Of a stretch of 22,854 bases of DNA, positions 1-22,854 are shown piece after piece (positions within the stretch are counted from its first letter, which is position 1; every line of letters starts with the position of its first letter). Position numbers and translations under genes: made by a program. The notes under the pieces are model-generated. The model worked only from the letters and a program-made list of their open reading frames with translations, ran no database searches and was not told the origin of the DNA. The stretch is taken from IMG/VR virus record IMGVR_UViG_644736359_000002. The stretch is one strand, 5' to 3'. The DNA comes from a virus. Lineage: Duplodnaviria > Heunggongvirae > Uroviricota > Caudoviricetes.

Positions 1-1164
1 TTACGCCTTCTTTATATCCTCCATAATTCCAGAGTGGGACATATTTGGGACATTATCACCAAAAATGTCGTCTATTTTCCTCGCATGCTCTGTCAAATGA
101 TTAGGCGCAAGGTGAGCATACCTACGAACCATTTCTATGGACTCCCATCCGCCCATTTCCTGAAGCACTGATAATGGGACGCCTGACTGAATCAGCCAGC
201 TTGCCCAGGTGTGTCTGAGGTCATGGAAACGGAAATCTTCAATTCCTGCACGACGACAAGCTGATAGCCATGATGTCTTGCTGTCGATGCGCATCTTCCT
301 GACCGCAGGCGTTGATGTTCCATCTGCTCGCTTAGCCGCCTTGGTATGTACAAACACCCATTTGTGATGCTTGCCTATTTGATCACGCAACACTTTACAG
401 GCGGTATCGTTCAGCGCCACACCAATGGCGCGGTTTGATTTGCTCTCTTCTGGATTCACCCAGGCAACTCGTCGCTGCATGTCGATTTGTTGCCATTCCA
501 GATTTATGATGTTCGACTTTCTCAGACCAGTTGCCAGCGCAAACTTGACGACAGATTTCAGTGGTTCGGGGCACTCATCAATAAGGCGTTTTGCTTCCTC
601 CTTTTCCAGCCATCTGACTCGCTTGTTTCTGACCGCTGGTATCTTGATGACAGGCGCTTTTTCCAGCCACTTCCAGTCGCGTTCTGCAGCACGGAGAATG
701 GCCTTTATCATGGCAAGATGCTTTGCCTTTGTCTGAGTTGGTACTGGCTTTGGTTCATAAACAGGCAGTTCTTTACCTTTCCTGATGGCGGCCTGAACTT
801 TCTGTTTCCATATTTCTTTCGTCTTTCTGTTATGCATTCTGCTTACAGCAGAGTAAATCTTTGCCTCCGAGATATCTTTAAGCCTTATACCCTCAAAATG
901 TTCAAGCCAGAACTCAATCCGGCTTTTATCTGAATCGAGAGATTTTTTATCAGCTTTTTCCTCAAGCCATCTTAGGCAGGCCTCTTCAAAAGTGACATCA
1001 GGTAAATCCCCTAGCTTTTCTACTCGCCAGAGTTCTGCTTTTCGCTTGTCGTGCAACTCCTGAGCTTGCCGCTTGTCCTTTGTGCCAAGAGATTCCTTAA
1101 TTCGTTTCCCGCCCGGGAGCGAATACGAGGCATACCATATTTCATTTCTGCGGAAGAGTGACAT
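1..1164 (-). CDS. intD: Phage tyrosine integrase (DLP12-type); stop codon at window position 1, so the attachment site lies just outside the window
   Basis: 387-aa ORF, ATG at 1162-1164; C-terminal catalytic region with HDLRHTWAS...VLQEMGGW...RRYAH typical of tyrosine recombinases; N-terminus recalled as DLP12 IntD. Confidence 0.93.
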
Positions 1165-1391
1165 TTTCTTTCCTCTGTTATGCCATCACCCGCGCTCACC
1201 TGGACAGTATGCAGCGGAGACTGAAGCGCCGCAATGCAGGCTTGCCGTGTTGTGAGGTAAGGAGATTTTGGCTTGGTTGGATCTTTACGTGTTGCCTGTA
1301 GGCGGCCTGTTCGTATCCAGTTGGTGGCGGTTGGTCTGGATATCTTAAGAAACTGACAGGCCTCATCGAGTGTGAGGCTGTATGATTCCAT
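1020..1391 (-). CDS. xisD: Excisionase (P22 Xis-like), 123 aa from the ATG at 1389-1391; overlaps the integrase 5' end by 144 nt
   Basis: Internal Met of ORF 1020..1421 with upstream GAGGT; N-terminus [31 protein letters not shown] resembles P22-type Xis as recalled; position immediately upstream of int. Confidence 0.7.
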
Positions 1392-1641
1392 GGTTACCTC
1401 TGCTTTTTGAACGCATGTCACGTAACTTCTTAATGTGTTCTGCCGTTTCGATCTCTTCTGCTATCCGATCTGCATCAGCTTTATTCACAGGTTCAAAGTC
1501 ATGATTAAAGCGGAACATGCTGGCGATACATGTTCTGCCTTTTCGGATGTAGTGAACTTTGTTGTGGGTAGAACGCAGGATTTTGCAGGGAGTGCCGTGG
1601 TGGTCGACGTACCAGGTGTTAGGCAAAATGATTCTGAACAT
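1363..1641 (-). CDS. Hypothetical phage early-left protein (92 aa)
   Basis: ORF with ATG at 1639-1641 preceded by GAGGTG; same strand and tight spacing with xis; no family recognised. Confidence 0.5.
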   Translation of the reverse strand: MFRIILPNTWYVDHHGTPCKILRSTHNKVHYIRKGRTCIASMFRFNHDFEPVNKADADRIAEEIETAEHIKKLRDMRSKSRGNHGIIQPHTR

Positions 1642-1688
1642 TTTTACACCTCAGTTGGACGATGTTGAAATTTGCTGCTTTGAGGCCA

Positions 1689-1907
1689 TCACAATCCCCA
1701 TTGTTTGTTCTTAAGTTCGATCTCCTCCTGGCAGCTTGCACAAGTCCGACAACCCTGAACGGCCAGGCGTCTTCGTTCATCTATGGGATCGCCACACTCA
1801 CAACAATGAGTGGCAGATATAACCTGGTGGTTCAGACGACGCATTTTTATTGCTGTATTGCGCTGTAATTCTTCGATTTCTGATGCTGAATCAATGATGT
1901 CTGCCAT
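1689..1907 (-). CDS. TraR/DksA-family C4 zinc-finger protein (72 aa)
   Basis: CCECGDPIDERRRLAVQGCRTCASCQE has the CxxC...CxxC spacing of TraR/DksA zinc fingers; ATG at 1905-1907. Confidence 0.75.
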   Translation of the reverse strand: MADIIDSASEIEELQRNTAIKMRRLNHQVISATHCCECGDPIDERRRLAVQGCRTCASCQEEIELKNKQWGL

Positions 1908-2005
1908 CTTCCATTAATCCCTGAATTGTTGGTTAATACGCTTGAGGGTGAATGCGAATAATAAAAAAGGAGCCTGTAGCTCCCTGATGATTTTGCTTTT
2001 CATGT

Positions 2006-2221
2006 TCATCGCTCCTTAAAGACGCCGTTTAACATGCCGATCGCCAGGCTTAAATGAGTCGGTGTGAATCCCATCAGCGTTACCGTTTCGCGGTGCTTCT
2101 TCAGTACGCTACGGCAAATGTCATCGACGTTTTTATCCGGAAACTGCTGTCTGGCTTTTTTGATTTCAGAATTAGCCTGACGGGCTATGCTGCGAAGGGC
2201 GTTTTCCTGCTGAGGTGTCAT
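2006..2221 (-). CDS. Hypothetical small phage protein (71 aa if started at the ATG at 2219-2221; track ORF extends to a TTG at 2320)
   Basis: ORF on - strand; ATG at 2219-2221 has GGGA 8 nt upstream; alternative ATG at 2285-2287 has no good RBS; start uncertain. Confidence 0.45.
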   Translation of the reverse strand: MTPQQENALRSIARQANSEIKKARQQFPDKNVDDICRSVLKKHRETVTLMGFTPTHLSLAIGMLNGVFKER

Positions 2222-2297
2222 TGAACAAGTCCCATGTCGGCAAGCATAAGCACACAGAATATGAAGCCCGCTGCCAGAAAAATGCATTCCGTGGTTG

Positions 2298-2663
2298 TCA
2301 TGCAGCCTCCCGACGGGCAAGAATCCTTGAGCCGAACGCCATCAACTCTCCACGATCAACGGTCGTAAAGTGGCAGTGTGTACGGGGGTATGGGTGCCAG
2401 ATAATGAGCATCGAGCCTTTATTATTTCCACTGACGTGTTTCCCGGTGAGTGGGTTAATAAATGCCAGTCGTCCTGCCGTGATGAATCTGACCTCACTGG
2501 CGGTTTGTATCGCTTCATGAAACCATCCGACAGATGTGTCAGCAGGTAATAACATTACACATCCCACACTGCTGAATTTGTTTTCAGTGGCTGCCTTTTT
2601 CACAAAAGGGGAAATATTGCTGTATGGTGGATTCAACCAGACATAACCAGAGGCATATCCCAT
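2298..2663 (-). pseudogene. 5'-truncated phage N6-adenine DNA methyltransferase (Dam-like) fragment
   Basis: Translation starts MGYASGYVWLNPPYS: the NPPY catalytic motif sits 10 residues from the apparent start and the upstream AdoMet-binding region is absent; no RBS before the ATG at 2661-2663; abuts the P fragment on the opposite strand. Confidence 0.7.
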
Positions 2664-2667
2664 TGCT

Positions 2668-2910
2668 TACTGGTTGGTTACCAACTTGTACCAGAACATG
2701 CGGGCCAATGCGCTGACTGACGCGGAATTACGGCGCAAGGCTGCCGATGAACTGTCCTGTATGACCGCGCGAATTAACCGTGGTGAGGCGATACCTGAAC
2801 CAGTAAAACAACTTCCTGTCATGGGCGGTAGACCTCTAAATCGTGCACAGGCTCTGGCGAAGATCGCAGAAATCAAAGCTAAGTTCGGACTGAAAGGATC
2901 AAGTGTATGA
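2668..2910 (+). pseudogene. C-terminal fragment of lambda-type replication protein P (no native start)
   Basis: Frame reads YWLVTNLYQNMRANALTDAELRRKAADEL...KAKFGLKGSSV, recalled as the extreme C-terminus of lambda P; frame opens at 2668 directly at the junction with the methyltransferase fragment. Confidence 0.8.
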
Positions 2911-3209
2911 CGGGCAAAGAGGCAATTATTCATTACCTGGGGACGCATAAGAGCTTCTGTGCACAGGACGTTGCCGCGGTAACAGGTGCAACCGTAACCA
3001 GCATAAATCAGGCTGCGGCTAAAATGGCGCGGGCAGGAATCCTGGTCGTTGATGGTAAGGTCTGGCGAACGGTGTATTACCGGTTCGCTACCAGAGAAGA
3101 ACGGGAAGGAAAGGTGAGCACGAATCTGATTTTTAAGGAGTGTCGCCAGAGTGCCGCGATGAAACGGGTACTGAGGGTATATAAAAGAACATCAATGGGA
3201 ACACAATGA
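2907..3209 (+). CDS. renD: Ren-like protein (lambda Ren homologue), 100 aa
   Basis: MTGKEAIIHYLGTH...VTSINQAAAKMARAG...VYYRFATREEREGK recalled as lambda Ren; ATG overlaps the P-fragment stop in ATGA. Confidence 0.8.
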   Translation: MTGKEAIIHYLGTHKSFCAQDVAAVTGATVTSINQAAAKMARAGILVVDGKVWRTVYYRFATREEREGKVSTNLIFKECRQSAAMKRVLRVYKRTSMGTQ

Positions 3210-3276
3210 TGAAACAGGTGAGTTGAGTTCAAACTGTAGTACAATTCTCTCCAGTTTGAACAGGAAAGAATATGCT

Positions 3277-3609
3277 ATGAACCCTTATATTTATCTTGGT
3301 GGTGCAATACTTGCAGAGGTCATTGGTACAACCTTAATGAAGTTTTCAGAAGGTTTTACACGGTTATGGCCATCTGTTGGTACAATTATTTGTTATTGTG
3401 CATCATTCTGGTTATTAGCTCAGACGCTGGCTTATATTCCTACAGGGATTGCTTATGGTATCTGGTCAGGAGTCGGTATTGTCCTGATTAGCTTACTGTT
3501 ATGGGGATTTTTCGGCCAACGGCTGGACCTGCCAGCCATTATAGGCATGATGTTGATTTGTGCCGGTGTGTTGGTTATTAATTTATTGTCACGAAGCACA
3601 CCACATTAA
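3277..3609 (+). CDS. emrE: Small multidrug resistance efflux transporter EmrE (110 aa)
   Basis: MNPYIYLGGAILAEVIGTTLMKFSEGFTRLWPS... recognised as EmrE (SMR family, four TM segments); the track ORF begins at an upstream TTG, the ATG at 3277 gives the canonical length. Confidence 0.93.
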   Translation: MNPYIYLGGAILAEVIGTTLMKFSEGFTRLWPSVGTIICYCASFWLLAQTLAYIPTGIAYGIWSGVGIVLISLLLWGFFGQRLDLPAIIGMMLICAGVLVINLLSRSTPH

Positions 3610-3639
3610 AATAATTTGTTTCTAAACGACTAAAATATG

Positions 3640-3675
3640 GAGGCTCTTATATTTATATGAGCCTCGTTTTATGCT
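3640..3675 (+). terminator. Candidate intrinsic terminator downstream of emrE
   Basis: Inverted repeat GAGGCTC (3640-3646) / GAGCCTC (3659-3665) followed by GTTTTATGCTTTTTG. Confidence 0.5.
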
Positions 3676-3863
3676 TTTTGTTAATGTCTTTATTTTTTAT
3701 GTATTCTTTTGTGCTTTCAAGATTATGGCGTAAGAAAATTGCAATACGATTATTGTTGTATATTCAAGATAATGTGACCTTAATTGTCTTTTTAAATAAA
3801 AATTAAACAAAAATTATATCCCACCACTAAGGTTTATAAAAGCATACGTTAGCAGGTGTCACC

Positions 3864-5390
3864 ATGAAAAAAGCCATAGCATATATGCGATTTTCATCAC
3901 CAGGTCAGATGTCTGGCGACTCATTAAACCGACAGAGAAGACTTATTGCTGAATGGTTAAAGGTAAATAGTGATTATTATCTTGATACCATAACATATGA
4001 AGATTTAGGATTAAGTGCATTCAAAGGAAAGCATGCACAATCAGGAGCTTTTTCGGAATTTTTAGATGCTATAGAGCATGGTTATATATTGCCAGGAACT
4101 ACATTGTTAGTTGAAAGTCTGGACAGACTTTCAAGAGAAAAAGTCGGTGAAGCGATTGAACGTCTGAAATTGATTTTGAATCACGGTATTGATGTTATAA
4201 CTCTTTGCGACAATACAGTCTATAATATTGACTCTTTGAATGAGCCATATTCATTAATAAAAGCCATACTTATAGCACAAAGGGCAAATGAAGAAAGCGA
4301 GATAAAGTCAAGTCGGGTTAAATTATCATGGAAGAAAAAACGGCAGGATGCACTGGAATCAGGTACGATTATGACGGCGTCTTGTCCGAGATGGCTCTCC
4401 TTAGATGACAAAAGAACGGCTTTTGTTCCAGACCCCGACAGGGTGAAAACTATTGAGCTAATTTTTAAACTCAGGATGGAAAGGCGCTCATTGAATGCAA
4501 TAGCCAAGTATTTAAATGATCATGCTGTAAAGAATTTCTCAGGAAAAGAAAGTGCATGGGGACCTTCTGTAATTGAAAAATTATTAGCGAATAAAGCTCT
4601 GATAGGTATATGCGTACCTTCATATCGTGCAAGAGGGAAAGGGATAAGTGAAATCGCTGGCTATTATCCCAGAGTCATATCAGATGATTTGTTTTACGCT
4701 GTACAGGAAATTCGGTTGGCACCTTTTGGTATTAGCAATAGTAGCAAGAATCCTATGCTAATAAATCTACTTCGAACAGTTATGAAGTGTGAGGCTTGTG
4801 GTAATACCATGATTGTTCATGCGGTATCTGGAAGTTTGCATGGCTATTATGTTTGTCCGATGAGAAGATTACATCGATGTGACAGGCCATCAATAAAAAG
4901 AGATTTGGTTGATTATAATATCATTAATGAATTGCTTTTTAATTGTAGCAAAATTCAACCAGTTGAAAACAAGAAAGATGCTAATGAAACTTTAGAGTTA
5001 AAAATTATTGAGCTTCAGATGAAAATTAATAATTTAATCGTTGCATTGTCTGTCGCGCCTGAAGTTACCGCTATAGCAGAGAAAATAAGACTATTAGATA
5101 AGGAATTACGAAGGGCTTCGGTATCATTGAAAACTTTGAAGAGTAAAGGTGTAAATTCATTCAGTGATTTTTATGCTATTGACTTAACCAGTAAAAATGG
5201 ACGAGAGTTATGCCGTACACTTGCCTATAAAACATTCGAAAAAATCATAATTAATACGGATAATAAAACCTGTGATATCTATTTTATGAATGGCATTGTT
5301 TTTAAACACTATCCTTTAATGAAAGTAATATCCGCCCAGCAGGCGATAAGTGCTCTCAAATATATGGTTGATGGTGAGATTTATTTCTAA
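3864..5390 (+). CDS. ybcK: Large serine recombinase (resolvase-type N-terminal catalytic domain plus recombinase and zinc-ribbon-like regions), 508 aa
   Basis: N-terminus MKKAIAYMRFSSPGQ...SLNRQRR...LLVESLDRLSR matches the serine-recombinase catalytic motif (nucleophile Ser in RFSS); cysteine-rich segment CEACGN...YYVCP...HRCDRP; AGGTG RBS 5 nt before the ATG at 3864; AT-rich codon usage. Confidence 0.88.
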   Translation: MKKAIAYMRFSSPGQMSGDSLNRQRRLIAEWLKVNSDYYLDTITYEDLGLSAFKGKHAQSGAFSEFLDAIEHGYILPGTTLLVESLDRLSREKVGEAIERLKLILNHGIDVITLCDNTVYNIDSLNEPYSLIKAILIAQRANEESEIKSSRVKLSWKKKRQDALESGTIMTASCPRWLSLDDKRTAFVPDPDRVKTIELIFKLRMERRSLNAIAKYLNDHAVKNFSGKESAWGPSVIEKLLANKALIGICVPSYRARGKGISEIAGYYPRVISDDLFYAVQEIRLAPFGISNSSKNPMLINLLRTVMKCEACGNTMIVHAVSGSLHGYYVCPMRRLHRCDRPSIKRDLVDYNIINELLFNCSKIQPVENKKDANETLELKIIELQMKINNLIVALSVAPEVTAIAEKIRLLDKELRRASVSLKTLKSKGVNSFSDFYAIDLTSKNGRELCRTLAYKTFEKIIINTDNKTCDIYFMNGIVFKHYPLMKVISAQQAISALKYMVDGEIYF

Positions 5391-5588
5391 ATAATGATCT
5401 CGGATTTTAAGTTATGCTATGGTGATAAAGTGCAAGACAGAATTAATTATCTTTAACGAAACTTAATGGGTAATTACTTTGTTTGCTCCCACAAGCGAGT
5501 TTTGTACGGCTGTATTGGGGTAGTAAATGAGCTATACAATCTTAATCATTTGTTAGGTGAGAACTCTTGGTCGCAGATTCAAATACTG

Positions 5589-5638
5589 AAAATACGTGAC
5601 AAATTATTATGAGCAAAATGGTGTATGTCACGTATTTT
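5589..5638. promoter_or_regulatory. 50-bp palindromic site: perfect 13-bp inverted repeat AAAATACGTGACA / TGTCACGTATTTT separated by 24 bp
   Basis: Read directly: left arm 5589-5601, right arm 5626-5638; lies in the ybcK-ybcL intergenic region. Confidence 0.6.
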
Positions 5639-5854
5639 GAATGGTAGGTTAAAAAATAACACCGACTTTCGTAGGTATTACTAATAATAAAGCAGAGTTT
5701 TTAGATAGTATCAATGTGCTTTGTGTATATTGTGGCAAATAATTGGGTTGGGGGTACAATTGTGATTGCTTTTGCATGAACATTGCGCCTTTATGCATAA
5801 TGAGATAAAGGAATATCAAATAAAATAACGATAGGTCATAACAAAGAGGTTTTT

Positions 5855-6406
5855 ATGAAAACACTTATCGTTTCAACTGTATTGGCATTCATAACATTTT
5901 CTGCGCAGGCTGCAGCATTTCAGGTCACTAGTAATGAAATAAAAACAGGAGAGCAACTTACAACGTCTCATGTCTTTTCTGGATTTGGGTGTGAAGGTGG
6001 TAATACATCGCCCTCATTAACCTGGTCTGGTGTTCCTGAAGGTACCAAAAGCTTTGCCGTAACTGTATATGATCCAGATGCACCTACAGGCAGTGGTTGG
6101 TGGCATTGGACTGTTGTTAATATTCCAGCAACAGTAACATATTTGCCCGTTGATGCAGGGAGACGTGATGGAACAAAACTGCCGACTGGTGCTGTTCAAG
6201 GCCGAAATGATTTTGGCTATGCTGGGTTTGGTGGCGCATGTCCTCCTAAAGGAGATAAACCACATCATTACCAGTTTAAAGTATGGGCTCTAAAAACTGA
6301 AAAGATTCCTGTAGATTCTAACTCCAGCGGAGCGTTAGTTGGTTATATGCTTAATGCTAATAAAATCGCAACCGCTGAGATAACACCAGTTTATGAGATA
6401 AAGTAG
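5855..6406 (+). CDS. ybcL: Periplasmic PEBP/RKIP-family protein with signal peptide (183 aa)
   Basis: Signal peptide MKTLIVSTVLAFITFSAQA; PEBP-like motifs (DPDAP, GWWHW, PPKGDKPHHY); recalled as YbcL. Confidence 0.88.
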   Translation: MKTLIVSTVLAFITFSAQAAAFQVTSNEIKTGEQLTTSHVFSGFGCEGGNTSPSLTWSGVPEGTKSFAVTVYDPDAPTGSGWWHWTVVNIPATVTYLPVDAGRRDGTKLPTGAVQGRNDFGYAGFGGACPPKGDKPHHYQFKVWALKTEKIPVDSNSSGALVGYMLNANKIATAEITPVYEIK

Positions 6407-6415
6407 GGTGAGAGT

Positions 6416-7213
6416 ATGCTGGCAAGAGGTAAGACTAACTTAAAGATCGAAGAAATACGGATGCATAAACATCATGAGATTCATAGGGTTAAGCCTCTTA
6501 TGCCAGCTTTGTGTCGTATCCGTCAGGGAAAGAAAGTTATCAATTGGGAGACGCATACTTTAACTGTTGATAATAATCAAATAATATTATTTCCTTGTGG
6601 TTATGAATTTTATATTGAGAATTATCCTGAAGCAGGGCTTTATCTTGCAGAAATGCTTTACTTACCCATTGATTTAATTGAGAGTTTCCAAAAACTTTAT
6701 ACGGTAACTGATCAAATACGTAACAAAACAAGTTTCTTTTTACCTCAGAATCCTGAGTTAATATATTGTTGGGAGCAACTAAAAACATCTGTTTCCCGAG
6801 GCTTCTCAACTAAAATTCAGGAGCACTTAGCAATGGGCGTTCTACTTTCGTTAGGAGTGAATCATGTTAATCATTTACTTTTATCATATAGTAAACAATC
6901 ATTGATAAGTCGTTGTTATAACCTGCTGCTATCCGAACCCGGCACAAAATGGACAGCAAACAAGGTTGCTCGATATCTCTACATTTCTGTTTCTACATTA
7001 CATCGCCGTCTAGCAAGCGAGGGGGTAAGTTTCCAAAGTATACTGGACGATGTGAGGTTAAATAATGCGTTGTCTGCTATACAAACGACGGTAAAACCTA
7101 TAAGCGAGATTGCCAGAGAAAATGGTTATAAGTGTCCTTCTCGTTTTACTGAAAGATTTCATAATCGTTTTAATATAACACCAAGAGAGATAAGAAAAGC
7201 TTCCAGAGAGTAA
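6416..7213 (+). CDS. ybcM: AraC/XylS-family transcriptional regulator (265 aa)
   Basis: C-terminal AraC-type HTH ([21 protein letters not shown]...[30 protein letters not shown]); starts 10 nt after ybcL stop with GGGTGAGAG RBS. Confidence 0.88.
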
Positions 7214-7277
7214 AAGTGTTTTAAGAAGGAGCAATTCTATCGATTTTGATTTTGGGAAATCAACACGGCATAATTAT

Positions 7278-7306
7278 GTCACCGGAGCCTGAACAACTCC
7301 GGTGAC
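7278..7306 (+). terminator. Perfect 10-bp stem hairpin downstream of ybcM (candidate terminator or island-boundary element)
   Basis: GTCACCGGAG (7278-7287) / CTCCGGTGAC (7297-7306), 9-nt loop; weak U-tract (TTCTGCGC), so terminator function is uncertain. Confidence 0.35.
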
Positions 7307-7427
7307 TTCTGCGCTAAACGGGGACGTTTATGCGCACATACAATCCAAACTCTCTTCTCCCTTCACAGATGCAGAAATGCACCTGCAATTCTTTGCATCT
7401 AGCGTTTGACCTCTGCGGAGGTGAAGC

Positions 7428-7883
7428 GTGAACCTCTCACAAGACGGCATCAAATTACATCGCGGCAACTTCACCGCTATCGGTCGGCAGATCCAGCCTT
7501 ATCTGGAGGAGGGCAAATGCTTTCGCATGGTGCTTAAACCGTGGCGTGAGAAACGCAGTCTTTCCCAGAATGCACTCAGCCACATGTGGTACAGCGAAAT
7601 CAGTGAATACCTCATCAGCAGGGGTAAAACGTTCGCCACTCCAGCTTGGGTAAAAGATGCTCTCAAACACACATATCTCGGTTATGAAACCAAAGACCTG
7701 GTTGATGTCGTAACCGGTGATATCACCACTATCCAGTCGTTACGCCATACCTCCGACCTTGATACCGGAGAGATGTATGTCTTCCTGTGTAAGGTTGAAG
7801 CCTGGGCGATGAATATTGGCTGCCACCTGACTATTCCGCAGAGCTGCGAGTTCCAGCTGCTGCGTGATAAGCAGGAGGCGTAA
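7428..7883 (+). CDS. ybcN: YbcN-type DNA-binding (base-flipping) protein of the Nin region, 151 aa
   Basis: GTG start with GGAGGTG RBS; sequence recalled as DLP12 YbcN; followed by overlapping ninE/ybcO/rusA. Confidence 0.8.
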
Positions 7884-8053
7884 TGGCTACACCGCTTATT
7901 CGTGTCATGAACGGACACATCTACAAAGTACCAAATCGTCGTAAGCGTAAGCCTGAGCTGAAACCATCCGAAATACCAACACTGCTCGGATATACCGCCA
8001 GCCTGGTTGATAAAAAATGGTTGCGACTGGCAGCAAGGAGGAATCATGGCTGA
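7883..8053 (+). CDS. ninE: NinE-like small protein (56 aa); below the ORF-track size cutoff
   Basis: Translated by hand: [56 protein letters not shown]; start overlaps ybcN stop (TAATG), stop overlaps ybcO start (ATGGCTGA). Confidence 0.75.
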   Translation: MATPLIRVMNGHIYKVPNRRKRKPELKPSEIPTLLGYTASLVDKKWLRLAARRNHG

Positions 8054-8336
8054 TTTGAGAAAAGCAGCGCGTGGTCGGGAATGCCAGGTAAGAATCCCTG
8101 GCGTATGTAATGGCAATCCTGAAACGTCTGTACTGGCACATATCCGGCTGGCTGGATTGTGCGGTACCGGTATCAAACCGCCAGACCTGATTGCCACCAT
8201 TGCATGTTCTGCCTGTCACGACGAGATCGACCGTCGCACGCATTTTGTTGACGCTGGATATGCAAAAGAATGCGCGCTGGAAGGTATGGCGAGAACGCAG
8301 GTTATCTGGCTGAAAGAGGGGGTAATTAAGGCGTGA
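8046..8336 (+). CDS. ybcO: YbcO (DUF1364-type cysteine-rich putative nuclease), 96 aa from the ATG at 8046
   Basis: [23 protein letters not shown]...[10 protein letters not shown]; AGGAGG RBS; the track ORF starts at an upstream in-frame codon. Confidence 0.82.
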
Positions 8337-8695
8337 ATACCTACAATATCACATTACCCTGGCCGCCGAGCAATAATCGCTATTACCGCCATAATCGCGG
8401 GCGCACGCACATCAGCGCAGAGGGGCAGGCATACCGCGAAAACGTCGCCCGAATCATTAAAAACGCAATGCTGGATATCGGCCTGGCTATGCCTGTGAAA
8501 ATCCGCATTGAGTGTCACATGCCGGATCGCCGTCGCCGTGACCTGGATAATCTACAAAAGGCCGCTTTTGACGCACTCACCAAAGCAGGTTTCTGGCTGG
8601 ATGATGCTCAGGTCGTTGATTACCGCGTTGTGAAGATGCCGGTTGTCAAAGGTGGAAAGCTGGAACTGACCATCACTGAACAGGGAGATGAATGA
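8333..8695 (+). CDS. rusA: RusA Holliday-junction resolvase (120 aa)
   Basis: [26 protein letters not shown]...[25 protein letters not shown] recalled as RusA; GTG start overlapping ybcO stop. Confidence 0.88.
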
Positions 8696-8832
8696 TGTTT
8701 GAGTTTTATATGGCAGAACTTCTTCGCCACCGCTGGATGCGCCTGCGCTTATATCGTTTCCCCGGTTCTGTTTTGACCGATTACCGAATACTGAAGAATT
8801 ACGCCAAAACACTGACAGGAGCAGGAGTATGA
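8692..8832 (+). CDS. ylcG: YlcG-like small protein (46 aa); below the ORF-track cutoff
   Basis: Hand translation [46 protein letters not shown]; ATG overlaps rusA stop (ATGA). Confidence 0.6.
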
Positions 8833-8917
8833 AGTCAGAGATAACAATCAACTAATACTGTTTTGTTGATTTTTGCTTGTAATTGGCGTTCTGGTCTGAG
8901 TTTTGTGGAGTAAGTTG

Positions 8918-9301
8918 ATGCGTGATATTCAGATGGTTCTTGAGCGTTGGGGAGCGTGGGCGGCTAATAATCATGAAGATGTGACCTGGTCGTCCATTGC
9001 CGCCGGTTTTAAGGGATTAATTCCTTCAAAAGTAAAATCTCGCCCACAATGTTGTGACGATGACGCGATGATCATTTGCGGGTGCATGGCCCGTCTGAAA
9101 AAGAACAACAGCGATTTGCATGATTTATTAGTAGATTATTATGTAGTCGGTATGACATTCATGTCACTGGCAGGTAAGCATTGCTGCTCTGATGGTTATA
9201 TCGGGAAAAGGTTACAGAAGGCTGAGGGCATAATTGAAGGGATGTTAATGGCATTAGATATCCGGTTAGAGATGGATATCGTTGTTAATAACTCTAATTA
9301 A
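8918..9301 (+). CDS. quuD: Late-gene antiterminator Q (phage 21/82-type), 127 aa
   Basis: [22 protein letters not shown]...[16 protein letters not shown] recalled as DLP12 QuuD; GGAG RBS before the ATG at 8918. Confidence 0.88.
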
Positions 9302-9316
9302 TATGCCAATTGTTTA

Positions 9317-9352
9317 CTAAAAATTATTAAAAATGGGGCGTTGAGACGCCCC
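9317..9352 (-). terminator. Candidate - strand terminator for the porin gene
   Basis: GC stem GGGGCGT/ACGCCCC (9335-9352) followed on the - strand by a U-rich tract (+ strand 9317-9334 is A-rich). Confidence 0.4.
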
Positions 9353-9440
9353 CAAAAATAAAGGGTAATATATAACAGAAGGTTTATATAGTTAGAAGCA
9401 AGGTTGTGCTTCTAAAGGAAGTGGCTTGAGGGAGCCACTT

Positions 9441-9481
9441 ATATGTTGGGGAGGCAAAGCCTCCCGCAACATATCTTTTTC
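9441..9481 (+). terminator. Strong intrinsic terminator in the Q-downstream leader (tR'-like)
   Basis: About 15-bp stem ATATGTTGGGGAGGC / GCCTCCCGCAACATAT with AAA loop, followed by CTTTTT. Confidence 0.65.
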
Positions 9482-9994
9482 GTAATCAGATTAGAACTGA
9501 TACACCAGACCTACAGCGACGATGTCGTCGGTATCAATACCAGCTGTTTTGGTAAACTTACTATCGTCAATTAAGTTGATTTTGTAATCAACAAAAGTGG
9601 ACATGTTTTTATTAAAGTAGTAAGTAGCACCGACATCGACATACTTGACTAAGTCTCGGTCACCATGAACACCAAGGTCTTTACCTTTTGACTGAAGGTA
9701 AGCAACAGATGGTCGCAGACCGAAGTCAAACTGATATTGTGCTACTGCTTCAAAGTTTTGTGCTTTGTTTGCAATATGGTTATTACCAAAAACGGTCATA
9801 TTCTGAGTTTCAGAATATGTGGTAGCCAGATAGATATTGTTCGCATCATATTTCAGGCCTGCAGCCCATACTTCCGCATTTTTGCCGGAGGCATTGAATT
9901 TGCTCTTACCATAGGCGACCTGACCGTCAGTGCGATCTGATTTAGCATAGGTTGCACCCACGCCGAATCCTTCATACTCATAAGTAGTGGAGAA

Positions 9995-10003
9995 ACCGAA
10001 ACC
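9995..10003. repeat. 9-bp target-site duplication ACCGAAACC (left copy)
   Basis: Identical 9-mer immediately flanks both IS1 ends. Confidence 0.9.
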
Positions 10004-10018
10004 GGTAATGACTCCAAC

Positions 10019-10522
10019 TTATTGATAGTGTTTTATGTTCAGATAATGCCCGATGACTTTGTCATGCAGCTCCACCGATTTTGAGAACGACAGCGACTTC
10101 CGTCCCAGCCGTGCCAGGTGCTGCCTCAGATTCAGGTTATGCCGCTCAATTCGCTGCGTATATCGCTTGCTGATTACGTGCAGCTTTCCCTTCAGGCGGG
10201 ATTCATACAGCGGCCAGCCATCCGTCATCCATATCACCACGTCAAAGGGTGACAGCAGGCTCATAAGACGCCCCAGCGTCGCCATAGTGCGTTCACCGAA
10301 TACGTGCGCAACAACCGTCTTCCGGAGCCTGTCATACGCGTAAAACAGCCAGCGCTGGCGCGATTTAGCCCCGACATAGCCCCACTGTTCGTCCATTTCC
10401 GCGCAGACGATGACGTCACTGCCCGGCTGTATGCGCGAGGTTACCGACTGCGGCCTGAGTTTTTTAAGTGACGTAAAATCGTGTTGAGGCCAACGCCCAT
10501 AATGCGGGCAGTTGCCCGGCAT
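10019..10522 (-). CDS. insB: IS1 InsB reading frame (transposase made as InsAB' by frameshifting)
   Basis: 167-aa ORF overlapping the insA 3' end, matching recalled IS1 InsB. Confidence 0.88.
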
Positions 10523-10716
10523 CCAACGCCATTCATGGCCATATCAATGATTTTCTGGTGCGTACCGGGTTGAGAAGCGGTGTAAGTGAACTGCAGTTGC
10601 CATGTTTTACGGCAGTGAGAGCAGAGATAGCGCTGATGTCCGGCGGTGCTTTTGCCGTTACGCACCACCCCGTCAGTAGCTGAACAGGAGGGACAGCTGA
10701 TAGAAACAGAAGCCAC
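10441..10716 (-). CDS. insA: IS1 InsA (91 aa)
   Basis: [43 protein letters not shown] recalled as IS1 InsA. Confidence 0.9.
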
Positions 10717-10771
10717 TGGAGCACCTCAAAAACACCATCATACACTAAATCAGTAAGTTGGCAGCATCACC

Positions 10772-10780
10772 ACCGAAACC
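10772..10780. repeat. 9-bp target-site duplication ACCGAAACC (right copy)
   Basis: Identical 9-mer immediately flanks both IS1 ends. Confidence 0.9.
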
Positions 10781-11938
10781 ATCACCATTGGCTTCAGTTA
10801 CGTCAGTGCGGTCATTTTTACCCTGATACTGAGCAGCAAAGTTCAGGCCATCGACCAGACCAAAGAAGTCGTTGTTACGATAGGTTGCAACACCAGTGGT
10901 GCGACCAGTCATGAACACATCTGTTTGGGTCCAGGTATCGCCACCGAATTCTGGCAGAACGTCAGTCCACGCACCGATGTCGTATGCTACACCGTAGTTA
11001 CGGCCGTAATCGATTGAGCCGTAGTCACCGAATTTCAGGCCTGCAAATGCAAGACGGGTTTTGTCTTTGGAGGAACCTTGAGATTCAGCGCGGTTGCCTT
11101 TGAATTCATATTCCCACTGACCGAAACCAGTCAGTTGATCGTTGATTTGGGTTTCACCTTTGAAGCCAAGACGGGCATAAGTAGTATCACCATCATCTGC
11201 ATCGTTAGAGGAAAAGTAGTGCTTGGCATTAACTTTCCCGTACAGATCCAGCTTGTTACTGTCTTTATTATAAATTTCAGCTGCCTGAGCAGACATCGCC
11301 ATCAGTACTGATGCAGCTACAGCAGAAATTGCCACTGTTAATTTTTTCATCGTGAGCCCTTTTTTTTGAACTATTATTAAAAAATGATGTCACTGCGCGA
11401 TAAATATTCATCTAATCAATGTGATTATTTCAAGATGTAAGTTTTAGTTTCTCATTTAATTTGTGAAGTAGATCTCTATTTTTATCTGAACTTTTTCTAT
11501 CGAAACCTATTTATGGCTCTTATTTGAACAAAAATAAACCTATTAGCTAATTTATATTAATGGCTGTTATTTATGGGGGTTCTATAATTCAGTGGTTTAA
11601 TTTAAATCAACTAAAAATAACGCCGGAAATTATTTATTGGTTATTTGTTGAGGTTTTCTTATATATTTGTGGTGGTGTTTTGAACACTCGGTAGCATTCT
11701 CATAAATATCATTCAGTGGTTTACGTACGTAAAAAATTGGTTATGCTGTTAAGAGTGGTTACTTCGTCACACAGCTTAAACCCGCCGTCGAGCTGGTTTT
11801 TCCATTTTTTGAGTCTCGATATTAGCTGATAACTCAATACCTGAGTTATTCACTGACTCCGAGTCTGTTACGTTTCTGCTTTTTTGCGATACGTTGTATT
11901 CCCTCAATTTACACCCGCTTTGTCTGCGAGGTGGGGTT

Positions 11939-12154
11939 ATGAAATCCATGGATAAGTTAACAACGGGTGTCGCCTATGGCACCTCAGCAGGTAGTGCCGG
12001 TTACTGGTTTTTACAGCTGCTCGATAAAGTCACGCCCTCACAGTGGGCAGCAATAGGTGTGCTGGGTAGCCTGGTATTTGGCCTGCTGACGTACCTGACA
12101 AACCTTTATTTCAAGATTAAAGAAGATAAGCGCAAGGCTGCGAGAGGTGAATAA
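11939..12154 (+). CDS. essD: Class II holin (phage 21 S-type pinholin) with dual-start motif, 71 aa
   Basis: [26 protein letters not shown]... with Met1/Met4 dual start; GAGGTGG RBS; recalled as EssD/S21. Confidence 0.88.
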
Positions 12155-12651
12155 TGCCTCCATCATTACGAAAAGCCGTTGCTGCTGCTATTGGTGGCGG
12201 AGCAATTGCTATAGCATCAGTGTTAATCACTGGCCCAAGTGGTAACGATGGTCTGGAAGGTGTCAGCTACATACCATACAAAGATATTGTTGGTGTATGG
12301 ACTGTATGTCACGGGCATACAGGAAAAGACATCATGCTCGGTAAAACGTATACCAAAGCAGAATGCAAAGCCCTCCTGAATAAAGACCTTGCCACGGTCG
12401 CCAGACAAATTAACCCGTACATAAAAGTTGATATACCGGAAACAACGCGCGGCGCTCTTTACTCGTTCGTTTACAACGTGGGCGCTGGCAATTTCAGAAC
12501 ATCGACGCTTCTTCGCAAAATAAACCAGGGCGATATCAAAGGCGCATGTGATCAGCTACGTCGCTGGACATATGCTGGCGGTAAGCAATGGAAAGGTCTC
12601 ATGACTCGTCGTGAGATTGAGCGTGAAATCTGTTTGTGGGGTCAGCAATGA
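12154..12651 (+). CDS. rrrD: SAR (signal-arrest-release) endolysin, phage 21 R-type lysozyme, 165 aa
   Basis: Gly/Ala-rich N-terminal SAR segment [20 protein letters not shown] followed by a lysozyme domain; start overlaps essD stop (TAATG). Confidence 0.88.
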
Positions 12652-13109
12652 ACAGAGTAACCGCGATTATCTCCGCTCTGGTTATCTGCATCATCGTCTG
12701 CCTGTCATGGGCTGTTAATCATTACCGTGATAACGCCATTACCTACAAAGCCCAGCGCGACAAAAATGCCAGAGAACTGAAGCTGGCGAACGCGGCAATT
12801 ACTGACATGCAGATGCGCCAGCGTGATGTTGCTGCACTGGATGAAAAATACACGAAGGAGTTAGCTAATGCGAAAGCTGAAAATGATGCTCTGCGTGATG
12901 ATGTTGCCGCTGGTCGTCGTCGGTTGCACATCAAAGCAGTCTGTCAGTCAGTGCGTGAAGCCACCACCGCCTCCGGCGTGGATAATGCAGCCTCCCCCCG
13001 ACTGGCAGACACCGCTGAACGGGATTATTTCACCCTCAGAGAGAGGCTGATCACTATGCAAAAACAACTGGAAGGAACCCAGAAGTATATTAATGAGCAG
13101 TGCAGATAG
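12648..13109 (+). CDS. rzpD: Rz-like i-spanin (153 aa)
   Basis: N-terminal TM segment then coiled-coil-like region; ATG overlaps rrrD stop (ATGA). Confidence 0.82.
12868..13050 (+). CDS. rzoD: Rz1-like o-spanin lipoprotein embedded in the +1 frame of rzpD (60 aa)
   Basis: Lipobox LVVVGC and proline-rich mature region [15 protein letters not shown]; entirely within rzpD. Confidence 0.78.
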
Positions 13110-13140
13110 AGCTGCCCATATCGATGGGCAACTCATGCAA

Positions 13141-13434
13141 TTATTGTGAGCAATACACACGCGCTTCCAGCGGAGTATAAATGCCTAAAGTAATAAAACC
13201 GAGCAATCCATTTACGAATGTTTGCTGGGTTTCTGTTTTAACAACATTTTCTGCGCCGCCACAAATTTTGGCTGCATCAACAGTTTTCTCCTGTCCAATT
13301 CCCGAAACGAAGAAGTGATGGGTGATGGTTTCCTTTGGTGTTACTGCTGTCGGTTTGTTTCCAACAGTAAACGTCTGTTGAGCACATCCTGTAATAAGCA
13401 TTGCCAGAGCGGCAGAAAACAACATTTTTTTCAT
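13141..13434 (-). CDS. borD: Bor-family outer-membrane lipoprotein (97 aa from MKKML)
   Basis: MKKMLFSAALAMLITGCAQQ lipoprotein signal; recalled as Bor homologue; internal ATG at 13432-13434 chosen over the upstream-extended track ORF. Confidence 0.85.
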   Translation of the reverse strand: MKKMLFSAALAMLITGCAQQTFTVGNKPTAVTPKETITHHFFVSGIGQEKTVDAAKICGGAENVVKTETQQTFVNGLLGFITLGIYTPLEARVYCSQ

Positions 13435-13794
13435 CTTATTATCCTGCATTGTTAAAAACGGCAGAATCCTATGTGACAACAATTAAACGATAGTTAAATG
13501 GATTGATGAAAATTAAAACTATATAGGTGGATGCTCAGCCTATTGGAGGAGGGGGGGCACTCAGAATCCTGTGGAATGAAATAAACCGCTCTTTCTGTCC
13601 ATTACCCTTTTAGCTGCGCTGTATCGTCGCCGTATTCCCGCATTAACCATGACCGTAGCCCGACGGGGAATTCCTTCTGCGTGAGTGTGCGGGAATAATC
13701 AAAAACGATGCACACCGGGTTTTACTGTGCTGACAGACGCAGGGTTACCCTCATAGTCGCTTTTCCGGTGCGATGGTGGAAGAAACCGGGATGT

Positions 13795-13989
13795 TTATTC
13801 ATCATCACTCTGGATTGATGTATATGCTCTCTTTTCTGACGTTAGTCTCCGACGGCAGGCTTCAATGACCCAGGCTGAGAAATTCCCAGACCCTTTTTGC
13901 TCAAGAGCGATGTTAATTTGTTCAATCATTTGGTTAGGAAAGCGGATGTTGCGGGTTGTTGTTCTGCGGGTTCTGTTCTTAGTTGACAT
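13795..13989 (-). CDS. Small conserved lambda-right-end protein (64 aa), possibly ribbon-helix-helix-like
   Basis: ATG at 13987-13989; surrounding DNA closely resembles the lambda right end as recalled; function unknown. Confidence 0.5.
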   Translation of the reverse strand: MSTKNRTRRTTTRNIRFPNQMIEQINIALEQKGSGNFSAWVIEACRRRLTSEKRAYTSIQSDDE

Positions 13990-14188
13990 GAGGTTGCCCC
14001 GTATTCAGTGTCGCTGATTTGTATTGTCTGAAGTTGTTTTTACGTTAAGTTGATGCAGATCAATTAATACGATACCTGCGTCATAATTGATTATTTGACG
14101 TGGTTTGATGGCGTAGATGCACGTTGTGACATGTAGATGATAATTATTATCATTTTGCGGGTCCTTTCCGGCGATCCGACAGGTTACG

Positions 14189-14200
14189 GGGCGGCGACCT
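14189..14200. other. cosN cohesive-end sequence GGGCGGCGACCT (lambda-type cos); cosB-like region continues to the Nu1 start
   Basis: Exact 12-nt lambda cohesive-end sequence, preceded by ACAGGTTACG and followed by CGCGGGTTTTCGCTATTTATGAAAATTTTCCGGTTTAAGG, as at the lambda genome ends (recalled). Confidence 0.85.
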
Positions 14201-14377
14201 CGCGGGTTTTCGCTATTTATGAAAATTTTCCGGTTTAAGGCATTTCCGTTCTTCTTCGTCGTAACTTAATGTTTTTATTTAAAATACCCCCTGAAAAGAA
14301 AGGAAACGACAGGTGCTGAAAACGAGCTTTTGGGCCTCTGTCGTTTCCTTTCTCTGTTTTTGGCCGTGGAATGAACA

Positions 14378-14953
14378 ATGGAAGTCAACAAAAAGCAGCT
14401 GGCTGACATTTTCGGTGCGAGTATCCGTACCATTCAGAACTGGCAGGAACAGGGAATGCCCGTTCTGCGAGGCGGTGGCAAGGGTAATGAGGTGCTTTAT
14501 GACTCTGCCGCCGTTATAAGATGGTATGCCGAAAGGGATGCTGAAATTGAGAACGAAAAGCTGCGCCGGGAAGTTGAAGAACTGCGGCAGGCCAGCGAGA
14601 CAGATCTCCAGCCAGGGACTATTGAGTACGAACGCCATCGACTTACGCGTGCGCAGGCCGACGCACAGGAGCTGAAAAATGCCAGAGACTCCGCTGAAGT
14701 GGTGGAAACCGCATTCTGTACTTTCGTGCTGTCGCGGATCGCAGGTGAAATTGCCAGTATTCTCGACGGGATCCCCCTGTCGGTGCAGCGGCGTTTTCCG
14801 GAACTGGAAAACCGACATGTTGATTTCCTGAAACGGGATATCATCAAAGCCATGAACAAAGCAGCCGCGCTGGATGAACTGATACCCGAACACGGCACTG
14901 GTCGGCGTGCAGGTGGACTCGGAGCAGTTCGGCAGCCAGCAGGTGAGCCGTAA
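14378..14953 (+). CDS. nohD: Terminase small subunit Nu1 homologue with altered C-terminus (reads out of frame into J sequence after the deletion junction)
   Basis: [43 protein letters not shown]... recalled as near-identical to lambda Nu1 up to ...AAALDELIP; the final ~20 residues ([21 protein letters not shown]) are not Nu1-like. Confidence 0.8.
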
Positions 14954-17729
14954 TTATCATCTTCGCGGGCGCATTCTGCAGGTGCCGTCGAACTATAACC
15001 CGCAGACGCGGCAATACAGCGGTATCTGGGACGGAACGTTTAAGCCGGCATACAGCAACAACCCGGCCTGGTGTCTGTGGGATATGCTGACCCACCCGCG
15101 CTACGGCATGGGGAAACGTCTTGGTGCGGCGGATGTGGATAAATGGGCGCTGTATGTCATCGGCCAGTACTGCGACCAGTCAGTGCCGGACGGTTTTGGC
15201 GGCACGGAGCCGCGCATCACCTGTAATGCCTACCTGACCACGCAGCGTAAGGCGTGGGATGTGCTCAGTGATTTCTGCTCGGCGATGCGCTGTATGCCGG
15301 TATGGAACGGGCAGACGCTGACGTTCGTGCAGGACCGACCATCAGATAAGGTGTGGACCTATAACCGCAGTAATGTGGTGATGCCGGATGATGGCGCGCC
15401 GTTCCGCTACAGCTTCAGCGCCCTGAAGGACCGCCATAATGCCGTTGAGGTGAACTGGATTGACCCGAATAACGGCTGGGAGACGGCGACAGAGCTTGTT
15501 GAAGATACGCAGGCCATTCTCCGTTACGGTCGTAACGTCACGAAGATGGATGCCTTTGGCTGTACCAGCCGGGGGCAGGCACACCGCGCCGGGCTGTGGC
15601 TGATTAAAACGGAGCTGCTGGAAACGCAGACCGTGGACTTCAGCGTGGGTGCCGAAGGGCTTCGCCATGTACCGGGCGATGTCATTGAAATCTGCGATGA
15701 TGACTATGCCGGTATCCGCACCGGCGGGCGCGTGCTGGCGGTAAACAGCCAGACCCGGACGCTGACGCTCGACCGTGAAATCACGCTGCCATCTTCCGGC
15801 ACCACGCTGATAAGCCTGGTTGACGGGCAGGGGAGTCCGGTCAGCGTGGAGGTTCAGTCCGTCACCGACGGCGTGAAGGTGAAAGTGAGCCGTGTTCCTG
15901 ACGGCGTTGCTGAATACAGCGTATGGGGGCTGAAGCTGCCGACGTTGCGCCAGCGCCTGTTCCGCTGCGTGAGTATCCGTGAGAACGACGACGGCACGTA
16001 TGCCATCACCGCCGTGCAGCATGTACCGGAAAAAGAGGCCATCGTGGATAACGGGGCGCACTTTGACGGCGACCAGAGCGGCACGGTAAATGGTGTCACG
16101 CCGCCAGCGGTGCAGCACCTGACCGCAGAAGTCACCGCAGACAGCGGGGAATACCAGGTGCTGGCCCGCTGGGATACGCCGAAGGTGGTGAAGGGCGTGA
16201 GCTTCCTGCTTCGCCTGACCGTGGCAGCGGATGACGGCCGTGAGCGACTGGTCAGCACGGCCCGGACGACGGAAACCACTTACCGCTTCACACAACTGGC
16301 TCTGGGGAACTACAGGCTGACAGTCCGGGCAGTAAATGCGTGGGGGCAGCAGGGCGAGCCGGCGTCGGTATCGTTCCGGATTGCCGCACCGGCAGCGCCG
16401 TCGCAGATTGAGCTGACACCGGGGTATTTTCAGATAACCGCCACGCCGCATCTTGCGGTTTATGATCCGACGGTACAGTTTGAGTTCTGGTTCTCGGAAA
16501 AGCGGATTGCGGATATCAGGCAGGTTGAAACCACAGCACGCTATCTTGGCACGGCGCTGTACTGGATAGCCGCCAGTATCAATATCAAACCGGGCCATGA
16601 TTATTATTTTTACATCCGCAGTGTGAACACCGTTGGCAAATCGGCATTCGTGGAGGCTGTTGGCCAGCCGAGTGATGATGCATCCGGCTATCTGAATTTT
16701 TTCAAAGGAGAGATAGGGAAAACCCATCTGGCTCAGGAGTTGTGGACGCAGATTGATAACGGTCAGCTTGCGCCTGACCTGGCGGAAATCAGAACGTCCA
16801 TCACGGATGTCAGTAATGAAATCACGCAGACCGTCAATAAGAAACTGGAAGACCAGAGTGCGGCAATCCAGCAGATACAGAAGGTTCAGGTTGATACAAA
16901 TAATAACCTGAACAGCATGTGGGCTGTGAAGCTGCAGCAGATGCAGGACGGACGCCTTTATATCGCGGGTATTGGTGCCGGTATTGAGAATACCCCTGAC
17001 GGTATGCAGAGTCAGGTGCTGCTGGCGGCGGACAGGATTGCGATGATTAATCCTGCGAATGGCAACACAAAGCCGATGTTTGTTGGTCAGGGCGATCAGA
17101 TATTCATGAACGAAGTGTTCCTGAAATATCTGACGGCTCCCACCATTACCAGCGGCGGTAATCCTCCGGCATTTTCCCTGACACCGGACGGGCGGCTGAC
17201 GGCGAAAAATGCCGATATTAGCGGTAACGTGAATGCGAACTCCGGGACGCTCAACAACGTCACGATTAACGAGAACTGCCGGGTTCTGGGAAAACTGTCC
17301 GCGAACCAGATTGAAGGCGATCTCGTTAAAACAGTGGGCAAAGCTTTCCCCCGGGACTCCCGTGCACCGGAGCGGTGGCCATCAGGGACCATTACCGTCA
17401 GGGTTTATGACGATCAGCCGTTTGACCGGCAAATTGTTATTCCGGCGGTGGCATTCAGTGGCGCTAAACATGAGCAAGATCATACTGATATCTACTCCTC
17501 ATGCCGTCTGATAGTACGAAAAAACGGTGCTGAAATTTATAACCGAACGGCTCTGGATAATACGCTGATATATACGGGTGTTATTGATATGCCTGCAGGC
17601 AGTGGTGTAATGACACTGGAATTTTCTGTATCGGCATGGCTGGTAAATGGCTGGTATCCCACAGCAAGTATCAGCGATTTGCTGGTTGTGGTGATGAAGA
17701 AAGCCACTGCAGGCATCATGATTAGCTGA
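14883..17729 (+). pseudogene. N-terminally truncated tail tip/host-specificity protein J (lambda J from about residue 190 to the C-terminus), no native start or RBS
   Basis: Frame opens right after a stop at 14880-14882 and reads [41 protein letters not shown]..., recalled as internal lambda J sequence; the last ~150 residues differ from lambda J. Confidence 0.85.
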
Positions 17730-17747
17730 ATTTTATAACCCAGATAC

Positions 17748-17774
17748 GGGCGCCAGAAATGGCGCCTTTTTTAT
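17748..17774 (+). terminator. Candidate intrinsic terminator between J and the side-tail-fibre gene
   Basis: GGGCGCC (17748-17754), loop AGAAAT, GGCGCC (17761-17766), then TTTTTT. Confidence 0.55.
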
Positions 17775-17787
17775 TTGTGGAGTGAAT

Positions 17788-20133
17788 ATGGCAGTACAGA
17801 TTTCAGGTGTGCTGAAAGATGGTGCGGGAAAACCAATACAGAACTGCACTATTCAACTGAAGGCAAAGCGTAACAGCACCACGGTACTGGTGAACACGGT
17901 GGCCTCTGAAAATCCGGATGAAGCCGGGCGTTACAGCATGGATGTTGAGCATGGCCAGTACAGCGTCACCCTGCTGGTTGAAGGTTTTCCGCCTTCACAT
18001 GCCGGAACCATTACCGTCTATGAAGGTTCCAGACCAGGTACGCTGAATGATTTTCTCGGTGCCATGACGGAAGATGATGTCATGCCGGAGGCATTGCGTC
18101 GTTTTGAGGCAATGGTGGAAGAAGCGGCACGCAACGCCGAAGCCGCCTCTCAGAGCGCAGCGGCGGCAAAGAAATCCGAAACTGCAGCGGCATCATCGAA
18201 GAACGCGGCGAAAACCTCAGAAACGAATGCAGCTAACAGCGCACAGGCGGCAGCGTCCTCGCAGACTGCATCGGCAAACTCCGCGACAGCAGCCAAAAAA
18301 TCAGAAACCAACGCGAAAAACAGCGAGACAGCCGCAAAGACGAGCGAAACCAACGCAAAGTCCAGCCAGACGGCAGCGAAAACCAGCGAAACGAATGCCA
18401 AAGCCAGTGAAACTGCGGCGAAAAATAGCCAGAATGCAGCAGCCGAAAGCGAGAGCGCGGCAGCCGGTTCTGCGACTGCAGCAGCTGGATCAGCAACTGC
18501 TGCGGCTAACAGCCAGAAAGCAGCGAAGACGAGCGAAACTAACGCAAAGTCCAGCCAGACGGCAGCGAAGACCAGCGAAACAAATGCCAAAGCCAGCGAA
18601 ACTGCGGCGAAAAGCAGTCAGGATGCAGCAGCCGAAAGCGAGAGTGCTGCAGCTGGTTCTGCAAGTGCGGCGGCTGCTTCTGCCACTGCATCAGCAAACA
18701 GTCAAAAAGCTGCAAAAACCAGTGAAACCAATGCAAAGACAAGCGAGACTGCAGCGGCGAACTCGGCGCAAGCATCGGCAGCAAGCCAGACAGCAGCTAA
18801 AGCAAGTGAGGATGCAGCCAGAGAGTATGCAAGCCAGGCAGCAGAGCCGTATAAATATGTCTTACAGCCACTGCCTGATGTGTGGATACCGTTTAACGAT
18901 TCACTGGATATGCTTGCTGGCTTTTCGCCTGGTTATAAGCAAATAACCGTAGGTGATGATGTTATTAAAATGCCATCCGATAAGGTTGTTAGCTTCAAAC
19001 GCGCATCAGGTGCAACATACATTAATAAATCAGGTGTATTAACCGTTGCTGAAGTTGACGAACCGCGATTTGAACGAGAAGGTTTGCTGATTGAAGGACA
19101 GAGAACAAACTATTTCAGAAATTCAAATACACCAGAAGCATGGAATAACACGGGTAGTGTGTCTGTTGAGTCGTTCGACAGTGATAAGGGGTTTAACTAT
19201 GGAAGGATAACTGTTATTAATGAAAATCCGACAGCACAAGGATATCAGGCAATTGCTGTAAACACGAATGATGCTTACACCTGCCCGGCAGGTTCTTATA
19301 CGACGATATCGTGTCTGACGAAAAGTGATAATTCCCGGTGTCGTGCAAGGTTCGGAAAAATGTCTGATAATGGTGCGTTTGTTTTTCATTCAGATGCAGT
19401 TCTGGATCCTGTTACGGGAAATGTTGTTCATGGAAATAATGTGACGGTGACGGCAGAAAGAGTCGGTGAATGGTGGTTGTTTACCGCCACTCTTTTTGCA
19501 GATGCGGAAATGATAATCAGCTCAAGATTTGAAATCCTGGCGATGCCTGGAATCAGTATTATCCCCAATGGCTCTACGTTAGATATTGCGATGCCTCAGG
19601 CGGAGATTGGGTCGTACAGGACGTCATTTATCATTACTGAAGGGGCTCCTGGCACTCGCTCCAGCGACATGGTGACAATACCTGTAAGAAACAATATTCA
19701 CCGATTACCATTCAGTGCTCTTGTTGAAGTTAATAAAAACTGGGATATCCCTCCCAGCAAATCACCATTAATCTTTAATGTTAAAGATTATCAGGAAAAT
19801 GGTCTGTTCACGCATGGATTCCGTGGTAATAATTTCTCTGATGCCGGTTCTCCTTTTATTTCTATGGGAGGGTGTAATAAATATGTGGCAACAACCCAGA
19901 GGAAAATCATTTCAGGCTTCCGTTGTGGCGCTGATGGAGATGTTCAGGCCGTATGTAATGGTGAATTATCTGTTGCGGCAAAAACAACATGGACTTCAAT
20001 TGTTCCACGGGCAGTATTGCGAATTGGAGGGCAGGGCACTAATGGGGAGTATCATCTTTTTGGTCATATCCGTAATCTGCGTATCTGGCATAAAGAATTA
20101 ACTGATGCGCAAATGGGGGAGAGTATTAAATGA
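17788..20133 (+). CDS. Side tail fibre protein, mosaic: lambda Stf-like N-terminus, Ala/Ser/Thr-rich repeat region, C-terminal domain with a LamG/concanavalin-like signature
   Basis: MAVQISGVLKDGAGKPIQNCTIQLKAKRNSTTV... resembles the lambda Stf N-terminus as recalled; GGAG RBS before the ATG at 17788; C-terminus ...NGEYHLFGHIRNLRIWHKELTDAQM resembles the LamG-type domain tail motif. Confidence 0.8.
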   Translation: MAVQISGVLKDGAGKPIQNCTIQLKAKRNSTTVLVNTVASENPDEAGRYSMDVEHGQYSVTLLVEGFPPSHAGTITVYEGSRPGTLNDFLGAMTEDDVMPEALRRFEAMVEEAARNAEAASQSAAAAKKSETAAASSKNAAKTSETNAANSAQAAASSQTASANSATAAKKSETNAKNSETAAKTSETNAKSSQTAAKTSETNAKASETAAKNSQNAAAESESAAAGSATAAAGSATAAANSQKAAKTSETNAKSSQTAAKTSETNAKASETAAKSSQDAAAESESAAAGSASAAAASATASANSQKAAKTSETNAKTSETAAANSAQASAASQTAAKASEDAAREYASQAAEPYKYVLQPLPDVWIPFNDSLDMLAGFSPGYKQITVGDDVIKMPSDKVVSFKRASGATYINKSGVLTVAEVDEPRFEREGLLIEGQRTNYFRNSNTPEAWNNTGSVSVESFDSDKGFNYGRITVINENPTAQGYQAIAVNTNDAYTCPAGSYTTISCLTKSDNSRCRARFGKMSDNGAFVFHSDAVLDPVTGNVVHGNNVTVTAERVGEWWLFTATLFADAEMIISSRFEILAMPGISIIPNGSTLDIAMPQAEIGSYRTSFIITEGAPGTRSSDMVTIPVRNNIHRLPFSALVEVNKNWDIPPSKSPLIFNVKDYQENGLFTHGFRGNNFSDAGSPFISMGGCNKYVATTQRKIISGFRCGADGDVQAVCNGELSVAAKTTWTSIVPRAVLRIGGQGTNGEYHLFGHIRNLRIWHKELTDAQMGESIK
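18352..18729 (+). repeat. Tandem duplication, 2 x 189 bp (63 codons), within the tail-fibre gene
   Basis: Unit beginning AACGCAAAGTCCAGCCAGACGGCAGCG recurs at 18352 and 18541; the copies encode near-identical TNAKSSQTAAKTSETNAKASETAAK... segments. Confidence 0.8.
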
Positions 20134-20411
20134 AAGATTTAACACTCAAATTTGCAGACAGGGCCGACTTTTCGGCCTTTATGGAGAGTATTGGCTATTA
20201 TGATGACGAGTCGATGCAGGATGATATTCTTATTGACGTGATAGGTAACGTGTACAAAGAAACCGGAGAACTGACTGAAGATGGCGAACCGGTATGTGTT
20301 AAGGAAGACGGATATTTTGTAAACGTGCGCATCATTAATGATGTAAAAAAATCGTCAATATTCGATAAATACGCGGTTGTTGTTGAGCATCAACTTCGTG
20401 GCTGGATGTGA
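20130..20411 (+). CDS. Hypothetical acidic protein (93 aa), translationally coupled to the tail-fibre gene
   Basis: ATG overlaps the stf stop (ATGA); no family recognised. Confidence 0.55.
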   Translation: MKDLTLKFADRADFSAFMESIGYYDDESMQDDILIDVIGNVYKETGELTEDGEPVCVKEDGYFVNVRIINDVKKSSIFDKYAVVVEHQLRGWM

Positions 20412-20420
20412 GGGAGACAA

Positions 20421-21125
20421 ATGGCTACATCGACAGTAATTCCAGGAGATATCACCACGCTAAAGGGAGATGTCAGTAAAACTAAGGAAGATATTTCCTC
20501 AATTAACGGAAAAGTATCAACGCTTCAGACTGATATGACCAGTGCAAAGCAGGATATCAGCACCAGATACACAAAAACTGAAGTTGATAATAAGCTGAAA
20601 AACAAACTGGAAGTGAACGATCTGGAAAGCGGTCGTTATGGTGGAGATTTTTACCCGTTGACTGGCCGTGAAGCGTTTTATATGTGGGGATTGGGCACGA
20701 CTACAGCGGCGGCAAACCTTTATCTTAATCCTGACCCTGCAATTTCGTCTGTACTGCGGTCAACATCGTCTATTCGCTATAAACATTCAGTAGAGACGAT
20801 AGATTCAGAGCACGCCGATCTCATTTTCAGGATGCGCCCTGTGTGGTACAGGTCGCAATGCGAAAATGACAGGCGTGACTGGGGATTCTACGGATTGATT
20901 GCCGAGGAAGTAGGAGAAATTGCCCCTCAGTTTGTACACTGGCGACCAGCTAACGAAGATGATGCTCCTGAAGCTATTTCCAGCAATGGCCTTGTTGCCG
21001 AAGGTGTAATGTACGAACGTCTGGTTGTTCCACTGATTCACCATATCCAGAAGCTGACTGAAAGAGTTGATGAACTTGAGTCAGAATTAAAGTTGTTATC
21101 CGTTTCCCGAAGCGATATCGGATAA
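20421..21125 (+). CDS. Short fibre-like protein with C-terminal intramolecular-chaperone (peptidase S74-like) domain, 234 aa
   Basis: GAGGGAGA RBS; N-terminal heptad-like segment; C-terminal SIRYKHSVETI...WGFYGLIAEEVGEIAPQFV...GVMYERLVVPLIHHIQKLTERVDELESEL fits the autoproteolytic chaperone domain of tail fibres/tailspikes. Confidence 0.65.
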   Translation: MATSTVIPGDITTLKGDVSKTKEDISSINGKVSTLQTDMTSAKQDISTRYTKTEVDNKLKNKLEVNDLESGRYGGDFYPLTGREAFYMWGLGTTTAAANLYLNPDPAISSVLRSTSSIRYKHSVETIDSEHADLIFRMRPVWYRSQCENDRRDWGFYGLIAEEVGEIAPQFVHWRPANEDDAPEAISSNGLVAEGVMYERLVVPLIHHIQKLTERVDELESELKLLSVSRSDIG

Positions 21126-21135
21126 AGGAGGAGTA

Positions 21136-21429
21136 ATGGATATAACACCTTTCCTTCATGCGCTTTGTGCTGTGGCTGCGCAGCTACTGATTGGTCTTTT
21201 TACCGGGAACTGGGCTTACGGGGCGATAGCCGGTTGTACGTTCTTCATTGCGCGTGAACACACCCAGGCAGAATATCGCTGGATCGAAATGTTCGGGCAT
21301 GGCAAGCGAATGAATATGCCGTGGTGGGGCGGTTTTGATACACGTGCATGGGATGTGGCAAGCCTGATGGATTTTGCTGTGCCGGTGGTGGCGTGTCTGC
21401 TGGTCTGGCTGTTGGTTAATCGTGGGTGA
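21136..21429 (+). CDS. Small predicted membrane protein (97 aa, two hydrophobic segments)
   Basis: Strong AAGGAGG RBS 6 nt before the ATG; hydrophobic N- and C-terminal segments; overlapping - strand ORFs judged spurious. Confidence 0.6.
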   Translation: MDITPFLHALCAVAAQLLIGLFTGNWAYGAIAGCTFFIAREHTQAEYRWIEMFGHGKRMNMPWWGGFDTRAWDVASLMDFAVPVVACLLVWLLVNRG

Positions 21430-22104
21430 AAAAAGGTGAGCTGTATATGCAACGGAGGAAGAAAACTCGTTGCTGGAAGCCTGGAAAAAGTATCGGGTGC
21501 TGCTAAACCGTGTGGACACTTCCGTAGCACCAGATATCGAGTGGCTTATTCAACCATAATAAACAGTATGTATATCATAGGTTATTAATTGTGAGTTTTT
21601 TCGGTGTGTTATTTGTTTGTTTGATGTTATGCTTTTGCGCCCCAAAAGGTTGTTTAGATGTATTTTATCAATTGATTTTCAATGTCGTTTAATAAAGAAA
21701 AATTAAGCAAGCTGGATGTTGGTTTTTTGTTAATTGAATGGTTCTAATAATGTTTTTTTACTGTTGTTGAATGTGACTTGATAAGAAATGCAAGTAAAAA
21801 TGATACTCTTTTTATTTTAAATTCAAACGGTTGACATATATATAGCAAGAGGTTTCAGGTGCGTTGTAGTGAGTTTATGTTAATAAAAAGTATAGTAAGC
21901 GTTGAAAAATGTAACTTTGAAATACGTTAGAATAAAAAACAATATACATATAATAATTTAATCTTAAATGAAATTTATTAAAATTTGCAAACTATAATTT
22001 TGTGTATAAAAATATAAATGCACATCATCCTGATTATGATTGTGTATTTAATTGGTTGTTATTTGACTGCTATCAACTTGTTTTAATTTTATGATAGGTG
22101 CAAG

Positions 22105-22854
22105 ATGGATTATGTTTGCTCCGTAGTTTTCATCTGTCAATCATTTGATTTAATTATAAACAGGAGAGTTATCTCGTTCAAAAAAAATTCATTGTTTATT
22201 GTAAGCGACAAAATTAGAAGGGAGTTACCAGTATGCCCCTCTAAACTAAGAATTGTTGATATAGATAAGAAAACATGTTTATCCTTTTTTATCGACGTGA
22301 ATAATGAGCTGCCTGGCAAATTTACTCTTGATAAGAATGGCTATATTGCTGAAGAGGAACCTCCATTATCGCTTGTTTTTTCTCTGTTTGAAGGGATTAA
22401 AATAGCAGACTCACACTCCCTTTGGTTAAAAGAAAGACTATGTATATCCTTACTTGCCATGTTCAAAAAACGCGAAAGTGTAAATTCATTTATACTAACA
22501 AATATAAATACATTTACCTGTAAAATTACTGGAATAATCAGTTTTAATATTGAGCGGCAATGGCATTTAAAAGATATTGCGGAATTGATTTATACGAGTG
22601 AAAGTTTAATAAAAAAAAGATTAAGGGATGAAGGAACGTCATTTACTGAAATATTGAGAGATACTAGGATGAGGTATGCAAAAAAACTCATAACTTCAAA
22701 CTCTTATTCTATCAATGTCGTAGCCCAGAAATGTGGCTATAACAGTACTTCATATTTCATATGTGCATTTAAAGATTATTATGGTGTCACGCCATCTCAT
22801 TATTTTGAGAAAATAATCGGCGTCACAGATGGAATAAACAAAACAATTGACTGA
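22105..22854 (+). CDS. appY: AraC-family transcriptional activator AppY (249 aa)
   Basis: [36 protein letters not shown]... recognised as AppY; C-terminal AraC HTH; AGGTG RBS; long AT-rich upstream region. Confidence 0.92.

Follow-up and report, generated by a model that had tools for sequence, protein, structure and literature searches.

The window, a 22,854-nucleotide stretch of DNA, is the Escherichia coli prophage DLP12 in its B/C-type form. Five accessory genes, emrE, ylcJ, ybcK, ybcL and ybcM, all lie between ren and ybcN. The features of this interval and its surroundings are as follows.

1–1164, minus strand: intD, tyrosine integrase (PF00589)
2907–3209: ren, upstream neighbor of the block
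3170–3209, plus strand: 3′ end of the ren variant, left edge of the variable slot
3210–3276, plus strand: emrE upstream region, with an inverted repeat of 13-nt arms at 3227–3261
3277–3609, plus strand: emrE, SMR multidrug efflux pump (PF00893, E 2.6e-33; RefSeq emrE)
3640–3668, plus strand: intrinsic-terminator-like hairpin and U-run after emrE (−13.6 kcal/mol, z −3.2, then GUUUUAUGCUUUUUG)
3657–3806, plus strand: ylcJ, a 49-aa hydrophobic small ORF in the ybcK leader (annotated YlcJ)
3864–5390, plus strand: ybcK, large serine recombinase of 508 aa (Resolvase, Recombinase and Zn_ribbon_recom domains)
5391–5475, plus strand: ybcK 3′ flank and end of module 2, conserved but diverged in all ybcK-bearing phages
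5476–5699, plus strand: DLP12-specific spacer, with a perfect 13-bp inverted repeat (5589–5601/5626–5638; fold z −3.8)
5700–7243, plus strand: ybcL-ybcM module, with its upstream region at 5700–5854 (Pfam matches)
5855–6406, plus strand: ybcL, PBP/PEBP family (Pfam match)
6416–7213, plus strand: ybcM, AraC-family regulator (HTH_18 match)
7244–7427, plus strand: conserved phage backbone that closes the slot
7330–7431: 33-aa ORF
7428–7883: ybcN, ninB-like, downstream neighbor of the block (phrog_72 NinB/Orf match)

The block is compositionally distinct. Windowed GC content is 0.46–0.51 up to position 3250, 0.32–0.43 over 3251–7250 and 0.49–0.52 beyond. GC content is 36.3% in 3210–7243 versus 48.0% (1–3209) and 48.4% (7244–9300), a gap that we estimate at ∼15 standard errors (binomial SE ∼0.008 over 4 kb). 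GC3 is 0.26–0.35 for emrE, ybcK, ybcL and ybcM versus 0.52–0.61 for ren, ybcN and ninE-rusA. Deviant composition of this kind is expected of phage morons, as is the placement of accessory genes amid backbone genes, where some relatives possess them and others lack or replace them. The original prediction of foreign, AT-rich accessory DNA in an accessory-gene slot was therefore correct, the composition not being uniform with the flanks and the slot being the ren–ninB interval. Its gene assignments also hold: the Pfam matches agree with an efflux pump, a PEBP-family protein and an AraC regulator, and a 508-aa protein with three large serine recombinase domains does coexist with the prophage's own tyrosine integrase. 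The proposed limits, 3210–7427, need correction on the right: the left part is AT-rich, but the cargo stops at ∼7243, and 7244–7427 (45% GC) is backbone common to all relatives. The small gene ylcJ was absent from the predicted gene list.

Comparison with relatives defines the edges of the slot. Homology to prophages lacking emrE and ybcK (L006) stops at 3169, and the C terminus of ren differs between the two types. On the right, homology resumes at 7244–7246 in every relative, whatever cargo is present. Between these points, relatives of the L006, L023 and L025 types carry other genes (e.g., a YajG lipoprotein, small ORFs, and an ant-like gene with a HEPN gene); alignment with them indicates that the block is not ancestral backbone in all relatives. 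Since phages without the block hold other cargo in the same place, the slot is generically variable. The closing backbone contains a TTGATT-N6-AATCAA palindrome, the only perfect palindrome match within the window, which doubles as a promoter-like site (TTGATT-17-CATAAT, 7246–7274). It is followed by a hairpin with a 10-bp stem at 7278–7306 (−18.3 kcal/mol, z −4.8, from the fold of 7275–7320). Synthetic empty-junction queries found neither a ren-to-backbone nor an emrE-to-backbone empty site in 5,426 genomes.

The block divides into three modules that are distributed differently. emrE matches phrog_1395, a family in the category "moron." Its upstream inverted repeat folds weakly (−13.4 kcal/mol, z −1.9), and promoter-like matches (17 versus 15.4 expected in shuffles) are not above chance. 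In phages, emrE accompanies ybcK. Together, emrE, ylcJ and ybcK occur at 95%–100% identity in prophages at other attachment sites and in the infectious phages 4A7 and Turner. A decayed prophage remnant next to fliE has emrE but lacks ybcK. There the emrE/ybcL junction is found in 2,626 E. coli genomes, with ybcL-ybcM (89%–97% identity) directly after emrE in the fliE–yedK interval; this diverged remnant (90%–96%) is the only place where emrE joins ybcL without ybcK. DLP12 differs from it by a 2,083-bp ybcK indel, either gained by insertion in DLP12 or lost by deletion from the remnant, and flanked only by AATAAT-type microhomology. The spacer at 5476–5699 is also missing from the remnant, has no similarity to the DNA that follows ybcK in other phages, and is confined to the 674 genomes in which ybcK adjoins ybcL. 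The full arrangement is present in 668 of the 5,426 genomes.

ybcK was found in 1,426 of these genomes, about half of which lack ybcL-ybcM. At least five different cargos follow ybcK in one phage or another, and ybcL-ybcM is one of them: O157-type L003 retains only a 280-bp remnant, L004 and phage 4A7 carry an esterase, and L005, L007 and phage Turner carry a truncated P22AR_C gene with hypothetical genes. The 107-aa P22AR_C ORF corresponds to the C-terminal half of a gene found whole (202 aa) in L025; shorter remnants of it persist in L003 and L004. BLAST homology to L003, L004 and L005 past ybcK ends at 5431, and a weaker alignment reaches the TATCTTKAACGAA motif. The joints interrupt phage genes and retain pieces of former neighbors. 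A 38-bp diverged remnant of a second emrE 3′ end in L004/4A7 (score reached by 0 of 500 shuffles) is a further example, and in L116 the fliE remnant and phage alleles have visibly undergone gene conversion. Judged from the sequence, the second emrE 3′ end adjoins a different terminator-like hairpin.

YbcK has the architecture of a large serine recombinase. The catalytic resolvase domain (PF00239, E 5.5e-19) is followed by PF07508 and PF13408, giving a recombinase domain and a zinc β-ribbon with a coiled coil. Residues R9, S11, D87, R88 and R91, including the nucleophilic serine whose loss would have marked a dead enzyme, are invariant in 26 homologs, as are C309, C312, C331 and C339. A YbcK family profile matched the recombinase domain, zinc domain and coiled coil in the C-terminal region of the A118 integrase (E 3.8e-15, covering integrase residues 37–316) and, weakly, phiC31 and TP901-1; single-sequence searches gave no solved homolog. 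The gene matches phrog_95, "integrase" (E 4e-120). The 1,399 genomes with at least 80% query coverage all have it at full length, and dN/dS among E. coli alleles is 0.06–0.20, with dS up to 0.15. ybcK is intact and under purifying selection, and these sequence features suggest that YbcK is a working site-specific recombinase. It has been listed with the small serine invertases of K-12 cryptic prophages (PMC5426353). Like Pin (of e14), PinR and PinQ, it has a serine-recombinase catalytic domain and is encoded in a K-12 cryptic prophage. Unlike YbcK, those proteins are ∼190 aa long, have neither a recombinase nor a zinc-ribbon domain and invert tail-fiber segments; no invertible segment flanks ybcK.

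YlcJ (PF23688) is present in all E. coli contexts of ybcK. A Rho/NusG-dependent terminator that silences ybcK in K-12 has been reported in the ybcK 5′ UTR (PMC4150792). Such termination in the leader would keep the gene silent in K-12; ybcK runs in the same direction as the early-right genes and would therefore probably be transcribed along with them on induction.

Relatives of YbcK that are 37%–60% identical occur in other Enterobacterales, some at prophage ends. In three cases, the homolog is the last phage gene before ssrA (L011), lepA (L017) or a neighboring P2-like prophage (L013), the canonical position of an integrase. At 5 of 24 loci, the relative lies at one end of a 2.9–11.5 kb segment bracketed by partial gene duplications, so that the recombinase and 1.4–10 kb of cargo sit between diverged direct partial gene copies (229–380 bp, 68%–92% identity). 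These copies overlap a DUF1367/ninB-like gene (L016), pilV (L019), lambda P (L053) and DUF2280 (L054), or lie at and just past the 3′ end of an AAA_25 gene (L044). The upstream copy ends 150–1005 bp before the recombinase start. No conserved partner gene, which might encode a directionality factor, was found beside the homologs.

Taken with this evidence, the block is an ordinary mosaic moron cluster containing one predicted recombinase. The account we favor, with fair though far from complete confidence, is that it is a stack of three independently assorting moron modules in a hyper-variable ren–ybcN slot, part of the early-right operon in lambdoid phages of the DLP12/4A7 type. Recurrent illegitimate or homeologous recombination would have built it up, rather than one YbcK-catalyzed integration. 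Module 1 comprises emrE and its own putative terminator, module 2 ylcJ-ybcK, and module 3 ybcL-ybcM. Within these phages, YbcK would be a selfish recombinase module carried along with its neighbors or, alternatively, a second recombinase in an accessory role. The exchanges would have taken place among lambdoid phages and prophage remnants, and the joints (the P22AR_C half-gene, the second emrE 3′ end and the L116 gene conversion) may be their scars. Moron accretion by such recombination is a standard route, described for the nin-region morons of HK97/HK022-type lambdoid phages. The DLP12 block resembles those morons in that its genes deviate in composition, lie amid backbone genes, and are present or replaced among relatives, in that emrE is followed by a terminator-like hairpin, and in that the joints fall at or in gene ends. 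It differs in that one module encodes a large serine recombinase, an unusual moron product.

Some observations run counter to the stack. Variable cargo begins ∼40–110 bp past the ybcK stop codon and ends at a constant point, as recombinase-plus-cargo cassettes would, and bracketed insertions are associated with YbcK relatives. YbcK might therefore, with modest probability, drive a small mobile cassette. Under this alternative, which we consider improbable yet worth weighing, ybcK and its downstream cargo (∼3617/3669 to 7243) were mobilized by YbcK, bringing ybcL-ybcM into an emrE-bearing phage while sister cassettes brought the esterase and other cargo. The 5 bracketed loci are in its favor, as are the dispersed repeats of at least 100 bp in homolog loci, 6 of 14 of which bracket the recombinase, the DUF1367 gene, which related phages normally keep uninterrupted, and the E. 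coli cargo that varies downstream of ybcK and stops at the constant joint, 7244. The E. coli loci themselves argue the other way: they lack a bracketing duplication, save for the 38-bp emrE remnant in L004; the context of ybcK is identical across E. coli; the P22AR_C remnants point to cargo replacement by deletion and substitution and not to cassette exchange; ybcL-ybcM is found without ybcK; 5432–5699 is absent from other ybcK loci, so there is no common right arm; and the emrE-to-backbone empty site is missing from the genomes searched. Tn4451/TnpX and SCCmec/CcrAB are cargo elements moved by large serine recombinases, with defined ends and a short crossover site. The bracketed insertions of YbcK relatives (L016, L044, L053, L054) are conceptually similar, but those elements lack the 229–380 bp diverged duplications, and nothing comparable is detectable in DLP12 itself.

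A less probable alternative is that YbcK serves the phage and is not a selfish or cassette recombinase. It would then provide a second integrase that uses another bacterial site, or else work on phage DNA as a resolvase or invertase. ybcK is 96%–100% identical in the infectious phages 4A7, 1W and Turner and 100% identical in PhiR34_1, and its low dN/dS, its orientation with the early-right operon and the homologs in integrase position would all fit. YbcK also shares its three-domain architecture and coiled coil with the A118/LI, phiC31, Bxb1 and TP901-1 integrases, some of its relatives occupying the integrase position of prophages as those enzymes do. Unlike theirs, its gene lies mid-genome in the early-right operon of a phage with separate tyrosine Int and Xis (phage 4A7 and the O157 prophage likewise have their own), and neither an attP nor an attB can be identified. 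Among the E. coli prophages examined, none is permuted at ybcK or has host DNA adjoining it, the gene's surroundings yielded no attP-like site, and the homologs lack a conserved partner gene.

The original prediction took the whole of 3210–7427 as one nested integrative element brought by YbcK with emrE, ybcL and ybcM as cargo. Uniformly low GC through the block, an intact recombinase and the existence of relatives without the block agree with this, yet it is very unlikely. The three modules assort independently, ybcK is internal rather than at one end beside an attachment site, 7244–7427 is backbone, and block-less phages hold other cargo in the slot. There is no discrete unit with the same ends, since emrE-ylcJ-ybcK, ybcL-ybcM and the spacer are distributed differently, and no filled and empty site pairs in matching backgrounds were found among the 5,426 genomes. 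A search for att-like direct or inverted repeats bracketing the block found none, and dyad symmetry in the ybcK flanks and block ends did not exceed the shuffle maximum. Large serine recombinases act at imperfect dyads around a 2-bp crossover, and the symmetry of these sites is often weak enough to be missed by such a test, so the negative search is not decisive. The earlier interpretation is upheld only in part, as the block is more than one element. Least likely of all is that ybcK is a nonfunctional leftover of an earlier integrase: the silencing in K-12 and the lack of any report of recombination activity in the literature searched are compatible with it, but the full-length gene, the invariant catalytic residues and zinc-ribbon cysteines and the strong purifying selection disfavor it.

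This region is part of the E. coli reference genomes (K-12, B and C). Annotation exists for its genes, emrE and ybcL have been studied extensively, and reading the block as a composite of morons is therefore housekeeping knowledge. What is useful is that the module boundaries are defined, that emrE, ybcL and ybcM spread independently of ybcK, and that infectious phages that already have an integrase retain an intact, strongly selected YbcK. We tentatively suggest, as a minority possibility, that the YbcK family may drive undescribed mini integrative cassettes within temperate phages and plasmids. These would insert into carrier genes (lambda P, DUF1367/ninB-like, DUF2280, pilV), keep the carrier viable by supplying a diverged substitute for the segment that they interrupt, and bring morons with them; ylcJ-ybcK of DLP12/4A7 would be a domesticated or decayed member. 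If the bracketed insertions do reflect YbcK activity, they would represent a route by which accessory genes pass between phages and possibly a new family of recombinase tools.

The window corresponds to DLP12, a lambdoid prophage of E. coli. Over positions 2600–8100 it matches E. coli C at 100% identity and K-12 at 99.5%, with an extra IS3 in K-12. RefSeq annotation of the identical stretch gives the order tRNA-Arg, intD, a methyltransferase fragment, a P fragment, ren, emrE, ylcJ, ybcK, ybcL, ybcM, a 33-aa open reading frame (ORF), ybcN (ninB-like), ninE, ybcO, rusA, ylcG, quuD, and the porin gene; our ORF list and Pfam scan of the window are consistent with this order. The genes and the prophage have long been annotated, and clusters of morons (phage accessory genes) in nin regions are textbook knowledge. 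The features central to the analysis are:

intD, 1–1164 (−), tyrosine integrase (Pfam)
emrE, 3277–3609, SMR pump (Pfam)
ylcJ, 3657–3806, small gene between emrE and ybcK
ybcK, product of 508 aa with Resolvase, Recombinase, and Zn_ribbon_recom domains (Pfam)
ybcL, PEBP-family protein (Pfam)
ybcM, AraC-type regulator (Pfam)

Windowed GC content is 0.32–0.43 from ~3250 to ~7250 and 0.46–0.52 on either side; the block as a whole (3210–7243) has 36.3% GC, compared with 48% in its flanks. GC3 is 0.26–0.35 in emrE, ybcK, ybcL, and ybcM and 0.52–0.61 in ren, ybcN, and ninE–rusA. The original prediction of an AT-rich island, carrying a 508-aa large serine recombinase although the phage has its own tyrosine integrase, is thus borne out. 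Its efflux pump, PEBP protein, and AraC regulator also stand, but the cargo stops at ~7243 rather than at the proposed 7427, and ylcJ had been overlooked.

A second very AT-rich tract lies at the prophage right end (21500–22854, GC 0.26–0.32) and contains another AraC-family gene (22105–22854), which we take to be probably the appY of K-12. Tandem repeats of 21, 42, and 189 nt occupy 18285–18756 within the tail-fiber gene (17782–20133), and these repeats have an extreme excess of A over T (AT skew up to 0.60). An IS1 copy (DDE_Tnp_IS1, 10004–10771) splits the nmpC/ompC-like porin gene, intact in E. coli C, into halves at 9491–9961 and 10745–11350. At 14378–17729, where GC reaches 0.63, the gene for the terminase small subunit, Nu1 (nohD), overlaps an ORF with tail-tip J domains at the latter's start (14907). 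Head and tail-shaft genes are absent between the two, apparently lost by an internal deletion. A deletion joint at 2298–2910 links an adenine-methyltransferase gene (−) to the P gene (+), both of them truncated. The immunity genes and O are absent, and BL21(DE3) has an additional 274-bp deletion that truncates ren.

For comparison with the block we used 5,426 complete E. coli genomes together with deposited phages and contigs from metagenomes (comparison loci carry L-numbers; L003–L007 are relatives). Among relatives, ren–emrE–ylcJ–ybcK is 95–100% identical up to position 5431, with weak similarity to ~5475. The emrE–ylcJ–ybcK segment is present in prophages that use other attachment sites (examples are L003, an O157 prophage integrated at icd, and L004, L005, and L007) and in the deposited phages 4A7, 1W, Turner, and PhiR34_1. 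The arrangement P-ren-emrE-YlcJ-YbcK was seen in 10/10 non-redundant contexts of the 97% identical protein cluster, and in seven of the ten a P22AR_C ORF (a phage gene piece) lies immediately 3′ of ybcK. In total, ybcK occurs in 1,426/5,426 genomes, in one or two copies per genome and after emrE–ylcJ in every context examined; the ybcK–ybcL spacer is found in 674/5,426 and the full arrangement of the block in 668/5,426. The DLP12-specific spacer contains a perfect 13-bp inverted repeat at 5589–5638 (AAAATACGTGACA / TGTCACGTATTTT, 24-nt spacer, fold z −3.8).

The cargo from ybcK to 7244 differs among carriers: ybcL–ybcM in the window, no more than a 280-bp remnant in O157-type prophages, an opposite-strand esterase gene in L004 and 4A7, and a truncated P22AR_C gene with hypothetical genes in L005, L007, and Turner. 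Relatives with neither emrE nor ybcK fill the slot between backbone points 3169 and 7244 with other genes, for example a YajG lipoprotein gene (L006), two small ORFs (L023), or an ant-like gene and a HEPN gene (L025); the block is not ancestral in all relatives. In other genomes ybcL–ybcM lies directly 3′ of emrE, without ybcK, at a junction found in 2,626/5,426 genomes, in a decayed prophage between fliE and yedK (the fliE remnant) that still keeps 7244–7430 and the porin gene. By this comparison, the block is several modules and not a single unit. The ren–ninB slot holds a 4.2-kb inverse autotransporter and an esterase in L021 and L022 and a SIR2_2 gene in L016; together with the HEPN gene of L025, these may be virulence or defense cargo.

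The right joint of the block is constant, with homology returning at 7244–7246 in every relative. It is marked by a TTGATT-N6-AATCAA palindrome that doubles as a promoter-like site (TTGATT-17-CATAAT), followed by a strong hairpin and the 33-aa ORF. Upstream of the ninB-like gene, every E. coli relative has the promoter-like palindrome, a hairpin with a 10-bp stem, and a 33-aa ORF (window 7246–7431). The DUF1367/ninB-like gene of L016 is likewise preceded (9590–9640) by the hairpin loop motif GCCTGAACAAC and by a TTGACT-N17/18-CATAAT site. This array may be a conserved regulatory leader. The palindrome was considered as a recombinase site and rejected: the window has just one copy of it, and it is better read as a promoter or operator that has been conserved.

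The left joint (3169/3170) lies 40 bp within the ren 3′ end; 3′ of ybcK there was no significant match to a displaced ren 3′ end or to ren-downstream sequence. In most phages ybcK is followed by a 107-aa P22AR_C ORF, which represents the C-terminal half (residues 106–197) of a 202-aa gene, intact in L025, with nucleotide homology starting ~112 bp past the ybcK stop. Remnants of this gene are even shorter in O157-type and 4A7-type prophages, and none was found in the post-ybcK DNA of DLP12. In L004 (5507–5544) and 4A7, 38 bp remain of a second emrE 3′ end (alignment score matched by 0/500 shuffles). This remnant adjoins a hairpin, terminator-like as read from the sequence, beside the convergent esterase gene, and a 240-bp P22AR_C gene remnant lies upstream of it. 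Between L004 and the window, this second end is real in L004 only, the match near 5560–5720 of the window not being significant. The remnant beside the esterase terminator shows that the emrE 3′ UTR and terminator are part of the emrE module, and the emrE stop codon was accordingly dropped as a candidate attB.

DLP12 and the fliE remnant differ by a 2,083-bp indel (3617–5699), flanked by AATAAT-type microhomology only. A deletion in the remnant is tentatively favored over an insertion in DLP12, because the remnant also lacks ybcN–quuD and the rest of the phage. At the fliE–yedK locus of E. coli HH45 (L116, 6985–9138), emrE is 99.3% and ybcL–ybcM 96.9% identical to the window, and the junction is of the remnant type, still without ybcK; such near-window alleles at a ybcK-less junction point to gene conversion between remnant and phage alleles. 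As they read, the joints are the scars expected from illegitimate and homeologous recombination among lambdoid phages.

YbcK itself looks functional. All 26 homologues compared, with identity down to 28%, keep R9, S11, D87, R88, R91, and the four cysteines of the zinc ribbon, and dN/dS among E. coli ybcK alleles is 0.06–0.20 (dS up to 0.15). The conserved nucleophile, the non-uniform GC, and a block that is not ancestral everywhere are each the opposite of what the original prediction had listed as evidence against itself. A YbcK family profile aligned with the A118 integrase over the recombinase, zinc-ribbon, and coiled-coil region (E 3.8e-15). A single-sequence PDB search with YbcK, defense-system models, and an Rfam scan of the window gave no match. 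In K-12, a Rho/NusG-dependent terminator in the ybcK leader is reported to hold the gene silent (PMC4150792), and over-expression of YbcK is reported to increase sabinene tolerance (PMC7181518). [quoted passage not shown] Our literature search turned up no study of recombination by YbcK and none of nin-region serine recombinases.

Homologues of YbcK with 37–60% identity occur in Atlantibacter, Yersinia, Erwinia, Pantoea, Citrobacter, Ewingella, and others. Some are the final phage gene ahead of host DNA or an adjacent prophage, which is the classical integrase position: one lies 540 bp from the ssrA 3′ end (L011), one before lepA (L017), and one after tail-fiber genes adjoining a P2-like prophage (L013). 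Those of L015, L016, and L053 lie within the replication-to-nin interval of lambdoid prophages. In 5/24 loci, the recombinase and 1.4–10 kb of downstream cargo are located between diverged direct partial copies of one gene.

Direct partial copies bracketing YbcK homologues and their cargo (locus; duplicated gene; length and identity; positions of the two copies)
L016; DUF1367/ninB-like 5′ end; 229 bp, 82%; 9623–9851 and 12609–12831
L019; pilV; 324 bp, 68%; 9013–9332 and 12970–13291
L053; lambda P; 380 bp, 75%; 9281–9657 and 12216–12592
L054; DUF2280; 248 bp, 84%; 9273–9519 and 16149–16394
L044; 3′ end of and downstream of AAA_25 gene; 376 bp, 92%; 8621–8996 and 20129–20503

Each of these duplications has sharp edges at both ends, the upstream copy stops 150–1005 bp ahead of the recombinase start, and the segment in L044 carries metabolic cargo. 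These loci contain 14 dispersed repeats of 100 bp or more, six of which lie on both sides of the recombinase, and the DUF1367 gene is uninterrupted as the norm in related phages. The pattern suggests that YbcK family members can occupy one end of inserted cargo segments; the duplications could instead come from unequal recombination between related carriers. No shared motif is visible at the junctions of the five insertions, no att sites could be defined, and no clean filled/empty pairs were found. The ybcK 5′ and 3′ flanks resemble those of the homologues only in one short, marginal match to L054.

Within DLP12, neither the block nor any module has direct or inverted repeats on its two sides beyond short chance-type matches. 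A scan for att-like 46-bp dyads in the ybcK flanks and block ends of the window, L004, and L007 gave none above the shuffle maximum. Synthetic queries for an empty emrE-to-backbone or ren-to-backbone junction matched 0/5,426 genomes, indicating that the slot is always filled. Phage 4A7 carries an icd fragment and encodes an integrase and an excisionase of its own; the O157 prophage and DLP12 also have their own integrases.

In the best-supported reading, which we consider fairly probable, three morons are stacked as a mosaic in a slot that is variable in general, with ybcK an apparently functional, uncharacterised serine recombinase that travels with emrE. That ybcK and its downstream cargo formed a cassette that delivered ybcL–ybcM seems unlikely, though it retains some weight from the bracketed insertions in the family and the constant right joint. 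A single nested element delivered by ybcK, as originally proposed, is very improbable: by the stricter marks of an integrative element, the block has no constant ends, no empty sites or att repeats were found, and the recombinase gene is not at one end. YbcK, itself unstudied, belongs to a known class of enzymes and sits at an unusual, conserved mid-genome position.

Follow-up and report, generated by a model that had tools for sequence, protein, structure and literature searches.

Results

A perfect inverted repeat lies between ybcK and ybcL

The window, by which we mean the whole 22,854-nt stretch of DNA analysed here (IMG/VR record IMGVR_UViG_644736359_000002), is a DLP12-type lambdoid prophage in which the genes follow the order ren, emrE, ylcJ (3657-3806), ybcK, a 464-bp intergenic region, ybcL, ybcM, ylcH, ybcN, ninE and onward. 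The plus-strand gene ybcK (3864-5390) encodes a large serine recombinase of 508 aa with the Resolvase, Recombinase and Zn-ribbon domains of Pfam, and ybcL (PEBP family, 5855-6406) and ybcM (AraC family, 6416-7213) form a plus-strand operon that spans 5855-7213. Within the intergenic region, the initial annotation had reported a perfect 13-bp inverted pair with a 24-bp spacer, and its coordinates proved exact: the left arm, AAAATACGTGACA (5589-5601), and the right arm, TGTCACGTATTTT (5626-5638), are complementary at 13 of 13 positions and enclose the 24-nt spacer AATTATTATGAGCAAAATGGTGTA (5602-5625), giving a span of 50 bp. Pairing stops at the arm ends, where G5588 stands opposite G5639. In the left arm, an A4 tract precedes the 9-nt core TACGTGACA, and in the right arm, a 9-nt core precedes a T4 tract. 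The placement between the two genes is also as claimed: 198 nt separate the ybcK stop (5390) from the left arm, and 216 nt separate the right arm from the ybcL ATG (5855). Over the repeat region, the window matches E. coli C and BL21-derived strains at 100% identity and K-12 at 99.6%; in K-12, the repeat occupies 570,627-570,676 of NC_000913.3, a position that bears no annotated feature.

A 48-aa open reading frame (5466-5612, plus strand) has its stop codon within the spacer of the repeat. It is entered as a hypothetical protein in the phages PhiR34_1, PhiR68_2 and PhiR70_1 and is absent from RefSeq/PGAP annotation; a Pfam search was empty, no ribosome-binding site is evident and homologues are lacking, and it is probably not a gene. 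Together with an alternative pairing between 5540-5558 and 5594-5612, this reading frame had suggested an attenuator, which was dropped both for the properties of the reading frame and because the global fold equals that of shuffled sequences.

We defined comparable repeats as perfect inverted repeats with arms of at least 13 bp and a spacer of 3-40 nt. None arose in 100 dinucleotide-preserving shuffles of the whole window or in 400 such shuffles of the AT-rich island at 3601-7250, and the earlier statement that a palindrome of this kind is unlikely by chance is therefore upheld by 0 of 500 shuffles. Our own analytic estimate is about 0.01 such repeats per window, which corresponds to roughly 2-3 by chance in a 4.6-Mb genome, so that a chance origin is unlikely at the scale of the window yet not negligible when many windows are scanned. 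Further copies of the arm were not found within the window, where the best other matches have two mismatches, as expected by chance. Within the window, only one further repeat falls into this class, a pair of 16-bp arms with a 25-bp spacer (14297-14312, AGAAAGGAAACGACAG, and 14338-14353, CTGTCGTTTCCTTTCT), which lies 25 bp upstream of an open reading frame for a Nu1-type terminase small subunit (14378-14953) and is kept in 87 lambdoid phage records. This pair corresponds to the R2/R1 binding pair for gpNu1 in lambda cosB. The two repeats are nearly identical in geometry, with perfect arms of 13 and 16 bp and spacers of 24 and 25 bp. However, the cosB pair stands at the packaging site beside the gene of its binder and is widely conserved, whereas the repeat at 5589-5638 is limited to one junction.

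The repeat is confined to the junction of ybcK with ybcL and ybcM

The 464-bp intergenic region is present in 677 of 5,426 complete E. coli genomes, almost always as a single copy and always on the chromosome, and also in three sequenced temperate phages (PhiR34_1, PhiR68_2 and PhiR70_1), each of which has its own tyrosine integrase. In IMG/VR, a scan for the exact pattern returned 40 contigs and a scan defined by the flanks returned 39 of those, all with the same flanks, spacer and orientation, and a search for the locus based on YbcL added one identical copy and one locus of the type B described below. Throughout, the spacer has a single orientation relative to the flanks. Diverged relatives of the repeat segment were absent from E. 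coli genomes and from phage and plasmid collections, where a distant blastn search returned the same locus only. The search for further copies in the genome and in related prophages that the initial annotation had proposed thus ended at one place per genome with identical flanks. A dispersed repeat, such as a REP element, a MITE or an IS end, was rejected because of this single place per genome and the constant flanks.

Comparison of the locus between genomes shows what surrounds this place. In the window (type A), emrE-ylcJ-ybcK is followed by a segment with the repeat (5463-5699) and then by ybcL-ybcM, and this segment occurs only where ybcK and ybcLM are joined. In type B, found in 2,628 genomes (for example L003, by fliE), emrE is followed by 168 bp and then by ybcL-ybcM and a porin gene, and the sequence corresponding to window 3617-5699 is missing. 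In type C (L004, L005 and L006), emrE-ylcJ-ybcK is present at 96-98% identity and leads into other cargo without the repeat; here, similarity to the window is lost by about position 5462 and picks up again near 7244, ahead of a conserved hairpin at 7278-7306. Across the collection, ybcK occupies about 1,523 places in 1,422 E. coli genomes, and the repeat segment is found at 674 of them. Since the repeat is present solely at the ybcK-ybcLM junction, it is an obligate part of neither gene.

The segment varies very little. The 281 bp around the repeat are at least 98.9% identical across all 674 genomes that carry the segment. Among 83 full-length copies, 17 of the 464 positions are variable and none of these falls in the 50-nt repeat, where about 1.8 would be expected (P(0) about 0.14); the left arm is invariant in all 83 copies fetched and in MG1655. 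Because the 674 E. coli and about 41 IMG/VR copies are at least 98.9% identical, they carry no signal of covariation or constraint by which comparison could decide on a structure.

Directly past ybcK, lambdoid prophages contain a variable cargo slot that extends in the window from about 5462 to about 7244. It holds ybcL-ybcM here, nothing in O157:H7 DEC4E, an alpha/beta hydrolase gene in AVS0750, and IS2 with a P22AR-C-domain gene in IR53017. The left borders of the slot lie within about 10 bp of one another, after ATTAAYTATC(YTGAACGAAGC), and the right border is common to all, before the hairpin at 7278-7306. This conserved, G+C-rich hairpin of 10 bp (GTCACCGGAG...CTCCGGTGAC) shortly precedes ylcH/ybcN and recurs in every prophage arrangement that carries ybcK; in L004, the scan called it as a minus-strand terminator.

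Relative to the emrE-ybcL loci, the indel at 3617-5699 could be read as a 2.08-kb insertion and hence as a mobile ylcJ-ybcK-repeat element. This candidate was rejected, since no attP-like symmetry can be rebuilt from the ends of the indel and since type C loci have ybcK in common with the window but lack the right-hand 240 bp. The ybcK-less emrE-ybcLM-porin locus would fit better as a deletion remnant, the DLP12 order being kept. In L003 and the 2,628 genomes, emrE, ybcL, ybcM and an ompD/nmpC-like porin gene are found by fliE and yedK without ylcJ-ybcK and without the genes from ylcH to quuD, an arrangement suggestive of an old deletion in a DLP12-like prophage whose remnant is now fixed in about half of E. 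coli genomes. Although L003 (CP088875.1) is labelled as a plasmid, this 393-kb record contains flagellar and yed genes and probably represents a chromosome fragment. The right arm with its flank also seemed to resemble the 3' end of emrE (TGTCACG ... TTAAAAAATAA), a likeness that was put down to chance, as the intervening 12 and 16 nt are unrelated.

The repeat folds as a discrete RNA hairpin with terminator-like features

In its predicted RNA, the repeat folds at -17.0 kcal/mol on the plus strand (z -4.9) and at -14.0 kcal/mol on the minus strand (z -5.8), where the 24-nt loop stays open. Only on the plus strand, which is the sense strand of ybcK, does an inner helix of 6 bp with three G-U pairs form in the spacer and reduce the terminal loop to 7 nt. 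The surrounding 330 nt fold no better than shuffles (z -0.15 and -0.96), and the hairpin therefore represents a discrete local element. Its stem is built of an A4 tract, a 9-bp core with four G-C pairs and a T4 tract, and reaches 13 bp when the A-U pairs are included. Past the G+C-containing core, the plus-strand tail (TTTTGAAT) and the minus-strand tail (TTTTCAGT) both contain 5 T in 8, of which only four are consecutive, a marginal number.

A simple terminator scan left the site at 5589-5638 uncalled; the T run that it looks for is found on both strands, and only the loop is outside its bounds, with 24 nt where at most 8 are allowed. Set beside intrinsic terminators, the repeat has a G+C-containing stem of at least 5 bp and a 3' U-rich tract and lacks a loop of 3-8 nt. 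Rfam covariance models returned only chance-level matches, with E values above 1 and scores far below the gathering scores. The hairpin lies about 95 nt ahead of the -35 element of the ybcLM promoter, and this position downstream of ybcK and ahead of the promoter fits a terminator. In the sister arrangement L005, a canonical plus-strand terminator is found 324 nt past the same ybcK gene, which is a comparable position.

A second hairpin adjoins the repeat. On the minus strand at 5651-5682, 17 bp to the right of the repeat, an 11-bp stem (5655-5682) with a GAAA loop precedes a U run (-9.8 kcal/mol, z -2.2). This structure is more canonical than the repeat and was missed by the simple scan because the stem has an internal mismatch. 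This terminator-like hairpin would halt leftward transcripts from the ybcL promoter region. Taken together, the repeat and the hairpin at 5651-5682 suggest a transcript boundary, with its elements back to back, between the ybcK and ybcLM units.

Published work shows that Rho and NusG repress transcription of ybcK in its leader and that H-NS binds the region. This repression would account for the silence of 3'-end maps at the repeat: in the supplementary tables searched from two E. coli 3'-end studies (PMC7815308 and PMC10687069), no RNA 3' end was found within 5705xx-5707xx, which is weak evidence against a terminator in a gene that is barely transcribed.

The YbcM footprint and the ybcLM promoter lie downstream of the repeat

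The initial annotation had also offered the repeat as an operator for YbcM, a proposal that published binding data contradict. Among the 12 ChIP-exo sites of YbcM reported by Gao et al., 2021 (PMC8464067), the strongest, at 570015-570048 with a signal/noise of 357, has ybcL as its nearest gene (supplementary file 5). The numbering was fixed by a csrB site at 2922190-2922219, which suits NC_000913.2 only, csrB being located at 2,924,156-2,924,524 in NC_000913.3, and by the start of ybcL, which is 570,893 in NC_000913.3 and 570,116 in the older numbering. From these coordinates, the YbcM footprint (570015-570048 in NC_000913.2) corresponds to window 5754-5787, which is 68-101 bp upstream of the ybcL ATG and 116 bp downstream of the repeat. 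It overlaps the -10 element of the ybcLM promoter (GTGGCA-17-TACAAT, 5732-5760, plus strand), which was located by genomic SELEX with RNA polymerase holoenzyme (PMC3946193). In addition, a peak of the RpoS holoenzyme at 570042 in NC_000913.2 (PMC5493296) corresponds to window 5781. Around the repeat itself, at 5697xx-5699xx (NC_000913.2), the ChIP-exo data contain no site for any of 34 candidate transcription factors (PMC8464067).

Other regulators were considered and set aside. Although TGTCAC occurs in the arms, PhoB requires direct repeats and its published site lies inside ybcK, and a Pho box at the repeat was rejected. The PhoB ChIP-seq site, TGTCACATCGATGTAATC (569907, NC_000913.3; PMC10294691), maps to window positions of about 4868-4885 on the minus strand and is thus an intragenic Pho box. 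A published sigma-54 site maps to emrE and not to the repeat. Finally, a minus-strand sigma-70-like match, GTGACA-17-AATAAT (5603-5631), which agrees with the consensus at 10 of 12 positions, is contained within the repeat.

The repeat does not consistently accompany ybcK

Judged by its sequence, YbcK looks catalytically competent. Its translation retains the motifs Y-M-R-F-S-S and D-R-L-S-R, which we take to be the catalytic nucleophile and arginine motifs by the numbering of gamma-delta resolvase. A phmmer search with YbcK found nothing among all PDB chain sequences at an E of 0.001 or lower, despite the three domains clearly recognised by Pfam; the protein is remote from every structurally solved serine integrase.

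Attachment sites of the phiC31 type, as far as geometry goes, have a comparable 50-bp span with outer dyad symmetry. Like the attP sites of large serine recombinases (phiC31, Bxb1, A118), the repeat measures about 50 bp, has symmetric outer half-sites and is located near a recombinase gene. In contrast to these attP sites, its inner 12-nt halves are symmetric at only 3 of 12 positions, its geometric centre, G5613/C5614, is a palindromic GC, and it is not co-inherited with ybcK. Attachment-site features are hence present as far as a 40-50-bp extent with dyad symmetry is concerned, and are absent in inner symmetry, in travelling together with the recombinase and in recombination products. Specifically, attB, attL or attR forms of the repeat were not found in 5,426 E. 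coli genomes; the repeat occurs once per genome and is never split in an attL- or attR-like manner, duplicated or inverted in its spacer in the loci examined. Moreover, the ends of the 3617-5699 indel are symmetric at 4 of 25 positions and give no attP-like dyad.

The repeat is also absent from more than half of the places where ybcK is found. In L004-L006, where ybcK is 96-98% identical, it is missing and no substitute repeat occurs within 800 bp downstream or 500 bp upstream. Nor does it accompany homologues of 50-60% identity in L009, L053, L056 and L057 (Atlantibacter, Yersinia and Kluyvera), whose loci contain no comparable repeat; only the Yersinia locus has an upstream repeat, unrelated and matching at 12 of 13 positions. 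The initial annotation had named absence of the site from other ybcK-carrying elements as evidence against its proposal, and such absence is what we observe.

Discussion

Our analyses establish that the inverted repeat was correctly observed and is non-random, and that two of the three roles originally proposed for it, those of a YbcK site and a YbcM operator, fail the available tests, whereas an RNA hairpin survives on account of its stable local fold and the A and U tracts at the base of its stem. We tentatively favour, at somewhat less than even odds, a boundary element between cargo genes, either a terminator of non-canonical, long-loop form or a 3'-end hairpin, in which termination or stabilisation of RNA would be the function. 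The element would then be an intrinsic-terminator-like hairpin, built to work in both directions, in the spacer DNA that separates two independently expressed units of prophage cargo. Transcription of ybcK would yield a plus-strand RNA that folds into an interrupted stem-loop of 13 bp and 6 bp ending in UAUUUU, and this hairpin could cause partial termination or block 3' exonucleases ahead of the ybcLM promoter, which is autoregulated by YbcM, while the adjacent minus-strand hairpin and its U run may serve leftward transcripts in the same manner. Such an arrangement resembles the bidirectional intrinsic (Rho-independent) terminators at the boundaries of prophage cargo genes (morons), with which the repeat shares an A tract, a G+C-containing stem and a U tract, a position downstream of one gene and upstream of an independently promoted unit, and an adjoining hairpin on the opposite strand. 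It differs from typical intrinsic terminators in its loop of 24 nt instead of 3-8 nt, in having four G-C pairs only and in having only four consecutive U. The lambda tI/sib hairpin, which lies downstream of int and mediates retroregulation through RNase III, may offer a second parallel in general terms, as the repeat would likewise form a long interrupted RNA stem (13 + 6 bp) a few hundred nucleotides past a recombinase gene of a lambdoid phage and would be contained in transcripts of this gene. However, the repeat has neither sequence similarity to tI/sib nor an adjacent att site.

Against termination, the loop is far beyond the usual length, the U tract is short and the stem is rich in A and U, and perfect Watson-Crick symmetry is equally expected of a site recognised as DNA or of a recent template switch. 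The latter leads to an account that we regard as nearly as likely as a terminator or 3'-end hairpin, and in absolute terms as possible but doubtful, namely that the palindrome has no function and is a product of chance or mutation, for example a quasi-palindrome perfected by template switching, in young, AT-rich junction DNA silenced by H-NS. The confinement of segment 5463-5699 to a single, nearly clonal, lineage-specific junction leaves selective maintenance unsupported, and the repeat is evidently dispensable, as ybcLM is kept without it in 2,628 genomes and more than half of the ybcK copies lack it. In addition, the published datasets consulted place neither a protein nor an RNA end on the repeat, and 2-3 repeats of its kind are expected by chance per genome by our analytic figure. 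A functionless origin is nevertheless at odds with the failure of any of the 500 shuffles, at window or island scale, to match the repeat, and with the A4/T4 tracts at the base of the stem and the adjoining minus-strand terminator-like hairpin, neither of which would be expected of a random palindrome.

Readings in which the repeat acts as DNA are less probable. Recognition by a dimeric or tetrameric protein of host or phage other than YbcM or YbcK, with one subunit on each 13-bp arm, is unlikely, even though perfect Watson-Crick symmetry is a requirement of recognition at the DNA level and the gpNu1 R2/R1 pair at 14297-14353 illustrates that proteins use such geometry: no such protein is known, no second copy of the arm exceeds chance in the window or in the phage genome fetched, none of the 34 factors tested by ChIP-exo is found at the repeat, and a centre-to-centre spacing of 37 bp would put the arms on opposite faces of the helix. 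Quite unlikely, in our judgement, is a cognate site of YbcK, whether an intact site of attP type that came with a captured integration module or one lone site with a res-like or autoregulatory role. The 50-bp span with outer dyad symmetry, the location 198 bp past the 3' end of ybcK and the presence of all three large-serine-recombinase domains with their catalytic motifs speak for it. Geometry and proximity are however the sole support for this claim of the initial annotation. The repeat is missing from most ybcK copies (present at just 674 of about 1,523 places), the inner halves lack the expected symmetry and the centre an asymmetric core, recombined forms are absent, and the phages that carry the repeat integrate via their own tyrosine integrase. 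We likewise see only a slim chance that the repeat is a single cognate site of YbcK, for res-like recombination, multimer resolution or autoregulation, or a docking site for the acquisition of ybcLM as cargo; if this were true, ybcK and its site would constitute a previously unrecognised cargo-handling module of lambdoid phages. Very unlikely is a minus-strand sigma-70 promoter formed by the right arm and spacer (GTGACA-17-AATAAT) that would produce an RNA antisense to the 3' end of ybcK. The 10/12 consensus match and a terminator-like site on the minus strand at 5346-5332, which would delimit an RNA of about 260 nt, are in keeping with such a promoter, but the region contains four promoter-like matches where shuffles predict 2.8 plus or minus 1.8, the left arm and the symmetry are left unexplained, and the RNA polymerase peak in genomic SELEX is the ybcL promoter and not the repeat. 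We consider it extremely improbable that the repeat is an operator or distal looping site of YbcM. It does lie upstream of ybcLM, with its centre about 157 bp (about 15 helical turns) from the YbcM site, a distance that would suit AraC-style looping; yet the strongest genomic YbcM site is at 5754-5787 and PMC8464067 gives no second peak at the repeat, the arms are unlike the footprint in sequence, AraC-family proteins usually bind direct repeats, and type B loci retain ybcLM, its promoter and the footprint region without the repeat.

A specialist would find none of these readings surprising except that of a YbcK site, which the evidence disfavours. At most, the repeat contributes a single boundary hairpin, so far without annotation, to the DLP12 prophage of E. 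coli K-12, B and C. The negative outcome is nonetheless useful, as the nearest palindrome is probably not the substrate of YbcK, a widespread orphan serine recombinase; moreover, the YbcM operator is now placed precisely relative to the repeat. For the evolution of prophages, the cargo slot past ybcK and the ybcK-less emrE-ybcLM-porin remnant are of more interest than the palindrome.

YbcK homologues also occur outside the DLP12 context. At 56-60% identity they are found as stand-alone cargo in other prophages (L056, 4673-8249; L009; L053). L009 and L056 have the gene in the nin region of Atlantibacter-type prophages; in one such region it is accompanied by KGG and DinI genes and flanked by an 81-aa DUF1367 fragment on one side and a full 198-aa DUF1367 gene on the other. 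In Yersinia enterocolitica (L053), the homologue is part of a P2-like prophage, between an autotransporter gene and ogr/gpD. Kluyvera (L057) carries a further homologue at 50-60% identity.

Follow-up and report, generated by a model that had tools for sequence, protein, structure and literature searches.

A porin gene silenced by an excisable IS1 upstream of the putative late promoter in the DLP12 prophage of Escherichia coli B

The porin gene of the DLP12 prophage in E. coli B is very probably a piece of cargo that lies upstream of the late promoter, has been silenced by IS1 and can be recovered by excision of the element, and its silencing is independent of the IS5 insertion in the K-12 copy. 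In the scheme proposed here, the nmpC/lc-type porin would constitute a self-contained unit read leftward, with a CRP-type promoter region, a structured 3′ UTR and a terminator, located after the Q gene and ahead of the late promoter. Transposition of an IS1A copy into codons 191-193, in the B lineage, duplicated a 9-bp target, cut the porin to a fragment of 201 aa and silenced a gene that is otherwise undamaged. The two 9-bp repeats can recombine, dropping 777 bp and restoring a working porin, an event that has been selected in the laboratory. The promoter and the Q-loading region are assigned to positions 11720-11805, so that late transcripts would start beyond the porin and its IS1, and the insertion should have no effect on the Q-dependent expression of the lysis genes. 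That nmpC of E. coli B is split by IS1 is already known; RefSeq already annotates the split porin and the IS1, and the title of a 1998 paper and a statement in PMC3333887 describe nmpC as a porin gene that is quiescent in E. coli B.

The window, i.e. the whole stretch of 22,854 nucleotides that was analysed, is matched at 100% over all of its bases by the E. coli B strains ATCC 11303, NCTC10537 and B. Judged by these matches and by its gene order, it is the cryptic lambdoid prophage DLP12 of E. coli B, which is defective. It is adjacent to argU and its genes follow the order intD ... emrE ybcK ... rusA quuD nmpC essD rrrD rzpD bor, as read from the RefSeq annotation of BL21(DE3), MIN14 and K-12 over the matching stretch. 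On comparison with K-12, six shared blocks with 93.8-99.8% identity were found. The exact 140-bp IS1 junction was matched at 100% by 38 independent assemblies and in part by 4 more, which are BL21-derived; the junction between IS1 and the porin is confined to B, BL21, C41/C43, NEB Express and similar strains (38 to 42 of 5,426 genomes). Two matches in wild strains that resembled the same insertion were rejected as different IS1 insertions, located outside the porin. Two two-piece matches, in which about 660 bases are spanned and an intact porin is annotated, do not look like the same junction.

The porin gene (nmpC), of the OmpC family, occupies positions 9491-11350 on the minus strand, between quuD and the lysis genes, just as the initial annotation had placed it. 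It is present in two pieces: a 3′ fragment (9491-9994, minus strand) with codons 194-360 and the stop codon, which is labelled 'porin, incomplete, missing N-terminus' in RefSeq, and a 5′ fragment (10772-11350, minus strand) with the signal peptide and codons 1-193. The 5′ ORF (10745-11350) runs into IS1, and a truncated product of 201 aa is predicted. When IS1 and one repeat were deleted in silico, an ORF of 1083 nt was obtained, encoding 360 aa, of which residues 29-360 align with positions 1-337 of the 337 positions of Porin_1, the Pfam profile of 16-strand porins (E=1.9e-151), i.e. from end to end. The rebuilt protein has both the signal peptide and the C-terminal Phe (...VYQF) that are characteristic of Porin_1 members, and the gene in its interrupted form does not encode such a protein. 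It had been suggested that precise loss of IS1 might return an intact porin ORF unless the frame was also broken elsewhere. The deletion in silico bears this out, and no other disruption was found, the rebuilt gene being base-for-base identical to the intact genes of MIN14 and E100341.

The interrupting element is an intact IS1A of 768 bp (10004-10771, minus strand), as identified from its ends, Pfam and RefSeq; it has the same orientation as the porin, and its IRL side points to the porin 5′ fragment. The terminal inverted repeats are imperfect, GGTAATGACTCCAACTTATTGAT and GGTGATGCTGCCAACTTACTGAT matching at 17 of 23 positions. The Pfam domains Zn_ribbon_InsA and HTH_Tnp_IS1 are encoded by insA (10441-10716, minus strand), and DDE_Tnp_IS1 (E=2.3e-78) by the insB frame (10019-10522, minus strand). 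The A6C motif TTAAAAAAC, at which a −1 frameshift joins insA and insB′ in the IS1 family, is present (10459-10467; IS1 position 305), and a programmed frameshift is annotated in RefSeq. In its length, terminal repeats, frameshift arrangement, DDE domain and 9-bp duplication, the element agrees with the IS1 family, and it matches the IS1 of E100341, which carries a near-identical prophage, without a single mismatch.

Target duplications of IS1 are 9 bp and sometimes 8 bp in length. Two copies of ACCGAAACC abut the element exactly, at 9995-10003 on the IRR side and at 10772-10780 on the IRL side, the latter forming porin codons 191-193 (Gly-Phe-Gly). A third ACCGAAACC occurs in the window at 11120, where it provides the second Gly-Phe-Gly codons of the same porin gene. 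MIN14 and E100341 have this prophage too, in both cases with an uninterrupted porin and a single ACCGAAACC at the empty site. The simple transposition with a 9-bp target duplication that the initial annotation had put forward is upheld by the repeats at both ends and the one copy in the empty site; the flanking 9-mers go back to a single original copy, and the flanks are contiguous in the relatives.

Downstream of the porin, a 3′ UTR on the minus strand (9326-9490) contains three strong hairpins, followed by an intrinsic terminator (minus strand; stem at 9335-9352 and then a U-run) with a hairpin of −13.9 kcal/mol. The stretch 9326-9490 is presumably the ipeX region (Castillo-Keller et al. 2006). 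Fold z-scores for positions 9390-9490 are −6.2 on the plus strand and −8.3 on the minus strand, and the spacer between Q and the porin differs by one base from K-12 and PA-2. Transcripts from PnmpC most likely stop inside IS1, in which case this 3′ UTR would no longer be made from PnmpC. Upstream of the porin lies its AT-rich regulatory region with PnmpC, reading leftward (11351-11719, minus strand); the whole spacer between porin and holin has 33% G+C. The approximately 115 nt upstream of the porin ATG are the same as in K-12, save one T in a T-run, and in K-12 the start site of PnmpC has been mapped and the promoter drives an nmpC-IS5 fusion RNA (PMC11677980). A putative CRP-type site at ~11460-11480 was transferred from the annotation of phage PA-2, its offset being approximate. 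A search of positions 8800-12300 against Rfam at permissive thresholds gave zero matches, so the structured 3′ UTR and the leader of the late promoter belong to no curated RNA family.

The arrangement is that of a moron. The porin unit sits between elements that are adjacent in related phages: the distance from the Q stop codon to the late-promoter box is 18 nt in Ss-VASD and Sakai Sp5 and 41 nt in PhiR49_2, compared with 2,449 nt in the window (1,672 nt without IS1 and one repeat). The unit is also accepted as having a promoter and a terminator of its own, the promoter being assigned through near-identity to PnmpC of K-12.

The Q-type late antiterminator is encoded by quuD (8918-9301, plus strand; Pfam Phage_antitermQ, E=9.7e-54; RefSeq quuD). 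QuuD shows 80% identity to Q of the Stx phage Ss-VASD and is distantly related to the phage 21 Q structures 6jnx/6p18. The lysis genes, assigned by Pfam and RefSeq and all on the plus strand, are those for the holin (essD, 11939-12154; Phage_holin_2_1), the endolysin (rrrD, 12154-12651; Phage_lysozyme) and the spanin (rzpD, ending at 13109; Phage_lysis). In the interval between porin and holin, a late-promoter (pR′) homologue was recognized at 11720-11805 on the plus strand through homology to the module of Stx phages. It comprises TTTACG (11720-11725), a 16-nt spacer and TATGCT (11742-11747), with an inferred start near 11754, the conserved box TAAGAGTGGTTAC (11750-11762) and a hairpin with a U-run at ~11780-11805. 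The module follows the porin and precedes the holin ATG by about 185 nt, and its box is the sole exact copy of TAAGAGTGGTTAC in the window. Its homologue in Ss-VASD, where Q ends, is annotated as 'putative late promoter PR′', and Sakai Sp5 and PhiR49_2 have a homologous stretch in the same position. The start inferred for Sp5, read by eye, is ~257-258 nt from a strong terminator, in agreement with the mapped PR′-tR′ distance of 258 nt (PMC7547250); the Sp5 match rests on this spacing, the Sakai coordinates of the paper differing from the RefSeq version by 142 nt. No copy of the module was found adjoining Q in the window, and a consensus promoter scan of the plus strand between Q and the porin returned no promoter-like site. 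The scan missed the pR′ homologue (8 of 12 matches) but called its Sakai counterpart; the TATGCT −10 hexamer is weaker than those of the Stx phages.

Since the only pR′ module lies between porin and holin, Q-dependent transcripts most likely begin beyond the porin and IS1 and cross neither. In this respect we depart from the initial annotation, which had included the porin in the late operon and had Q-dependent transcripts crossing it and IS1 in antisense on their way to the holin; the whole of 9491-11350 lies upstream of that module. The published reporter for the DLP12 essD promoter begins at window position 11278, inside the porin 5′ end, and thus excludes the spacer between Q and the porin; its reverse primer matches inexactly and was placed by eye in essD, and its '+650' end is approximate. 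In the DLP12 literature, the +1 of essDp is placed some 355 nt to the left of the start inferred here, i.e. close to window position 11399 as derived from primer positions. Hence, there are two candidate start sites for essD, ~11754 and ~11399, both of which are downstream of the porin. It is very unlikely that Q-modified RNA polymerase coming from just after Q reads ~2.4 kb antisense to the porin and IS1, an arrangement in which IS1 could affect lysis-gene expression, even though the gene order (Q, opposite-strand porin, holin) suggests it and the late promoter does follow directly after Q in phage lambda and Stx phages. A −35-like remnant (GTTTAC...AAAAATT) is also present just after the Q stop, at ~9313-9326; however, it has no −10, conserved box or downstream hairpin and runs straight into the porin terminator, whereas the complete module is found at 11720-11805. 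Moreover, a plus-strand hairpin at ~9443-9482 (9443-9476, then CTTTTT) is terminator-like for transcripts leaving Q, and the published Q-responsive DLP12 constructs do without the spacer. A start downstream of the porin concerns the Q-dependent transcripts; N-modified early transcripts of a complete phage of the DLP12 type could cross the porin in antisense.

Reversion of the interrupted gene was described in a 2026 preprint, in which a 777-bp excision of IS1A from nmpC reactivated NmpC in an ompF deletion strain derived from REL606. The excision was fixed within 7 transfers, nmpC RNA was detected solely after it had taken place, and RT-PCR across the 1.86-kb interrupted nmpC failed, which may lend slight support to a stop of porin transcripts in IS1; the nmpC primers of the preprint are exact matches to window positions 9491-9512 and 11330-11350. 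Reactivation was linked to higher permeability to cefotaxime and altered beta-lactam susceptibility, and the growth rate without drug was no different. That this excision brings expression back also argues against an IS1-mediated rearrangement having left the interruption behind, whether by recombination of two IS1 copies, by adjacent deletion or by inversion. E. coli B does hold some 27-30 IS1 copies, and several IS1-mediated deletions are known in it, but the 9-bp duplication is perfect, and in the relatives the two flanks join without a gap in an uninterrupted gene of identical sequence. An assembly artefact is contradicted by the occurrence of the same junction in at least 38 independent assemblies. 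The probability of either is negligible, and both were rejected on the evidence of the empty site and the multiple assemblies. A different question is whether this simple transposition was positively selected, loss of the porin having, for instance, removed a phage receptor or lowered permeability, in parallel to the separate loss of OmpC in B. The B and K-12 lineages each silenced nmpC with a different IS, the closest wild relatives have an intact copy and reactivation of the gene alters beta-lactam susceptibility, all of which would agree with selection. On the other hand, IS1 is very active in B, and its insertion into a prophage gene that can be dispensed with may have been neutral; the AT-rich region also gathers IS1 hits outside the porin coding sequence, and the preprint saw no difference in growth rate in drug-free conditions. 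Selection for the insertion is considered unlikely.

In K-12, the IS5 copy in nmpC is co-oriented with the gene and is the only one with efficient production of transposase RNA, via PnmpC; it dominates genome-wide IS5 transposition (PMC11677980). By analogy, the porin promoter might serve as a launch pad for insertion sequences and the IS1 copy in B might be a CRP-controlled, disproportionately active donor, which we regard as a doubtful proposition; the truncated porin ORF ends 28 nt before the insA start codon. If it were true, the IS1 in nmpC would feed the transpositions that shape evolution in the B lineage (BL21, REL606 and the long-term evolution experiment).

OmpF is the main general porin in E. 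coli B/BL21, which keep a silent, otherwise undamaged nmpC that can be switched on by the 777-bp excision. The switch alters antibiotic permeability and bears on experimental evolution and protein-production strains, though it is already published and its consequences are modest. The small new point is that, in these lambdoid phages, porin cargo appears to lie between Q and the late promoter, unlike stx, which lies downstream. Porin cargo would accordingly be insulated from late transcription, correcting a common assumption, and an IS inside it should therefore not affect the control of the lysis genes.

Compared with canonical IS1 (IS1A), the copy in the window shows nothing unusual, its length, repeats, insA/insB′ and 9-bp duplication all being alike. 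The interrupted gene of K-12 (nmpC::IS5, DLP12/qsr′) belongs to the same prophage, with the same argU attachment and the same order of quuD, opposite-strand porin and essD-rrrD-rzpD; there, the IS is likewise co-oriented with the porin, and hardly any differences are seen in the 3′ UTR and the proximal promoter region. The insertions differ in that K-12 has IS5B (1195 bp) after codon 346 of a 365-aa porin, 58 nt from the stop, with the 4-bp duplication TTAG, whereas B has IS1 (768 bp) after codon 193 of a 360-aa porin, with a 9-bp duplication. The K-12 porin and the rebuilt B porin are identical at 331 of 365 aligned positions, and every difference falls after residue 147. The independent inactivation that the initial annotation had proposed for K-12 was confirmed in this way, with another element at another site in another allele.

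Over 2.5 kb, the block made up of Q, the porin in reverse orientation and the holin shows 90-97% identity to that of PA-2, with its porin gene lc, and of ~36 sequenced temperate coliphages with porins (ev207, 2G7b, PhiR11_1, mEp332 and others). These phages have the same 3′ UTR, CRP-type upstream region and holin-adjacent late-promoter module, but they are plaque-forming and their porin is intact, whereas in the window the porin is interrupted and the prophage defective. The Stx phages (Sakai Sp5/Sp15, Ss-VASD; PR′/StxS) have a homologous Q, TTTACG-16-TATxxT, the TAAGAGTGGTTAC box and the first hairpin. There, the 3′ end of Q and the module overlap, and the cargo (tRNAs, stx) is downstream of the module, whereas in the window Q and the module are set apart by a cargo of 1.7 kb (2.4 kb with IS1), which is thus upstream of the module.

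The nmpC-type porin gene occupies positions 9491-11350 on the minus strand and is split by a 768-bp IS1 at 10004-10771. The element has terminal inverted repeats, insA and insB frames and the frameshift motif TTAAAAAAC; the insA frame encodes the InsA zinc-ribbon and HTH domains, and the insB frame the IS1 DDE domain (Pfam, E=2.3e-78). Copies of the target-site repeat ACCGAAACC directly adjoin the two ends of the element, at 9995-10003 and 10772-10780. When IS1 and one repeat were removed in silico, a 1083-nt ORF of 360 aa was obtained, which is matched over its full length by Porin_1 (Pfam, E=1.9e-151) and has a signal peptide and a C-terminal Phe. The duplicated 9-mer represents porin codons 191-193 (Gly-Phe-Gly). 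A third copy in the window, at 11120 (gene positions 223-231), is not mysterious, since it encodes the second Gly-Phe-Gly of the porin. As interrupted, the reading frame of the 5' fragment extends 27 nt into IS1, with a predicted truncated product of 201 aa.

The interrupted nmpC of E. coli B is already known: a 1998 paper reportedly described nmpC as a quiescent porin gene of this strain, and both porin fragments and the intervening IS1A are annotated in RefSeq. There, the region is the DLP12 prophage adjoining the argU tRNA gene; the gene order runs intD ... emrE, ybcK, ybcL, ybcM, ybcN, ninE, ybcO, rusA, ylcG and quuD, followed by porin fragment, IS1A transposase, porin fragment, essD, rrrD, rzpD and bor/iss. 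The entire window (22,854 bases) matches E. coli B at 100% identity (ATCC 11303, NCTC10537, 'B' and drug-selected derivatives). In BL21-type strains, lineage-specific deletions reduce the match to 75% of the window. BL21(DE3) lacks 2709-2980 (272 bp in the replication P/ren remnant), 15053-15918 (866 bp within the tail-tip gene) and all sequence rightward of 18240; with these three stretches missing there, the window represents the ancestral-type B form rather than BL21.

The initial annotation read the insertion as a simple transposition with a clean 9-bp duplication, and the empty site bears this out. The prophage is found at ~100% identity, minus the 777 bp, in several wild or non-B strains, among them MIN14 O7:H4, AST19, EC0026B, ATCC 8739 and B771. 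The MIN14 site (...GGAGAAACCGAAACCATCACC...) holds a single ACCGAAACC, and the porin annotated as intact in that strain is identical at every base to the rebuilt B gene, as is the intact porin of E100341, a Gambian stool isolate. The single 9-mer and the identical intact genes establish the repeat as a genuine duplication from one transposition; the identity to intact relatives likewise means that the flanks are contiguous and that the frame carries no other lesion. On searching 5,426 complete E. coli genomes with a 140-bp left-junction probe, a 100% match was obtained in 38 genomes and a partial one in 4 more BL21-derived assemblies, all 42 being, by name, laboratory strains of the B or BL21 lineage. 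Given this confinement, the insertion dates to the B lineage, after its split from the closest sequenced wild relatives.

The insertion abolishes the porin. In a 2026 preprint, a REL606-derived ompF deletion strain carrying a high-activity beta-lactamase was propagated under cefotaxime; each of its six lines had fixed a 777-bp deletion (768 + 9) by the seventh transfer, and nmpC expression was restored, nmpC RNA being detected by RT-PCR only after excision. The primers used are exact matches to both ends of the window porin gene. This is the excision experiment that the initial annotation had asked for and, with the rebuilt 360-aa frame, it answers affirmatively whether precise IS1 loss restores the porin ORF. 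We infer that the insertion also uncouples the porin 3' UTR (165 nt, with one loop base different from K-12 and PA-2) from PnmpC, the leftward porin promoter. This UTR is presumably the ipeX RNA region; ipeX RNA reportedly lowers OmpC and OmpF, a finding of Castillo-Keller et al. from 2006. The proximal region upstream of the porin is that of K-12 except for one T in a T-run, and PnmpC transcription would enter IS1 in the sense direction. In K-12, PnmpC makes an nmpC-IS5 fusion RNA, and that IS5 copy is the dominant transposition donor (PMC11677980); by analogy, the IS1 in the B porin could possibly be a PnmpC-driven dominant donor.

In MG1655, nmpC (b0553) is cut by IS5B after codon 346 with a 4-bp duplication, TTAG, which leaves just 58 nt of the gene past the insertion. 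The rebuilt K-12 protein (365 aa) and the B protein agree at 331 of 365 aligned positions; residues 1-147 are identical, and all 34 differing columns, including two indels, lie beyond 147. This pattern looks like a recombination mosaic, or else diversification of particular segments. The different element, site and allele mean that the copies in B and K-12 were inactivated independently, as the initial annotation had proposed. Porin genes covering at least 80% of the B gene are present in 2,502 of the 5,426 complete E. coli genomes, with a best match of at least 99% identity in 616 records. The whole Q-porin-holin block was found at 90-97% identity in 36 phage-collection records. Many temperate phages that form plaques are among them, as is the classical lc locus of PA-2, so that this gene order is normal and functional in phages.

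The porin had also been placed inside the late operon, so that Q-dependent transcripts would have to cross the porin and IS1; here the evidence points the other way. When the porin-holin spacer was searched against phages, 11719-11801 matched several hundred records at 76-94% identity, mostly Stx phages, in which the matched DNA lies at or just past the 3' end of Q, and its counterpart in Ss-VASD is annotated as 'putative late promoter PR''. The alignment revealed a common promoter, TTTACG-16 nt-TATCAT in Stx phages versus TATGCT in the window, with the invariant box TAAGAGTGGTTAC after the -10 and then a GC-rich hairpin with a T-run. QuuD, the product of the Q gene quuD, shares 80% identity with the Q protein of Ss-VASD, from which a related Q-loading site would be expected. 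The same promoter occurs in Sakai prophage Sp5 (L013:912-939). Counted on the sequence, ~257-258 nt separate a start 7 nt past its -10 from the T-run of the next strong terminator; the PR'-to-tR' distance obtained by dRNA-seq and Term-seq is 258 nt (PMC7547250), an agreement in spacing only, since the paper and the RefSeq version differ by 142 nt in absolute coordinates.

The window holds a single exact copy of the box, at 11750-11762, and two other matches, with 3 mismatches, are at chance level. The Q stop and the box are separated by 18 nt in both Ss-VASD and Sp5, by 41 nt in PhiR49_2 and by 2,449 nt in the window. The promoter-box-hairpin module was not found in the 189-bp Q-porin spacer, in which only a short -35 resemblance, with no -10 element, precedes the terminator of the porin itself. 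On the plus strand, a strong hairpin and then CTTTTT close the spacer and would halt unmodified transcripts from Q. Just 3' of the Q stop, GTTTAC-T-AAAAATT (9313-9326) resembles the late-promoter -35 region GTTTAC-GTACGT-AAAAAATT (11719-11738), and may be a remnant of the ancestral Q-promoter junction at the left edge of the porin insertion, or chance.

On the plus strand at 11368-11394, 18-44 nt from the porin start codon, lies GAACTA-16-TCACT, a sigma-E-like sequence. A reporter for the DLP12 promoter of SRRz, the essD-rrrD-rzpD lysis cassette, has been described as -121 to +650 (PMC7918800); its forward primer corresponds to 11278-11297, inside the nmpC 5' end, which puts the published +1 near 11399. 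The sigma-E-like element fits the +1 implied by this construct. Both candidate lysis-gene starts, ~11399 (published) and ~11754 (PR' homology), lie downstream of the porin and IS1, and Q-modified polymerase would not need to cross them. The lysis genes would be served by two promoters, the one at ~11399 and, 355 nt beyond that +1, the PR' homologue. From homology and the published constructs, we infer that the porin is cargo inserted between Q and the late promoter and oriented away from the latter, not a member of the late operon.

Within the hairpin at ~11780-11805, the first after the late-promoter homologue, E. coli B and phage PA-2 have GCTGG at 11794, and K-12, SfII, PhiR49_2 and Stx phages have GCGGG. 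The change breaks the CCCGC/GCGGG stem, and the 61-nt leader is predicted to form a different, weaker hairpin (-9.5 versus -15.1 kcal/mol), which could raise basal read-through into the lysis genes. B and PA-2 also share 16 bp, CTGCTTTTTTGCGATA, that are missing from K-12; they lie at 11877-11892, ~50 nt before the holin start.

Other insertions and cargo were observed nearby. E100341 carries an IS1 identical to that of the window, in the same orientation, at the quuD stop codon (equivalent to window 9299-9307, duplication TAATATGCC), its porin being intact; the quuD gene of S1-KEN-05-A is split by a divergent IS1, with 27 mismatches and the duplication TGAATGTCA. These are two further independent IS1 events in a small region, and the AT-rich Q-porin neighbourhood seems to collect them. 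A viable laboratory variant of phage 434, isolate 434B (OL657227.1), contains a stretch of K-12 DLP12 that begins at ylcG and ends shortly before the holin. It includes nmpC with IS5 after codon 346 and was evidently acquired by recombination with the host cryptic prophage; phage growth therefore tolerates a 1.2-kb IS between Q and the late promoter. In SfII (421-1443) and mEp460_4F5 (510-1436), the gene immediately before the late-promoter box reads leftward and has no match in Pfam. Lambda_ev087 has a leftward Blc-type lipocalin gene (2550-3074) just downstream of its quuD-like Q gene, and no copy of the box was found in the 4.4 kb examined. Judging from these arrangements, reverse-oriented cargo may repeatedly have been accommodated between Q and the late promoter.

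The initial observation is confirmed, its reading being right on the insertion and on K-12 and wrong on late transcription. The present analysis contributes the empty-site proof, the restriction to one lineage, the K-12 allele comparison and the late-promoter correction. In K-12, nmpC is interrupted by IS5B at TTAG after codon 346, whereas in B it is interrupted by IS1 at the 9-bp ACCGAAACC in codons 191-193. In Stx phages the late promoter adjoins Q, whereas here the 2,449 nt from the Q stop to the box hold the porin and its IS1.

Follow-up and report, generated by a model that had tools for sequence, protein, structure and literature searches.

We asked why a prophage that has lost its entire head region should still hold what looks like an undamaged lambda-type cos site, and whether the site is there because something moves it, because nothing has yet removed it, or because of the manner in which the neighbouring DNA was lost. 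The locus lies within a stretch of viral DNA of 22,854 nt (hereafter the window), where a sequence-only reading had remarked on the cohesive-end sequence and the beginning of the terminase small-subunit gene nu1 beside a large deletion, had likened the element to helper-dependent cos satellites, and had added that the retention could also be chance.

The window is the argU-linked cryptic lambdoid prophage DLP12 of E. coli B. The chromosomes of E. coli B and its derivatives match all 22,854 nt at 100% identity, and gene content and order are those of DLP12 (intD ... emrE ... quuD-porin-essD-rrrD-rzpD-bor-ylcI-nu1 ... appY-ompT). The annotation of NZ_CP115178 starts with tRNA-Arg, intD, pseudogene fragments (HTH/xis, Dam methylase, P), ren and emrE; continues with ybcK, ybcL, ybcM, ybcN, ninE, ybcO, rusA, quuD and a porin gene split by IS1; and ends with essD, rrrD, rzpD, iss/bor, ylcI, a "terminase small subunit", a TipJ (J) pseudogene, tail-fibre genes and appY. 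The tRNA-Arg gene (argU) is 16 nt from intD and its 3' end is duplicated at the far side of the element; this att direct repeat is 50 nt long, its two copies are 98% identical and both are located just outside the window, giving an element of 24,539 bp from attL to attR. The features on which the argument depends are collected in Table 1.

Table 1. Features of the window bearing on cos retention, and junction sequences of other remnants that break at the same nu1 position (a slash marks the break).
Feature	Position in window, or junction sequence	Strand	Basis, or partner of the junction
intD integrase, full length, 387 aa	1..1164	-	RefSeq annotation; complete Pfam integrase domain
Excisionase remnant, 63-nt HTH pseudogene fragment	1329..1391	-	RefSeq annotation
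Replication gene P, C-terminal fragment, 82 codons	2665..2910	+	RefSeq annotation
cosQ heptamer GGGTCCT (lambda 48473-48479)	14159..14165	+	Same as lambda in alignment
cosN, GGGCGGCGACCT at 14189-14200 plus flanks	14184..14205		Exact match and lambda alignment
cosB R3 element (lambda 51-66), G54A	14239..14254	+	Lambda alignment
cosB R2 and R1, inverted pair, Nu1-binding repeats	14297..14353		Repeat search: 26-nt arms, 85% complementary
nu1' ORF, 191 aa (NohD/NohA-type)	14378..14953	+	Pfam Phage_Nu1 positions 1-164/164, E=3e-101
Deletion junction, TACC microhomology	14883..14886	+	Joins lambda nu1 nt 699 to J nt 16136
J' pseudogene, C-terminal four-fifths of tail-tip protein	14887..17729	+	RefSeq TipJ family, N-terminus missing
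L006 junction	...CTGATA/ACCGCG		Z
L007 junction	...CTGATA/AAGCGC		Tail-fibre gene, remnant next to bioA
L009 junction	...CTGATA/TCCGAT		Interior of host ydfJ, 808 nt past Qin-type prophage end
L010/L011 junction	...CTGATA/ACGGAT		Interior of integrase gene preceding alpA and a TIR gene
L012 junction	...CTGATA/TCGACT		lom

The element is far decayed. Its integrase had been described as apparently intact, and IntD does have a complete Pfam domain; the excisionase had been described likewise and is not, the annotation holding the HTH fragment and nothing more of the gene, while a 56-aa ORF close by (1196-1366) had no match in Pfam. The K-12 xisD gene is also annotated as a pseudogene. The reported loss of the head and assembly genes was borne out, there being no gene from A to I in the window by annotation or by alignment with lambda, and the window annotation likewise lists no O, ori, cI, cro, N, antirepressor or alpA. 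Replication, immunity, excisionase, head and tail-shaft genes have all been lost from E. coli B DLP12; pseudogenes stand in place of xis, exo, P and J, and IS1 splits the porin gene.

The cos site stands apart from this decay. The 12-nt cohesive end GGGCGGCGACCT has a single exact match in the window (0.05 expected), at the place the sequence-only reading gave for it, and the cos DNA flanking it is preserved, again as had been claimed: upstream lies the heptamer GGGTCCT, which from the lambda literature (Wieczorek and Feiss) we take to be cosQ, and downstream follows cosB in the order R3-I1-R2-R1, with one substitution in R3 (lambda 51-66). Lambda 48092-48502 joined to 1-699 aligned with window 13778-14886 with no rearrangement, 33 of the 1110 columns differing; no difference falls between lambda 48487 and 53, and those in the cos region other than R3 G54A fall in spacers. 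cosN was unchanged in each of the eight remnant and phage copies compared and the R cores were unchanged in seven, lambda positions 53 and 54 varying among the remnant copies. PhiR42_1, a complete 48.7-kb phage with nu1 and A intact, differed from the window over 897 nt at 14070 and 14134 only, carries the same R3 G54A allele, and is base-for-base the same through 14135-14886 (752 nt: cosQ, cosN, cosB and nu1 codons 1-170). Judged by these alignments, this is a complete cos of lambda specificity, the same as that of a full phage genome, and by this identity and by analogy with the K-12 homologue the E. coli B cos is probably functional.

The truncated nu1 gene retains more than had been noticed. 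The nu1' ORF encodes Nu1 residues 1-170 from 14378-14886, followed by 21 out-of-frame residues out of J DNA, and it matches PDB 1J9I and 6HN7, the solved Nu1 DNA-binding domain. An N-terminal part of Nu1 had been said to be kept; it is, but so are 170 of the 181 residues, comprising the N-terminal winged-helix DNA-binding domain and the whole Nu1 family domain (Pfam Phage_Nu1). The native C-terminus is gone, the last 11 residues being replaced, and gene A, for the cognate gpA, is absent. The deletion amounts to 15.4 kb relative to lambda and joins nu1 ...GAACTGATACC to J ...CGAACACGG; parental J reads ...GTGCTACC/CGAAC, so that the junction lies in a TACC microhomology, at lambda nt 699 on one side and nt 16136 on the other. 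The deletion had been described as running from the nu1 3' end to the middle of J, and A to I are indeed gone, but on the right it stops near codon 211 of the 1132 in J, within the first fifth of the gene; the remaining J' showed 94% identity to lambda 16135-18002. Of 5426 complete genomes, 36 have this B-type Nu1-J junction, and the ones listed are essentially 100% identical.

We examined where other prophage deletions break within nu1. One short interval, lambda nu1 nt 697-699 (CTGATA/CC), 12-14 nt upstream of the gene A GTG start, is the break position of at least 45 different Nu1 fusions and junctions drawn from E. coli genomes and from metagenomes; the hotspot sequence, CTGATACC, sits by the nu1/A boundary, and the E. 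coli B junction (nt 699) falls within the recurrent breakpoint. Fusion classes were taken from the best 120 matches in a protein search with the 191-aa ORF. Among these 120, about 33 distinct Nu1 fusion proteins break after residues 168-170 (26 classes after residue 169, 4 after 168 and 5 after 170); other breaks follow residues 165-167 (4 classes), 145-149 (3, plus one contig-end partial) and 172-181 (about 9), and no fusion break fell within residues 150-164 save in one contig-end partial. The DNA joined to nu1 came from A, B, C/Nu3, E, FI, FII, Z, V, K, I, J, lom, stf, tfa, an integrase gene and an MFS transporter gene; the right ends map from lambda 751 to 22390 and beyond, a spread of more than 22 kb. 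The tails that nu1 acquires in this way are random, from 12 to more than 150 aa in length, none of them IS-like.

The same position emerged at the DNA level. An exact-pattern scan for the 21-mer that ends at lambda 697, with any base but C after it, found 15 IMG/VR loci (11 junctions and 4 with a SNP allele), 15 metagenome contigs and 2 genome contigs, and a variant scan (ATACC then non-G) found 7 further IMG/VR loci; the junction loci at nt 697/699 in IMG/VR number 18, and the intact copies at least 120. Scans of the same design at the control TA sites lambda 653, 572, 735 and 847 gave 0, 1 (a SNP), 0 and 0 matches and no junctions; site 847 has the ATA/CC context in common with the breakpoint. 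The reciprocal class, in which CCGGGGTTGCTGAG... would be kept and the preceding base is not A, gave 0 matches. The partner flank ended in TA at 20 of the 25 junctions that could be mapped on lambda, TA making up 3.1% of dinucleotides in lambda 700-23000, and G occupied position -4 of the partner sites in 68% vs 35%; on the retained partner side of the lambda-mappable junctions there was no significant homology. Each junction class is confined to particular lineages among complete E. coli genomes (Nu1-J in 36, Nu1-tail-fibre in 189, Nu1-lom in about 17-19 and Nu1-Z in 4), and among 319 records without an intact nu1-A junction, four of five sampled rows end at lambda 697-702. The commonest allele, K-12-type nohD with A', has a different junction (A 1018 / tfa 22119), and so has Qin (nt 719). 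A minor second cluster of breaks was seen at lambda ~636 (GAACTGGAA/), which has GAACTG in common with the main site. Our literature search turned up no paper describing the nu1 697-699 breakpoint, though it may still be published. The suggestion that cos was retained by chance is contradicted by these results, because the deletion begins, on its left, at a breakpoint that is sharply defined and recurrent, and the control sites have no junctions; since many different deletions share the left nucleotide, the decay of prophages is not random here.

The cos region is, besides, a place where phages and remnants exchange DNA. In K-12, DLP12 has a 98% identical 3.3-kb patch (R-Rz-cos-nu1-A'), lambda x DLP12 recombinants occur about 100-fold above the ~2e-6 of Rac and Qin, and 10 of 19 sequenced lambda-DLP12 junctions adjoin cos; every recombinant was viable, carriers of the DLP12 nu1 included, so the K-12 DLP12 nu1 works in lambda, and the authors proposed that terminase cuts the DLP12 cos too (PMC3945230). 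The cos patch was the main crossover site in Red-mediated crosses (PMC545071), and about 5.5 kb of DLP12 is present in phage 434B (PMC9119081). The cos/nu1 region of DLP12 is an already known relic, annotated as such and in K-12 usable by lambda. Comparing remnants on either side of cosN, we found that in the 420 nt to the left E. coli B DLP12 had 54 differences to K-12 Qin and 16 to K-12 DLP12, and in the 697 nt to the right 0 differences to Qin nohA and 13 to K-12 DLP12. A DLP12-like remnant of an O27:H7 strain switches likewise: left of cosN it had 0 differences to K-12 DLP12 and 53 to Qin, and right of cosN 14 and 3. Ancestry switches at or beside cosN, repeatedly, and this would also account for the lack of decay at cos, the site being overwritten from active phages or sister remnants. 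Because the site is identical to that of a phage and the K-12 patch is used by infecting lambda, it is plausible that a helper terminase of lambda specificity acts on the E. coli B cos.

We consider it likely that the locus is the E. coli B form of the known DLP12 cos/nu1 relic, retained by way of the recurrent breakpoint and of exchange at cos, and not by mobilisation. The A-to-J deletion would have started at nu1 nt 697-699, as many independent prophage deletions have, and a deletion that starts there by construction leaves cos and 169-170 nu1 codons in place. The cos-nu1 stretch would then have been overwritten, repeatedly, from active phages or sister remnants. What remains would be a cis-acting relic that the lambda-specificity terminase of an infecting or co-resident phage may still bind and cut, the main effect probably being a double-strand break together with a 1.1-kb homology patch, at which phages and remnants could swap DNA. 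In-situ packaging from this cos would head towards J'-stf-appY-ompT and be abortive, as there is no second cos. No host selection for cos function need be supposed, and retention would be a by-product of the deletion mechanism.

The proposal that the element resembles a helper-dependent cos satellite was not supported. It would have IntD excise the element and a lambda-type helper package and transfer it, perhaps as a 49-kb dimer, and several facts speak for it: the element has a whole cos that matches a phage exactly, an undamaged integrase gene and the two att repeats. Lambda and phi80 transfer a plasmid that has nothing but a cloned lambda cos (PMC6739421), the Sp4 prophage, though defective in terminase, is packaged in trans via an identical cos (PMC2669165), and a review lists DLP12-like prophages as possible proto-hitchers (PMC11389934). 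Work on cos-type PICIs (PMC6739421) and on helper-embedded satellites (bioRxiv 10.1101/2022.07.18.500453) gives as the hallmarks of such elements an integrase, control of the AlpA type, a replication module, a cosB distinct from that of the helper and read through Rpp, and a length of ~10-15 kb. E. coli B DLP12 has the integrase with its att sites and, of these hallmarks, nothing else, and it measures 24.5 kb vs ~10-15 kb. It has no replication module of its own, the P fragment and ren being all that is annotated; no helper-responsive regulator (AlpA, Stl or cI-type, or an antirepressor) and no excisionase, xis being a remnant; and no packaging redirection, with neither Rpp nor a PICI-type cosB nor capsid-size redirection, the cosB being the phage's own. 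No extra Nu1-like or Rpp-like gene is annotated in the window. The statement that a dimer would fit a lambda head is right as arithmetic (2 x 24.5 kb gives 49.1 kb, 101% of lambda length), but a circle that does not replicate gives no concatemers or dimers for packaging. Lambda packaging needs a cos-cos distance of roughly 38-51 kb, and a non-replicating 24.5-kb circle yields no such substrate. K-12 DLP12, moreover, is not SOS-inducible (mitomycin C does not induce it) and excises in fewer than one cell per 1e5 (PMC3105296). We therefore hold the satellite reading to be highly improbable, and filing E. coli B DLP12 as a satellite would be a mis-filing. Rare helper-assisted transfer of the element may nevertheless occur, since neither the integrase nor the att repeats are damaged and excision of K-12 DLP12, though very infrequent, does take place.

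A different use of the site, with the element left in the chromosome, would be transfer primed by cos, in which cleavage of the chromosomal cos by a helper terminase is followed by rightward packaging through appY-ompT-envY-nfrA, and doc-type particles carry these genes away. The orientation of cos does put J', stf, appY and ompT downstream, and in-situ packaging from unexcised lambda prophages, which yields doc particles, is established, but there is no second cos 38-51 kb downstream at which packaging could end properly, and we regard this as unlikely. About as unlikely, in our judgement, is that cos and nu1' are inert, neutral leftovers of chance that nothing has ever acted on. The heavy decay of the prophage described above would suit this, and the B-type junction, in 36 of 5426 complete genomes with those listed about 100% identical, affords no power to detect constraint; against it stand the recurrence of the left breakpoint in at least 45 independent junctions with none at neighbouring sites, the 752 nt identical to a live phage with a mosaic boundary exactly at cosN, and the use that lambda makes of the K-12 homologue (PMC3945230). 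Domesticated interference, in which Nu1 minus its last 11 residues, if expressed, would bind cosB and dimerise but could not engage gpA, would poison the terminase of superinfecting lambda-type phages in the way of Ppi or Rpp, and would be what has kept cos and nu1' in place, seems to us very unlikely. Many different remnants keep exactly residues 1-169/170, with the full Pfam Nu1 domain and the DNA-binding domain, and Rpp shares the TerS DNA-binding fold and acts by heterodimerising with TerS (PMC6739421). However, selection on the protein cannot explain a sharpness of 1-3 nt; K-12-type nohD, the allele most often found in E. coli, has its full length and serves lambda as a normal Nu1 (PMC3945230); and the appended tails are random. 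The known relic, held by the breakpoint and by exchange at cos, is the reading that we retain.

How the breakpoint itself arises is a separate matter. Its pattern is the signature expected if a defined 3' end (...GATA-3' or ...GATACC-3') primed microhomology repair after the DNA to its right was lost, as suggested by a left end fixed to 1-3 nt with right ends scattered over more than 22 kb, even into host DNA, and by terminal TA, GATA or TACC homology on the retained-left side only, in direct orientation and with no reciprocals. Such sharpness is beyond what selection on Nu1, or against fragments of gpA, can produce, given that 103 A codons survive in K-12-type remnants and that others break at residues 145-149 or 165; two-sided selection within a very narrow interval may be a rival account. 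We tentatively propose, while thinking it somewhat less likely than not, that at nu1 697-699 the DNA acquires an end that is site-specific and one-sided, by a nick, in a cleavage complex or at a replication stall, and that TA-anchored microhomology repair of this end repeatedly turns lambda-type prophages into headless remnants that keep cos and about 170 nu1 codons, the E. coli B junction being one product. The maker of the end may be a host enzyme, or phage terminase acting at a cosN-like half-site (TACC^GGGG vs TACG^GGGC), or a type II topoisomerase with a 4-nt stagger (^GATA^); or the end may come from a replication stall just upstream of the A start. For the gyrase stagger, T^GATA^C, no trusted site was found among the listed Topo-Seq sites at the W3110 coordinates that we guessed, the sequence being repeated in the genome.

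Several other sources of the breakpoint were tried and set aside. A hairpin or cruciform was not indicated by folding of lambda 660-800 on both strands (z-scores 0.6 and 0.0). The end of a hidden transposon was rejected, ...GATGAACTGATA having no inverted-repeat partner in 1.5 kb and no second copy in the window. Integrase-mediated recombination with attR is excluded by the L009 remnant, the right end of which lies inside ydfJ beyond the prophage boundary (Table 1), and the integrases of the prophages differ. Nor is the position an attachment site of helper-embedded satellites; the 14 published target sites of that clade are in A, B, C, E, V, T, H, L and J, with none in nu1 (bioRxiv 10.1101/2022.07.18.500453). 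The int'-alpA-TIR partner of L010/L011 is simply one more sequence into which a deletion ran. The sole candidate for a Chi-like stop of RecBCD is GCTGGATG (6/8) at lambda 682-689, judged unlikely. Further candidate leads are the resemblance of lambda 700-737 to the Tn3 38-bp inverted repeat at 22 of 38 positions, and putative FokI-type GGATG(9/13), phiX-ori-like (AACTGATA) and invertase-like (ACC-NN-GGTT core) sequences.

The breakpoint is the item worth following. Were a defined enzyme to make the nu1 end, this would give a new handle on how lambdoid prophages are disarmed, and would help to explain the frequent lysis-cos-nu1-tail-fibre remnants in E. coli genomes. If the end is truly one-sided, prophage decay would have a mechanistic bias that keeps cos in the chromosome for phage recombination and could feed proto-satellites. 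The cos sites of dead prophages act as exchange points, and this supports the view of cryptic prophages as reservoirs of recombination for live phages.

Among known systems set beside E. coli B DLP12, EcCICFT073-type cos PICIs and helper-embedded satellites also have an integrase and a lambda-like cosQ/cosN, and theirs is packaged by lambda or phi80 terminase (PMC6739421; bioRxiv 10.1101/2022.07.18.500453), but they carry alpA, a replication module and their own cosB with Rpp within ~10-15 kb, of which DLP12 of E. coli B has none. Sp4 of E. coli O157 Sakai (nu1::ISEc8) is likewise without a working terminase and, through an identical cos, is packaged by the Sp14 terminase (PMC2669165); Sp4, however, excises, replicates and has morphogenesis genes, and E. 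coli B DLP12 does none of this. K-12 Qin (nohA, cos) has also had its head genes deleted and its nu1 fused to tail-fibre DNA, and is identical for the 697 nt right of cosN; it differs in its ydfJ locus, in its junction at lambda nt 719 (...GAATATA/ACCGCG) and left of cosN, at 54 of 420 nt. K-12 DLP12 (qsr'; cos, nohD, aaaD) has the same argU site and intD, a left arm 99% identical, the same Q-porin-lysis-bor-ylcI-cos-nu1 order, a lambda-type cos and the same loss of head genes. It keeps a full nohD (181 aa) and 103 A codons fused to tfaD (lambda 1018/22119), whereas the E. coli B element breaks at nu1 nt 699 and retains J', stf and tfa; the porin gene holds IS1 in B and IS5 in K-12, and ybcV and ybcW are absent from B. 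The two are 93% identical in the lysis region and 97.9% in cos-nu1, and right of cosN the E. coli B prophage, unlike K-12 DLP12, carries the Qin/nohA allele.

The lambda-type terminase gene nu1 carries a one-sided, nucleotide-sharp deletion hotspot at window 14883-14886 (lambda nu1 nt 697-699), at which nu1 is retained through CTGATA(CC) and is then followed by varying downstream DNA; counting both DNA junctions and fusion proteins, 45 or more different examples of this type were found. TA microhomology was present at 20 of the 25 hotspot junctions that could be mapped, and no junctions were found at four control TA sites. No hotspot junctions of the reciprocal class, i.e., keeping the right side of the breakpoint with other DNA to its left, were found.

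Two kinds of fusion are described individually. At two loci (L010 and L011) the reading frame of Nu1(1-169) continues into a tyrosine integrase, of which the last 116 aa are present; alpA, a gene with a TIR domain and J' come next, in that order. This arrangement looks like a remnant helper-embedded satellite or defence island within a lambdoid late region, into which the hotspot deletion has cut. In L009 the hotspot deletion extends from a Qin-type prophage into the host gene ydfJ, its right end lying 808 nt past the prophage boundary as annotated in K-12; the product is a 324-aa ORF in which Nu1 is fused to an MFS transporter.

A second, smaller cluster of Nu1 fusion ends falls after residues 146-149 (...GAACTGGAA); the hexamer GAACTG occurs both here and at the main hotspot. 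Directly 5' of this minor cluster is GGCGTTTTCCGG, which is similar to a cosB R element.

An exact 21-mer from the flank of the E. coli nu1 hotspot was also seen in two genomes from distant taxa, on a Myxococcales MAG contig (L029) and an Erwinia sp. contig (L030), each with unrelated sequence after the match; these may represent bin contamination or genuine lambdoid remnants.

Coordinates of the nu1 junctions and of other features of the prophage
Feature	Window	Other coordinates	Description
Hotspot junctions elsewhere		L006:6299, L007:6299, L009:6507, L010:6507, L012:6507
Nu1-integrase fusions		L010:6001-7999, L011:5178-7176
Nu1-ydfJ fusion		L009:6001-6975
Minor Nu1 breakpoint cluster	about 14816-14825	lambda nt about 628-637
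Porin gene (nmpC/ompC-like)	9491-11350		interrupted by IS1A
IS1A transposase in porin gene	10019-10716
ybcK	3864-5390		508-aa large serine recombinase; Resolvase, Recombinase, zinc-ribbon domains
Tandem repeat	18280-18657	L001 22280-22657	two 189-nt copies, 84% identical

Comparison with L005, L013 and the nu1-Z and nu1-lom remnants (L006, L012) placed a change of ancestry exactly at cosN (window 14189). Left of cosN, the allele of E. coli B resembles DLP12, and its 697 nt to the right are identical to nohA of K-12 Qin; there were 54 differences from Qin on the left and 0 on the right. The O27:H7 remnant has the same ancestry switch at cosN.

Elsewhere in the prophage, ybcK is grouped with emrE, ylcJ, ybcL and ybcM, and because this group is positioned between ren and the nin region, which flank it, it could have been inserted as a cargo module of its own. 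The tandem 189-nt copies sit within the side tail-fibre gene (783 aa). The porin gene is uninterrupted in several related strains; in K-12 DLP12 it carries IS5 at another position, in contrast to the IS1A of E. coli B.

Follow-up and report, generated by a model that had tools for sequence, protein, structure and literature searches.

Analysis of a 22,854-nt stretch of DNA (IMG/VR record IMGVR_UViG_644736359_000002; the whole stretch is hereafter the window) identified it as the lambdoid cryptic prophage DLP12 (argU/intD to appY) in the form carried by E. coli strains of the B, C and Crooks types, and located the scar at which its virion genes are missing. We consider it very probable that one deletion at a shared TACC joined the terminase small subunit gene Nu1 to the inside of the tail tip gene J, that the remnant of J (J′) is a young pseudogene acting as a silent sequence donor, and that the left breakpoint was not random. 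The features are listed in Table 1.

Table 1. Features around the Nu1-J junction, in window coordinates
Feature	Position	Strand	Basis
cosN, 12-nt cohesive-end sequence GGGCGGCGACCT	14189..14200	.	exact match to lambda left end and right-end context
Nu1′ fusion ORF, 191 aa, RefSeq WP_000453609.1	14378..14953	+	ORF list, Pfam, PGAP annotation
Native Nu1 part, codons 1-170 (lambda nt 191-699)	14378..14886	+	BLASTP vs lambda Nu1; K-12 nohD comparison
TGA closing the J frame immediately before the junction	14880..14882	+	sequence
Deletion junction, 4-bp microhomology TACC	14883..14886	.	three-way alignments with lambda and with two intact prophages
J′, partial tail tip / host specificity gene (codons 212-1159; intact length 1159 aa), 948 open codons	14883..17729	+	BLASTP to lambda J; Pfam; PGAP
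J-derived DNA in the Nu1 frame, 21 foreign codons + TAA (14951-14953)	14887..14953	+	BLASTP, frame reading
J′ tract copied into lambda J in laboratory coevolution, including 84-nt insertion vs lambda J	15794..17129	+	coordinate arithmetic, bioRxiv 10.1101/2020.11.02.365361
Intact side tail fibre gene, stf-like, WP_000290529.1	17788..20133	+	annotation; identical protein in intact prophages
Remaining tail-fibre module: 93-aa ORF, 234-aa tail fibre domain protein, 97-aa ORF, tail fibre assembly fragment	20130..21559	+	strain B annotation, ORF list

The Nu1-J junction in DLP12

The window runs from within intD to within appY and matches E. coli B at 100% identity over that span. Read through strain B (locus coordinate minus 1701 gives the window coordinate), in which argU stands ahead of intD, the prophage lies beside tRNA-Arg argU, with intD at its argU end and appY-ompT beyond its far end. 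The annotation of the identical strain B region contains the DLP12 gene set, including emrE, ybcK-L-M-N, ninE, ybcO, rusA, quuD, nmpC, essD-rrrD-rzpD, bor, ylcI and the Nu1 homologue, and the characteristic genes are 93-99% identical to those of K-12 DLP12. The Nu1-J junction was identical in 63 of 5,426 complete E. coli genomes, which led us to reject an assembly artefact as its source, and it was also present in three IMG/VR contigs. In itself the junction is ordinary, a scar in a known and already described defective prophage. Other, separate lesions of the same prophage are an early-region deletion at window 2302-2666 and an IS1 in nmpC.

Alignment to lambda and to intact prophages placed the breakpoint and revealed the microhomology. 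The Nu1 arm is native through codon 170 (window 14886), with 167 of 170 amino acids identical to lambda Nu1 by BLASTP, ending ...AAALDELIP just as the initial annotation had read it; the K-12 nohD match stops exactly at 14886, the point from which nohD and the intact prophages run on into a normal Nu1 C-terminus. The same annotation had seen Nu1 run on into J DNA in the wrong frame for about 20 codons and the J frame open directly behind a stop, and both observations were borne out; its estimate that J is entered at about residue 190 proved too low, since BLASTP and the intact-prophage alignment both placed the entry at codon 212 (window 14883 or 14887). TACC is common to the two parents (Nu1 ...CTGATACC|GGGG, J ...GTGCTACC|CGAAC); it occurs in Nu1 and in J of the intact prophages, and a single copy is kept in the window, as in microhomology-mediated deletion.

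Compared with the intact DLP12 of E. coli strain 1428, which occupies the same chromosomal locus, the window lacks exactly 15,439 bp, comprising the Nu1 C-terminus, A, W, B, C/Nu3, D, E, FI, FII, Z, U, V, G, T, H, M, L, K, I and the first 211 codons of J. Each arm is collinear with lambda and with this undeleted prophage at argU-appY, and one clean junction joins them, supporting the earlier proposal that a single deletion removed the terminase large subunit, head and tail shaft genes. One illegitimate, microhomology-mediated event at the common TACC would have fused Nu1 codon 170 to J codon 212, and the loss of the packaging, head and tail-shaft genes would leave the prophage unable to make virions. 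What remains is an intact cos site, which is kept upstream of Nu1, the 191-aa Nu1′, and a J′ pseudogene lacking promoter and ribosome-binding site, followed by intact side-tail-fibre genes.

Strain 1428 DLP12 is 100% identical to the window over 13500-14886 and 99.5% identical to the right arm; over most of the left arm identity is only about 97.6%, which makes strain 1428 a relative of the parent and not the parent itself. This difference bears on an alternative, which we regard as unlikely, in which the arrangement was built up by at least two deletions in succession, or by recombination with a second defective prophage, in place of one 15.4-kb event. The right arm is indeed far closer to other prophages (99.5-99.8%) than is the left arm (97.6-97.7%), the early-region deletion and the IS1 are further independent lesions, and BL21 shows that later deletions do build up. 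However, a single junction is present, the intervening genes have left no fragments behind, both arms keep the lambda order and orientation, and the junction is identical in all 63 genomes. Nested deletions ending at the same junction would look alike, and a single-event origin is the most parsimonious inference.

The initial annotation had named beforehand one outcome that would speak against a deletion, namely a Nu1 C-terminus and a J N-terminus that both belong natively to some other phage family. For this native architecture we found no supporting point, and the tail past residue 170 is J DNA in the wrong frame, while intact relatives are normal on both sides of the junction, their J genes carrying the missing N-terminus; we regard it as excluded for practical purposes.

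The Nu1 part of the fusion still matches the whole Pfam profile (Phage_Nu1 PF07471; residues 1-164 = profile positions 1-164 of 164, E=2.9e-101), identifying it as gpNu1. The C-terminus of native gpNu1 binds gpA, and a functional terminase is expected to have the large subunit gene A directly downstream. Here 21 foreign residues stand in place of residues 171-181 and gene A is deleted; Nu1′ would keep the parts for DNA binding and oligomerisation but not the last 11 native residues.

K-12 DLP12 (qsr′) occupies the same argU/intD-appY site, is 97.9% identical in the left arm up to Nu1 gene nt 509, shares the right end from tfaX to appY, and has likewise lost its morphogenesis genes by internal deletion. 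In contrast to the B type, in which the break lies inside Nu1 and J′, stf and other tail-fibre genes are kept, K-12 (nohD-aaaD-tfaD) encodes the full 181-aa NohD and an A fragment of ~100 codons joined to tfaD; its further lesions are IS3 and IS5, compared with IS1 in the B type. Since K-12 keeps the Nu1 C-terminus and A′ but lacks J and stf, it therefore represents an independent deletion from a fuller ancestor.

The J remnant as a probable silent sequence donor

The J′ frame is open from 14883 to the stop at 17727-17729. The initial annotation had described a 940-codon remnant with neither an interrupting stop nor a ribosome-binding site or native start; the absence of a stop and of a Shine-Dalgarno sequence held, whereas 940 is the length in amino acids of the ORF counted from the first start codon, GTG at 14907, and not that of the open frame given in Table 1. 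PGAP calls J′ a pseudogene "missing N-terminus". Its Pfam domains are Phage-tail_3, Ig_J, Ig_J_second, Phage_Tail_Tip and the C-terminal receptor-binding domain, without FNIII-A and the preceding residues; the gpJ (TipJ) domain series is therefore incomplete, while the intact J of strain 1428 has every domain. Nor does the frame have a start, ribosome-binding site and operon of its own: it opens after a TGA, and genes Z to I are absent.

Within the first 220 codons of J′ we found no Shine-Dalgarno-like pairing before in-frame starts, the best value being -4.7 kcal/mol compared with -7 to -12 kcal/mol for real genes nearby, and no promoter-like site was found near the junction. A GTG at 14943 lies 8 nt ahead of the Nu1′ stop, an arrangement from which weak termination-reinitiation of J′ may be possible.

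J′ differs from intact J genes by only 1-5 substitutions (99.8-100% identity), and from the J of an intact prophage at the ompW site, which also carries the same stf proteins as the window, by one synonymous change. Because the differences are so few, the intactness of J′ reflects youth and not selection; only 3.1% of possible substitutions create stops, and chance alone would be expected to leave the frame open (about 85-97%). These figures leave selection keeping J′ open unsupported. They also weigh against a functional, expressed J′ whose frame selection maintains, perhaps because the product is secreted, sits on the cell surface or serves as a defence decoy. Such a role could be read into 948 codons without a stop, the intact C-terminal J domains, the intact downstream tail-fibre genes and the GTG at 14943, which could permit reinitiation. 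It is nevertheless very unlikely: the open frame needs no selection to explain it, neither a Shine-Dalgarno sequence nor a promoter is present, the N-terminal part with FNIII-A found in intact J is gone, and BL21 has lost 866 bp of J′, not a multiple of 3, with no known consequence. From its sequence, J′ is a young, essentially unmutated pseudogene and not a working gene, presumably unexpressed.

The remnant continues to change. In BL21(DE3) the further 866-bp loss inside J′ is accompanied by the loss of everything from stf onwards, and J′ of isolate F1022 contains a clustered tract of 29 substitutions that is partly lambda-like; these represent continuing decay and gene conversion of J′.

The donor activity of J′ is taken from Borin et al. 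(PNAS 2021; bioRxiv 10.1101/2020.11.02.365361), who report in the passages on this gene that lambda J 1545-2796 recombined with REL606 ECB_00512 882-2217 and that phage fitness doubled. The ECB_00512 coordinates given there map exactly to window 14913-17729, and the 84-nt length difference from lambda J is reproduced. By this coordinate arithmetic and by identity with other B strains, J′ is apparently the "relict" J homologue ECB_00512 of REL606. J′ would then be a silent store of tail-tip sequence, which homologous recombination would copy into infecting lambdoid phages and which other J genes would in turn overwrite. In the same passages of Borin et al., ECB_00512 is simply a gene of phage origin, and its 5′ boundary, the fusion to Nu1, the parental prophage and the breakpoint do not appear there. 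The junction supplies the origin and exact boundary of a relict gene already shown to be a donor to evolving lambda, and the boundary would be useful for phage coevolution or phage-training work with REL606 or other B strains, the BL21 copy being shorter and frameshifted.

A recurrent deletion start in Nu1

The left breakpoint of the window deletion is not random. It sits on a recurrent deletion start at lambda nt 696-699, codon 169/170 of Nu1 (5′-CTGA|TACC|GGGG; GATACCGG), which has been joined to at least 30 distinct partners, always through a microhomology of at most 4 nt that begins at T696 (T, TA, TAC or TACC). Two Nu1-anchored deletions into tail-fibre genes in other cryptic lambdoid prophages, the Qin nohA-stfQ junction of K-12 (left breakpoint lambda ~718) and the Nu1-tail fibre junction of strain WCHEC020031 (lambda 697), lie within 2-19 nt of the B-type breakpoint, although the prophages, integration sites and right endpoints differ.

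We lean towards a site-specific DNA break or recombination activity at lambda nt 696-699 that repeatedly deletes rightwards into the late operon, a reading that refines the single-deletion explanation and does not replace it. Among Nu1 fusion proteins the point of divergence is residue 169 in 38 clusters, 170 in 9, 171 in 3 and 168 in 2, with at least 30 different tails, compared with a background of about 0.4 clusters per codon across Nu1 codons 141-167. In exhaustive IMG/VR scans the distinct events by lambda position were 0 at 688, 0 at 695, 1 at 696, 8 at 697, 1 at 698, 4 at 699 and 0 at 703. Diverged Nu1 alleles from other genera break at the same codon, and a second site, GGATA|CCG in gene A, accounts for two more endpoints; secondary sites were noted at lambda 425/427, 880, 2268/2271 and 2359/2362. 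Metagenome contigs contained 10 distinct rightward events and no leftward deletion from the site, a one-sidedness to which selection (cos-Nu1 kept, A lost) could contribute. The motif TA-N-N-C-G was present in 9 of 18 partner sites compared with 7% in the background (p=1.2e-6), but it was found post hoc. Against such an activity, in an unbiased sample only 4-6 of about 25 left endpoints fall at the hot spot, with most elsewhere, and no enzyme has been found. A search for proteins resembling Nu1 residues 1-100 brought up short proteins only and so yielded no unbiased breakpoint profile, and no account of a deletion hot spot in Nu1 or noh turned up in literature searches.

Several candidate causes of the hot spot were set aside. 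There is no hairpin at the site (z=-0.12). A strong DNA gyrase site was suggested by a core, ATACCGGGG, resembling the consensus ATACCGCCG, but the match to the whole published 133-bp consensus is average (36/133 vs a mean of 35.5, by a crude consensus match and not the published weight matrix), and the predicted cuts at 690|691 and 694|695 lie left of the junctions, 2-5 nt out of register. No IS is present at any junction, leaving no place for IS-mediated adjacent deletion, and overall homeology between Nu1 and the partner sites is not above background (7.8 vs 7.6 matches of 28). On reasoning alone, Chi-like attenuation of RecBCD is unlikely (GCTGGATG, 8-10 nt upstream, with two mismatches to Chi), and the positions or geometry do not fit CRISPR-Cas3, Int secondary sites, invertase pseudo-sites or IS200/IS608-type TTAC cleavage. 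By similar reasoning, a terminase nick at a pseudo-cosN (TACC|GGGG vs TTACG|GGGC, 8/22 positions matching) predicts microhomology anchored at 699, contrary to the data.

The nearest likenesses are the nick-site deletions at rolling-circle replication origins (M13, pC194) reportedly described by Michel and Ehrlich in 1986, and the gyrase-mediated deletions said to have been described by Ikeda. Like the Nu1 site, these hot spots combine one fixed endpoint with variable partners that share few bases around the crossover, and their partner sites favour a short sequence. Unlike the rolling-circle origins, to our knowledge Nu1 has neither a nicking protein nor an origin, and unlike the gyrase-mediated deletions its match is limited to a 7-9 nt core in the wrong register.

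Meaning for cryptic lambdoid prophages

Taken alone, the junction records how the well-known cryptic prophage of B, C and Crooks lost its virion genes. More tentatively, we propose that Nu1 codon 169/170 could be a sequence-specific site of breakage or strand exchange that launches rightward deletions to TA-N-N-C-G partners, a major and unnoticed route to cryptic lambdoid prophages. If so, terminase and virion genes would be lost through this site in lambdoid prophages of E. coli and related genera, with the B junction as one product, and the truncated Nu1 left behind might itself be under selection, perhaps by interfering as a decoy with the packaging of related phages. Because the site is intact in K-12 nohD, and likewise in nohA, the hot spot is directly testable there. 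If the Nu1 site does reflect a specific break or recombination activity, the domestication of enterobacterial prophages would be partly directed and repeatable, and not simply random decay.

The Nu1-J junction and its parental sequences

When window 14780-14990 was aligned with the Nu1/A and J regions of lambda, it emerged that the Nu1 match runs to ...CTGATACC, ending at 14886 (lambda 699), and that the J match begins at ...TACCCGAACACGG and continues. The first 170 residues of Nu1 are 167/170 identical to lambda and are followed by 21 unrelated residues before the frame ends at TAA 14951-14953, bearing out the initial annotation, which had Nu1 lambda-like to about 14886 and then reading J in the wrong frame. 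The J frame opens, as had also been described, right after a stop (TGA 14880-14882), with open codons from 14883; it aligns from lambda J residue 212 through its end, rather than from the residue of about 190 originally estimated. The remnant is likewise uninterrupted: 948 codons are open from 14883, and the first possible start, GTG 14907, gives the 940-codon length first reported. The junction is real, and the earlier interpretation correct except for the J coordinate.

Two intact prophages served as references. The ompW-site prophage of strain 2021CK-00607 (L004) carries Nu1, A to I and a 1159-aa J, together with stf and downstream proteins identical by accession to those of the window, which it matches at 97.7% over 12644-14886 and at 99.8% over 14880-21548. 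In strain 1428 the same argU-appY locus holds a DLP12 that seems complete (L005; NZ_CP023366.1 3,540,000-3,584,000), with immunity, replication (O/P) and Red genes, intact nmpC, Q, lysis genes, bor, ylcI, nohD, all genes from A to J, and stf. The window is collinear with this prophage to the left and right of the junction, and the part of the left arm at 13500-14886 is 100% identical to it. This prophage provides a natural model of what the common ancestor of the remnants in K-12 and B was like.

The parental sites are the same in both references, Nu1 reading ...GAACTGATACC before the breakpoint and GGGG after it, and J reading ...AGTGCTACC before and CGAAC after, which places the junction inside a 4-bp microhomology, TACC, at 14883-14886. 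Relative to the intact relatives 15,439 bp are missing, and relative to lambda 15,442 bp (700-16141). The lost genes are A, W, B, C/Nu3, D, E, FI, FII, Z, U, V, G, T, H, M, L, K and I, along with the final 11 codons of Nu1 and codons 1-211 of J, including the FNIII-A domain; the deletion thus took the terminase large subunit, head and tail shaft genes, as had been proposed.

Identity of the prophage and state of the J remnant

Megablast against complete E. coli genomes gave 100% matches to the junction region in the B, C, ATCC 8739 (Crooks) and ATCC 11303 strains, as well as in a group of wild isolates. The strain B copy is flanked by tRNA-Arg/intD on one side and appY-ompT on the other, which identifies the window as the DLP12 cryptic prophage site. 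NCBI annotates the Nu1 fusion (Nu1') as 'terminase small subunit' (191 aa, WP_000453609.1) and the J remnant (J') as 'TipJ family phage tail tip protein, incomplete, missing N-terminus'.

Features of the prophage in window coordinates
Feature	Coordinates	Strand	Remark
intD	1-1164	minus	window start inside gene
early-region replacement	2302-2666		365 bp
ybcK	3864-5390		508-aa recombinase-family protein
IS1 in nmpC	10001-10808		within porin gene
cosN	14189-14200		cos site retained
Nu1'	14378-14953	plus	terminase small subunit fusion
J'	14883-17729	plus	codons 212-1159 of 1159-aa J
tail-fibre-domain gene	20465-21134		234 aa
appY			window end inside gene

Several other differences were seen along the prophage. 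Compared with DLP12 of strain 1428, exo/bet/gam, kil, repressor, cro, O and part of P (~6.6 kb) are replaced by the 365 bp at 2302-2666. The IS1 is a second such lesion, which wild isolates sharing the Nu1-J junction do not have. The allele of the tail-fibre-domain gene is not the one found in strain 1428, where the product is 346 aa long, yet the flanks are 99.5-100% identical; the gene is a mosaic cassette inside the tail-fibre module.

The junction occurs in 63 of 5,426 complete genomes, the BL21 family included, as covered by a 200-nt junction-centred probe. In BL21(DE3) the Nu1' protein is unchanged and J' is short by a further 866 bp (15053-15918), not a multiple of three; this loss is frameshifting. 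Everything from about 18241, in stf, through ompT is also gone from BL21(DE3); this large deletion takes out appY, ompT, envY and nfrA. In K-12 DLP12, by contrast, the window match stops exactly at 14886 and shared sequence restarts at 21449; beyond 14886, K-12 has the normal Nu1 C-terminus and an A fragment (aaaD) joined to tfaD. Since the part missing from B survives in K-12 and vice versa, these are independent deletions from a fuller ancestor of the strain 1428 kind.

J' differs from the intact L004 J at one site, synonymous, and from the strain 1428 J at five, four of them synonymous. With so few differences, and with only 3.1% of possible J' substitutions creating a stop, an open frame is expected of a young pseudogene, and its openness says nothing about selection. 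Among the in-frame starts of the first 220 J' codons none has a Shine-Dalgarno match on par with neighbouring genes, in agreement with the original reading that the remnant lacks an RBS, and no promoter-like site was found near the junction; weak reinitiation at GTG 14943, 8 nt before the Nu1' stop, is a possibility. Residues 212-811 are ~98% identical to lambda J, whereas the C-terminal third belongs to another allele and carries an insertion of 28 residues, its closest phage relatives being PhiR46_1 (97.7%) and the PPompW phages and VT1-Sakai (~94%). Isolate F1022 (NZ_OY754357.1), with the same junction, has 29 clustered J' substitutions at 15232-16310, some restoring lambda residues, which suggests a gene-conversion tract from another J gene. 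At one IMG/VR locus (L143) the junction is of the B type and the J portion is only 96.5% identical.

As reported by Borin et al. (bioRxiv 10.1101/2020.11.02.365361), lambda coevolving with REL606 gained 49 changes when its J gene (1545-2796) recombined with the host gene ECB_00512 (882-2217), which they describe as the relict of an earlier phage. Phage fitness rose as a result, and on the host with the strongest resistance it doubled. Taking GTG 14913 as the start of ECB_00512, coordinate arithmetic places the tract at 15794-17129 on both scales, taking in the 84-nt length difference from lambda J. By this arithmetic on the published coordinates, ECB_00512 matches J'; B strains other than REL606 are identical to the window. 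The demonstrated activity of the remnant is thus as a passive homologous-recombination donor, which agrees with the finding that lambdoid phages acquire DNA from K-12 defective prophages, DLP12 nu1 included (De Paepe et al. 2014, PMC3945230). As an annotated pseudogene matching a published gene, the object is already known and, as a finding, ordinary.

A recurrent deletion start point in Nu1

Deletions anchored in Nu1 were also seen in other prophages. In the WCHEC020031 prophage at the bio/ybhB site, ...CTGATA is joined to a tail-fibre gene, and in K-12 Qin, nohA ...GAGTGAATATA is joined to stfQ. A protein search with Nu1', ranked by score, listed ~55 clusters of Nu1 fusion proteins, with partners including Lom, tail terminator U, J, portal, FI, FII, capsid E, Tfa, integrase and a host MFS transporter. 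Divergence from Nu1 began at residue 169 in 38 clusters, 170 in nine, 171 in three and 168 in two, compared with ~0.4 clusters per codon at codons 141-167 and 172-179; at least 30 different fusion tails were found, with right endpoints spread across the late region. Some Nu1 truncations at residues 74-77 (P0204-P0207) coincide with a BglII site at lambda ~415, and one is labelled a cloning vector (pMUT13), so part of the public-protein breakpoint spectrum reflects cosmid or vector cos fragments, not nature.

Because the protein list was score-ranked, IMG/VR was scanned exhaustively at the DNA level with patterns each asking for divergence directly after one lambda position. Deletion events numbered one at 696, eight at 697 (plus four point-variant loci), one at 698 (plus one point variant) and four at 699, the B type among them, those at 697 and 699 being distinct; 688 and 695 gave no loci, and 703 gave two, both point variants, with no deletions. 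The hot-spot loci are L009, L010-L025, L033, L107, L142-L149 and L151-L163. When 120 loci were sampled without bias, using the start codon of Nu1 as the anchor, ~25 distinct left endpoints fell in the first 2.7 kb, four to six of them at 697-699; other endpoint pairs were 425/427, 880 (twice), 2268/2271 and 2359/2362, the 2268/2271 site also reading GGATA then CCG at the break. Metagenome contigs showed ten distinct rightward events (into the late operon) at 697 and no leftward ones, and the same codon is used in other genera, where Nu1 alleles are only 79-86% identical. The B-type left end falls at a precisely bounded point from which deletions have repeatedly started.

Known partner parents carry T, TA, TAC or TACC directly before the retained part, a match starting at T696 and reaching at most four bases. 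Overall, partner sites resembled the Nu1 site no more than random TA sites did; TA-N-N-C-G, a motif noticed post hoc, occurred in nine of 18 partner sites, compared with a frequency of 7% among the TA sites of that region (p=1.2e-6). Right endpoints cluster too, with at least six events in 140 bp of J and three in 43 bp of the portal gene. On the reverse complement of the strain 1428 prophage these sites lie at 22563-22606, 34567-34596, 36750-36890 and 27639/27640, the last shared by two events whose left ends differ; lom of other prophages is also used, and the stfQ site ACCGCG(C/T)TGACAGACAATACGCAGG is shared by three events.

Microhomology of at most 4 nt, anchored on the left, would suit a 4-nt staggered cut flanking TACC between A695 and G700, or a fixed priming point. 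The right arm of the gyrase consensus core, GGTAT-GGGG-ATACCGCCG as given in the supplement of Sutormin et al. 2019, is resembled by the Nu1 site (ATACCGGGG) and the gene-A site (GGATACCGCG); a strong gyrase site as cause was rejected, the full 133-bp match being average and the predicted cuts lying 2-5 nt left of the junctions. The best 133-bp consensus match in the whole prophage (63/133, ~5.5 SD above the mean) lies at ~27599 on the same reverse complement (lambda-equivalent ~8021), 40 bp left of the doubly used site, which may be coincidence. No hairpin was found at the hot spot, and its geometry fits none of a Chi-like octamer, a cosN-like half site, IS elements, Cas3, or Int or invertase pseudo-sites.

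The ybcK product, for which we know of no function or target site, is one possible candidate agent behind the TA-centred events in Nu1. Selection for loss of gene A and retention of cos-Nu1 may add to the one-sidedness of the events; such selection cannot account for the single-nucleotide precision or the partner motif. Literature searches returned no published description of a Nu1 deletion hot spot, and it is this start point, apparently new to the literature, that lifts the finding out of the ordinary.

What the first reader, a model, noticed from the sequence alone, without database searches (positions are those of the whole stretch)
20130..21429. Three-gene distal module after the tail fibre: 93-aa acidic protein, short fibre with intramolecular chaperone domain, small membrane protein
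All three genes have good RBSs and tight or overlapping junctions, consistent with one operon with the fibre gene. The 234-aa protein has a coiled-coil-like N-terminus and a C-terminal autoproteolytic chaperone-type domain. The 97-aa membrane protein sits where lambdoid phages often carry superinfection-exclusion or host-interaction genes (lom/cor position). I could not place the 93-aa or 97-aa proteins in any family.
Basis: partly seen in the sequence, partly recalled or inferred. Interest (0 to 1): 0.55.

Follow-up and report, generated by a model that had tools for sequence, protein, structure and literature searches.

The report
Two-part tail fibre cassette plus passenger membrane gene
The three genes are real. 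The first two are parts of a widely shared two-piece phage side tail fibre, and the third is a highly conserved small membrane protein of unknown function that sits beside receptor-binding genes in many phages; here they lie in a dead prophage of E. coli B.

Summary
They have strong ribosome-binding sites, tight junctions and dN/dS of 0.07-0.83, below 0.3 in six of seven comparisons. The window is the defective DLP12-type prophage of E. coli B, ending at appY.

- **ORF234** is a minimal distal fibre. It has an invariant N-terminal docking peptide, a coiled coil and a Peptidase_S74 self-cleaving chaperone domain (Ser116/Lys121). Known kind.
- **ORF93** always follows the roughly 420-aa lectin-like C-terminal domain of the upstream Stf-type fibre. 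This holds in lambda-like, T1-like, 9g-like, T5-like and rV5-like phages, even where no distal fibre gene exists. I infer it is that domain's cognate partner, either a chaperone or a small subunit. Its fold matches nothing informative.
- **ORF97** belongs to an uncharacterised family of about 100-aa, three-helix membrane proteins with a near-invariant loop (REHTQAEYRWI...MPWWGGFD). It lies just 3' of diverse receptor-binding genes in lambda-, P22- and P2-like temperate phages. It is absent or decayed in virulent phages that carry the same fibre cassette, so fibre assembly does not need it.

Against it: no promoter of its own, no match to defence libraries, and up to seven copies per genome. 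Overall this is an ordinary fibre module plus one truly unknown conserved family.

The parts
17788..20133 (+). Proximal side tail fibre (Stf-type; 781 aa from the PGAP start, 783 aa from the GTG at 17782). It has a lambda-type N-terminal virion anchor, an Ala-rich repeat shaft, and a roughly 420-aa lectin-like C-terminal domain (aa ~360-783).
   Evidence: Pfam PF08400 E 5.9e-67. NCBIfam GTA_spike_fiber domain at aa 436-627. phrog_1419 and phrog_5939. The C-terminal domain is 33-50% identical in ESCO3, PeterMerian, JLBYU40, nimi and L089 fibres.
20130..20411 (+). ORF93: small acidic alpha/beta protein, the cognate partner of the proximal fibre's C-terminal domain. Whether it acts as an assembly chaperone or a small subunit is inferred, not shown.
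20421..21125 (+). ORF234: minimal distal fibre subunit with a C-terminal intramolecular chaperone.
   Evidence: Pfam PF13884 above cut-off. It matches only the C-terminal end (1147-1384 of 1385) of the long-fibre family phrog_3299. PDB 8hqz chain d (deposited as 'L-shaped tail fiber assembly', 1076 aa) C-terminus at E 1.6e-7, and the MYRF ICA domain. Annotated 'tail fiber domain-containing protein'.
20421..20495 (+). Conserved N-terminal peptide of ORF234 (aa 1-25, MATSTVIPGDITTLKGDVSKTKEDI), the presumed docking module.
   Evidence: Invariant core M-[AV]-T-x-T-V-I-P-x-D-I-x-x-L-K in lambda-like, T1-like, 9g-like and T5-like distal fibres whose remaining sequence is only 27-29% identical. Matches phrog_4563 positions 1-32.
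20766..21122 (+). Intramolecular chaperone domain of ORF234 (aa 116-234). Predicted self-cleavage is immediately before Ser116 (codon 20766-20768), with Lys121 as the dyad partner. This would leave a mature 115-aa, 12.5-kDa product.
   Evidence: The Pfam match starts at model position 1 at S116. S116 and K121 are invariant in alignment A3. TSSIRYK matches TSGIEYK in PDB 8hqz chain d. Masses. Cleavage itself is inferred.
21136..21429 (+). ORF97: three-helix membrane protein of an uncharacterised conserved family (phrog_1443; UniRef name 'Ybl63').
   Evidence: AF2 pLDDT 87. 453 clusters at 90% identity and 422 representatives at 50% identity, nearly all (137 of the 150 listed) single-domain proteins of 70-125 aa. 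No Pfam, NCBIfam or PADLOC hit. Present in 1899 of 5426 complete E. coli genomes.
21253..21354 (+). Near-invariant hydrophilic loop of ORF97 (aa 40-73: REHTQAEYRWIEMFGHGKRMNMPWWGGFDTRAWD).
   Evidence: R40-I50, M61, P62, W64-D68 and W72 are invariant across 19 sequences that include Escherichia, Salmonella, Leclercia, Citrobacter, Aeromonas and Comamonas proteins and several of unrecorded source. The loop holds nearly all K/R residues of the protein.
21449..21559 (+). Remnant of the 3' end of a tail-fibre-assembly (Tfa) gene, which I read as a recombination scar bounding the cassette.
   Evidence: PGAP pseudogene 'tail fiber assembly protein, missing N-terminus'. Translation [36 protein letters not shown].

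Best explanation
The stretch 17788-21429 is one late-operon cassette.

**(1) Proximal fibre.** The Stf-type protein anchors to the tail through its lambda-type N-terminus. It ends in a roughly 420-aa lectin-like domain.

**(2) ORF93.** ORF93 is translated by coupling from the fibre gene. It is the dedicated partner of that C-terminal domain. It is most likely a small assembly chaperone that may stay bound as an accessory subunit, working like a Tfa without being one.

**(3) ORF234.** ORF234 is an exchangeable distal mini-fibre. Three chains would dock on the proximal fibre through the invariant N-terminal peptide and zip into a coiled coil. The C-terminal intramolecular chaperone would fold them and then cut itself off before Ser116, leaving a 115-residue tip.

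**(4) ORF97.** ORF97 is not a fibre component. It is a passenger inner-membrane protein of a conserved, uncharacterised family found at the 3' flank of receptor-binding-protein cassettes, mainly in temperate phages. It is probably made with the late genes. I guess that it acts on a conserved host envelope or membrane component rather than on a specific receptor.

**(5) This genome.** The prophage has lost every head and tail gene between terS and the middle of J. The module is therefore an intact relic that no virion of this prophage can use.

**Shown versus inferred.**
- Shown: gene reality, domain identities, synteny, allele exchange, and decay of ORF97 in virulent phages.
- Inferred: docking, cleavage, the chaperone role of ORF93, and any activity of ORF97.
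For: **Context.** The window is 100% identical over 1.8 kb to E. coli B. The annotated order there is terS, truncated TipJ, fibre, hypothetical, tail-fibre-domain protein, hypothetical, tfa fragment, appY, ompT.

**ORF234.**
- Peptidase_S74 above the Pfam cut-off, and a Ser/Lys pair aligned with canonical SDxxxK alleles.
- Matches to PDB 8hqz chain d and to MYRF.
- An N-terminal 15-25 aa motif shared with distal fibres of PeterMerian, ESCO3, Tritos and JLBYU40 despite 27-29% identity elsewhere.

**Allele exchange.** Among 80 IMG/VR loci:
- 34 have 93-234-97.
- 31 have 93-[~346-aa allele]-97.
- 6 have ORF93 followed by ORF97 after an 18-nt gap.

Phage 21 has the arrangement without a distal gene.

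**ORF93.** It co-occurs and co-diverges with the fibre's C-terminal domain. In Comamonas prophages, proteins matching the same PHROGs (phrog_5939, then phrog_18574) precede an ORF97 homologue.

**ORF97 is dispensable for fibres.**
- It is absent from the Drexlerviridae, Nonagvirus, T5-like and rV5-like cassettes examined.
- It is an in-frame-stop remnant after the lateral fibre gene of T1-like phage 6947. Three more records match the same residues 41-93 at 43% with no annotated gene; I read only 6947.

**ORF97 next to unrelated receptor-binding genes.**
- P22-like tailspikes in JEP4 and 611R6.
- The Tfa gene of phiHAP-1.
- An S74 fibre in an Aeromonas P2-like prophage.
- Leclercia and Silvania tailspikes.
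- Cobetia phage Carin-5.
Against: - No structure of the complex could be computed, so docking of ORF234 on Stf and binding of ORF93 rest on synteny alone.
- The mature part of ORF234 (115 aa) is very small for a receptor-binding tip. BASEL annotators called the orthologue a 'putative lateral tail fiber chaperone'.
- The ORF93 link to the Comamonas 188-aa protein rests only on a shared PHROG. Direct hhalign gave about 1% probability.
- ORF97 homologues also occur away from receptor-binding genes: after the terminase gene in Aeromonas jumbo phages, between terminase and portal in a Desulfovibrio prophage, and beside housekeeping genes in Alphaproteobacteria and Aeromonas. The link to receptor-binding genes may therefore reflect insertion hot spots rather than function.
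- Distant ORF97 homologues in large phages of unknown or virulent lifestyle weaken a temperate-only reading.
Confidence: 0.62

Rival explanations
1. ORF97 is a superinfection-exclusion or lysogenic-conversion protein. Made in the lysogen, it would alter the envelope or block DNA entry, so that phages using similar fibres cannot infect.
For: [quoted passage not shown]
- In P22-like phages it sits between the tailspike gene and int, the classical conversion locus. In 611R6 it lies next to an OafA-type O-acetylase.
- In phiHAP-1 it sits between Tfa and the sheath gene, which from memory is the P2 Z/fun slot.
- It is kept in temperate phages but lost or decayed in virulent ones with the same cassette.
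- It is under strong purifying selection.
Against: - No promoter was found, and intergenic gaps of 10-42 nt or 4-nt overlaps leave no room for one. It should therefore be a late gene, silent in lysogens.
- There are no PADLOC, Pfam or PHROG matches to Cor, Lom, Sie, Imm or gp15-type proteins.
- About 60% identity from E. coli to Comamonas, next to wholly different receptor-binding proteins, rules out receptor-specific masking.
- A median of 2 and up to 7 copies per E. coli genome argues against exclusion of like phages.
Confidence: 0.3
2. ORF97 is a lysis-timing membrane protein (holin-, antiholin- or pinholin-like) whose synthesis is tied to that of the last-assembled tail parts.
For: - It is about 100 aa with three hydrophobic helices, like class I holins.
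- In Acidovorax it lies directly upstream of an endolysin with an N-terminal anchor and an Rz-like spanin.
- In Comamonas it heads a run of membrane proteins, phrog_3108 and an Rz-like spanin.
Against: - The Comamonas cassettes already contain two better holin candidates, of 125 and 99 aa, the latter with a charged C-terminus.
- ORF97 has almost no C-terminal tail. Its conservation lies in a hydrophilic loop, not in the membrane helices.
- In E. coli, P22-like and P2-like phages it is far from the lysis genes.
- No holin PHROG matched it.
Confidence: 0.1
3. The short 231-234-aa allele is not a fibre at all. It would be a trans-acting chaperone or transient cap for the proximal fibre, discarded after assembly.
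For: - BASEL annotation 'putative lateral tail fiber chaperone' for the PeterMerian and VogelGryff orthologues.
- More than half of the protein is chaperone domain, and the mature part is only 115 aa.
- Some lineages do without any such gene.
Against: - S74 domains are known to act in cis on the chain they belong to (established knowledge of K1F endosialidase and T5 pb1).
- The same invariant N-terminal peptide heads 346-589-aa alleles that carry obvious receptor-binding domains.
- The short architecture is conserved at 58% identity between temperate and virulent phages.
Confidence: 0.18
4. ORF93 is a structural adaptor that joins distal to proximal fibre, rather than a folding chaperone.
For: - It always lies between the two fibre genes when both are present.
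- BASEL annotates bas32_0023 as 'tail fiber protein'.
Against: - It is retained and equally diverged (49%) in lineages with no distal fibre gene: phage 21, L089 and rV5-like nimi.
- The distal N-terminal peptide stays nearly invariant while ORF93 drifts to 36% identity.
Confidence: 0.3

Closest known systems
C-terminal intramolecular chaperone domains (Peptidase_S74) of K1F endosialidase, T5 L-shaped fibre pb1 and GA-1 gp12
   Same: ORF234 residues 116-234 match PF13884 above threshold. They carry the Ser-x4-Lys pair at the domain start and end in a helical coiled segment.
   Different: The upstream mature part is only 115 aa (coiled coil plus a roughly 50-aa tip) instead of a long beta-helical fibre or enzyme. 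The motif reads SSIRYK rather than SDxxxK. Cleavage is untested.
Two-protein lateral tail fibres of T5-like phages: DT57C LtfA/LtfB (PMC4728585, PMC10713586) and IrisVonRoten Gp22/Gp24 (PMC11990801)
   Same: A proximal fibre is anchored to the tail, and a distal fibre has a short conserved N-terminal docking peptide and an S74 C-terminus. IrisVonRoten bas32_0022/0023/0024 and JLBYU40 164/163/162 are direct homologues of Stf, ORF93 and ORF234 in the same order.
   Different: The anchor here is the lambda Stf type (PF08400), not the T5 LtfC-dependent type. The distal protein is a minimal allele without the T-shaped double receptor-binding domain. The small middle protein is not discussed in those papers.
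Lambda Stf-Tfa, Mu S-U and P2 H-G fibre and chaperone pairs
   Same: A small gene is translationally coupled to the 3' end of the fibre gene and co-varies with the fibre's C-terminal domain.
Receptor-blocking or exclusion genes beside receptor-binding genes (T5 llp, phi80/N15 cor, HK97 gp15) and O-antigen conversion genes beside P22-like tailspikes (gtrABC, Sf6 oac)
   Same: ORF97 is a membrane protein encoded immediately next to receptor-binding genes, at the conversion locus in P22-like phages.
   Different: There is no homology. ORF97 is far more conserved than its neighbouring receptor-binding proteins, lacks its own promoter, and is neither a lipoprotein nor a glycosyl or acyl transferase.
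Class I holins (lambda S type)
   Same: Size and three hydrophobic helices. Adjacent to an endolysin gene in one Acidovorax prophage.
   Different: It has no charged C-terminal tail, its conserved part is a hydrophilic loop, and it is usually remote from lysis genes.

Membership tests
Peptidase_S74 / intramolecular chaperone auto-processing domain (ORF234) | Match to PF13884 above the curated gathering score | tested here: met
   27.1 bits against a cut-off of 22, E 5e-6; residues 116-172 cover model positions 1-57 of 58.
Peptidase_S74 / intramolecular chaperone auto-processing domain (ORF234) | Catalytic Ser and Lys five residues apart at the start of the domain | tested here: met
   S116 and K121 are invariant in alignment A3 and align with SDRDLK of the Tritos and ESCO3 alleles. 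TSSIRYK matches TSGIEYK in PDB 8hqz chain d.
Peptidase_S74 / intramolecular chaperone auto-processing domain (ORF234) | Autoproteolytic release of the domain after trimer folding | not testable with these tools
   Needs expression and SDS-PAGE or mass spectrometry. Predicted fragments are 12.5 and 13.7 kDa.
Two-part (proximal plus distal) lateral/side tail fibre | Proximal protein with a virion-attachment N-terminus | tested here: met
   PF08400 phage_tail_N, E 5.9e-67, residues 3-133 of Stf.
Two-part (proximal plus distal) lateral/side tail fibre | Distal protein with a short N-terminal module conserved across alleles and phage groups while the rest varies | tested here: met
   M[AV]TxTVIPxDIxxLK in lambda-like, T1-like, 9g-like and T5-like phages; the rest is 27-29% identical.
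Two-part (proximal plus distal) lateral/side tail fibre | Physical attachment of distal to proximal fibre in the virion | not testable with these tools
   No multimer prediction was available, and no virion proteomics exist for these phages.
Tfa-type tail fibre assembly chaperones (ORF93) | Sequence or fold membership (Caudo_TAP / Tfa families) | tested here: not met
Tfa-type tail fibre assembly chaperones (ORF93) | Encoded directly 3' of the fibre gene and co-varying with its C-terminal domain | tested here: met
   ATGA overlap. The pair is found in each of the eight phage and prophage loci examined, from six groups.
Known superinfection-exclusion / anti-phage defence proteins (ORF97) | Homology to a described exclusion or defence family | tested here: not met
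   No PADLOC hit. No Pfam or NCBIfam hit. PHROGs gives phrog_1443 and phrog_34165, both of unknown function.
Known superinfection-exclusion / anti-phage defence proteins (ORF97) | Independent expression in the lysogen (own promoter; moron architecture) | tested here: not met
   No + strand promoter-like site in 20130-21429. The intergenic gap is 10 nt here, and there are 4-nt overlaps in JEP4 and phiHAP-1. A consensus scan is weak evidence.
Known superinfection-exclusion / anti-phage defence proteins (ORF97) | Protection phenotype on expression | not testable with these tools
   Requires plating assays.
Holins (ORF97) | Small membrane protein with a charged C-terminal cytoplasmic tail, encoded beside an endolysin | tested here: not met
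   The C-tail averages 1.5 residues with 0.2 K/R. The gene is not beside lysis genes in the window. It is adjacent to an endolysin only in Acidovorax locus L101.

The most novel reading that the evidence does not exclude
ORF97 ('Ybl63', phrog_1443) represents a new class of phage accessory membrane protein that is functionally tied to receptor-binding-protein cassettes whatever the receptor. It is found next to such genes in lambda-, P22- and P2-like phages from Escherichia and Halomonas, and in Aeromonas, Leclercia, Silvania and Comamonas prophages. Through its invariant loop it would act on one conserved host envelope or membrane component, for example to limit re-adsorption or superinfection, or to remodel surface glycan export late in infection. 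In parallel, ORF93 would be a universal small subunit or chaperone of a lectin-tipped fibre used by at least five coliphage groups.
Probability: 0.3. Interest if true: 0.6.

Novelty: new member of a known kind. Interest (0 to 1): 0.4.

Why it matters
**Fibre part.** The fibre genes are ordinary, but the analysis gives a usable parts list for engineering host range:
- a portable proximal domain with its obligatory small partner;
- a 15-25-residue docking peptide that lets distal tips be swapped between lambda-, T1-, 9g- and T5-like phages.

**ORF97.** This family is in about a third of complete E. coli genomes, often in several copies. It is extremely conserved from Alpha- to Gammaproteobacteria, yet has no Pfam family and no described function. 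If it acts on a conserved envelope process, it would be a common, overlooked prophage effect on host cells. If it does nothing measurable, it is a well-documented example of a gene hitch-hiking at a recombination hot spot.

Tried and rejected
**Structure searches.**
- All three were uninformative.
- The afdb50 fold library was not available.

**Profile and literature searches.**
- PDB profile searches for both small families found nothing significant. The Stf C-terminal domain also has no solved relative.
- Accession numbers returned no paper. 'Ybl63' returned one unrelated yeast paper.
- The Tai tail-assembly-interference and lambda-vector papers turned out irrelevant.

**Ideas tested and dropped.**
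- ORF97 always follows an S74 fibre. It also follows tailspikes, Tfa genes and J-type proteins, and occurs beside housekeeping genes.
- ORF97 is restricted to temperate phages. Distant homologues exist in Aeromonas jumbo phages and Cobetia phage Carin-5.
- ORF97 is the holin of beta-proteobacterial prophages. Those cassettes have other, better holin candidates.
- ORF97 is a lipoprotein. I read the sequence: the Cys at residue 11 is not conserved and there is no lipobox.

**Unresolved.**
- Membrane topology. The K/R distribution favours a cytoplasmic loop, whereas the phage 21 depositors' TMHMM note implies a periplasmic one.
- A direct profile comparison of ORF93 with the Comamonas 188-aa protein failed. 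That link rests only on the shared phrog_18574.

Full report
**Where this is.**
- Window 19900-21700 is 100% identical to E. coli B and several other strains. Parts of it occur in 4390 of 5426 complete E. coli genomes, and 549 of those carry at least 80% of it.
- The annotated order in E. coli B is terminase small subunit, a TipJ pseudogene missing its N-terminus, a 'prophage tail fiber N-terminal domain-containing protein', a hypothetical protein, a 'tail fiber domain-containing protein', a hypothetical protein, a tail-fibre-assembly pseudogene fragment, then appY, ompT and envY.
- The window is therefore the right end of a DLP12-type lambdoid prophage. Its head and tail genes between terS and mid-J have been deleted, so the fibre module is a relic here.

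- The three ORFs are at the stated coordinates.
- The junctions are an ATGA overlap with the fibre gene, then 9-nt and 10-nt spacers, each preceded by a Shine-Dalgarno sequence (GGAG, GGGAGA, AGGAGG).
- The consensus scan finds no + strand promoter- or terminator-like site inside 20130-21429. A terminator-like hairpin lies between J and the fibre gene at 17748-17767, and phage 21's curators annotate a terminator at the same place.
- dN/dS against PhiR49_1 is 0.26, 0.15 and 0.28 for ORF93, ORF234 and ORF97. ORF97 gives 0.07-0.16 against other copies. ORF93 against Tritos gives 0.83, but that pair is only about 5% diverged.

**ORF234.**
- Pfam places Peptidase_S74 at residues 116-172, starting at model position 1, above the curated cut-off.
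- PHROGs matches the whole protein to only the last 240 positions of a 1385-position long-fibre family. Residues 1-32 match the first 32 positions of another tail-fibre family.
- In PDB the C-terminal half matches chain d of 8hqz, deposited as 'L-shaped tail fiber assembly' (TSGIEYK against TSSIRYK), and the MYRF auto-processing domain. The N-terminal 60 residues match the P22 tail-needle coiled coil weakly.
- I aligned it with orthologues from PhiR49_1 (96% identical), T1-like PeterMerian (58%), and the 346-351-aa alleles of Tritos and Nonagvirus ESCO3 (27-29%). Invariant residues cluster in the first 24 residues. S116 and K121, aligned with SDRDLK, are also invariant.
- The T5-like phage JLBYU40 has a 589-aa distal fibre that starts MVTKTVIPTDITKLK, the same motif.
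- This pattern matches what was described for the distal protein of branched fibres: the LtfB N-terminus in DT57C (PMC4728585), and coiled coil plus T5-like tip plus chaperone domain in small siphoviruses (PMC11990801).
- I read ORF234 as a minimal distal fibre whose mature form is residues 1-115. Cleavage and docking are inferred.

**ORF93.**
- It has no Pfam, NCBIfam or PADLOC match. It belongs to phrog_1361, of unknown function.
- tblastn finds homologues in 186 phage records. In each of the eight phage and prophage loci I examined, the gene directly follows, usually with overlap, a fibre whose last ~420 residues are homologous to Stf residues 360-783. These include:
  - lambda-like phages PhiR49_1, Tritos and phage 21;
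  - T1-like PeterMerian;
  - Nonagvirus ESCO3;
  - T5-like JLBYU40 and IrisVonRoten (bas32_0022/0023/0024);
  - rV5-like nimi.
- It is kept where no distal fibre gene exists (phage 21, E. ruysiae locus L089, nimi). There it has diverged in step with the fibre domain: 49% identity for the small protein and 41% for the domain.
- Its partner is therefore the proximal fibre's C-terminal domain, not the distal fibre.
- The AlphaFold2 model (pLDDT 83, beta-alpha-alpha-beta4) has no informative structural neighbour.
- By position and co-variation it behaves like a fibre chaperone or accessory subunit, but it fails the membership test for Tfa-type proteins.

**Cassette dynamics.**
- Among 80 IMG/VR loci chosen for an ORF97 homologue:
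  - 34 carry 93-234-97.
  - 31 carry 93-[~346-aa allele sharing only the N-terminal ~30 residues]-97.
  - 6 have ORF93 followed by ORF97 after 18 nt.
- The 234-aa allele is in 745 complete E. coli genomes and ORF97 is in 1899.
- A Tfa 3' remnant just after ORF97 (21449-21559) looks like the scar of replacement of a classical stf-tfa pair.

**ORF97: family and structure.**
- The family has 453 clusters at 90% identity and 422 representatives at 50% identity. Nearly all (137 of the 150 listed) are 70-125 aa, and no hit showed an extra domain.
- The loop REHTQAEYRWI...GKR..MPWWGGFD.R.W is invariant or nearly so across proteins that include Escherichia, Salmonella, Leclercia, Citrobacter, Aeromonas and Comamonas.

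**ORF97: genomic contexts.**
- Next to receptor-binding genes:
  - after the S74 distal fibre, or after ORF93, in lambda-like phages;
  - overlapping the tailspike gene of P22-like JEP4;
  - after tailspike, O-acetylase and a fibre remnant in 611R6;
  - overlapping the Tfa gene of phiHAP-1;
  - abutting, with a one-base overlap, an S74 fibre gene in an Aeromonas P2-like prophage;
  - after beta-helix tailspikes in Leclercia and Silvania;
  - between tailspike genes in Cobetia phage Carin-5.
- In Comamonas prophages the two genes before it match the same PHROGs as the Stf C-terminal domain (phrog_5939) and ORF93 (phrog_18574). If that holds, the arrangement without a distal gene predates the split of Gamma- and Betaproteobacteria. 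The ORF93 link is weak.
- Elsewhere, homologues lie after the terminase gene in Aeromonas jumbo phages, between terminase and portal in a Desulfovibrio prophage, and beside pirin, PNPase, DNA ligase or HerA genes in Aeromonas and Alphaproteobacteria.
- Virulent phages carrying the Stf-domain and ORF93 cassette lack it. In T1-like phage 6947 a remnant follows the lateral fibre gene, with an in-frame stop and the REHTQAEYRW motif destroyed. Three more records match the same residues at 43% with no annotated gene.
- Fibre assembly therefore does not need ORF97.

**What ORF97 does remains open.**
- Conservation far above that of neighbouring receptor-binding proteins argues for a conserved host target or an intrinsic activity, not receptor-specific masking.
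- Coupling to late genes with no room for a promoter argues for expression during lytic growth, against a classical lysogen-expressed moron.
- Up to seven copies per genome argues against exclusion of like phages.
- Adjacency to lysis cassettes in Betaproteobacteria keeps a lysis-timing role alive, but better holin candidates sit beside it.
- Topology is unresolved.
- My estimates: some envelope or exclusion role 0.3, a lysis-related role 0.1, and the rest unknown or hitch-hiking.

**Verdict.**
- The first two genes are ordinary components of a known kind of two-part fibre. This fibre is already visible, though not dissected, in the BASEL annotations.
- The third gene belongs to a truly uncharacterised, very conserved family.
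- Its recurrent placement beside receptor-binding genes across lambda-like, P22-like and P2-like phages is the one point worth an experiment.

Noticed in passing
window 14378-17729: The terminase small-subunit ORF (14378-14953) runs straight into an N-terminally truncated J/TipJ ORF (14907-17729). All head genes and most tail genes are deleted, so this DLP12-type prophage cannot make virions. PGAP marks TipJ as a pseudogene.
   Followed up: partly
window 17748-17767: A strong terminator-like hairpin (8 bp, 6 GC, T-run) lies between J and the fibre gene. Phage 21's curated record annotates a terminator at the equivalent position, so fibre-cassette expression probably depends on Q antitermination.
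   Followed up: partly
window 18285-18756: The fibre shaft is built of nested 21-, 42- and 189-nt tandem repeats encoding Ala/Ser/Thr/Lys-rich heptad-like units (…AAKTSETNAK…). AT skew reaches 0.66. The region produces long spurious ORFs in other frames and on the opposite strand.
   Followed up: partly
window 21449-21559: An orphan 36-codon 3' end of a Tfa (tail fibre assembly) gene lies directly after ORF97. I read it as a scar left when the cassette replaced a classical stf-tfa pair.
   Followed up: partly
window 21560-22104: A very AT-rich (23-31% GC) 0.5-kb spacer lies between the prophage end and appY, in sharp contrast to 43-53% GC in the fibre module.
   Followed up: no
L127 3465-3660 (Escherichia phage 6947): An unannotated, decayed ORF97 homologue lies between the lateral fibre gene and ssb of a virulent T1-like phage. 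Three more records (ST1UNAM, HC8A, PBM-2) match the same residues with no annotated gene. This may be evidence that virulent phages imported fibre cassettes from temperate phages.
   Followed up: partly
L100 4227-6303 and L006 (Comamonas prophages): A free-standing 402-aa protein matches the PHROGs of the Stf C-terminal domain. It is followed by a 188-aa protein whose N-terminus matches phrog_18574 (ORF93-like), then by the ORF97 homologue, then by holin-like, phrog_3108 and Rz-like genes. This may be an ancestral form of the cassette.
   Followed up: partly
L131 (phage vB_EcoP-611R6) 1905-3788: In this P22-like phage the ORF97 homologue shares the tailspike-to-int conversion locus with an OafA/YrhL-type O-acetylase and a 37-codon tail-fibre remnant.
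   Followed up: no
L114, L117, L120 (alphaproteobacterial MAG contigs), ORF97-like genes at about 5900-6320: Chromosomal ORF97 homologues beside housekeeping genes have lower third-position GC (0.64-0.72) than most of their neighbours (0.77-0.87). This suggests recent single-gene acquisition rather than an ancestral cellular gene.
   Followed up: no
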